Shown in pieces: positions 1 through 25,285 of a stretch of 25,285 bases of DNA. Numbering within the stretch: position 1 is the stretch's first letter; each line of letters opens with the position of its first letter. The stretch comes from a virus. Its lineage: Duplodnaviria > Heunggongvirae > Uroviricota > Caudoviricetes. The stretch lies in the IMG/VR virus record IMGVR_UViG_3300031420_000399; one strand, written 5' to 3'. A program made the position numbers and the translations under genes. Below the pieces are notes generated by a model that was given only the letters and a program-made list of their open reading frames with translations, was not told the DNA's origin and searched no databases.

Positions 1-158
1 TCGAGGGCATCGAGGATAGCTACGGAAAGGAACCTCTCATCGATCTCCCCCAGGGCAGTGTCGCTCGAGCTCAGAACGGCGTCTCGGTGGTGCTCCATCA
101 GCTCCCTCATTCTAGCCGCAAGCTGATCCTAGCTCCCCTGGACGGACTCGATGATTGA
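1..158 (+). CDS. 3' end of a hypothetical protein (5'-truncated by the window edge)
   Basis: Frame 3 is open from base 3 (EGIEDSYGKEPLIDLPQGSVARAQNGVSVVLHQLPHSSRKLILAPLDGLDD) to TGA 156-158. It overlaps the ATG at 151 (ATGATTGA), which suggests translational coupling. Confidence 0.65.
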   Translation, partial: EGIEDSYGKEPLIDLPQGSVARAQNGVSVVLHQLPHSSRKLILAPLDGLDD

Positions 159-633
159 GCCTGAGGAGTTTCAGGGCCGTAGACTAGTCGACCTCGACGA
201 TGGCCGGGAGGCAGTGCTCTATGATCCCACCGAGGCGGTTGAGGAGTGGGCAGAAGAGGAATCCGCTCGAAAGCGCATCGGGGCGCTCGACGGAGGCATC
301 GAAGTCGACCAGGGTGAGGTCATCGAGCAGGACGAGGACGGTCAGACAGGAGCCAACAGCTCCGGGACCGTGGTAGCCGTACCGAAGCGAGGCCAGGAAG
401 AGATCTTCGCTCAGCTGAAGTTTTCCGCAGTGCTGCCCGTATCTGCTGGTAGCATCGATGAGGCCATGGACCATGCTCGACGGCATCTCCTTCGGGCTGG
501 ATTGAGCTCAAAGGACTTTCTGAGCTTCAACATGACGACTCACTACTACCAGGCAGCGCTCGGAAAGCGTGAGTGTGGCTGGAGCTTTGCCTTCGAGCAG
601 CGCCCCCAGAGCCTGATCCTTTCTTCGCACTAG
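151..633 (+). CDS. Hypothetical protein, 160 aa, acidic N-terminal half
   Basis: ORF is coupled to the upstream stop and has element-typical codon usage (GAG, CTC, GAC). No motif recognised. Confidence 0.7.
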   Translation: MIEPEEFQGRRLVDLDDGREAVLYDPTEAVEEWAEEESARKRIGALDGGIEVDQGEVIEQDEDGQTGANSSGTVVAVPKRGQEEIFAQLKFSAVLPVSAGSIDEAMDHARRHLLRAGLSSKDFLSFNMTTHYYQAALGKRECGWSFAFEQRPQSLILSSH

Positions 634-642
634 AGGCTCCGG

Positions 643-672
643 TTGACGGAATTGCTCGATTGGGTGTAGGAT
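643..672 (+). promoter_or_regulatory. SigA-type promoter, probably leaderless
   Basis: TTGACG (643-648), 18-bp spacer, TAGGAT (667-672). ATG at 679 follows 6 nt later with no Shine-Dalgarno. Confidence 0.65.
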
Positions 673-678
673 TGCACC

Positions 679-1812
679 ATGTACCTGATCTCTGAGCTTA
701 AGCCCCGCGGGGCTATTGCTTATCGAGCACCTCGCCGAGAACGACCCCAGGAGGAGCTTCCCGAGCCCGACTCCCTGAGGCTCATGGAGAAGGTCTACGC
801 GCAATTCGACCGGAAGATCGGGATCAAGGGCTACAGGACAACACTGTCCAACAAGGCTGACAGTTCCTACGAGGATCTCCGGGCTATCGGCTGGGCAACG
901 CACCGGGCTGAGCGAGAGCTCCTGCCTGAGGGCTATTCTCCTGGCAAGCGTCCCCTTCTCGACGGCCTTGCCATCAATCTCATCGACCAGGTATTCAACG
1001 ACGAACTCGATAGCTATCTCCTCTCTGAGCGCTTCCCAAAGCGCCATATCTTCAAGGGTCGGCAGGTCGAGAATCCCATCTCTCTGGATCAGCTCATGCA
1101 GGATCTCATCGATCTGTCCAGCTGGGAGAGTAAGTCCCCGGGTGCTGGCTCTCCCGCTAAGACCTGGGAAATCGGCGTCTCTGACAGGATCGCTGGCTGG
1201 GGCAAGCTGACCTTCCTGGCTGACATCAGGGTCGAGCACAGGGAGACCACCATCTTCGCGGTCAGCTCCCCGGATGACTGGCTCAAAAGAGTGGTTCAGG
1301 GCATCAATGGCGTTCTCGACGACATGGTCCGCCGGAGAGGGCTCGCAAGGTTCTACGGCGATACCAAGAAGGCTCCAGCACTGCCAGCAGATCTTCGCGC
1401 CATGCTGAAGGAGGAGCTCGAAGGGATCGGCGTTCCCAATGGAACCTACAGCCGAGAGGGTTTCAGCTCGGGCTACTTCCCCTATCCCGTGACCACCTCA
1501 GAGATCAAGGACCGTCGCACCACGGCCACACACCTGATCTTCCTACGCTGCGATTGCGGCGCTGTCAAGGGGGTCACGCTAAGGGGTGGTTTCAAGAGGC
1601 AGAAGTCTACTCTCACTTCCTTCACGAAGAATCAGATCGTTCCCTGGCACGACTCCTTCTGCGGGCTTCTCAGCGGCCACCGTCAGCGCTCTGCTGTTGC
1701 TGGACTTCAGCCCGTCGGATCGAAGGCTGTAGCCATGGACCCTGATCCCTACATGTCCTTCTACGAGGATGTCGATGACGAGATCTTCCTCAGCGACTCC
1801 ATCCCCTACTAA
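679..1812 (+). CDS. Hypothetical protein, 377 aa; paralogue of 1834..2961; C-terminal Cys/His motif
   Basis: Aligns by eye along its length with the next ORF (PDSLR, LR..G.AT.RA..E....GYS, P.LD.LA..LI.Q.F, G.Y.R.....G.FP, LIF..CD, I.PWH...CG). Confidence 0.85.
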   Translation: MYLISELKPRGAIAYRAPRRERPQEELPEPDSLRLMEKVYAQFDRKIGIKGYRTTLSNKADSSYEDLRAIGWATHRAERELLPEGYSPGKRPLLDGLAINLIDQVFNDELDSYLLSERFPKRHIFKGRQVENPISLDQLMQDLIDLSSWESKSPGAGSPAKTWEIGVSDRIAGWGKLTFLADIRVEHRETTIFAVSSPDDWLKRVVQGINGVLDDMVRRRGLARFYGDTKKAPALPADLRAMLKEELEGIGVPNGTYSREGFSSGYFPYPVTTSEIKDRRTTATHLIFLRCDCGAVKGVTLRGGFKRQKSTLTSFTKNQIVPWHDSFCGLLSGHRQRSAVAGLQPVGSKAVAMDPDPYMSFYEDVDDEIFLSDSIPY

Positions 1813-1833
1813 GTCCGTCCGATAGGTAGTTCC

Positions 1834-2961
1834 ATGTTCCTTATTCCGGAAACGATTGCATCGCGGGTTGAGCCTACAGCCCCGAGCAACTCCCGGGTCA
1901 GCACCCTGGAGCATCCGGATAGCCTTCGTGCGGTCGGTCGCATCCTCGACCAGTTCGGTGACGAGCCTACCTATCTCATGGGTGTCGCTGGGCTTGAGTC
2001 CAACCGCTGGGCTTCGACTCTCCGGTCTGTCGGCCTCGCAACGCTTCGAGCTCGCAGCGAAATGCAGCAGCCTGGCTACAGCGCCGAAGAGTTCCCCGTA
2101 CTTGACCGGCTTGCGGCTGGCCTCATCGAGCAGCTCTTCCGGCGCAACTACGGCAACCCGGTAGGAGCTGACTTCAAGGATCTCGACCCGGAAGCCAGGG
2201 GCTATCGGAAGTCCTACAGGCGTGTATCCTTGGACGGAGTAGTGGCCAGGCTCAATTCAAATCGAACGGCTCAGGCCGATCGGTTCAGGGGTAATCGAGG
2301 AGAGCTTGAGTTCACCTTTCAGGCAGTAGGCAAGGTCCAGCGATTGATCTTCCAGGCTGAGGTAGACGAGGATGGATGCACACGGGAGATCCTGGGGGTC
2401 AAGCGCAAGGGTCGCGGAGCGCCTGTGAACAGTGAGGCAAGCGACATCCTAAATTCGCTCAACAGGATCCTTCAGGATCAGTCGGCTCGCAGACAGCTTG
2501 CTGAGCTATTCCTTGAGACACCCCGAGCCCTTGCCCCCTCTGCGGCAATCGTAGCTGAAATCGAGCGTGATCTTCGAATCTACGGTTTTGCCATCGGGGA
2601 CTACAACCGGAGCTCCCTGGGCGCTGGATTCTTCCCTCATTCCCGCTACTACCAGGGCCCTGAGGGAGGCTCTGGGCCATCGCTGATCTTCGAGCACTGC
2701 GATAGCTGCCACAGCCTCCGGGGGATCACAGCGGACGGTGCGTCAGCTTTCCAGCTCAAGTGTCTCGAGAAGCTCACCGCCGCTAGGATCGAGCCCTGGC
2801 ACCGGGACATCTGCGGCAAGACTGCTGAGCAGGTAGACAGCAAGGACGCGAGAGACCGTAGACTCCAGGAAGTCAGAGCCCGGGCCATCGAGCGCAAAAA
2901 GATGCTAGAGGTCAAGTTCCAGTCCTCTGGGAACCCCGACATTCAGCGTAGGCAGCAATGA
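1834..2961 (+). CDS. Hypothetical protein, 375 aa; paralogue of 679..1812
   Basis: Carries the same motif series as 679..1812, and the length is nearly identical. Confidence 0.85.
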   Translation: MFLIPETIASRVEPTAPSNSRVSTLEHPDSLRAVGRILDQFGDEPTYLMGVAGLESNRWASTLRSVGLATLRARSEMQQPGYSAEEFPVLDRLAAGLIEQLFRRNYGNPVGADFKDLDPEARGYRKSYRRVSLDGVVARLNSNRTAQADRFRGNRGELEFTFQAVGKVQRLIFQAEVDEDGCTREILGVKRKGRGAPVNSEASDILNSLNRILQDQSARRQLAELFLETPRALAPSAAIVAEIERDLRIYGFAIGDYNRSSLGAGFFPHSRYYQGPEGGSGPSLIFEHCDSCHSLRGITADGASAFQLKCLEKLTAARIEPWHRDICGKTAEQVDSKDARDRRLQEVRARAIERKKMLEVKFQSSGNPDIQRRQQ

Positions 2962-3014
2962 TCCCAAGCACTGATTAGCCCACCTGCGCACGGATCACAA
3001 TGGCGTAGTTGGGT

Positions 3015-3023
3015 TGATAGGAT
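3015..3023 (+). promoter_or_regulatory. Extended -10 promoter element (TG-A-TAGGAT)
   Basis: TGnTAnnnT match 40 nt upstream of the ATG at 3063, with GAAGGA RBS-like sequence before that start. Confidence 0.5.
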
Positions 3024-3062
3024 AGTTCCAACTGCATCGACCTTTCGAAGGAACGAATCAGC

Positions 3063-3377
3063 ATGGCTGACAGAACAGCACAGGACACCTCCATTGGAGT
3101 AGGAGCACCGATGCTCCCAGCCCATCGTGGTTCGGGCAGAGACTACACCGGCCCCGAAGAGCGCCGGCTTGTCGCTCGAGGCCATCTCACGGTGTTCTTC
3201 GCTCTTGTGGCGATTCTGGTCCCCAGGGTCTACCCCTTTGAGACCATGGGCCTGACCGGAACGGTCGCATCCCTGGTGATCTTCTTCGCACTTCTCGGCT
3301 CCATTGCTCTCACAGGGCTGAGCTTCATCACCGTCGCCCAGCGTGCAGCTGAGGCCGAGAACGAGGAGGAGCTCTGA
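3063..3377 (+). CDS. Small membrane protein, 104 aa, two predicted TM helices
   Basis: Hydrophobic stretches LTVFFALVAILVP and VASLVIFFALLGSIALTGLSFITV, with an acidic tail. GAAGGA RBS upstream. Confidence 0.7.
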   Translation: MADRTAQDTSIGVGAPMLPAHRGSGRDYTGPEERRLVARGHLTVFFALVAILVPRVYPFETMGLTGTVASLVIFFALLGSIALTGLSFITVAQRAAEAENEEEL

Positions 3378-3442
3378 GTTCCAATCCGATGGGCCACGAT
3401 ATGGCCCGCAATCTACCAGCAAAGTAGCAGCAGTAGCAACAG

Positions 3443-3733
3443 ATGGAGAGACTGATGACACTCATCACGAACACTCACCCGCTCGTTCCGGCCGAGGCCA
3501 CCGAAAAGCTCAAGGAGAGGGGGTTCAGGGTCTTCCTCTCCACCGAGTCCAGCCTGGAAGCTGGCAACGGTGTCCATGTGCTTCAGATCATCCGTCTCGA
3601 GGATGGCGAGTATCGAGCATCCCAGCTCCCCCAGAAGACCACTGATGTGAGCGCCCATCGGGATGCCACCGTTCTCCCCGAGATGGGTGAAGTCCTCAAG
3701 TGGCTCGAAGCCCGGAGCGCCGCCGGGAACTGA
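3443..3733 (+). CDS. Hypothetical protein, 96 aa (the start could be 3452)
   Basis: ORF has typical codon usage. GGAGA precedes the ATG at 3452. Confidence 0.6.
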   Translation: MERLMTLITNTHPLVPAEATEKLKERGFRVFLSTESSLEAGNGVHVLQIIRLEDGEYRASQLPQKTTDVSAHRDATVLPEMGEVLKWLEARSAAGN

Positions 3734-3824
3734 GCTTCGCTCTTCCCGTGTATCATCGACCAACAGTGATTAGTCGCTGTGACCAGTAGCAAGACCAACA
3801 GCTGAAAGAAGGATCCGGAATACC

Positions 3825-4139
3825 ATGACCGCACTCAACGGCCTCCTCGACGGAGAGACCGCAGCCGCACTCCAGGGACTCTACGGAGTTCAGAACGCCG
3901 AGGATTCCCCACGGGGATCCGAATCCGAAGCTGAGTCCAACTGGGGCGACTACGAGGATGTCACCGAAGAGGGGTCCTACTGCGACAGCTGTGGCGGCGC
4001 GTTCCCGGAAGATGAGCTCTCGGGTGGAACTGGCATCGGCGATGAGGAAGTACTCTGCGGAGAATGTGACCGCAGGATCAACAACCACGCTGTCGGTCGC
4101 TTCCAGTCCATCGATCACAAGTTCGACGCTGAAGACTGA
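3825..4139 (+). CDS. Small acidic zinc-ribbon protein, 104 aa
   Basis: CDSCG...CGECD (two CxxC pairs). GAAGGA upstream and a terminator downstream. Confidence 0.75.
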   Translation: MTALNGLLDGETAAALQGLYGVQNAEDSPRGSESEAESNWGDYEDVTEEGSYCDSCGGAFPEDELSGGTGIGDEEVLCGECDRRINNHAVGRFQSIDHKFDAED

Positions 4140-4160
4140 CTCCGGCTTCTAGGGGCTCTA

Positions 4161-4202
4161 GGATGGGGCGAATGGCGAAAGCTGTTCGCCCCATCCTGTT
4201 TT
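4161..4202 (+). terminator. Intrinsic terminator
   Basis: GGATGGGGCGAA/TTCGCCCCATCC perfect 12-bp stem, extended by TGGC-GAAA-GCTG (GNRA loop) and followed by TGTTTT. Confidence 0.85.
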
Positions 4203-4361
4203 ACTGGGTTCGCTCGATCTTTAGATGCACCTGGCTCACAGTAGCTGCGCTCCTGCGCGACCCTAGGTCGGTAGTTGCGTAACCCGATAGCCTTTAGCTA
4301 TCGAGGGCTTAGACTGCCTCTGGGCGCATCATTCAGCGTTAGATAGCACCTTCGAACAGCT

Positions 4362-4380
4362 TGCTAAAATCTACGGAGGA
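4362..4380 (+). promoter_or_regulatory. Extended -10 (TG-C-TAAAAT) and RBS GGAGGA
   Basis: TGCTAAAAT at 4362-4370, GGAGGA at 4375-4380, ATG at 4388. Confidence 0.6.
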
Positions 4381-4387
4381 AAATCCA

Positions 4388-5644
4388 ATGGCCGCAAAGT
4401 ACCACATCAGCGACAACGGCATGCCGGGGAAGTGCAGCGCTTCTAGCCCCGACAGCTGCCCGAAGACTCAGGCAGGAGACGGATTCCACGGAACCCTGGA
4501 GGAGGCCACTCAGGAGTCGCAGTCGCGCTTCGAGGCTCAGCTGGGAGCCTTCGTGACTGCCTCCAAGAAGGAAGAGACGGCTGAAGCCCCAACAGCCGAG
4601 GGTTACACCGCAGCTCGCTTCGATGGTTACACTGCAGCTGAGCTCAGAACTGAGCTCGCCATGTGGGACACCGAGAACCCGGCAGAGGACACCACCGATC
4701 TAGAGATGGCGCTCGTCGCTGCAGAGGCCCGAGAGGCCGCAGAGTCCTCCACTGATTCGTCCGTAGAGATCTACAGGCACCCCCAGGGCAAGTTCGTCCA
4801 GGTCTACGCCGATGGAAGCGTTCGCGCATTCGACAAGGATGGCCGAGAGGCTAAGACCTCCGCTACCGCCGAGAAGCTCCGCGAGGGCTATGGATCCTGG
4901 AAGCGGGATCACAGCGCTGCTAAGCCGGCTGTCTCTAAGGAAGACGCAGATGCCATGATGGACGAGCTCGTATCCTCCGAGATGAACTACGAGAGGGCTA
5001 GGAACGAGCTCAGCCAGGGCTTCAAGGAGCGTAAGGCCTACGATGAGGCCTATGGTCTCAAGGAAGGTCGCGCCTGGCACACCGCCTACGACTACTCTTC
5101 TTTTGGAGGGATGGCTTCCCGTAAGGTCAGGGGCATGAACCCCAAGAACGGCCCGACCCAGTACACTCCTACCCAAGCCCAGATCGACCAGCAGATCGAT
5201 CAGAGGAAGGCCTTCGACAGGGCCACAAAGTGGCGCGAGGAGGCACAGACAAACCTCGAAGAGGCAGGCCTTGGCCACAAGATCCCGGACGAGGGCAACA
5301 CGGTTCGAGTTCGCACCCAGGCTCAGAAGTGGCTCCTCAAGAACGAGCTCCAGGGCCAGATCTCCGACGGCCACTGGGAGAACAGTGGCGGCAACGCCTG
5401 GGAGGACTGGTCCAACGCAAAGGTCATCGTAGACCCCGACAACCCCGGCCGGAACTTCAACACCAGCAAGGACAACTACCAGCTCAACTCCAAGGCTCTC
5501 CTCGATGTTGTCGGAGACCGGATGGTGGAGGATGTCCAGAAGAGGACTGGCAAGGTAGACTACAACGCAAAGGCCATGAACGCCGATCTCAAGGACCTCC
5601 GCGAGATCTTCAAGACCAAGCGTGGCTTCGTAAGCGGCAACTGA
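4388..5644 (+). CDS. Hypothetical multidomain protein, 418 aa, with an N-terminal YH/Cys/Cys/His module
   Basis: The strong RBS places the start at 4388 (MAAKYHISDNGMPGKCSASSPDSCP...FHG) rather than 4361. C-terminal globular segment ELQGQISDGHWEN. Followed by a terminator. Confidence 0.85.
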   Translation: MAAKYHISDNGMPGKCSASSPDSCPKTQAGDGFHGTLEEATQESQSRFEAQLGAFVTASKKEETAEAPTAEGYTAARFDGYTAAELRTELAMWDTENPAEDTTDLEMALVAAEAREAAESSTDSSVEIYRHPQGKFVQVYADGSVRAFDKDGREAKTSATAEKLREGYGSWKRDHSAAKPAVSKEDADAMMDELVSSEMNYERARNELSQGFKERKAYDEAYGLKEGRAWHTAYDYSSFGGMASRKVRGMNPKNGPTQYTPTQAQIDQQIDQRKAFDRATKWREEAQTNLEEAGLGHKIPDEGNTVRVRTQAQKWLLKNELQGQISDGHWENSGGNAWEDWSNAKVIVDPDNPGRNFNTSKDNYQLNSKALLDVVGDRMVEDVQKRTGKVDYNAKAMNADLKDLREIFKTKRGFVSGN

Positions 5645-5655
5645 TTCCCCTTCTC

Positions 5656-5701
5656 AGTCGGGCGGCATTACTGGAAACGGTGATGCCGCCCGATTGTGTT
5701 T
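5656..5701 (+). terminator. Intrinsic terminator
   Basis: TCGGGCGGCAT-TACTG-GAAA-CGGTG-ATGCCGCCCGA forms a ~16-18-bp stem with G.U pairs and a GAAA loop, followed by TTGTGTTT. Confidence 0.8.
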
Positions 5702-5761
5702 CGAGCCAGATCCGCGTAGGATGCTCTCATCTGTTCGTGGTATTGGCTGGAAGTAGGAGAC

Positions 5762-6079
5762 ATGTTGGTGACCTCTCAGCTGATTTGCTACAGAAGCGCC
5801 TCCGCAAATCTTTCCGTGAGCCCCTCCGTGGGCCTGGCTTTCATCGGAAGCCTCGTCGCTCAGGATCGCCGCCAGGGCCACGCTACAGGCCTACTTCAGC
5901 TGATCTGTGACAGGGCTGACAGCGAGGGGCTCGAGCTCAGGCTCACCGTAGGCTCCGAAGGCGGACCCGAAGACGCCTCTGACGCTGATCTCATTCGGTT
6001 CTACGGAAAGTTCGGCTTCAAGCAGCTCACCGTTGACAACGCCTACTACCTCGGTCGTCAGCCGACATCTCGAGGGTAG
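5762..6079 (+). CDS. Small GNAT-family acetyltransferase-like protein (possibly N-terminally short)
   Basis: Acetyl-CoA-binding motif A (RRQGHATGLL) and a motif-B-like LIRFYGKFGF. An in-frame TAG at 5717 limits N-terminal extension. Confidence 0.6.
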   Translation: MLVTSQLICYRSASANLSVSPSVGLAFIGSLVAQDRRQGHATGLLQLICDRADSEGLELRLTVGSEGGPEDASDADLIRFYGKFGFKQLTVDNAYYLGRQPTSRG

Positions 6080-6088
6080 CTCTAGTGT

Positions 6089-6117
6089 TTGCGAATTGGG
6101 TGGCCATGGTGTACCGT
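6089..6117 (+). promoter_or_regulatory. SigA-type leaderless promoter of pncB
   Basis: TTGCGA (6089-6094), 17-bp spacer, TACCGT (6112-6117). ATG at 6125 follows 7 nt later with no SD. Confidence 0.6.
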
Positions 6118-6124
6118 TGATCGC

Positions 6125-7492
6125 ATGAGTACATTCAGCCCCCTGGAGTTCGACTTCAACTCCGAGCCTCATTCCCCCGCCCTGAAGCTCGACTTCTACG
6201 AGCTCACCATGGCCGCTGCAGCCCTGAAGGCAGGCACTGCCCACAAGCGCGCCACCTTCGAGCTCTTCGCTAGGAAGCTCCCCACGGGGCGACGCTATGG
6301 AGTCGTCGCGGGCGTGCAGCGAGCCATCGAAGCCGTACAGGACTTCATCTTCACCGAAGAGCAGCTCGACTACCTCTCCACGAAGCCCGGCATCACCGAA
6401 GAGCTCATCGACGAGCTCGCGACTTTCAGCTTCGAGGGTAGGCTCACCGGCTACCCCGAGGGTTCGCTCTACTTCCCCTACAGCCCCATCCTCCGGGTCG
6501 AGGGTACCTTCCTCGAGTGTGTGCTCCTCGAGACCGTGCTCCTCTCGATCTACAACCACGACTCGGCCATCGCATCGGCAGCTTCCCGCATGGTTCAGGC
6601 AACTCACGGGAAGTTCGGACTCATCGAGATGGGATCCCGACGGACCCATGAGGAATCTGCCATCGCCGTAGCTCGGGCTGCCTACATCGCAGGCTTCCAG
6701 GCAACTTCCAATGCTGAGGCTGGAATGCGCTACGATCTCCCGATCACAGGCACCGCAGCCCATGCCTTCACGCTCTCCTTCGAGGATGAGCGGGAGGCCT
6801 TCCGGGCTCAGATCGATGCCCTCGGAGTGAGCACGACTCTCCTCGTGGACACCTATGACATCCAGCAGGGGATCCGCAACGCCATCGAGGTGGCGGGCCC
6901 GAAGCTCGGCGGAATCCGCATCGACTCGGGCGATCTCCATGAGGAGACGGTGAAGGCTCGACAGCTCCTCGACTCCCTGGGCGCCACGGAGACGAAGATC
7001 ATCCTCTCCAGTGACATCGATGAGTACAGCCTCAGCGAGATGGTAGAGCGCGGCACCCCAGTGGACGGGGCAGGCGCCGGCACTCGAGTCGCAACCGGCT
7101 CCGGCCATCCGACCTGTGGTATGGTCTACAAGCTTGTGGAGCGTGAGGCCGAGGATGGCTCCATGGTTCCCGTGGCCAAGCGCGCCGCCGGAAAGAAGTC
7201 CCTGGGCGGACTCAAGACCCCCATGCGGACCTACGATGCTGACGGCCACTACAACCGGGAGATTCTCTTCACGGCAGCCAACGGCGATCCCCGCACCATC
7301 GCTACTCTGAAGGAAGAGATCCTGGAGCCTCAGCAGATCGAACTTCTTACTCCCGAAGGCTCAGACTATGACGGGAGCCTCAGGGCAGCTCAGGCGCGAC
7401 TCCGAGAGGAGCTCACTTGTCTTCCCGAAGAGGCCCTTTCTGTGATCGCTGGAGACCCCTTCCTCGAGGCTCAGCCCTACGAGTCGCACTGA
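6125..7492 (+). CDS. pncB: Nicotinate phosphoribosyltransferase, 455 aa
   Basis: Actinobacterial NAPRTase motifs: DFYELTM, FELFARKLP..RRYGVVAG, EMGSRRTHE, GTAAHAF (phospho-His), LLVDTYD, IRIDSGDL, ATGSGHPTCGMVYKLV. Start placed at 6125 from the promoter geometry. Confidence 0.95.
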   Translation: MSTFSPLEFDFNSEPHSPALKLDFYELTMAAAALKAGTAHKRATFELFARKLPTGRRYGVVAGVQRAIEAVQDFIFTEEQLDYLSTKPGITEELIDELATFSFEGRLTGYPEGSLYFPYSPILRVEGTFLECVLLETVLLSIYNHDSAIASAASRMVQATHGKFGLIEMGSRRTHEESAIAVARAAYIAGFQATSNAEAGMRYDLPITGTAAHAFTLSFEDEREAFRAQIDALGVSTTLLVDTYDIQQGIRNAIEVAGPKLGGIRIDSGDLHEETVKARQLLDSLGATETKIILSSDIDEYSLSEMVERGTPVDGAGAGTRVATGSGHPTCGMVYKLVEREAEDGSMVPVAKRAAGKKSLGGLKTPMRTYDADGHYNREILFTAANGDPRTIATLKEEILEPQQIELLTPEGSDYDGSLRAAQARLREELTCLPEEALSVIAGDPFLEAQPYESH

Positions 7493-7514
7493 AGAAGCTT
7501 TAAGGAATAGAATC

Positions 7515-8669
7515 ATGGCAACGAAGAAACGCTACAGCCTGACAAGCCCTCCGACCTTTGCTCCTGATGCACGACAGTGGGCCGACTCTTTCCGGCCAGG
7601 TCCCGGAGATGCTGAGGCTCACATCGACTCTCTGGGAACCCCGCTTTCGAATCACTGCATCTTCTGCGGACACGAGAGCGATGGGGATCCGCGGGATCAT
7701 ATCTTCCCCACATCTAAGGGAGGTCTCACCGTCCCCGGCAACATGCTTCGGACATGCCCCAAGTGCAACTTTGGCCGGCAGAACATTTCAGTGATCGACT
7801 TCTGGCGTCGGCAGGATCCAGCTACGCGCTGGTACAAGGATGAGAAGAGTTTCTTCGAGGCCTTCGAGCGACTCGTGGCGCCATTCAAGCGCGATTATCC
7901 TGAGCACTACGAGAGAGCTATGGCTATCCAGGAGGGTTCCCAGTCTGCCCTTGAGGAGCTCTACCGCATCGTTGCTGAGTATCAGTCAACGCTGCCTCGC
8001 TTCGAGTTCTTCTCAGATCAAAAGTCTGTGGCCAAGGGTCTCGAGGAGTTCTACCTGAAGACTGAGGGTTCCAAGCGGTCCCTGGACAACGCTTCTGCCT
8101 TTGCCAAGCTCAGCTCCCGAAATGACAGCTTTGCCCAGGCTGTAGTAAGGATTGCTGACAGCGCATCGGGCTCGAAGAGCACACAGCAGACCTTCCGCTC
8201 CAATGTGGCTCGCGCTGCTTTGGCCGCTGAGAAGTGCATCGACTTCGAAGCGAAGAAGTCCCAGCAGAAGAAGCAGCTGAAGCTCATGCTCACTGAGGCA
8301 AAGTCTGGAGGGGTAGTGACTCCCTACCGTAAGCTCTTCGAAGGATTGGGTAAGAAGCACAAGCACCTTGCTACCGTAGCTGCAGAAAAGGAGAGGGAGC
8401 TCAACAGAGAGGCATCAGCTGCTCAGACTAAGCTCCGCCAGGAAGCGCGCTTGACCATGGAGAACTTCCTCGAAGGTAAGCTCAAGGAAGTCACACCCAG
8501 AGATTCTCAGATGCTCGACTACGGCTTTGGCCACCCGAAGACCAATCGACTCGCTATCTTTGAGCGAGGCATCGATGAAGTCGCTTCTGGAAGAATTCAG
8601 TACCCCCAGGGCTACACTCCGAATGCAAAGGCTCGAGAGGCCATCAAGAGGCGCAGAACTCTGAGCTGA
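7515..8669 (+). CDS. HNH endonuclease domain protein with a long basic/helical C-terminal extension, 384 aa
   Basis: CIFCG...DHIFPTSKGG...GNMLRTCPKCN is the CxxC-HNH-CxxC (McrA/HNH_5-like) signature. AAGGA RBS. Confidence 0.85.
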   Translation: MATKKRYSLTSPPTFAPDARQWADSFRPGPGDAEAHIDSLGTPLSNHCIFCGHESDGDPRDHIFPTSKGGLTVPGNMLRTCPKCNFGRQNISVIDFWRRQDPATRWYKDEKSFFEAFERLVAPFKRDYPEHYERAMAIQEGSQSALEELYRIVAEYQSTLPRFEFFSDQKSVAKGLEEFYLKTEGSKRSLDNASAFAKLSSRNDSFAQAVVRIADSASGSKSTQQTFRSNVARAALAAEKCIDFEAKKSQQKKQLKLMLTEAKSGGVVTPYRKLFEGLGKKHKHLATVAAEKERELNREASAAQTKLRQEARLTMENFLEGKLKEVTPRDSQMLDYGFGHPKTNRLAIFERGIDEVASGRIQYPQGYTPNAKAREAIKRRRTLS

Positions 8670-8714
8670 CCTTTCGTCACCAGATTCACACAGACTGAGA
8701 GAAAGAAGAACACC

Positions 8715-8864
8715 ATGGCCAACGGCGAGAACGACATGACCATCCAGGACTGGGCAGAGCTCGACCGGCTCTGTCGCAAGGCTGCCTGGGACTCGACCTC
8801 CACGGAGCAGTCCAAGGAGATCCTCCTCAATGTATCCGCCTACGCGAGCCGTAGGAACCACTGA
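8715..8864 (+). CDS. Small hypothetical protein, 49 aa (not in the supplied ORF track)
   Basis: MANGENDMTIQDWAELDRLCRKAAWDSTSTEQSKEILLNVSAYASRRNH*. Purine-rich leader (GAGAGAAAGAAG), and a TGATG stop-start overlap with 8864. Confidence 0.65.
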   Translation: MANGENDMTIQDWAELDRLCRKAAWDSTSTEQSKEILLNVSAYASRRNH

Positions 8865-9172
8865 TGGCTGAGAGCCCTGAAGCTCAGAAGACCGGTGAGC
8901 GACCACTGATCCATATCTGTGAGGTCTGTGGTGTCGAGGAGATCATCACTCCCAGTGATGCCTTTAACGGGGGCTGGGACTACCCTCCGCGCATGGGTCA
9001 TTTCGGGGTGATTTCACCGCGAACCTGTGGAAGCTGCCCCATGGATGGTACTGTCTACTGGGCACTGATGTTCGAGAAGAAGTCGGTCACCGAGCTCAGC
9101 GATAGCCAACTCAAGGTCATCGAGCGCATTCAGGCAGAACCCGAGAGCATCCTTCCGAAAGAGGCCCCATGA
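8864..9172 (+). CDS. Small Cys-rich (putative Zn-binding) hypothetical protein, 102 aa
   Basis: CEVCG...GWDYPPRMG...CGSCP. Coupled to both neighbours (TGATG and ATGA overlaps). Confidence 0.75.
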   Translation: MAESPEAQKTGERPLIHICEVCGVEEIITPSDAFNGGWDYPPRMGHFGVISPRTCGSCPMDGTVYWALMFEKKSVTELSDSQLKVIERIQAEPESILPKEAP

Positions 9173-10002
9173 GAACCATCGAGAACGACATCCCAGCAGA
9201 GCTCGTCGAGCTCGCTGAAGAGGCAATGGGCCTGGGACTCCACTCAGTCAACCTGGGCTTCCAGTACATGGGATCGGACTTCGTCAGCCCCATCGAGTGG
9301 TCCCTGTCCCTCCACAAGATCGAGCCGGACAATCGATCCACAGCTCGCAGCTGGCTGAGCTTCACCGCCATGCGGGGAGACGACGGGCCGACGGCCTACA
9401 TCCCCAGCGAAGACCCGGCAGACTGGGGTGGAGGAAGCTACTGGAACATCGACCAGGTTCGCGAGTGGCTTCAGTGGCCCATCGAGGCCAACCCCGATGA
9501 GAAGTACAGCCAGTCCTGGAGCCCGGCTACGGACCCTGAGCTCCGAGAGTACTTCCTTCAGCAGTGGTCCCTCTTCATCGAGGGCGCTCGCAGCGGATGG
9601 ACCATGGAGCGCAAGGTCAACTGGCGCACCATGGACATCTTCAACGGGAGCCGGGCTGAGAGGGGCGAAGAGCTCGATCGGTTCCCCGGTCTCTCCCTGG
9701 GCTGGGAGGCCAGCAACAGCTTCTACAACATGGACGGTCACCCCGCCAATCGGGATACCGGTGCTCCCGTCTCTATCGGGAGCTGGAGCATGCTGAATCA
9801 CGGTGAGGAAGAAGAGTTCTTCCGGAAGACCGTGAGGCCCGAGAAGATCAGCAGGGATGTGGTGGAGGCAGAGCTGAGCTCTACCGCTCCCTGGTTCGTC
9901 CGGGTTGCTGTCAACGATGAGGAGAATGAGCAGTGGCTCCACTATCCGGAGGCGCTCCAGGATCCCGACGAAACGGTGCAGGAAGCACCGGCTCAGAAGT
10001 AG
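9169..10002 (+). CDS. Hypothetical Trp-rich protein, 277 aa
   Basis: ATGA overlap with the upstream gene and element-typical codon usage. No family recognised. Confidence 0.8.
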   Translation: MRTIENDIPAELVELAEEAMGLGLHSVNLGFQYMGSDFVSPIEWSLSLHKIEPDNRSTARSWLSFTAMRGDDGPTAYIPSEDPADWGGGSYWNIDQVREWLQWPIEANPDEKYSQSWSPATDPELREYFLQQWSLFIEGARSGWTMERKVNWRTMDIFNGSRAERGEELDRFPGLSLGWEASNSFYNMDGHPANRDTGAPVSIGSWSMLNHGEEEEFFRKTVRPEKISRDVVEAELSSTAPWFVRVAVNDEENEQWLHYPEALQDPDETVQEAPAQK

Positions 10003-10025
10003 CAAGAGGCCGGAGGTAACAGACC

Positions 10026-10628
10026 ATGGCAACAGCTAAGAAAACCCAGAGAAAGCGCCGGGCGCTCCTCATCGTGGATGTCCAGGAGGACTTCGTGGAG
10101 GGCGGTAGCCTCGGAGTCGATGGAGGTCGGGAGCTCGCTGAGCGCATTGCTGTTGATCTCCTGCCTTCAGATTGCCCCTACGATCTGATCGTCACGACTC
10201 AGGACTGGCACATCGATCCGGGAACACACTTCTCTGATCAGCCAGACTTCGTTTCGAGCTGGCCGGTTCACTGCGTGGCCGGAAGCTCAGGTGCTGAGAT
10301 TCTCCCCGCGATCACTGACGCGCTGAAGCTCATTTCGACTCCCCAGGACAGGATCCTCAAGGGTCAGTACGAGGATGCCTACAGTGGATTCATGGGCGCC
10401 AACGGCTACGGCGATACGCTCGCTCAGGTTCTCAATGAGAGCGACATCGAGCGCGTGGATGTGGTGGGCATCGCCTCTGACCACTGCGTGGCTGCCACGG
10501 CCAGAGATTCAGCTGCAGAGGGATTCAGAACACGGGTGCTCAAGGACTACACAGTCGGCATCGATTCGAAGAGGATCGACGCGATCTACGATGTCGAGCT
10601 CCCCGGGCTAGGAATCAAGGTAGCATAG
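10026..10628 (+). CDS. pncA: Nicotinamidase/pyrazinamidase, 200 aa
   Basis: LIVDVQEDF..GGSL (catalytic Asp), TQDWH, WPVHCV.GS.GA (metal ligands), KGQYEDAYSGF (catalytic Lys), GIASDHCV (catalytic Cys). GGAGG RBS. Confidence 0.95.
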   Translation: MATAKKTQRKRRALLIVDVQEDFVEGGSLGVDGGRELAERIAVDLLPSDCPYDLIVTTQDWHIDPGTHFSDQPDFVSSWPVHCVAGSSGAEILPAITDALKLISTPQDRILKGQYEDAYSGFMGANGYGDTLAQVLNESDIERVDVVGIASDHCVAATARDSAAEGFRTRVLKDYTVGIDSKRIDAIYDVELPGLGIKVA

Positions 10629-10630
10629 GG

Positions 10631-10652
10631 GTGAAACCGATAGTGGTTTCAC
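10631..10652. repeat. Perfect inverted repeat GTGAAACC-N6-GGTTTCAC
   Basis: 8-bp arms with a GATAGT spacer, immediately after the pncA stop, with no U-tract. Confidence 0.6.
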
Positions 10653-10671
10653 ATCGATCTAAGGAAGCACA

Positions 10672-10989
10672 ATGAGAGCTCGTCGCGGTGGGCAGTTCGC
10701 AGACTTCATCGAGGCCATGCGCTACCCTCTCATCCGGAGACTCATTCTCTTCCCTATGGTGACTATGACTTCAGGTTTGCTGATTCTGTTCGCGGGCTGG
10801 ATCCTACGGGTAACGCTGAATCCGATCACCCGACCAGACTACGACTGGAAGCTCGGTCTTGTGTTCGCGGGGCTCTGGCTCTTGGGGCTGATCATAGGCA
10901 TAGTCGGTGGCGTCAAGCTGAAGCGTGGCGTGAGCAAGCTCAACAGGATCTTAGAAGCCATCGAGCGAGAGGAGACCAGTGGCAGTTGA
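10672..10989 (+). CDS. Small membrane protein, 105 aa, two TM helices
   Basis: Hydrophobic segments LILFPMVTMTSGLLILFAGWIL and LGLVFAGLWLLGLIIGIVGGV. AAGGA RBS. Confidence 0.75.
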   Translation: MRARRGGQFADFIEAMRYPLIRRLILFPMVTMTSGLLILFAGWILRVTLNPITRPDYDWKLGLVFAGLWLLGLIIGIVGGVKLKRGVSKLNRILEAIEREETSGS

Positions 10990-11176
10990 AAACGAACTCA
11001 CCGAATCTCCCTGGGATAGTCCTGACCCGAGCTATAAGCTCGTCCCTCCGGTGAATCCCAAGAGCGGAGAGCCAGTGGAGCTCTATGTCTGTCGATCCTG
11101 CGGTGGGGCTGTGGTTGGAAGAAAGCTCCACTCCAGGTGGCACCGAGAGCAGTCGGGCAGAAGGAGCTGGCCATGA
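10979..11176 (+). CDS. Small putative Zn-finger protein, 65 aa
   Basis: GTG start overlapping the upstream gene. CRSCGG...H..WH (C2H2-like). Confidence 0.55.
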   Translation: MAVENELTESPWDSPDPSYKLVPPVNPKSGEPVELYVCRSCGGAVVGRKLHSRWHREQSGRRSWP

Positions 11177-11235
11177 GCCCGAAGATTTCCAGCGACACAG
11201 CATCACCTACACAGCTAGCGTAAGGAAGCACACCT

Positions 11236-13701
11236 ATGGCCAACGGAGATGACCAAGAGGTCACTGAGATCACTCCCGAAGAAAGCCAGAAGCTCAGAGA
11301 GCTCACTGACTCCATCGTGGAGACAACCGCAACGGAGGACCTCCACAGTGACATCCTCGAGCTCGCAGAGCCCGTTGTGGCTCTCGCTCGCAGCCTGGAG
11401 ACTTCTTCGAGGATGGCAGAAAGCCGCCACGGGCTCGAGGGAGCAGGCTGGGATTCCTTCGAGGTCTATCTGATCTTGAGCAACCTCATCGAAGACCTTC
11501 TCCTCACGGAGGATGAGCTCGAAGATGACAAGGCCGACGAGGTCGAAGGCCTCATCAGAACCAGGGCAGCGAGCTACAATGTGCCCCTGGCAGCGAGCGG
11601 AGAATCTGCTCCGCCTGTAGCCGACTTCGAGATCGACCGCATCTATGAAGCCCTCGCCCAGCGCATCGAGGATCTCGACAGGTCGATCGCCAGCCAGGAA
11701 CTCCTAGAGCTCTTCGGCGAAAAGCCCGCTCCAGACTTCGTCATCGAAGGCCGCGAGAATAGCTGGGCTGATCCGGCCGTAGTTGAGGCTGCCACCAACT
11801 TCTACCTCGGCTCAGTGAGCCCCGGGAGGCTCCGTGAGCTCATCGGAGAGGAAGCCGAAGAGCTCGCCAACAGCCCCGTGACGATCGGCTCGGCATCCTG
11901 GGACCTCCTCCCCGAGGACCTCAAGGCTATCCCGGACTACCTCGTTGAAAAGCTCAGCAGCCTTGGCCTGGGAGGTATTCACATCGGAACGGCTACTTCA
12001 CAGGACGATGAGCCAGTGTTCTGGGACATCGCCGACGAGTCCGGCACTGATTCGCTAGAGGACGATCTAAGCCCTCAGGAACCTGAGACGGACACGACCG
12101 ACGAAGGTGAGTGGGACCTCGCTGAGATCGCGCCAGGTGACGAGCTAGAGGATGATGGTGACTTTGCTCTGGGCTCCGGTGACGATTTCCAGGGAAACCA
12201 TGGCCACGATCACGGCTCCAACGGCCATGTGCATCAGATCCTCGACGGGGAACTCCGGGGACTCGACGACTACGACGGTGAACCGGCCAACGAGCTTGAG
12301 ACCGCGACCTTGGCGCTCATCGCAGAGGGTTTGATCTACGCTGAGCTCTCTGAGATCTTCCTCCAGGACCTGGTAGCAGAGGCCGATCCGCTGATCCTTC
12401 AGGCCCGGTCCCGTGGCTCAGACTGGTGGCTCACGAGCGAGGCCACCATGGCTGTTGCAGACCTGGTTTCTCAGGTGCTCCTTGCAACTGACTGGCCTCG
12501 CGATCTTTCCTCCGCAGAGGTTCTCGCTCACCGGGAAGAGCTCCAGAAGAGGGCTGCGATCTACCCCCTGGACCCGGAGCCCGAAGCTCCCACCAGAGCA
12601 GAGTCCCTTGGGGTTCCCTCGGTCAGCGAGCGATTCGACTTTCTCCGGAGAGAACGAGGAGAACGCACAGCGAACTCGCTCGTCGAGTCGGAGCTCAACG
12701 ATCTGAAGAACGCAGTGACAGGTCACCTCGGCTCCAACCCCACTGCCTTCCTCATCGAGGACCTCGGCGAGCTCCTCTCCGACGAACAGCTTGAGCGAGG
12801 CAGAACCTACGGGATCAGCCGGGCGCTTTGGAGGGAGATCTGGGCCCTCGGGGTTGAGCTCCTCCTCGGCATCGAAGCTGAGAGCGAAACGCTTCAGCCC
12901 AGGCTCGACGGAGCCCAGAGGTCAGCGCTGAATGCAGCTGCTCAGAGCTATCGAACCGACGAGTACACCGAGGAAGAGTTCCTCAAGCACTACGACTCCT
13001 CCCGTTGGCCCTCCTTCGGAGTGACGGTTGACCTGAGCATCTTCACCATCCGGGATGGGAAGCTTCAGGTGCTCCTCATCGAGCGGGGCAACCACCCCGA
13101 GAAGGGCAAGTGGGCACTCCCTGGAGGCTTCGTCAATCCCGATGAGTCTCTAGATCGGGCAGTCCGCCGGGAGCTCCAGGAAGAGACGGGTGTCGACCTC
13201 GAGGCTACCGGCTACCTTGAGCAGGTAAAGAGCTACGGCTACCCAGGTCGTGATCCCCGGGGATCTGTGGTCTCCACGCTCTACGCGGCACTGATCCCGA
13301 ACGATTACCTCCCCGAGCCAGAGGCTGCGGATGATGCCGCCAAGGCTCGTTTCGTTCCCGTGGAGGAAGCCCAGAGCAGCGGCTACACTCTTGCCTTCGA
13401 CCATGAGATGCTCCTCAGGGATGCGCTCCTCCGAATCCGCTCCAAGATCGAGTATTCGCCAGTGGTCTTCGATTTCCTCGACACGGAGCCCTTCACCATC
13501 GAAGAGCTTCGAGCTGTCTATGAGGCCGTCTGGGGCATGCAGATCCTCCCCTCTGATTTCAGGAGAAGGATCAGCCAGGCCCAGGGCGCACTGATCCCCG
13601 TTCCCAATGCCCGCGGCGAGGAGCCCCGCTGGTTCCGGGGCACGGCGAATCGCTTCTTCCCGCCCCTCGACATCCTCGAAGTTGAGTTCGTTCGGGAGTA
13701 G
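11236..13701 (+). CDS. NrtR-type Nudix hydrolase-winged helix protein fused to a ~590-aa acidic N-terminal region, 821 aa
   Basis: C-terminal ~230 aa: VTVDLSIFT, WALPGGFV, intact Nudix box GFVNPDESLDRAVRRELQEETGV, GRDPRG, LAFDH, and FTIEELRAVYEAVWG....SDFRRRI (NrtR-like wHTH). AAGGA RBS. Confidence 0.85.
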   Translation: MANGDDQEVTEITPEESQKLRELTDSIVETTATEDLHSDILELAEPVVALARSLETSSRMAESRHGLEGAGWDSFEVYLILSNLIEDLLLTEDELEDDKADEVEGLIRTRAASYNVPLAASGESAPPVADFEIDRIYEALAQRIEDLDRSIASQELLELFGEKPAPDFVIEGRENSWADPAVVEAATNFYLGSVSPGRLRELIGEEAEELANSPVTIGSASWDLLPEDLKAIPDYLVEKLSSLGLGGIHIGTATSQDDEPVFWDIADESGTDSLEDDLSPQEPETDTTDEGEWDLAEIAPGDELEDDGDFALGSGDDFQGNHGHDHGSNGHVHQILDGELRGLDDYDGEPANELETATLALIAEGLIYAELSEIFLQDLVAEADPLILQARSRGSDWWLTSEATMAVADLVSQVLLATDWPRDLSSAEVLAHREELQKRAAIYPLDPEPEAPTRAESLGVPSVSERFDFLRRERGERTANSLVESELNDLKNAVTGHLGSNPTAFLIEDLGELLSDEQLERGRTYGISRALWREIWALGVELLLGIEAESETLQPRLDGAQRSALNAAAQSYRTDEYTEEEFLKHYDSSRWPSFGVTVDLSIFTIRDGKLQVLLIERGNHPEKGKWALPGGFVNPDESLDRAVRRELQEETGVDLEATGYLEQVKSYGYPGRDPRGSVVSTLYAALIPNDYLPEPEAADDAAKARFVPVEEAQSSGYTLAFDHEMLLRDALLRIRSKIEYSPVVFDFLDTEPFTIEELRAVYEAVWGMQILPSDFRRRISQAQGALIPVPNARGEEPRWFRGTANRFFPPLDILEVEFVRE

Positions 13702-13719
13702 CCTGCGGGATATCCGGCT

Positions 13720-13765
13720 GGGCCGGGAGGGAAGATGTCAGAGCCTTTCCTCCCGGCCCTCTCTC
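13720..13765 (+). terminator. Terminator-like hairpin after the NrtR-like gene
   Basis: GGGCCGGGAGG-GAAG...CTTT-CCTCCCGGCCC forms a ~15-bp stem with a pyrimidine tail (TCTCTCGTT). Confidence 0.65.
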
Positions 13766-13829
13766 GTTAGGATAGCTTGGATCTTCCTACGAGGGGCTGC
13801 TAGAGCTGTGGCCCATGAAAGGCTCCACC

Positions 13830-14336
13830 ATGGCAACTCCATCCCACGAGATCTTCCGGCTCTTCGCCGAGCCGACCGTCGAGCTAGCTGAGGCTCGCAT
13901 GACCGATGAGTTCAAGCGTCTCCTTGAGGAACAGGGCGACTTCCTCGCCCTAGCGCTCAGCAAAAGCGGAAGAACTCGCTTTAGTGTGCGGGACGGAAAG
14001 CTCGACTCCACCTTTGGTCGCTACGAGAGCCCGTTCCCCCAGGATGTCTTCTCCGGCGAGCAGGGAACAGGCCTTCTTCGCCACAACCCCAACTTCTTCG
14101 TGGTCTATGATCTCGCCGAACTCATCGAAGCTGGGATCAGCAAGAACGACCTCTACGACATCTCCAGGCTCAATGACCTGGGCCTTGGGCTCGTGCTGGG
14201 CTATGCCAGAGAGTCAAGGGAGACCGCCTCTGAGCGCTCGATTCTCTTGGCTGACTTCTTCGTAGAGGCGCTGAAGTCGGGCAATCAAGCAACCGTAGCC
14301 AAGACAGTAGAGTTCATCCGCGCAGACTGGAGCTGA
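13830..14336 (+). CDS. Hypothetical protein, 168 aa
   Basis: GAAAGG RBS places the start at 13830 (MATPSHE...). The stop is 4 nt before nucS, which suggests an operon. Confidence 0.75.
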   Translation: MATPSHEIFRLFAEPTVELAEARMTDEFKRLLEEQGDFLALALSKSGRTRFSVRDGKLDSTFGRYESPFPQDVFSGEQGTGLLRHNPNFFVVYDLAELIEAGISKNDLYDISRLNDLGLGLVLGYARESRETASERSILLADFFVEALKSGNQATVAKTVEFIRADWS

Positions 14337-14340
14337 TCCC

Positions 14341-15036
14341 ATGCGAGTCATCATCGCCGAGTGCTCAGCAGTCTACTCAGGTAGAGGTGCAAGTACCCTG
14401 TCCCGGGGAATGCGCGCTATCTTCATCAAGAGTGACGGCTCAGTTTCGATCCACAATGACAATTCCAACAAGCCCCTGAACTACATGAAGACCGCTTCCC
14501 AGACGGAGACGGTCAACAGCGATGGGGAACAGGTCTGGACCTTCGATGCCCGCCATGAGACCCTGGAGATCACCATCCATGAGTCCATCGGCTTCTTCGA
14601 GCAGCAGCTCCTCGACAAGGGTACTGAGCCAGGCCTCAAGGTCGACGGTACTGAGGCCCAGCTTCAGCAGTGGCTCTTCGAGAATCCCGACCGGCTCGGC
14701 ACCGGCATCGTCACCCTTCAGCGAGAGTTCCAGACCGGCGCTGGTGCCGTGGATATCCTCGCAATCGGCCCCGACGGTCACCCCATCGCCGTTGAGATCA
14801 AGCGCACGGCCCCGACTGCAACTGCTGATCAGGTTCGCCGCTATGTGGAGAACATGCGAGTGCTCCCGCCTGCGAACTTCCCCCATCCCCACACTGGTGA
14901 GATCCTTGAGCTGGACTTCACGAAGACCACTGGGATGATCGCTGCCCTTGATCTTCGACCTAAGCTCGTCGACCTTGCCGCCAAGCGTGGAGTTCCGGCC
15001 ATCGAAGTTCCCGCCTATTGGAAGCTCGACAGTTGA
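14341..15036 (+). CDS. nucS: Mismatch-specific endonuclease NucS/EndoMS homologue, 231 aa
   Basis: MRVIIAECSAVYSGR, IKSDGSVSIH, KPLNYM, GL..DG.EAQLQ, REFQTGAGAVDIL, AVEIKR, DQVRRY match the actinobacterial NucS N-domain and RecB-like catalytic motifs. Confidence 0.9.
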   Translation: MRVIIAECSAVYSGRGASTLSRGMRAIFIKSDGSVSIHNDNSNKPLNYMKTASQTETVNSDGEQVWTFDARHETLEITIHESIGFFEQQLLDKGTEPGLKVDGTEAQLQQWLFENPDRLGTGIVTLQREFQTGAGAVDILAIGPDGHPIAVEIKRTAPTATADQVRRYVENMRVLPPANFPHPHTGEILELDFTKTTGMIAALDLRPKLVDLAAKRGVPAIEVPAYWKLDS

Positions 15037-15050
15037 TTTCACATATTGCA

Positions 15051-15059
15051 TGCTACGAT
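15051..15059 (+). promoter_or_regulatory. Extended -10 element (TG-C-TACGAT)
   Basis: TGnTAnnnT in the AT-rich intergenic region upstream of the GH16 gene. Confidence 0.4.
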
Positions 15060-15158
15060 ATGGCGCTGGGCCAATAGCTAGAGCCGGTTCACGGACGAGT
15101 GGCCTATGCTTTGGGACTAGCAGAATGCGTGAATTCGATCCGATGAGGGATGCCCACC

Positions 15159-16322
15159 ATGAAGTCTCCAAAGAAAAAGATCCTACTGAGCTTGGCTGCT
15201 GCAGCAGCTCTCCCAGTTCTCCTGGCCACAGCTAGTAGTCCAGCAGCTGCTGCGACTAACTTCTCATCCCTGTCCTCGAGCGCTAGCGTATCGGGCTCTA
15301 AGGTCACCGTCTCCAGCTCAGTGAAAGCTGCCTCGTCAGTCACCGTGCAGAACTACAAGGTCTGTATTCGAGATTCATCGGGAGCCAACCGGGATTTTCC
15401 CTCCGCTGGTAGAACAGTCATCAGCCGGACAGGAACGCCCTTCAGGGCAACTGCAACCTTTGCGCCGGGAAGCTACAGCTACTTTCCCTGTGTGCAGAAC
15501 ATGAACGGCAGCTGGTGGAATGGCCCCACGAAGAAGTTCGCCGTGGCAGCTTCGGCTTCTACCCCGGCTCCTACGCCCACTCCGGCTCCCAGTAACCCAG
15601 TGACAGATCCTCCCAGTGTCGCCATGCCAGTGGGTGACCTCCCCGGTTGGAAGCAGACCTTCAAAGAGGACTTCACCAAGGATGCAGCTCTAGGTCAGGT
15701 CGGCGCTGTCTACGGGCAGTCCATCCGGGGCTACGATGGCTTCAGTGACACTTCGGGTCACGGTACCTACGCTCCGGATAGGGTGCTCTCCGTGAAGGAT
15801 GGGAAGCTCAACTACGCTGTCCACAGTGAGAATGGCAGGCACCTTGTCGCAGCTCCTACCCTCAACGACTACAAGGGTCAGACCTATGGTCGCTACTCGA
15901 TTCGCTTCCGGGCAGACAGCATGCCTGGGTACAAGATCGCCTTCCTTCAGTGGCCAAGCAGCGACCAGTGGAATGAGGGCGAGATCGACTGGCCCGAGGG
16001 CAACCTTGACGATGGCATGATGCGACCAGCACTGGCCGTTCCTGGTACCTATAAGGACGGGACCATGAAGTTCGTCCCCGACAGGGAGATGTTCGCTAAG
16101 ACCAGCGCTAAGGACTGGCATGTGGCCACCACCGAGTGGACCCCATCCGGAATGAAGTGGTACTGGGACGGAGAGCTCGTAGCCTCGAGCACAGAGAAGC
16201 CCTCCACCAACTTCCGCTGGACACTCCAGGCAGAGACTGAGATCAACGGCAGAATTCCCGCCAACGATGTGAAGGGTAACATCGAAGTCGACTGGGCTAC
16301 TTCGTACAGCTACGCAGGCTGA
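15159..16322 (+). CDS. Secreted glycoside hydrolase family 16-like protein (signal peptide, Ig-like domain, Pro/Thr linker, GH16 domain)
   Basis: MKSPKKK plus a hydrophobic core and AAA signal peptide; PAPTPTPAP linker; W...F.EDF, YGRYSIRF, GEIDWPEG (E-x-D-x-x-E catalytic motif), WHVATTEWTP, WYWDG. Confidence 0.85.
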   Translation: MKSPKKKILLSLAAAAALPVLLATASSPAAAATNFSSLSSSASVSGSKVTVSSSVKAASSVTVQNYKVCIRDSSGANRDFPSAGRTVISRTGTPFRATATFAPGSYSYFPCVQNMNGSWWNGPTKKFAVAASASTPAPTPTPAPSNPVTDPPSVAMPVGDLPGWKQTFKEDFTKDAALGQVGAVYGQSIRGYDGFSDTSGHGTYAPDRVLSVKDGKLNYAVHSENGRHLVAAPTLNDYKGQTYGRYSIRFRADSMPGYKIAFLQWPSSDQWNEGEIDWPEGNLDDGMMRPALAVPGTYKDGTMKFVPDREMFAKTSAKDWHVATTEWTPSGMKWYWDGELVASSTEKPSTNFRWTLQAETEINGRIPANDVKGNIEVDWATSYSYAG

Positions 16323-16338
16323 TTCCAGCTGATACATC

Positions 16339-16384
16339 GTAAGGGCGTCGGAGCTTTCGAGCTTTGGCGCCCTTACTCTTGTTT
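16339..16384 (+). terminator. Intrinsic terminator
   Basis: GTAAGGGCGTC-GGAGCT-TTCG-AGCTTT-GGCGCCCTTAC long stem with a UUCG loop, followed by TCTTGTTT. Confidence 0.8.
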
Positions 16385-16436
16385 GAGCTGAAGATAGCTT
16401 AGTATTCCCGCTATCAACGCTTTCATTGGAACTTAT

Positions 16437-19400
16437 GTGAAGCCTTTCAAGTTTCGGTATCATAGCAAGGTACGCCGAGCTAGGGAGCCCGACTTGAATT
16501 TTCAGAAGCTGTCATCTGGACTGCTACGATCTGTAGGAATGATCGCAGCAGCTTCTCTTTTAACTGGCTTAGCTGTCACCACGCCCACGGTTGCTAAAGC
16601 GGAATCGATTGAGCCTTCAGCTTCAAGTACTGCCTCAGCTTCGCCCTATTCGGAGTCTGAACCGGTTGCTTCTCAGCAAGCTACCGTAACTCAAAGCACA
16701 CCTCAATCTCAGTACTCCTTTTCCATCAGTGCTGACAGATCGGTCTTCTATACGGATGACCAGACTCCCAAGATCTCCATCGACCCGGGGAATCTCCCTG
16801 AAGACATTGCTGGCGGATGGTCTTCCGCCTACATGCTGTACTACATCGATGTAAGTACTCAAAAAGTGTTTTATGCGGGTGGATCTGCAAAATACGAAAT
16901 GAAGATTCCGCGCTTTACCAGGGATCCCTCCAAGACCTTTAAAGTGGTTGTTGCTAAGGCAGGTGGCGCTGGCTATAACACACTACCAGTTAGTCAGCTA
17001 ACTGATGTGATTGCTGAAAGCAATGAGATTACCATCGAACGGGGTAAGTGGGAGCTAACAATTGATAGCCAGCCCGACCATGTAGCTCCGGGTATATACA
17101 GAGACGAGGCTGTGGGGATCAGCTGGGAGACTAATCAGCCTATTAGCATGAGCTACCTGTCCATAGATGGGTTTGATCCTTATTACTCTATCTACTACAA
17201 AAACCTCAACACTGGAAAAATCACACAAGACCCTCCCGTTGGCTATGGCACGCTGAAAGATAGTCAACGGTTTGTGGCCGCAGAGGACGAGACTGCTAGG
17301 TACCAGTTCTACATCGCAAAGCGCTCAGATCCTACTCTTACCTCCGTTGATCAGTTCGAAGATGTTCAGGCAACTAGCAAAGTGATCGTGGTTCCTCCAC
17401 GGAAGTGGGGCGTGAAGCTCGGTGAGGCTACAAGCACCCCTCCTCAGGCTGGATTTAAGTCAGTAAGTCTGCCCTACACTGAAACTAGGTACATCACTGA
17501 GTCCCGGCTACAAGCGTTCTATGTGGAGGATGCAGCCTCAGGAAAGATCATTCGCACCTTCAGCGGTACGAATGTTCCGAACCCTCTTCAATTTACTGCT
17601 GATGAAGATGCTAACAGCTTCATCGTTCATGTTGCTAAGGTCGGACAAACCGTAGAGTACGCCTCTGAGCTTCAGTATCTTCAGACATCTAGCAACGAAA
17701 TTTACCCCGAAAGCGTTCCGGCGTCTAGCCAAGACTACTTCAATTCTGGCAGATTCCAGAATGGCTCCAATCCCGCAACTGCAGATTGTCAGCAACAGTG
17801 CTATGGGGATCCGATCAACTCTCTCAACGGTGAGCTCTTCGAGAACTCGGTCGATCTTGAGACAGATGGCGCCATCGGCCTGAACTTTGTTCGATCCTAC
17901 TCTAGCCTTCGGAGCGCTCAAGACGGTCCGTTTGGCCATGGCACAACCTTCAGCTACAACATGGCCATCCGAGGCAACAAGTCAAATCTGGACGATTCCA
18001 GTAGGCTTACAGTCATGCAGGAGAACGGCTCCACTGTGAGCTTCTCGGCGAGCGAAGAGGACGGCAAGCGAACCTTTTCGGCGCCTGCAGGTTTCCGAGC
18101 GACTCTCTCCGTCGATTCAACTGGAAACTATCTCTTCACTCGGACACAGAATCAGGACCAATTCAACTTCAATAGTGCCGGTGTGCTCACGAAAGTCATT
18201 GATCGCCTCGGCAATGAGGTCAGTCTGAGCTATACCGAGGGAAAGCTCTCAGCTGTAAGCAACGGTGTGAGCACCGTGACGATCAATTGGTCTGGTGGTT
18301 TTGTCAGTTCGATCACGGATGGTGCTCACACAGTGAGCTACAGCTACTCTTCCGGTAATCTTACTGAGGTCACGGACAGCAGGATAGCAGCTAAGAAGAA
18401 GTACAGCTACTACTCTGACAACCGAATCAAGACCATCACTCACCCCAACGGCGGAGTATACCAGACCTCTTACGGTTCGGACGGAAGAGTTAGCTCTCAA
18501 ACGGATCCTCGAGGTGGTGTAACCAGCCTTAGCTACGGCAGTGATCTTTACAACTCTGTGACTCAGATCACCCTTCCAGATGGTTCCAAAACTGTGGAGA
18601 GCTACGACAGTGACGGAAGGCTTGTTCAGCGAACCTTTGCTAAGGGAACAGCCGACGAGAAGAGCTATAGATTTAGCTATTCAGCAAAAGGAGATCTAAC
18701 GGCTCAGACTTCTCCCAGTGGTTTGGCAATCAACTACCGCTACGACAGCAGAGGTAATCTGATCTACCTTTCTAGCCCCGAGGGGTCTATCTACAGATTT
18801 GAGTACAATGATCAGAATCTGCTGACTAGAACTTTCAATCCGGCAGGTCAGATTTCGACCAACGAGTACAGTCCTGCTGGTGTGTTGCTCAAGAGCACCG
18901 ACTACGCTGGCAAAGTGACAAGCTTTGAGCACAACAACAAGGGCATGCTCACTGGTATCAAGGATCCCAACGGCCAAAAGACTGGACTGAGCTCAACCTA
19001 CGGCTATGATGATTCAGATCTTCTCAAGTCCACCACTGACACCCGTGGCAAGATCACCAAGTTCAGCTACGACAGCTCTCGGAATCCAGTGAAGATCACG
19101 GATGCTCTGGGCAACGAAACTGAGTTCAGCTACGCCAATGGCAATCCGGCACTCATCGAGCAGATTCGCTACGAGAACGGCTCCGTAGAGCAATTCTCCT
19201 ACGACGGTGCAGGTCGGCCAGTAGAAGCCATCGCCAAGGATGGCACCAAGACTCAGCGCAGCTACGATAGCATGGACAACCTGGTCAGTGTCACAACTCC
19301 CTACGGGACTACGATCTACAAGTACGACTCGAATCAGCGGCTGATCTCTGTGACCAACCCCAAGGGTGCGAAGGTCTCCTACGAATACACCGGCCTGGGT

Positions 19401-21800
19401 CTCCTCAAGAAGCAAAATCTACCCAACGGTAAGTCCACTTCAAAGGAGTATAGCACAGACGGACTTCTATCTGCAGATGTGGACAGTGCTGGCAATCGTA
19501 CTCTCTACGGCTACGGCGCAGACGGTAGGCTTGAGAAAGTCATCGATCCAGCTGATGGATTGACTCAGTTCAGCTACGACAAGCTGGGAAACATCACCCA
19601 GAAGGTCACTCCTGCTGGTATCTGGACGAACTACAGCTACACAGCATCCAACCAGCTCAAGTCCATGGACGAGAAAAGCCTTCGAAAGACTACCTACAGC
19701 TACGACAATAGCGGCAACCTCACCAAGACCCGCTACGCCGACGGCACAAGTGAACTACGGAGCTATGACTCTGAGGACAATCTAGCTGAGGTGACTGACC
19801 GGGAGGGAAAGGTCACAGCCTACAGCTACGACGGGCTCAACAGGATCTCGAAGGAAACTCGAGCAGATCAGAGTGAAGTCGGCTACAGCTACGATTCGGT
19901 CGGCAATCTGCTCTCGAAGGACTATGGCAGTGGCCATGTCTACGAGAATAGCTACAATCTCAAGGATCAGCTCCTCGAGTCGACCACACCCGAGGGCCTC
20001 ACCACTGAGTACAGCTACAATCCTGCGGGTGAGCTGACTTCTCGAGGGCCACCCCAGAGCAAGGTTAGCTACCAGTACAACAGCTACGGCGAAATCACCT
20101 CTGTAGGCTACCCTTCGGGCACTGCTGTGGACTACAGCTACGACGGGCTCGGGAATCTACAGGATGTCAGCAGCGCGGGAGATGTGCTTGCGAGCTACTC
20201 CTACGACGGTCGCTACAATCTCAGCGGATCGAGCTACGGCAACGGCACCACCGAGACCACTGAGTTCGATGCACTGAACAGGGCTAAGAAGTTTACCGTT
20301 GCCAAGGGCGCCGATGAACTCTACAGCAGGTCGCTGAACTTCAATGCCGACAGTCAGATCAGCAAGGCTGTTTCTAGCTTTGACGGAACTGTCGATCAGA
20401 GCAAGTCCTACCAGTACAGCGACTTTAGGACCATCAGCTCTTCCAGGGATGAGCTCAAGAATGAGACACAGTCTCACGGCTACGATCTCCTCAACAATCT
20501 GAAGTCCCTGGGTTCGAACAGCTACAGCTACGATGGCGCTTCGAGCAGGGTTGCGCAGGCCACAATCGGAGGTGTGGCCCAGAGCTACAGCTACGATGGC
20601 CGAGGCAATCGTACGCAGCTGAGTGATCCCTCGAAGACCGTGAGCTACGGCTGGAGCAAGTCCGATGAGCTCAAGTCGGTGAAGCTCTCCCCCACCAAGA
20701 CCGTCGGCTACGACTATGATGCGGAGGGGCTCCTTACGAGTCGCTCAGTCACCGGTGGGGCAGACGAGAGCTTCAGCTGGGACACTGTTTCAGGCTCTGT
20801 TCCCGTGCTCCTTGAGGACTCAGGCTTCGACTACATCTACGGCGCAGACTCCACGCCCTTCCTGCAGATCGAGAAGTCCACCGGAAAGCGCACCTATCTC
20901 TACGGCGATGAGCGTGGCAGCGTGGTGCTCGCCACCGACGAGGCTGGATCTTCCCTCTGGCACAGGGACTACGATGAGTACGGCTCGAAGTTCACACAGA
21001 CTCCCACTCCAGGGGCAGTAGGAACAGCAGAGGCGCGCTTTGGCTACGCTGGTGAATATCTCGATCCCGATACGGGTCTGTACAATCTGAGGGCCCGCTG
21101 GTACGATCCTAGCACTGCTAGCTTCCTCAGTCCCGACCCTGCGCTGCTTGTGACCGGAGAGCCCTACTCCTACGGTAGTGGTGATCCACTGAGCTACACG
21201 GATCCTCTGGGCCTTTGGTCCACCAAGGACACAGCCAACGCTGTAGCTGGAGCCATCGACGGCTTCATCGGTTTCCCGGTGGCGGCCTCGATCTCAAACG
21301 CCATCAACCCTGGCTCTGTGGACAGCTGCTCAGCTACCTACAAGGTTGCTAGCGCTGTAGGCACGGTAGGGTCACTCCTGGTCCCAGGATTTGGGGCAAT
21401 CAAGGGGGCGAGTCTCACTGCCAAGGGCATCGGGCTAGCGAGTAGGTCAGTCGGTAAGGTAGCACAGTTTGCTCCTGAAGCAAGTTCGGTTGCTAGCTTG
21501 TTCGAGAAACAGGTAGTATATAGGGCAGTGGGATTAGATGAGTTCAATGACTTAGCTATTCATGGAGCGTTCAGGGTCAAGGGTAATGCTATGGAAGGTG
21601 GAAAGTACTTCTTTAGCGATAAAAAGCAAGCTCTTGATTTTGCTGACTTTGACAAAAGCGTCGTAGCAGTGTTTTCAGCTAAAATAAAGAAAATCGAGTG
21701 GGAGAAATTGCCATCTAGACTTTCGTGGGTTGAGTCCTCTGGCAGGTTTGTGCCAGAACATGATTTGATCGGCCTTACAGGAATTGAGCATATGCTATGA
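16437..21800 (+). CDS. Secreted Rhs/YD-repeat polymorphic toxin, up to 1787 aa (start uncertain: GTG 16437 or downstream)
   Basis: Signal-like segment (GMIAAASLLTGLAVTTPTVAKA); GDPINSLNGE...FVRSYSS...GPFGHG (DUF6531-like); many YSYD..G.L YD repeats; core motif RFGYAGEYLDPDTGLYNLRARWYDP...FLSPDP...YTDPLGL (cleavage motif at 21201); variable C-terminal tip. Confidence 0.95.
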   Translation: MKPFKFRYHSKVRRAREPDLNFQKLSSGLLRSVGMIAAASLLTGLAVTTPTVAKAESIEPSASSTASASPYSESEPVASQQATVTQSTPQSQYSFSISADRSVFYTDDQTPKISIDPGNLPEDIAGGWSSAYMLYYIDVSTQKVFYAGGSAKYEMKIPRFTRDPSKTFKVVVAKAGGAGYNTLPVSQLTDVIAESNEITIERGKWELTIDSQPDHVAPGIYRDEAVGISWETNQPISMSYLSIDGFDPYYSIYYKNLNTGKITQDPPVGYGTLKDSQRFVAAEDETARYQFYIAKRSDPTLTSVDQFEDVQATSKVIVVPPRKWGVKLGEATSTPPQAGFKSVSLPYTETRYITESRLQAFYVEDAASGKIIRTFSGTNVPNPLQFTADEDANSFIVHVAKVGQTVEYASELQYLQTSSNEIYPESVPASSQDYFNSGRFQNGSNPATADCQQQCYGDPINSLNGELFENSVDLETDGAIGLNFVRSYSSLRSAQDGPFGHGTTFSYNMAIRGNKSNLDDSSRLTVMQENGSTVSFSASEEDGKRTFSAPAGFRATLSVDSTGNYLFTRTQNQDQFNFNSAGVLTKVIDRLGNEVSLSYTEGKLSAVSNGVSTVTINWSGGFVSSITDGAHTVSYSYSSGNLTEVTDSRIAAKKKYSYYSDNRIKTITHPNGGVYQTSYGSDGRVSSQTDPRGGVTSLSYGSDLYNSVTQITLPDGSKTVESYDSDGRLVQRTFAKGTADEKSYRFSYSAKGDLTAQTSPSGLAINYRYDSRGNLIYLSSPEGSIYRFEYNDQNLLTRTFNPAGQISTNEYSPAGVLLKSTDYAGKVTSFEHNNKGMLTGIKDPNGQKTGLSSTYGYDDSDLLKSTTDTRGKITKFSYDSSRNPVKITDALGNETEFSYANGNPALIEQIRYENGSVEQFSYDGAGRPVEAIAKDGTKTQRSYDSMDNLVSVTTPYGTTIYKYDSNQRLISVTNPKGAKVSYEYTGLGLLKKQNLPNGKSTSKEYSTDGLLSADVDSAGNRTLYGYGADGRLEKVIDPADGLTQFSYDKLGNITQKVTPAGIWTNYSYTASNQLKSMDEKSLRKTTYSYDNSGNLTKTRYADGTSELRSYDSEDNLAEVTDREGKVTAYSYDGLNRISKETRADQSEVGYSYDSVGNLLSKDYGSGHVYENSYNLKDQLLESTTPEGLTTEYSYNPAGELTSRGPPQSKVSYQYNSYGEITSVGYPSGTAVDYSYDGLGNLQDVSSAGDVLASYSYDGRYNLSGSSYGNGTTETTEFDALNRAKKFTVAKGADELYSRSLNFNADSQISKAVSSFDGTVDQSKSYQYSDFRTISSSRDELKNETQSHGYDLLNNLKSLGSNSYSYDGASSRVAQATIGGVAQSYSYDGRGNRTQLSDPSKTVSYGWSKSDELKSVKLSPTKTVGYDYDAEGLLTSRSVTGGADESFSWDTVSGSVPVLLEDSGFDYIYGADSTPFLQIEKSTGKRTYLYGDERGSVVLATDEAGSSLWHRDYDEYGSKFTQTPTPGAVGTAEARFGYAGEYLDPDTGLYNLRARWYDPSTASFLSPDPALLVTGEPYSYGSGDPLSYTDPLGLWSTKDTANAVAGAIDGFIGFPVAASISNAINPGSVDSCSATYKVASAVGTVGSLLVPGFGAIKGASLTAKGIGLASRSVGKVAQFAPEASSVASLFEKQVVYRAVGLDEFNDLAIHGAFRVKGNAMEGGKYFFSDKKQALDFADFDKSVVAVFSAKIKKIEWEKLPSRLSWVESSGRFVPEHDLIGLTGIEHML

Positions 21801-22132
21801 GCTTTTACGCAATTAAGATCGAGCTTCTTGTTCAGATCGACAGATGGAAGATTATAGCCGATAATAGCTATCGACATCTTCGCTTTTCTCCAAGTGAAAG
21901 CGGGGAGTACTTTGCGATCAACAATTTGAGTGAAATTGACAGCGAACTTTTGAGTGCTAACGGGCTTAGAGTTACTGGCTGGTACCCAGGTGATAAGCAG
22001 GGTCTCAATACCATTGGTACGCTACACTACGGCCCTAACATGGAGCTACTGGGATCAGCAAGAATACTTGAAGTGGGGCCAGAAGTGGGTCAGTTGAAAG
22101 ACTACCTCAGCTTCTTATCTAGCAGGGAATAG
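21797..22132 (+). CDS. Putative cognate immunity protein of the Rhs toxin, 111 aa
   Basis: ATGA overlap with the toxin stop. Small, acidic, and with the same AT-rich composition as the toxin tip. Confidence 0.75.
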   Translation: MSFYAIKIELLVQIDRWKIIADNSYRHLRFSPSESGEYFAINNLSEIDSELLSANGLRVTGWYPGDKQGLNTIGTLHYGPNMELLGSARILEVGPEVGQLKDYLSFLSSRE

Positions 22133-22232
22133 TTGGCAATGTGCCTAGCTCTTTAGGAAGAAAACGAACACGGATTCGATAAGGGAAAAAATTGGTAGCG
22201 AGTATGATCTCGATACAGAATTCATTGACCGT

Positions 22233-22469
22233 TTGAGAGACGAGCTTATCTTCGATGAGGAAAAGGCCGAACGCTATCTAGTCACACTTGCTTCGCTAGA
22301 AGTTAGAGAGTCAATCAGCATTGAGCTTGCTAAGCTCATCTGGAATCTTCCTGTAGTGTTGCAGTATCAGCTCGAACGAGCAGAATCTGGCAGTGATCTT
22401 CATGAGCAAATCGAAGGTGTGCTCAACAGTACTGTGAACATTTTGATCGATCTGATCGGAGCTCCTTGA
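22233..22469 (+). CDS. Putative second (orphan) immunity protein; the open frame extends upstream to 22149 without ATG/GTG
   Basis: The frame is open from TAG 22146-22148: ...SEYDLDTEFIDRLRDELIFDEEKAERYLVTLASL...ISIELAKLIWNLP, an acidic helical protein in the low-GC cassette. The start is non-canonical or decayed. Confidence 0.5.
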   Translation: MRDELIFDEEKAERYLVTLASLEVRESISIELAKLIWNLPVVLQYQLERAESGSDLHEQIEGVLNSTVNILIDLIGAP

Positions 22470-22524
22470 GTTCGACCTAAGAGATTTAGGTGTCCTGTCG
22501 ATGCACCATCCCTCGGTGCTTAGA

Positions 22525-22530
22525 TATAGT
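22525..22530 (+). promoter_or_regulatory. -10 element TATAGT, likely leaderless start of glf
   Basis: TATAGT lies 5 nt before ATG 22536, with no SD. Confidence 0.4.
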
Positions 22531-22535
22531 ACTCC

Positions 22536-23753
22536 ATGACGACAGATCTACGAACAGAGAGCAGCACCATGACAGCAGGGAACCACTACGACCTCCTCGT
22601 AGTAGGAGCGGGACTCTTCGGTCTCACCGTGGCCGAGCACGCAGCCAGCGAGGGCCATCGCGTCCTCGTCCTCGAGCGCCGGGAGCACATCGGAGGCAAC
22701 GCCTACGACGAGCTCAACGAGGAGACCGGCGTGACCAAGCACATGTACGGCTCCCACCTCTTCCACACTTCCAACGAGAAGGTCTGGGACTACCTCAACC
22801 GCTTCACCGAGTTCGCTCCCTACGAGCACCGGGTCTTCGCCAACAGCGAGGGGCAGGTCTACTCCTTCCCCATGAACCTCGGGCTCATCGGCCAGGTCTA
22901 CGGCAAGTACTTCACCCCAGAAGAGGCCAAGGCGCTCATCGCACAGGAGGCCTCTGAGATCGACTCCGCCGACGCCAAGAACCTCGAAGAGAAGGCCATC
23001 AGCCTCATCGGCCGGAAGCTCTACGAGAAGTTCATCGCAGGCTACACGGCCAAGCAGTGGCAGACCGATCCCAAGGAGCTCGATGCCTCGATCATCACCA
23101 GGCTCCCCGTGCGCTACAACTTCGATGCTCGCTACTTCAATGACCGCTTCCAGGGTCAGCCCGCCCGGGGCTACACGGCCATGTTTGAGGCCATGGCAGC
23201 CCACCCGAACATCGACATCCGCTACGGCGTAGACTACCTCGCAGGCCGTGCTGAAGGCCGCTACGACGGCATCCCCACCGTCTACACCGGCCCCCTGGAC
23301 GAGTACTTCGGCTACGAGCTCGGAAGGCTCCCCTGGCGCACGGTCGATCTCATCGACGAGGTCGTAGATGTGGATGATTTCCAGGGCACTGCAGTGATGA
23401 ACTACAACGACCGGGATGTGCCCTTCACTCGGATCCTTGAGCACCAGCACTACGACCCTCAGGCAGCTGAGAACAAGGTTGACGGCAAGACCATCATCAC
23501 CCGGGAGTACTCGCGCTTCGCCGAGCCGGGCGACGAGGTCTACTACCCGATCAACAGCGATGAGGTCCGAGAGCTCGCAGCTGCCTACAAGGCCAAGTCC
23601 AAGGCTGAGGAGGATCACAATGTGTTCTTCGGAGGGCGCCTATCGCAATACCTGTACATTGACATGCATCAGGCTGTGAGCAGCGCCATGCACCTTTACA
23701 GCAAGAAGGTGGGCCCTCTCCTGGCCGATCATGCAACTTCTAGCGAAGGGTAA
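22536..23753 (+). CDS. glf: UDP-galactopyranose mutase, 405 aa (alternative start 22569)
   Basis: FAD motif VVGAGLFG..VA, ERREHIGGNAYD, H.YG.HLFHT, GYTAKQW, RLPVR...D.RYFND.FQG.P..GYT, YTGPLDEYF, YPIN, GRL..Y.Y.DMHQA. Confidence 0.95.
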   Translation: MTTDLRTESSTMTAGNHYDLLVVGAGLFGLTVAEHAASEGHRVLVLERREHIGGNAYDELNEETGVTKHMYGSHLFHTSNEKVWDYLNRFTEFAPYEHRVFANSEGQVYSFPMNLGLIGQVYGKYFTPEEAKALIAQEASEIDSADAKNLEEKAISLIGRKLYEKFIAGYTAKQWQTDPKELDASIITRLPVRYNFDARYFNDRFQGQPARGYTAMFEAMAAHPNIDIRYGVDYLAGRAEGRYDGIPTVYTGPLDEYFGYELGRLPWRTVDLIDEVVDVDDFQGTAVMNYNDRDVPFTRILEHQHYDPQAAENKVDGKTIITREYSRFAEPGDEVYYPINSDEVRELAAAYKAKSKAEEDHNVFFGGRLSQYLYIDMHQAVSSAMHLYSKKVGPLLADHATSSEG

Positions 23754-23759
23754 GTAGCC

Positions 23760-25285
23760 ATGCTGGGCTGTAGCGAGATCCGAGAGATAGACCAGGATCT
23801 CGCTACAGCCTTCTTAAGCGCTTCATCGACCGTTACGCTTTCGTCTAGCTCAGAGCCTGCCACCCTGGTGCTCAACCTCGGTGCCTTCGAAGATGAAGAA
23901 TTAATTGCTCTTGCTCGCTTCGCTTATCCGACGAGTGAAGCGCTCAAATCTCTCTATTCTGTAGAAGTTTTTGCGCTTGCTCGTGAGGAAGGTTACGAAA
24001 GCTCGATCTTCGTCGAGCTTTTAGAGGTATTCGTTCGTGAGCGTAAGCCCAATGATGTAGTGATCTTAGACACTCTAGCCGAGCACTTTGATCTTTCCAC
24101 TTCGGGTTTCGCTTTGAGTGCAGATCTCAAGGAACTTGGAGTTAGTGCTCATTCTTGGATTCATCCGGAACGAACCTACTACACCTACAAGATAACTGCC
24201 GGCGACAGTGACAAGTACTACTACGGCGTGAGTCATCTGAAGCTTTCAAACGCCAGTCGCGCTCAGTGCCTGGAACACAACTACTGGGGCAGTGGCTCTG
24301 TTCGATTCCAAAACTGGAAATCGAAGCACAGTGATACACTCAAGAAAGAGGTGCTTCAAGTCTTTCACCGAAAAGCTCTAGCCTATCGGGCAGAGGAAGA
24401 GCTTGTGGGCGACTTCTATATCTCTGACTCAAACTGCTTAAACTCTGTCCGAGGAGGACTTCGACCTTTCCATGTGACTAAGCTTGGAGAAATGGCTCTC
24501 TGCGAATTCCATGGTCAAACTATGCACACTCCAACCGGTCTCTGTCGCAAGTGCGCATCAACTAAAGTCTTCAGCACTTCTTTCTGCGACACCCATGGCT
24601 TGACGGTATTCAGGAGCGATTACTGTGACAGGTGTCGCTATGAGTCGTCTAGAAAGACCGGGATTTGTGAATCGCACGGATCTTGGTCTTCGACTTCTGG
24701 TTGTTCTAGATGCGCAGCTGAATCTGCGCTGTCGGTGAGCGAGTGCGAGATTCACGGGGCCACGATGTTCCGTGGATCTCAGTGTGCCCGCTGTAACTCA
24801 GCTTCGATGTACTCTAAGCAGACCTGTGCGATTCATGGTGAAGTCGCGTTCCAAGACGGCAGCTGCGTGAGCTGCAGGGTTGCGAGAATGACTACCCAGG
24901 AAGTCTGCGAGCTCCACGGTGAGACCGTCCACCAAGGAGGCACCTGTCGAAAGTGTGCTAGCTCTACTATGCACCACGAAGCTATCTGCGAGATCCACGG
25001 TCAGGCCACTTTCCGAGGGGACTATTGCCTCAGGTGTGTCAACAGCCGAAACTTCGAAGAGCTCGAGTGCTCTAAGCACGGGCTGACAACCCATCACAAG
25101 GGCAAATGCAGTCGCTGCCACTCAGAGAGTAACTACACCGAGCGTGAGTGCGAAGTCCACGGTCTCACGAAACATCAGGGTCAGCACTGTCTCAGATGCA
25201 AGCGAGTGGCCGAGTACTCGGTGGAAGAGTGTGAAGTTCACGGCGAAGTGAAGCACCGGAAGGGTAAGTGTCAGAAGTGCGCTGT
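23760..25285 (+). CDS. GIY-YIG (Seg-like) endonuclease fused to at least 10 tandem CxxHG-x7-9-CxxC repeats; runs off the window (not in the supplied ORF track)
   Basis: Manual translation from ATG 23760 is open for more than 508 codons. At 24177-24455: YYTYKITAGDSDKYYYGVSH...YWGSG...KKEVLQVF...AYRAEEELV...CLNSVRGG. Cys/His repeats begin at 24501. Confidence 0.9.
   Translation, partial: MLGCSEIREIDQDLATAFLSASSTVTLSSSSEPATLVLNLGAFEDEELIALARFAYPTSEALKSLYSVEVFALAREEGYESSIFVELLEVFVRERKPNDVVILDTLAEHFDLSTSGFALSADLKELGVSAHSWIHPERTYYTYKITAGDSDKYYYGVSHLKLSNASRAQCLEHNYWGSGSVRFQNWKSKHSDTLKKEVLQVFHRKALAYRAEEELVGDFYISDSNCLNSVRGGLRPFHVTKLGEMALCEFHGQTMHTPTGLCRKCASTKVFSTSFCDTHGLTVFRSDYCDRCRYESSRKTGICESHGSWSSTSGCSRCAAESALSVSECEIHGATMFRGSQCARCNSASMYSKQTCAIHGEVAFQDGSCVSCRVARMTTQEVCELHGETVHQGGTCRKCASSTMHHEAICEIHGQATFRGDYCLRCVNSRNFEELECSKHGLTTHHKGKCSRCHSESNYTERECEVHGLTKHQGQHCLRCKRVAEYSVEECEVHGEVKHRKGKCQKCA
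24501..25285 (+). repeat. Coding tandem repeat array, ~81-bp (27-aa) period, 10 units visible
   Basis: First-Cys codons at 24501, 24585, 24666, 24744, 24825, 24906, 24987, 25068, 25149 and 25230. Units include CEIHGATMFRGSQCARC, CELHGETVHQGGTCRKC and CEVHGLTKHQGQHCLRC. Confidence 0.92.

Follow-up and report, generated by a model that had tools for sequence, protein, structure and literature searches.

The 25,285-nucleotide stretch of DNA analysed here (the window) is non-chromosomal DNA of a very large phage-like element, assigned to high-GC Gram-positive bacteria, and our analysis suggests that its pncB, pncA and NrtR-type genes are probably a derived NAD+ salvage operon, acquired from bacteria by a lineage of such elements. 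Family and structure matches confirm the three genes at the places and on the plus strand where an earlier sequence-only reading had put them (Table 1), and its claim of intact catalytic motifs holds as well. PncB scores 554.9 bits against the NCBIfam equivalog for nicotinate phosphoribosyltransferase, NF006698 (cut-off 531), 407.5 bits against TIGR01513 (cut-off 297.4) and E 1e-30 against Pfam NAPRTase_N, and its closest solved structure is the Enterococcus faecalis NAPRTase 2F7F (E 1e-59). For PncA the closest solved structure is that of M. tuberculosis PncA (3PL1, E 2.9e-45); the residues aligned to the Mtb catalytic triad (D8, K96, C138) and metal site (D49, H51, H57, H71) are all retained, and are invariant across nine phage homologues. 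The third protein had been called NrtR-like, which is right for its last 245 residues only: Shewanella NrtR (3GZ5) aligns with residues 577-787 at E 1e-31, the predicted fold of this part matches 3GZ5 with a TM of 0.70 by target, and the Nudix domain matches 3GZ8, an NrtR Nudix domain with ADP-ribose bound. Its Nudix box is complete (G-x5-E-x7-R-E-U-x-E-E-x-G-U), with key residues invariant among 11 homologues, and the winged helix scores 28.1 bits against NrtR_WHD (cut-off 27). We infer from sequence that PncA, PncB and the Nudix domain are active enzymes.

Table 1. Features of the NAD module and its surroundings in the window.
Feature	Coordinates	Strand	Basis or description
Putative pncB promoter	6089..6117	+	-35-like TTGCGA 6089-6094, 17-nt spacer, -10-like TACCGT 6112-6117
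pncB, nicotinate phosphoribosyltransferase, 455 aa	6125..7492 (ATG at 6125)	+	NCBIfam, Pfam, PDB
HNH endonuclease	7515..8669	+	Pfam HNH_5, PHROG HNH endonuclease families
Small conserved protein, 102 aa	8864..9172	+	No family match
Trp-rich protein, 277 aa	9169..10002	+	No Pfam, PHROG or NCBIfam match
pncA, nicotinamidase, 200 aa	10026..10628	+	PDB 3PL1 alignment, catalytic and metal residues
Small ORF, 105 aa	10672..10989	+	No family match; seen in this genome only, its one match, L001, being the identical sequence
Cys/His protein, 65 aa (C-x2-C-G ... H-x2-W-H)	10979..11176	+	In every case adjoins NrtR-type gene upstream
NrtR-type protein, 821 aa	11236..13701	+	Pfam NUDIX, NrtR_WHD, 3GZ5
N-terminal extension, residues 1-575	11236..12960	+	AlphaFold models, HMMER search, charge computation
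NrtR-type Nudix domain	12964..13440	+	Pfam NUDIX 80 bits; PDB 3GZ5, 3GZ8; box at 13126-13194
NrtR winged-helix DNA-binding domain	13453..13668	+	Pfam NrtR_WHD; aligned to DNA-binding part of 3GZ5

Residues 1-575 of the third protein are an unrelated acidic extension, with a net charge of -91, which occurs only in the window's lineage. AlphaFold models two helical domains (about residues 10-205 and 347-570, pLDDT 85-90) with a disordered, acidic, His-rich linker between them (pLDDT below 50 for residues 236-346), and the fold has no match in the PDB or in AlphaFold DB clusters. HMMER, run exhaustively over 1.84 billion representative proteins, finds homologues in 7 clusters (689-824 aa), every one of them fused to NrtR. 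In a sister lineage, L136, a diverged copy of the extension is fused to the Nudix domain alone, the winged helix being absent in every reading frame.

The mobile setting proposed in the sequence-only reading is borne out. The window's genes lie on a single strand throughout, most of them have no family match, and homing endonucleases of the HNH and GIY-YIG types are found in this phage-like setting; no tRNA or Rfam family was found in the window, and contigs carrying DNA of its type reach 307 kb. The tetranucleotide ACGT is entirely absent from the 25-kb window and from three related contigs. Since pncB, pncA and the NrtR-type gene share this total absence (the codon usage of the window would still predict about 6.4 occurrences, against a count of zero), we take all three to be residents of the element. 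Large ORFs of one related genome, G001, match 118 PHROG families, including DNA polymerase, a UvsX-like recombinase and RIIA. Four Pfam models tried for capsid, portal, sheath and terminase detected none of these in the relatives, so the label "phage" stands on the IMG/VR call, the replication and recombination genes and the style of the genome; a giant plasmid-like element is a possible alternative. The NAD module sits in an accessory arm, next to an Rhs toxin and further genes of conflict type.

Co-occurrence across related elements, which the sequence-only reading had put forward as a check, is complete in the contexts read: PncB, PncA and an NrtR-type protein are found together in 10 of 10, and the order of the NAD genes is unchanged in every relative read. 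The order pncB...pncA...long nrtR...nucS is held in five related contigs, some with PncB identities of 86-89% and the rest with about 70-71% (70-89% over relatives with the same gene order), the latter having a GC content of 43% against 60% in the window. The order pncB-pncA-nrtR also appears on contigs of 697 kb and 475 kb, and pncB-(nadE)-pncA-(65-aa protein)-nrtR in three genomes from IMG/VR (345-420 kb, CheckV 100% complete) and in another 21 metagenome contigs, the largest of 547 kb. In these more distant giant phages the genes form a compact pncB-nadE-pncA-(small zinc protein)-nrtR operon, preceded by a palindromic operator for NrtR. Because the same operon, pncB-nadE-pncA-nrtR, occurs in bacteria (Chthoniobacter flavus and one Bdellovibrionota genome), we regard the module as a captured, ADP-ribose-switched Preiss-Handler operon. 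Compared with the distant relatives, the window's module lacks nadE and has unknown genes and an HNH endonuclease inserted, and we consider it, with the same moderate confidence as the explanation as a whole, a derived version of the captured operon.

The genes interleaved with the three had all been called orphans, which does not hold for two of them. The HNH endonuclease is now identified; it has no homologue in any related locus read, the relatives carry a 49-aa ORF in its place, and it is a lineage-specific insertion outside the pathway. The 65-aa Cys/His protein is a conserved member of the module, kept in L002-L007, L009 and L135 with C38, C41, H51, W54 and H55 invariant, and present in 15 of the 21 metagenome operons; it has no Pfam match and does not adjoin the bacterial NrtR genes fetched. 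The 102-aa protein recurs in L003, L005 and L006 at 52-78% identity. Throughout the window's lineage the Trp-rich 277-aa protein directly precedes pncA, with 64-70% identity in L002-L004 and 45% to a 281-aa gene product of L136 whose gene overlaps the start of pncA. As a candidate for the missing NadE it was rejected, having no family match, no PP-loop motif seen and no similarity to phage NadE.

How could such a module be switched? Where relatives have a short NrtR, the promoter of pncB or nrtR contains a conserved 21-bp palindrome, TAA-n3-TCA-n3-TGA-n3-TTA, at a distance of 55-86 nt from the gene; its arms are kept and its central 3 nt variable. With a matrix built from the G001 and L135 sites only, 12 loci of the other phage group were scanned, and in 9 of them the palindrome is the top-scoring 21-mer of its locus. 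When G001's own site is left out of the matrix, the site at its nrtR promoter ranks second in the whole 345-kb genome, the top match immediately following a -10-like hexamer that precedes a vWA-like gene, and these two sites suggest a small regulon. Sensing of ADP-ribose through NrtR, which had been proposed for the window, is therefore a well supported prediction for the short-NrtR relatives. In the window itself transcriptional sensing appears doubtful, because its lineage yielded no NrtR operator, whether of the phage, the generic 21-bp palindrome or the mycobacterial type, because the recognition helix has changed from N to D (S-D-F-R-R-R against S-N-F-R-R-K in the short forms, with D774 invariant in 11 long forms and N at this place in short phage and bacterial forms), and because L136 has no DNA-binding domain. 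Upstream of pncB the block TGTAC(C/G)GTTGA is kept in the window and in L002-L004, and its exact form occurs in the window at this site only. The region at 6089..6117 may act as a promoter, and the pncB mRNA may be leaderless, since the -10-like hexamer stops 7 nt short of the ATG; a scan with an E. coli-type consensus recovered no promoter.

We propose that PncA would deamidate nicotinamide to nicotinate and PncB would combine nicotinate with PRPP and ATP to give nicotinate mononucleotide, while the Nudix domain is most likely an ADP-ribose-binding enzyme that splits its ligand into AMP and ribose-5-phosphate. Among NrtR homologues, NuhA has an intact Nudix box and strong ADP-ribose pyrophosphatase activity (PMC2330246), whereas those whose box is degenerate lack activity (PMC2330246; PMC6800001). 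The module would thus quicken the return of both NAD+ cleavage products to NAD+ in the infected cell. Of the deamidating route proposed earlier the three gene identities stand, but the route is incomplete: as the sequence-only reading had cautioned, nadD, nadE and prs are all missing from the 25-kb window, and the three complete relatives encode nadE with no clear nadD and no prs found. Host enzymes would therefore have to complete the route; we expect the host to supply NadD, NadE and PRPP synthesis for the window's element, distant relatives bringing their own NadE. Most hosts of such elements probably own pncA and pncB already, so that the gain would be one of flux only. With the ancestral short NrtR, the operon would be repressed at the palindromic operator, and because ADP-ribose lifts this repression, the module would be wired to stay on during NAD+ cleavage. 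In the window's lineage the circuit has seemingly been lost or rewired, and NrtR has acquired its very acidic 575-residue extension. If the module confers a selective benefit, as we presume, we lean towards general NAD+ supply during a long infection as the main one; escape from NAD+-depleting defences is quite possibly the main one instead, though short of probable, and the two are compatible rather than mutually exclusive.

A stricter version of the latter idea would make the module a dedicated counter-defence, a fourth, deamidating NAD+ reconstitution pathway that recycles nicotinamide and ADP-ribose against Sir2, TIR, SEFIR or DSR-type NADase effectors. Its substrates are precisely the two NADase products, the operon of the short-NrtR relatives sits behind an operator for a repressor family released by ADP-ribose (PMC2330246), the module shares its accessory arm with conflict-type genes, and NARP1, NARP2 and NARP3 are precedents for phage NAD+ rebuilding against NADase defences. 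Among the papers searched, none gives an experimental account of a phage nicotinamidase in such a role. However, the route would consume ATP at four steps, of which the host encodes at least two (NadD and Prs), and NadE too in the window's element; in bacteria the same operon serves ordinary housekeeping, and no ADP-ribose-responsive operator is seen in the window's lineage. We hold this reading possible but somewhat doubtful. That the genes are instead ordinary chromosomal actinobacterial salvage genes, with no mobile element involved, would agree with the nearest bacterial NrtR domains (Actinomycetota, 47-52% identity), the mycobacterial best solved relative of PncA, and NucS and Glf, which are typical of actinobacteria. 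It is largely refuted by the absence of ACGT, tRNA and Rfam families, by the one-strand, mostly family-less genes with homing endonucleases, and by a gene order identical at 43% and 60% GC; moreover, the PncB relatives whose context was read are all on phage-like contigs and form a clade separate from the bacterial PncBs sampled, and the window occurs in no genome of a 199,900-species collection. We give it very little credence.

Two further readings centre on the Nudix protein. It could be mainly a transcription factor that acts through its winged helix on phage genes or on host NAD genes, with the Nudix domain as a ligand sensor only and the acidic extension tuning DNA binding, for instance by mimicking DNA within the protein. 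All 11 long forms retain the winged helix with its F-R-R-R recognition helix, operators are clear in the short relatives, the G001 sites point to a regulon, and the charge of the extension would suit such a role. We nevertheless think it unlikely, given that a search of the window and its close relatives gave no operator, that L136 keeps extension and Nudix domain without a winged helix, and that the catalytic residues are invariant where a pure sensor would not need them, the non-catalytic NrtRs studied having degenerate boxes (PMC2330246; PMC6800001). Alternatively, the protein might hydrolyse ADP-ribose-derived immune messengers, among them the cyclic ADP-ribose isomers of Thoeris, or remove free ADP-ribose as a toxic product, PncA and PncB being a separate metabolic add-on. 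Phages are reported to have enzymes that break down signals based on ADP-ribose and supply NAD+ synthesis (PMC13232231), and no lineage has dropped the Nudix domain, not even the one that lacks the winged helix; yet the domain is of the NrtR or ADP-ribose pyrophosphatase type and its linkage to pncA and pncB is constant, which makes this distinctly improbable.

A captured salvage operon finds its closest counterparts among bacterial NrtR Preiss-Handler (salvage I) operons, such as nrtR-pncA-pncB-nadD-nadE in Clostridium and pncB-nadD-nrtR-nadE in cyanobacteria (Rodionov et al. 2008, PMC2330246). The same three protein families are clustered there, and the short-NrtR phage relatives have the 21-bp palindromic operator. 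The window's module differs in lying on a huge phage-like element, in lacking nadE, nadD and a detectable operator, in its interleaved unknown genes and 65-aa Cys/His protein, and in the extension of its NrtR. NuhA of Synechococcus PCC 7002 likewise belongs to the NrtR family and has a complete Nudix signature, with high ADP-ribose pyrophosphatase activity (PMC2330246), but is of normal length, whereas the window's protein is extended and its activity predicted.

Among phage systems, NARP2 and the NadV-NatV pair of vibriophage KVP40 (Nampt with a bifunctional Nmnat-Nudix) are also phage-encoded, start at nicotinamide, pair with an ADP-ribose-type Nudix and presumably restore NAD+. NARP2, however, takes the amidated route through NMN with its own adenylyltransferase, whereas in the window nicotinamide would be deamidated first, the phosphoribosyltransferase is of the nicotinate type, there is no adenylyltransferase, and the fusion partner of the Nudix domain is a winged helix instead of Nmnat. 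NARP1 (Adps and Namat) and NARP3 (PnuC and NadR) similarly rebuild NAD+ under NADase attack but have no enzyme in common with the window's module, and NARP1 reuses ADP-ribose directly as ADPR-PP where the window's enzyme would split it to AMP and ribose-5-phosphate. The "NAD-jumbo phages" (Microbiome 2024) carry Preiss-Handler genes on jumbo phages too, as a pncB-nadD-nadE cluster with pncA mentioned, for which phage propagation or counter-defence was proposed (PMC11662467). That paper concerns gut phages, mainly of Bacteroidota, and does not mention NrtR or Nudix; under its definition a phage has to encode the whole route, and our three complete relatives fall outside it, none having a clear nadD. 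With this report, and with pncB-nadE-pncA-nrtR an ordinary type of bacterial NrtR regulon, the module is less novel than the sequence-only reading proposed. We see it as a variant both of an operon known from bacteria and of the way phages rebuild NAD+, with a plausible but putative role in counter-defence.

Our analysis indicates that the three NAD genes of the window, pncB, pncA and the NrtR-type Nudix-winged-helix gene, are, judged by their sequences, genuine. The claim of the sequence-only reading that all three are present with intact motifs is borne out by family matches, by the catalytic and metal-site residues and by a complete Nudix box. PncB passes the cut-offs of the NCBIfam equivalog NF006698 (554.9 bits against 531) and of TIGR01513 (407.5 bits against 297.4), its top solved relative is the Enterococcus faecalis nicotinate phosphoribosyltransferase (NAPRTase), and its best model matches are all NAPRTases; its PHROG family, however, bears the name 'nicotinamide phosphoribosyl transferase'. 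The best solved relative of PncA is the M. tuberculosis enzyme (3PL1, E 2.9e-45), and the residues aligned to its catalytic triad (Mtb D8, K96, C138) and metal site (D49, H51, H57, H71 of 3PL1) are all kept and are invariant across nine phage homologues. An Asp-His-His-His metal site sets nicotinamidases apart from other isochorismatase-fold hydrolases. PncA does fall below the NCBIfam equivalog NF008623 for bifunctional nicotinamidase/pyrazinamidase (78 bits, cut-off 174), a model that we judge to fit high-GC homologues poorly because the mycobacterial PncA match is far stronger. A promoter of its own seems to precede pncB: a TAnnnT hexamer stands 7 nt 5' of the ATG, a spacing from which we infer that the mRNA may be leaderless. 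The conserved TGTACCGTTGA block before pncB can be read as promoter sequence; as an operator it was rejected, since a GT-n7-AC core is found only in two near contigs (L002 and L004) and the block is not palindromic.

The third protein has the NrtR layout, a Nudix-like domain followed by a C-terminal winged helix, in its last 245 residues. It is matched by Shewanella NrtR (3GZ5) at E 1e-31, and its predicted fold gives a Foldseek TM of 0.70 by target. It scores below the NCBIfam NrtR equivalog NF050029 (156 bits against a cut-off of 400) and, at 821 residues with a foreign N-terminus of 575, exceeds the usual NrtR size (solved members, 228-273 aa). Read in translation, the Nudix box G-x5-E-x7-R-E-U-x-E-E-x-G-U is complete, and all eleven homologues keep E637, R645, E646, E649 and E650 without variation. 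Within the NrtR family an intact box goes with real ADP-ribose pyrophosphatase activity, as in NuhA (PMC2330246), whereas degenerate boxes go with its loss, as in Slr1690, soNrtR and MsNrtR (PMC2330246; PMC6800001). In the recognition helix, the window's lineage has an invariant Asp where the short phage forms and the aligned bacterial forms have Asn. A sister lineage on a 475-kb contig (locus L136, 12097-13773) encodes a 558-aa protein with a diverged acidic extension and a Nudix domain but no winged helix, and winged-helix coding sought downstream of this gene was absent in any frame. Selection seems to keep the Nudix part of these proteins rather than the DNA-binding part.

The extension itself (residues 1-575) is strongly acidic, with a net charge of -91, and is predicted to form two helical domains with a disordered His-rich acidic linker between them. 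Searched for exhaustively among 1.84 billion representative proteins, it turns up in just seven clusters, every one an NrtR fusion, and fold searches of the PDB and of AlphaFold DB clusters return nothing at E < 0.1. That it serves as a mimic or docking device is speculation. Two further proteins are conserved members of the module. One, a Cys/His protein of 65 aa in the window, is encoded directly 5' of the nrtR-type gene; across several giant-phage lineages it measures 55-76 aa with an invariant C-x2-C-G ... H-x2-W-H, has no family match, and is absent beside the bacterial NrtR genes examined. The other, a Trp-rich protein of 277 aa, is encoded directly 5' of pncA. We rejected its reading as a degenerate NadE (it lacks a PP-loop motif, matches no family and is not similar to phage NadE) and also an Atlas hint of HEAT-like repeats, whose score of only 0.81 is at chance level. 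Since the extension and the Cys/His protein are conserved, without known relatives, and attached to a well-understood sensor, they offer a tractable entry into giant-phage biology.

All sizeable ORFs of the window lie on the + strand; its GC content is 50-61%, it holds no tRNA, and most of its proteins have no family in Pfam, PHROG or NCBIfam. An Rfam scan of the window returned no family and thus no NAD+ riboswitch there. The HNH gene, lying between pncB and the small genes downstream, is missing from every relative read and looks like a recent homing-endonuclease insertion.

Features of the window, and the Cys/His protein in relatives
Feature	Locus	Position	Strand	Basis
PncB	window	6125-7492	+	family match
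HNH endonuclease	window	7515-8669	+	family match
PncA-type isochorismatase-fold protein	window	10026-10628	+	family match
Cys/His protein	window	10979-11176		
Cys/His protein	L007	9794-9976		
Cys/His protein	L009 (398-kb IMG/VR genome)	9710-9862		
Cys/His protein	L135 (short-NrtR relative)	9982-10212		
821-aa protein, C-terminal NUDIX and NrtR winged-helix domains	window	11236-13701	+	Pfam
NucS endonuclease	window	14341-15036	+	family match
GH16 protein	window	between NucS and Rhs in gene order	+	family match
1787-aa Rhs protein	window	16437-21800	+	15 RHS repeats, DUF6531
UDP-galactopyranose mutase (Glf)	window	22536-23753	+	family match
Homing-endonuclease family protein	window	starts at 23760	+	PHROG match

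In every close or mid-distance relative the NAD module is followed by nucS and the UDP-galactopyranose mutase gene in this order, at 73-94% identity; in G001, a complete 345-kb IMG/VR relative, NucS is 50% identical and lies about 50 kb from the NAD module. The Rhs gene sits in a lower-GC stretch, has a 78% identical copy in the near contig L003, and is missing at the same position from L002 and L004. Pfam finds nothing in the Rhs protein except its RHS repeats and DUF6531, and the last 216 residues, the toxin tip, match no solved structure.

That the element might sense ADP-ribose through its NrtR module is a proposal that fits relatives with a short NrtR but has no visible operator behind it in the window's own lineage. 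NrtR operators are palindromes near NAD genes, usually of 21 bp, and in short-NrtR phages such a 21-bp palindrome, TAA-n3-TCA-n3-TGA-n3-TTA, lies 55-86 nt upstream of pncB or nrtR; in a 420-kb relative the site reads TAAAGGTCA-n3-TGACCTTTA. Its three central bases are inverted between relatives and its arms unchanged. With a matrix built from the G001 and L135 sites alone, the palindrome position is the top 21-mer of the locus in nine of 12 other-group loci; when G001's own site is left out of the matrix, the nrtR-proximal site ranks second in the 345-kb genome with a score of 16.8 (maxima after shuffling, 13.4-17.4). The top-scoring site of G001 (21.4; 1675-1695 of the stretch L050, about 261675 in G001) lies just 3' of a -10-like hexamer and precedes a gene for a 314-aa vWA-like protein (weak vWA match, E 6e-4). 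ADP-ribose releases NrtR repressors (PMC2330246), so the short-NrtR phage operons would be wired to stay on during NAD+ cleavage. No such site was found in the window, in the related contigs L002-L006 or in L136, whether by the phage matrix, by a generic 21-bp palindrome scan or with the mycobacterial consensus.

How complete is the route? The window holds none of nadD, nadE, nadM and prs. In three of three complete relatives nadE stands alongside pncA and pncB, and these genomes have no clear nadD and no prs. The pattern suggests that the elements rely on host NadD and Prs, and the window's element on host NadE too, unless the genes lie beyond the window. When metagenomes were scanned with phage NadE, contigs belonging to the window's lineage gave no NadE, a negative that says little since the patterns are specific to the other phage group. 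Bacterial NadD enzymes mostly favour nicotinate nucleotide, and a deamidating entry would fit this preference.

The trio also holds together across related elements, occurring jointly in ten out of ten contexts read (the contigs L002-L006, three IMG/VR genomes, one 697-kb contig and one 475-kb contig). A tree of PncB places the window's clade together with the other metagenomic relatives and the IMG/VR copies in a single group, with context read for part of it, separated by a long branch from the PncBs that adjoin NrtR in named bacteria. In more distant phages the genes are tightly packed as pncB-nadE-pncA-(65-aa Cys/His protein)-nrtR, with an NrtR of normal length (260-275 aa), and this operon is likely the ancestral form. 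It is complete on another 21 metagenome contigs, the longest reaching 547 kb, and it occurs too in Chthoniobacter and a Bdellovibrionota genome, from which we conclude that it was captured from cells. Across IMG/VR as a whole, at least 60 viral contigs have a PncA-like gene, with an adjoining NadE-like gene on about 21 and NrtR on 4; these scans were alignment-based, single-protein scans with PncB and PncA having given no matches. At 4281-7044 of L009, pncB and nadE are separated by the inserted gene of a 509-aa protein whose TNB domain is Cas12f1-like (TnpB-type), and the pncB match beside it is shortened.

Could the window instead be host chromosome, or the NAD genes host DNA joined to a virus by misassembly? 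The window is absent from every genome of the reference collection, the contigs bearing its own PncB reach 307 kb, and those of close relatives reach 346 kb. ACGT has zero copies in all 25,285 bases of the window and zero in three related contigs. In the NAD genes none is observed where about 6.4 would be expected under the window's own codon usage, so that the purge covers these genes too, which argues that they are long-term residents rather than misjoined host DNA. The more distant contigs L005 and L006, at 43% GC, have 21-23 copies of ACGT. Relatives at about 70-71% PncB identity have identical gene order at 43% GC, as if related elements lived in hosts that differ greatly in base composition; the order pncB, pncA, long nrtR, nucS, glf is shared by L005, L006 and the 60% GC contigs. 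The element is not chromosomal.

A huge phage is the best reading of the element, and a giant plasmid-like element is possible. More distant IMG/VR relatives are 345-420 kb long, with terminal repeats and CheckV completeness of 100%, and the large ORFs of G001 match 118 PHROG families, including DNA polymerase, DnaB-like helicases, a UvsX-like recombinase and RIIA. The phage reading stays a best reading because capsid, portal, sheath and terminase went undetected with four Pfam models: Terminase_6N, Terminase_6C, Phage_sheath_1C and Gp23 matched nothing in three complete relatives, the Gp23 model being silent in all control genomes as well. The GenBank phage collection, searched at the DNA level, yielded a single weak, unannotated match. 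As for the host of the element, it is probably an actinobacterium, as suggested by the bacterial NrtR domains closest to the window's (those of Actinoplanes, Acidimicrobiales, Streptomyces and Glycomyces, 47-52% identity), by the mycobacterial origin of the best solved PncA relative and by NucS and Glf, both typical of the Actinobacteria phylum.

What might the module be for? NAD+ depletion is among the commonest anti-phage strategies, and a counter-defence role is plausible, though we would put it somewhat short of an even chance. If a PncA-PncB countermeasure is real, two genes would be enough where host NadD takes only nicotinate nucleotide, and there would be more anti-defence genes to seek in actinophages and giant phages. 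From relatives with a short NrtR comes a testable idea, a phage operon induced by ADP-ribose, the host defence enzyme's own product. A bolder combined proposal would have pncB-(nadE)-pncA-Cys/His-nrtR be a widespread, ADP-ribose-triggered deamidating pathway by which giant phages beat NADase defences, and would have the NrtR of the window's lineage turned from repressor into a new effector, its hyper-acidic extension a DNA or protein mimic engaging a host factor on ADP-ribose binding or hydrolysis; taken whole, we consider this unlikely.

How does the module compare with known systems? The described phage NAD+ reconstitution pathways (NARPs) pair Adps with Namat (NARP1) and Nampt with Nmnat (NARP2), in a paper that leaves PncA and PncB unmentioned (bioRxiv 2024.02.11.579819), and PnuC with NadR (NARP3; PMC13464706). 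These three proven phage answers all bypass the deamidating route; no family of these pairs occurs among the window's ORFs, whose phosphoribosyltransferase is of the nicotinate type. For NAD+ synthesis by phages, a survey of viral NAD+ and ADP-ribose systems names only the enzymes NadV, NadM and NadR (PMC9503650), and our literature search found no paper testing a phage nicotinamidase against NADase defences. The work on 'NAD-jumbo phages' describes pncB-nadD-nadE clusters of the Preiss-Handler route, speaks of pncA in phages too, leaves NrtR and Nudix unmentioned and reports no defence experiments; it defines such phages by a genome of more than 200 kb encoding all genes of the salvage or Preiss-Handler route (PMC11662467). 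Against this definition, our contig reaches 307 kb, and the complete relatives, with pncA, pncB and nadE present, show no clear nadD. The interpretation as a distinct NARP-like route stands in part. The module varies a known bacterial operon, adapted to phages, and equally the known phage theme of rebuilding NAD+. What is new in it is the deamidating entry, the putatively ADP-ribose-responsive operator of the giant-phage relatives, the lineage-unique extension of NrtR, and two conserved partner proteins of no known family.

Follow-up and report, generated by a model that had tools for sequence, protein, structure and literature searches.

A candidate Seg-type homing-endonuclease gene with a ten-unit zinc-finger-type array directly behind glf

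Directly behind glf, the gene for UDP-galactopyranose mutase, we found an open reading frame, here called X, which we read as an intact, free-standing homing-endonuclease gene of the Seg-type GIY-YIG class, with a probability of roughly two in three (0.68). X lies at 23760..25285 on the + strand and is clipped by the end of the window, the whole stretch of 25,285 nucleotides that was analysed. We favour homing because X is present, absent, reduced to a remnant or truncated at one fixed site, with a discontinuity in sequence divergence and with an array whose sequence tracks the locus. For the protein we infer that the array binds zinc and DNA, that the enzyme cleaves and that homing is active.

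The reading frame and predicted domains of X

The frame of X runs from 23760 to 25283 (+), encodes 508 amino acids within the window and, as had been noted in the original prediction, is open at its 3' end. Since the 99% identical protein P0002 has 517 amino acids, just nine codons and the stop of X fall past the window end, and we take X to encode 517 residues with 508 of 517 codons in the window; the length of the full ORF, whose retrieval had been proposed, was obtained in this way. The upstream neighbour glf (22536..23753, +), which is conserved in all five X-bearing lineages, ends with a TAA stop codon at 23751-23753 and is followed by a 6-nt spacer before X. Within the end of glf, the junction sequence also holds a Shine-Dalgarno-like motif, GAAGGG (23745..23750, +), 10-15 nt upstream of the X start codon. 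According to the AF2 model (pLDDT 92.8), X is predicted to consist of three parts: a Mom-like GNAT fold, a GIY-YIG nuclease and a ten-unit zinc array. The nuclease and the array had been foreseen and were borne out by the analysis; the N-terminal GNAT/Mom-like domain of 135 residues, which emerged from structure comparison, had been overlooked.

The nuclease domain spans aa 136-240 (24165..24479, +) and was assigned to the Seg/I-TevI type from PHROG matches, Pfam matches of homologues and structure matches, in agreement with the Seg-like GIY-YIG domain originally proposed. X matched PHROG 314 'homing endonuclease' with an E-value of 1.2e-10. The GIY-YIG Pfam models PF01541 and PF19835 gave no match to X at E up to 1; among 60 homologous domains, seven matched SegE_GIY-YIG (best E 1.5e-6) and three matched GIY-YIG. 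The best PDB match of the modelled domain (pLDDT 93.7) was I-TevI (1ln0_A; Z 7.5, rmsd 2.6 Å, 81/92 residues), and Foldseek also ranked I-TevI first, with a probability of 0.96. Further structural matches were PD-T4-3 (Z 6.3), EndoII (4.8) and UvrC (4.3), with HIGLE, Slx1 and Eco29kI also among them, and the comparison with Seg-like phage endonucleases gave an rmsd of 2.3-2.6 Å at 26% identity.

The family-conserved residues of this domain are Y141, Y143, Y153, Y154, G156, Y175, G177, S178, G179, W186 and K196, together with E212, N228, G232 and G233. At least 90% of family members have Y141, Y143, Y153, Y154 and G156, the last of which is invariant in the domain alignments, and hhalign of the family profile against I-TevI paired Y143 with Y6 and Y154 with Y17. 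E212, in the third helix, is found in 90% or more of the family, and N228, in the CLN motif, is invariant; by the order of secondary-structure elements, not by residue superposition, these two residues would be equivalent to E75 and N90 of I-TevI. No conserved arginine was found at the distance expected for the canonical catalytic residue (R27 of I-TevI), the hhalign alignment covering the GIY...YIG hairpin alone, and the invariant W186 and K196 could act as substitutes. All family-invariant GIY-YIG residues are present in X, which, as judged from its predicted fold, a sheet of three strands flanked by helices, belongs to the Seg/I-TevI branch of the GIY-YIG superfamily. The domain is joined to the array by a short linker (aa 241-247; 24480..24500, +) that was modelled with lower confidence (pLDDT ~71).

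The N-terminal part (aa 1-135; 23760..24164, +) was identified by structure comparison as a degenerate, shortened Mom-like GNAT-fold domain. VIA-align matched it to GNAT enzymes with Z-scores of 10-11, and the match to phage Mu Mom (8bv8_B; Z 10.5, rmsd 3.2 Å, 131 aa) stands level with many generic GNAT enzymes in that range. Foldseek concurred with a GNAT/Mom-like fold, and structure searches with the whole X model were filled with GNAT matches. The Pfam model PF25680 Mom did not match X itself (E up to 1); it matched longer homologues, in which the Mom-like domain has about 205 aa as against 135 aa in X and about 200 aa in full-length Mom. The domain has a net charge of -17 in X, and is only ~24% identical across the glf-linked orthologues. 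It does not occur in 32 members of the family, nor in P0012, a glf-linked protein with six units. It is most likely an accessory module, common to other phage homing nucleases, that is shortened and decaying in X.

The array comprises ten tandem CxxHG-x8-CxxC units with a period of 27 aa (aa 248-507; 24501..25280, +), as defined by the motif positions and the AF2 model. The CxxHG motifs start at aa 248, 276, 303, 329, 356, 383, 410, 437, 464 and 491, so that the spacings are 28, 27, 26 and then six times 27, and every unit fits CxxHG-x7-9-CxxC, which confirms the near-strict period and the CHCC units described from the start. Comparison with the 517-aa P0002 upheld the ten units and corrected the wording of 'at least ten' to exactly ten. 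Of the 33 cysteines of X, 30 lie in the array, and all 30 are kept, as are the 10 ligand histidines. Tandem Repeats Finder detected no DNA-level repeat in the array, and pairs of units have 35-51% of nucleotides and 26-41% of residues in common. We regard the array as old, as the original prediction did, because its units have diverged widely and no DNA-level repeat remains. DSSP applied to the AF2 model gave for each unit a strand, the CxxH loop, a second strand, a turn and a C-x-x-C entering a helix of 7-8 residues, with beta-strands running continuously between consecutive units; each unit is predicted to be treble-clef-like in this model, which was built without zinc. Scanned with hmmscan at E up to 1, X gave only a sub-threshold match to DZR_2, and PDB sequence searches with X, with a three-unit profile and with a GIY profile gave chance-level matches only (Mdm2 RING at E 0.05, PilF and penicillin acylase).

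The glf site in related genomes

X, or an orthologue that is 53-62% identical, was found behind glf in five lineages (window, L001/L002, L003, L090/L091, L092, L096), at positions ranging from a 4-bp overlap with glf, as in L090 and L096, to 8 nt downstream. The syntenic relatives L098, L100, L101 and L102 do not contain X, and their glf is 78-91% identical. In L099, X is reduced to its first 22 codons, which follow directly on the glf stop; the indel there was not a clean excision of X, since the N-terminal half of the next gene is also replaced. The copy in L096 has 283 aa and is without the GNAT domain and units 2-5. Alleles of glf that are free of X, proposed earlier as cleavage substrates, thus exist in four genomes, and L099 provides one with a remnant; no further alleles turned up when the window glf and the gene that follows X were looked up by exact sequence. 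The glf tree, which is poorly resolved, mixes X-bearing and X-less genomes in both of its loosely supported groupings. Over the long term X has diverged much faster than glf (55% vs 83% amino-acid identity).

When the window was compared with its sister contig L001, we detected a change-point in divergence after nt 23582, ~178 nt inside the 3' end of glf. Before this point there were 99 differences in 993 nt of glf (10%), followed by 14 differences in 1703 nt (0.8%); X itself differs by 0.7% from the L001 copy, as against ~10% for glf. The tract at 23583..23759 (+), which consists of the glf 3' end and the 6-nt spacer, shows the same low divergence as X and resembles a co-conversion tract. Four independent contigs all break inside glf, which is compatible with homing or with an import from the glf side. 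The boundary was seen on the left side of X only, and the breakpoint could also represent a foreign glf/RHS-side cassette imported into two otherwise near-identical genomes. Within X, the window and L001 differ by seven nonsynonymous and four synonymous changes, from which the constraint on X may be relaxed.

In the proposed homing mechanism, the ten 27-aa CHCC modules would bind a long DNA site, close to or at the 3' end of glf, in X-less related genomes, and the GIY-YIG domain, held on its short flexible linker, would cut nearby. Repair by recombination from an X-bearing genome would then copy X together with ~180 nt of flanking glf into the break. Even without a recognition code, the locus would show plainly how a homing gene comes and goes in nature among giant uncultured phages, with intact, truncated, remnant and empty alleles at one site and a sharp recombination boundary beside X, and the X-less alleles are concrete substrates for a cleavage test. 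Further points that count against homing are the arginine that was not located, the silence of Pfam on X, the low charge of the array and the nature of the L099 indel. To these are added the conserved place behind glf and the 4-bp overlap in two lineages, by which X is possibly a domesticated operon gene.

This last point bears on an explanation that we consider unlikely, namely that X is a domesticated or weaponised nuclease kept behind glf for cutting the DNA of competing phages, satellites or the host, as exclusion or defence. The array would then be aimed at a foreign target, and the Mom-like domain might sense or modify DNA. The fixed place in five lineages and the overlap in L090 and L096 fit such a role, yet close relatives in which X is missing, truncated or left as a remnant fit a dispensable selfish gene. 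The second-best structural match is the GIY-YIG restriction enzyme PD-T4-3 (Z 6.3), the host genome is free of ACGT, and the co-option of homing-nuclease domains in phage-satellite conflicts has been published (PMC10448857). However, no PADLOC defence model matched X, one distant homologue matched just 'homing endonuclease' models in that search, and a conserved partner gene is absent. The Mom-like domain, moreover, is shortened and only 24% conserved among orthologues, and the breakpoint falls exactly at the flank of X.

The family to which X belongs is rare, unnamed and uncharacterised, and a literature search returned no description of it. We found ~150 clusters among 1.84 billion representatives; the survey of copy number and fused domains suggested in the original prediction gave 5-14 units per member and GIY-YIG, Mom and DUF559/Vsr-like partners. 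Relatives adjoin genes for the RNR large subunit, RecA, SSB and split DnaE in phage-like contigs, three family copies occur in one 309-kb viral record and four paralogues in one 828-kb contig, and the nearest ESM Atlas clusters to X are all viral. GTDB scans with X found no relative in the genomes scanned, and a profile search found nothing in 401 sampled Actinomycetota genomes or in the three genomes with the nearest cellular glf. There was also no match to X in NCBIfam or, by tblastn, in 50,697 GenBank phage records and 72,556 plasmids; cultured phages were matched only by the Mom-like domain of a longer homologue. In the genome around X, ACGT is absent, all genes lie on one strand and most ORFs have no family match, and the host genome is probably giant, uncultured and phage-like. 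Given these three features, we dropped, somewhat provisionally, a reading as a bacterial chromosome, for which NucS, a RecN-like SMC protein and NrtR had been considered. The downstream ORFs were also considered as a phage head module, for which PHROGs and Pfam gave no support.

The array as a candidate targeting module

The sequence of the array tracks the locus, and that of the nuclease domain does not. The GIY domains of family proteins from other loci share 55-63% identity with that of X and are as similar to it as those of the glf-linked orthologues, whereas the identity of the non-ligand part of the zinc units to X is 26-35% at other loci and 52-60% in the glf-linked set. Among the glf-linked proteins the units are positionally orthologous, and the array is the best-conserved part (62-65% identity). 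This type of array also occurs joined to an unrelated, DUF559/Vsr-like nuclease, and one sister viral cluster has Mom, GIY-YIG and NUMOD3, their order there not being seen. NUMOD3 is a known DNA-binding motif. Variability across the family and specificity to the individual unit both peak at unit positions 10, 15 and 18, which adjoin the ligands or the start of the helix. They correspond to the beta-hairpin and to residues within or just after the CxxC at the helix start. Arrays of the family are basic, with a median net charge of ~+2 per unit; that of X is less so (+0.7 per unit, +7 over 10 units). Taken at the level of sequence, the array is the probable DNA-reading part of X. The modular DNA-recognition array that had been predicted is supported indirectly in its putative DNA-targeting role by the tracking of the locus, the hypervariable positions and the basic charge; the processive DNA-wrapping scaffold put forward beside it found no support.

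It is a more doubtful proposition, and one that we consider rather unlikely, that the array is a modular, code-like reader in which each unit specifies a fixed few bp, chiefly via positions 10, 15 and 18. The 5-14 units would then spell targets of tens of bp and could be rearranged to retarget the enzyme, a natural prokaryotic-virus counterpart of zinc-finger nucleases. If the array does read unit by unit, nature would offer in this family a zinc-finger nuclease of compact build, with 5-14 short modules in which few positions vary, and ~200 natural variants, each tied to an identifiable insertion site, could be used to derive the recognition code.

Alternatively, the nuclease is real and the array reads no sequence. 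It would then act as a stiff spacer or as a ruler, clamp DNA without specificity, or serve as a scaffold that binds protein or RNA, and specificity would come from another part such as the nuclease or the GNAT domain. I-TevI offers a parallel, its one zinc finger being a linker or ruler that determines distance and does not read bases, and the continuous beta-strands between modelled units suggest a stiff rod. The low net charge of the X array (+7 over 10 units) would also be consistent with this, as would the result that no DNA-bound zinc module was found among the structural matches of the X model or of the nuclease-domain model. Against it, arrays in the family are basic, and the GNAT domain is missing from 32 members and from P0012. 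Unit-specific residues, moreover, are kept in the glf-linked orthologues and are wholly different at other loci despite an equally similar nuclease, and hypervariability is focused on positions 10, 15 and 18, beside the ligands or the helix start. We consider an array that does not read sequence improbable.

It is very unlikely that X has lost its activity and is a homing gene in decay, nearing loss, whose frame is intact by chance: the shortened, fast-diverging N-terminal domain, the seven nonsynonymous versus four synonymous changes against L001, the remnant and truncated forms in relatives and the missing canonical arginine would fit decay, but at least five lineages, with no more than 53-62% identity, have kept the frame of 517 codons open, the 30 array cysteines, 10 ligand histidines and every family-invariant GIY-YIG residue are kept, the array is 62-65% conserved among orthologues, and the window and L001 copies are near-identical though their glf genes have diverged by ~10%, which argues for recent spread.

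Comparison with known nucleases

The long array is less novel than had been supposed: a paper of 2023 describes phage homing nucleases of a GIY-YIG-like (T5orf172) type that carry zinc-finger modules for DNA binding in several copies (Barth, Dunham & Seed, PMC10448857). T5orf172 homing endonucleases with repeated CapR, DUF723 or DUF4397 domains include gp165 and gp174 of Vibrio phage ICP1 and their relatives (Netter 2021, PMC8096241; PMC10448857). These enzymes and X both combine a GIY-YIG-like nuclease with several tandem zinc-finger modules that are thought to give DNA specificity. In both groups proteins differ in how many modules they have, repeats can be lost in frame, the nuclease and the binding parts evolve separately, and the genes lie, putatively so for X, at boundaries of phage genetic exchange. 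They differ in that the nuclease of X is of the Seg/I-TevI type and N-terminal to the array, that its unit is a 27-aa CHCC module, that a Mom-like GNAT domain is added, and that the X family has 5-14 units as compared with at least six repeat domains in the published example (PMC10448857). In a comparison made with Pfam models, T5orf172 had no match in X or the homologues scanned, and the CapR-related DUF723 and DUF4397 had none in X or in seven homologues (E up to 1 and 0.1). DUF4379 matched in one homologue, only in its C-terminal tail and not in the array of 27-aa units. The overall design is thus already published for other phage nucleases, and the zinc-finger type of X is uncatalogued.

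The T4 Seg proteins (SegA-G; PF19835 SegE_GIY-YIG) and I-TevI (1LN0/1MK0) have the same catalytic fold as X, including the Y..Y / YYG hairpin and the conserved Glu and Asn. In X as in these enzymes, the catalytic domain is followed by a linker and then by a C-terminal DNA-binding region, putative in X; the gene is free-standing between conserved genes, and flanking markers are co-converted, or show a co-conversion-like pattern in the case of X. Unlike X, none of them has a long zinc-finger array, the Seg/I-TevI enzymes using NUMOD or helix-turn-helix modules and I-TevI one zinc finger. The X family also has a CL.DGY.GSG insertion between the YIG motif and the following helix, and no counterpart of their canonical arginine was located in X.

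A Mom-like GNAT-fold module is common to X, phage Mu Mom (PDB 8BV8) and the Hef-like HNH homing endonucleases that jumbo and Campylobacter phages encode. It follows the HNH nuclease, on its C-terminal side, in the Hef-like enzymes and is N-terminal to the GIY-YIG nuclease in X, where it is 135 aa long, acidic and not detected by Pfam; DNA-modifying activity is not implied. Similar features are found in eukaryotic C2H2 poly-zinc-finger proteins, engineered zinc-finger nucleases and TALE repeats, which like X have tandem units of 27-34 aa joined to a nuclease, with few hypervariable positions on a conserved scaffold. The likeness is one of analogy, not homology. X has the ligands C, H, C and C, of which the final two sit where the helix begins, whereas C2H2 fingers have His at the helix end, and the units of X are predicted to be treble-clef-like as opposed to the beta-beta-alpha fold of C2H2.

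Ten repeat units and three domains in ORF X

ORF X, found directly behind the UDP-galactopyranose mutase gene glf at window positions 23760..25283 on the plus strand, is an open frame running past the window end. A metagenomic protein 99% identical to it, P0002, has 517 aa and a C-terminus located 9 residues past that end. The CxxHG motifs of X begin at aa 248, 276, 303, 329, 356, 383, 410, 437, 464 and 491 (spacing 28, 27, 26, then 27 six times), each followed 7–9 residues further on by CxxC, and the array holds 30 of the 33 cysteines of the whole protein. Since ten CxxHG starts were counted, each with its CxxC, X contains exactly ten units. The tandem array after a GIY-YIG domain described in the original prediction is thus a real ORF, and the figure of at least 10 units stands as ten but not as an open-ended count, P0002 adding only its few residues. 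Judged from its sequence the array is old, as had been proposed: Tandem Repeats Finder detected no DNA-level repeat in X, and the units share 35–51% nucleotide and 26–41% residue identity among themselves.

An AlphaFold2 model of the whole of X, built on 120 homologues (mean pLDDT 92.8), divides the protein into three parts: a GNAT fold, a GIY-YIG domain and the array. The earlier two-part description was right about the latter two and overlooked the first, which occupies aa 1–135. Structural comparison with VIA-align matched this part to many acetyltransferases (Z 10–11) and to phage Mu Mom (8bv8; Z 10.5, rmsd 3.2 Å over 131 aa). The Mom-like domain measures about 205 aa in longer homologues, where it matches Pfam PF25680 'Mom'; that of X is shortened and acidic (net charge −17), with ∼24% identity among orthologues. 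The GIY-YIG domain (aa 136–240) gave no Pfam match in X itself and was assigned from PHROG 314 'homing endonuclease' (E 1.2e-10), from homologues of which some match Pfam SegE_GIY-YIG or GIY-YIG, and from a separate domain model (pLDDT 93.7). The top PDB match of this model was I-TevI (Z 7.5, rmsd 2.6 Å, 81/92 residues), followed by PD-T4-3, T4 EndoII, UvrC, HIGLE, Slx1 and Eco29kI, and Seg-like phage proteins superposed on it with an rmsd of ∼2.5 Å and ∼26% identity. Its motif tyrosines align to Y6 and Y17 of I-TevI; in the family, E212 is conserved at ≥90%, N228 is invariant, and Y175, G177, S178, G179, W186 and K196 are conserved as well. No position in the domain could be assigned to the canonical GIY-YIG arginine. 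The array spans aa 248–507. Each unit is predicted to form a treble-clef-like arrangement of strand, CxxH knuckle, strand, turn and a CxxC entering a 7–8-residue helix, and the strand following each helix leads into the first cysteine of the next unit.

The array family and a possible reading role of its units

A three-unit profile searched against 1.84 billion representative proteins matched only about 150 proteins at E ≤1e-3, 126 of them at <1e-10. No Pfam model covers the 27-aa unit, none of the sources searched names the family, and tblastn of X against GenBank phage records and PLSDB plasmids gave no match. The ESM Atlas clusters closest to the family are all viral, and one of them combines Mom, GIY-YIG and NUMOD3, a known DNA-binding motif of homing endonucleases. 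Family proteins carry 5–14 units. Among 248 collected sequences, 178 have the Mom-like domain, GIY-YIG domain and array, and 32 the GIY-YIG domain and array. A few distant arrays are joined instead to a C-terminal DUF559/Vsr-like nuclease, so two unrelated nuclease folds are combined with this array type. In P0216, P0227 and P0223 such an array is N-terminal and the nuclease is of the PD-(D/E)xK type.

Family members also occur at other loci: next to the ribonucleotide reductase large subunit gene (L095), next to RecA (L093) and near SSB and RecA (L094). In the phage-like contig L089 (3243–10927), dnaE is split into two ORFs, one with an intein, and the family member P0019 and a clamp-loader gene lie between the pieces. 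One 309-kb IMG/VR record, G405 (L005/L006), contains three full copies at 28.6, 217.9 and 220.2 kb (588, 529 and 647 aa); a tandem pair among them is separated by about 2 kb.

In four full-length glf-linked proteins the units are positionally orthologous (diagonal identity 0.50–0.77 versus 0.12–0.50 off the diagonal), and the array is their best-conserved part (identity 62–65%; nuclease domain 55–60%, GNAT domain ∼24%). Members at other loci have nuclease domains as similar to X as the glf-linked ones (55–63%), whereas they share only 26–35% of the non-ligand unit residues with X, versus 52–60% in the glf-linked set. The array sequence thus tracks the locus, unlike the nuclease domain. Unit positions 15, 18 and 10 are the most variable family-wide, are well conserved between orthologous units and carry the strongest unit-identity signal (498 protein pairs). 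They lie in the beta-hairpin, within the CxxC and just after it at the helix start, and by likeness to other treble-clef DNA-binding domains could plausibly form a base-contacting surface. Arrays are basic, with a family median of +2 per unit; X has only +0.7. Of the predicted Seg-like nuclease with a long CHCC array as its DNA-reading part, the architecture was borne out, and an array sequence that follows the locus fits a possible reading role for the units, which are putative zinc- and DNA-binding modules.

The glf locus and the divergence break beside X

The window contains no ACGT (1–25285), where 53 ± 7 sites are expected. The glf-linked relatives L001–L003, L090–L092, L096, L098, L099, L101 and L102 are also ACGT-free, and L100 has 2 sites; genomes with other family members are not ACGT-free. 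The large ORFs of the window are all on one strand, most have no family match, and related contigs are 307–674 kb long. The genome is probably that of a giant uncultured ACGT-free phage. Between NucS (14341–15036) and glf, relatives differ in a variable cassette (window 15150–21800), which in the window is a lower-GC stretch encoding a GH16 protein and an RHS-repeat protein of 1787 aa. L101 has a 1795-aa ORF there (∼74% DNA identity with the end of the window RHS gene), L099 has two GH16 genes, and in L090 and L098 NucS directly precedes glf. An HNH_5 endonuclease ORF of 384 aa (7515–8669), which may be a second homing-type gene, lies inside an NAD-salvage cluster (NAMPT-like, 6089–7492; isochorismatase/nicotinamidase, 10026–10628; Nudix-NrtR, 11236–13701).

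X or a 53–62%-identical orthologue was found immediately behind glf in the window, L001/L002, L003, L090/L091 and L092; L096 has there a 283-aa orthologue without the GNAT domain and units 2–5. Among the closest glf loci of the JGI metagenome collection, L098, L100, L101 and L102 are syntenic yet lack X, their glf identity to the window ranging from 91% (L098) down to 78% (L102). L099 (glf 88%) retains no more of X than its first 22 codons (11205–11270, 15/22 residues identical), directly after the glf stop. The N-terminal half of its next gene is also replaced: the ORF has 174 aa, with a lipoprotein-signal-peptide-like N-terminus, versus 242 aa in the sister contig L001. The glf tree is poorly resolved; its two groupings, both with loose support, each contain genomes with and without X. 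Downstream of X, past the window, L001 carries a conserved same-strand block (2805–10561) of ORFs of 242, 436, 95, 168, 144, 306, 134, 124, 128 and 324 aa, with no Pfam match and only three weak PHROG matches of unassigned function; in lineages with 82% glf identity, the 306-aa protein shows 43%.

Aligned with L001, the window has 99 differing nt among 993 in glf up to position 23582, but only 14 among the 1703 between 23583 and its end. On longer time scales X has changed far more quickly than glf (55% versus 83% amino-acid identity). A fast-evolving X that is near-identical beside a 10%-diverged glf requires recent recombination beside X, with a breakpoint 178 nt upstream. Alternatively, the glf/RHS side may have entered two genomes that are identical elsewhere; the window–L001 comparison stops inside X. 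Homing with co-conversion predicts exactly a near-identical X next to a diverged glf, and the break matches the published finding that nuclease genes mark the edges of segments exchanged between phages (PMC10448857). Within X, 8 of the 11 differences (23847–24290) fall in the first 531 nt (GNAT-like domain and start of the nuclease domain) and only 3 in the remaining ∼1000 nt (24291–25285).

Relation to known homing endonucleases

The natural-history evidence at the glf locus is unusually complete, and the X-less alleles found there provide concrete substrates for testing cleavage. The general design of X is already published: T5orf172 homing endonucleases with CapR/DUF723/DUF4397 domains join a GIY-YIG-like phage homing nuclease to repeated zinc-finger DNA-binding modules, in which copy number varies, repeats are lost in frame and the nuclease and binding parts evolve separately (Netter 2021, PMC8096241; Barth, Dunham & Seed 2023, PMC10448857). 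X differs from these enzymes in its nuclease, which belongs to the Seg/I-TevI-type branch, in its domain order, with the nuclease before the array, in the 27-aa CHCC unit of its family, unmatched by related Pfam models and present in 5–14 copies, and in its added Mom-like domain. The same Mom-like module is found in Hef-like HNH homing endonucleases of jumbo and Campylobacter phages, where it forms the C-terminus.
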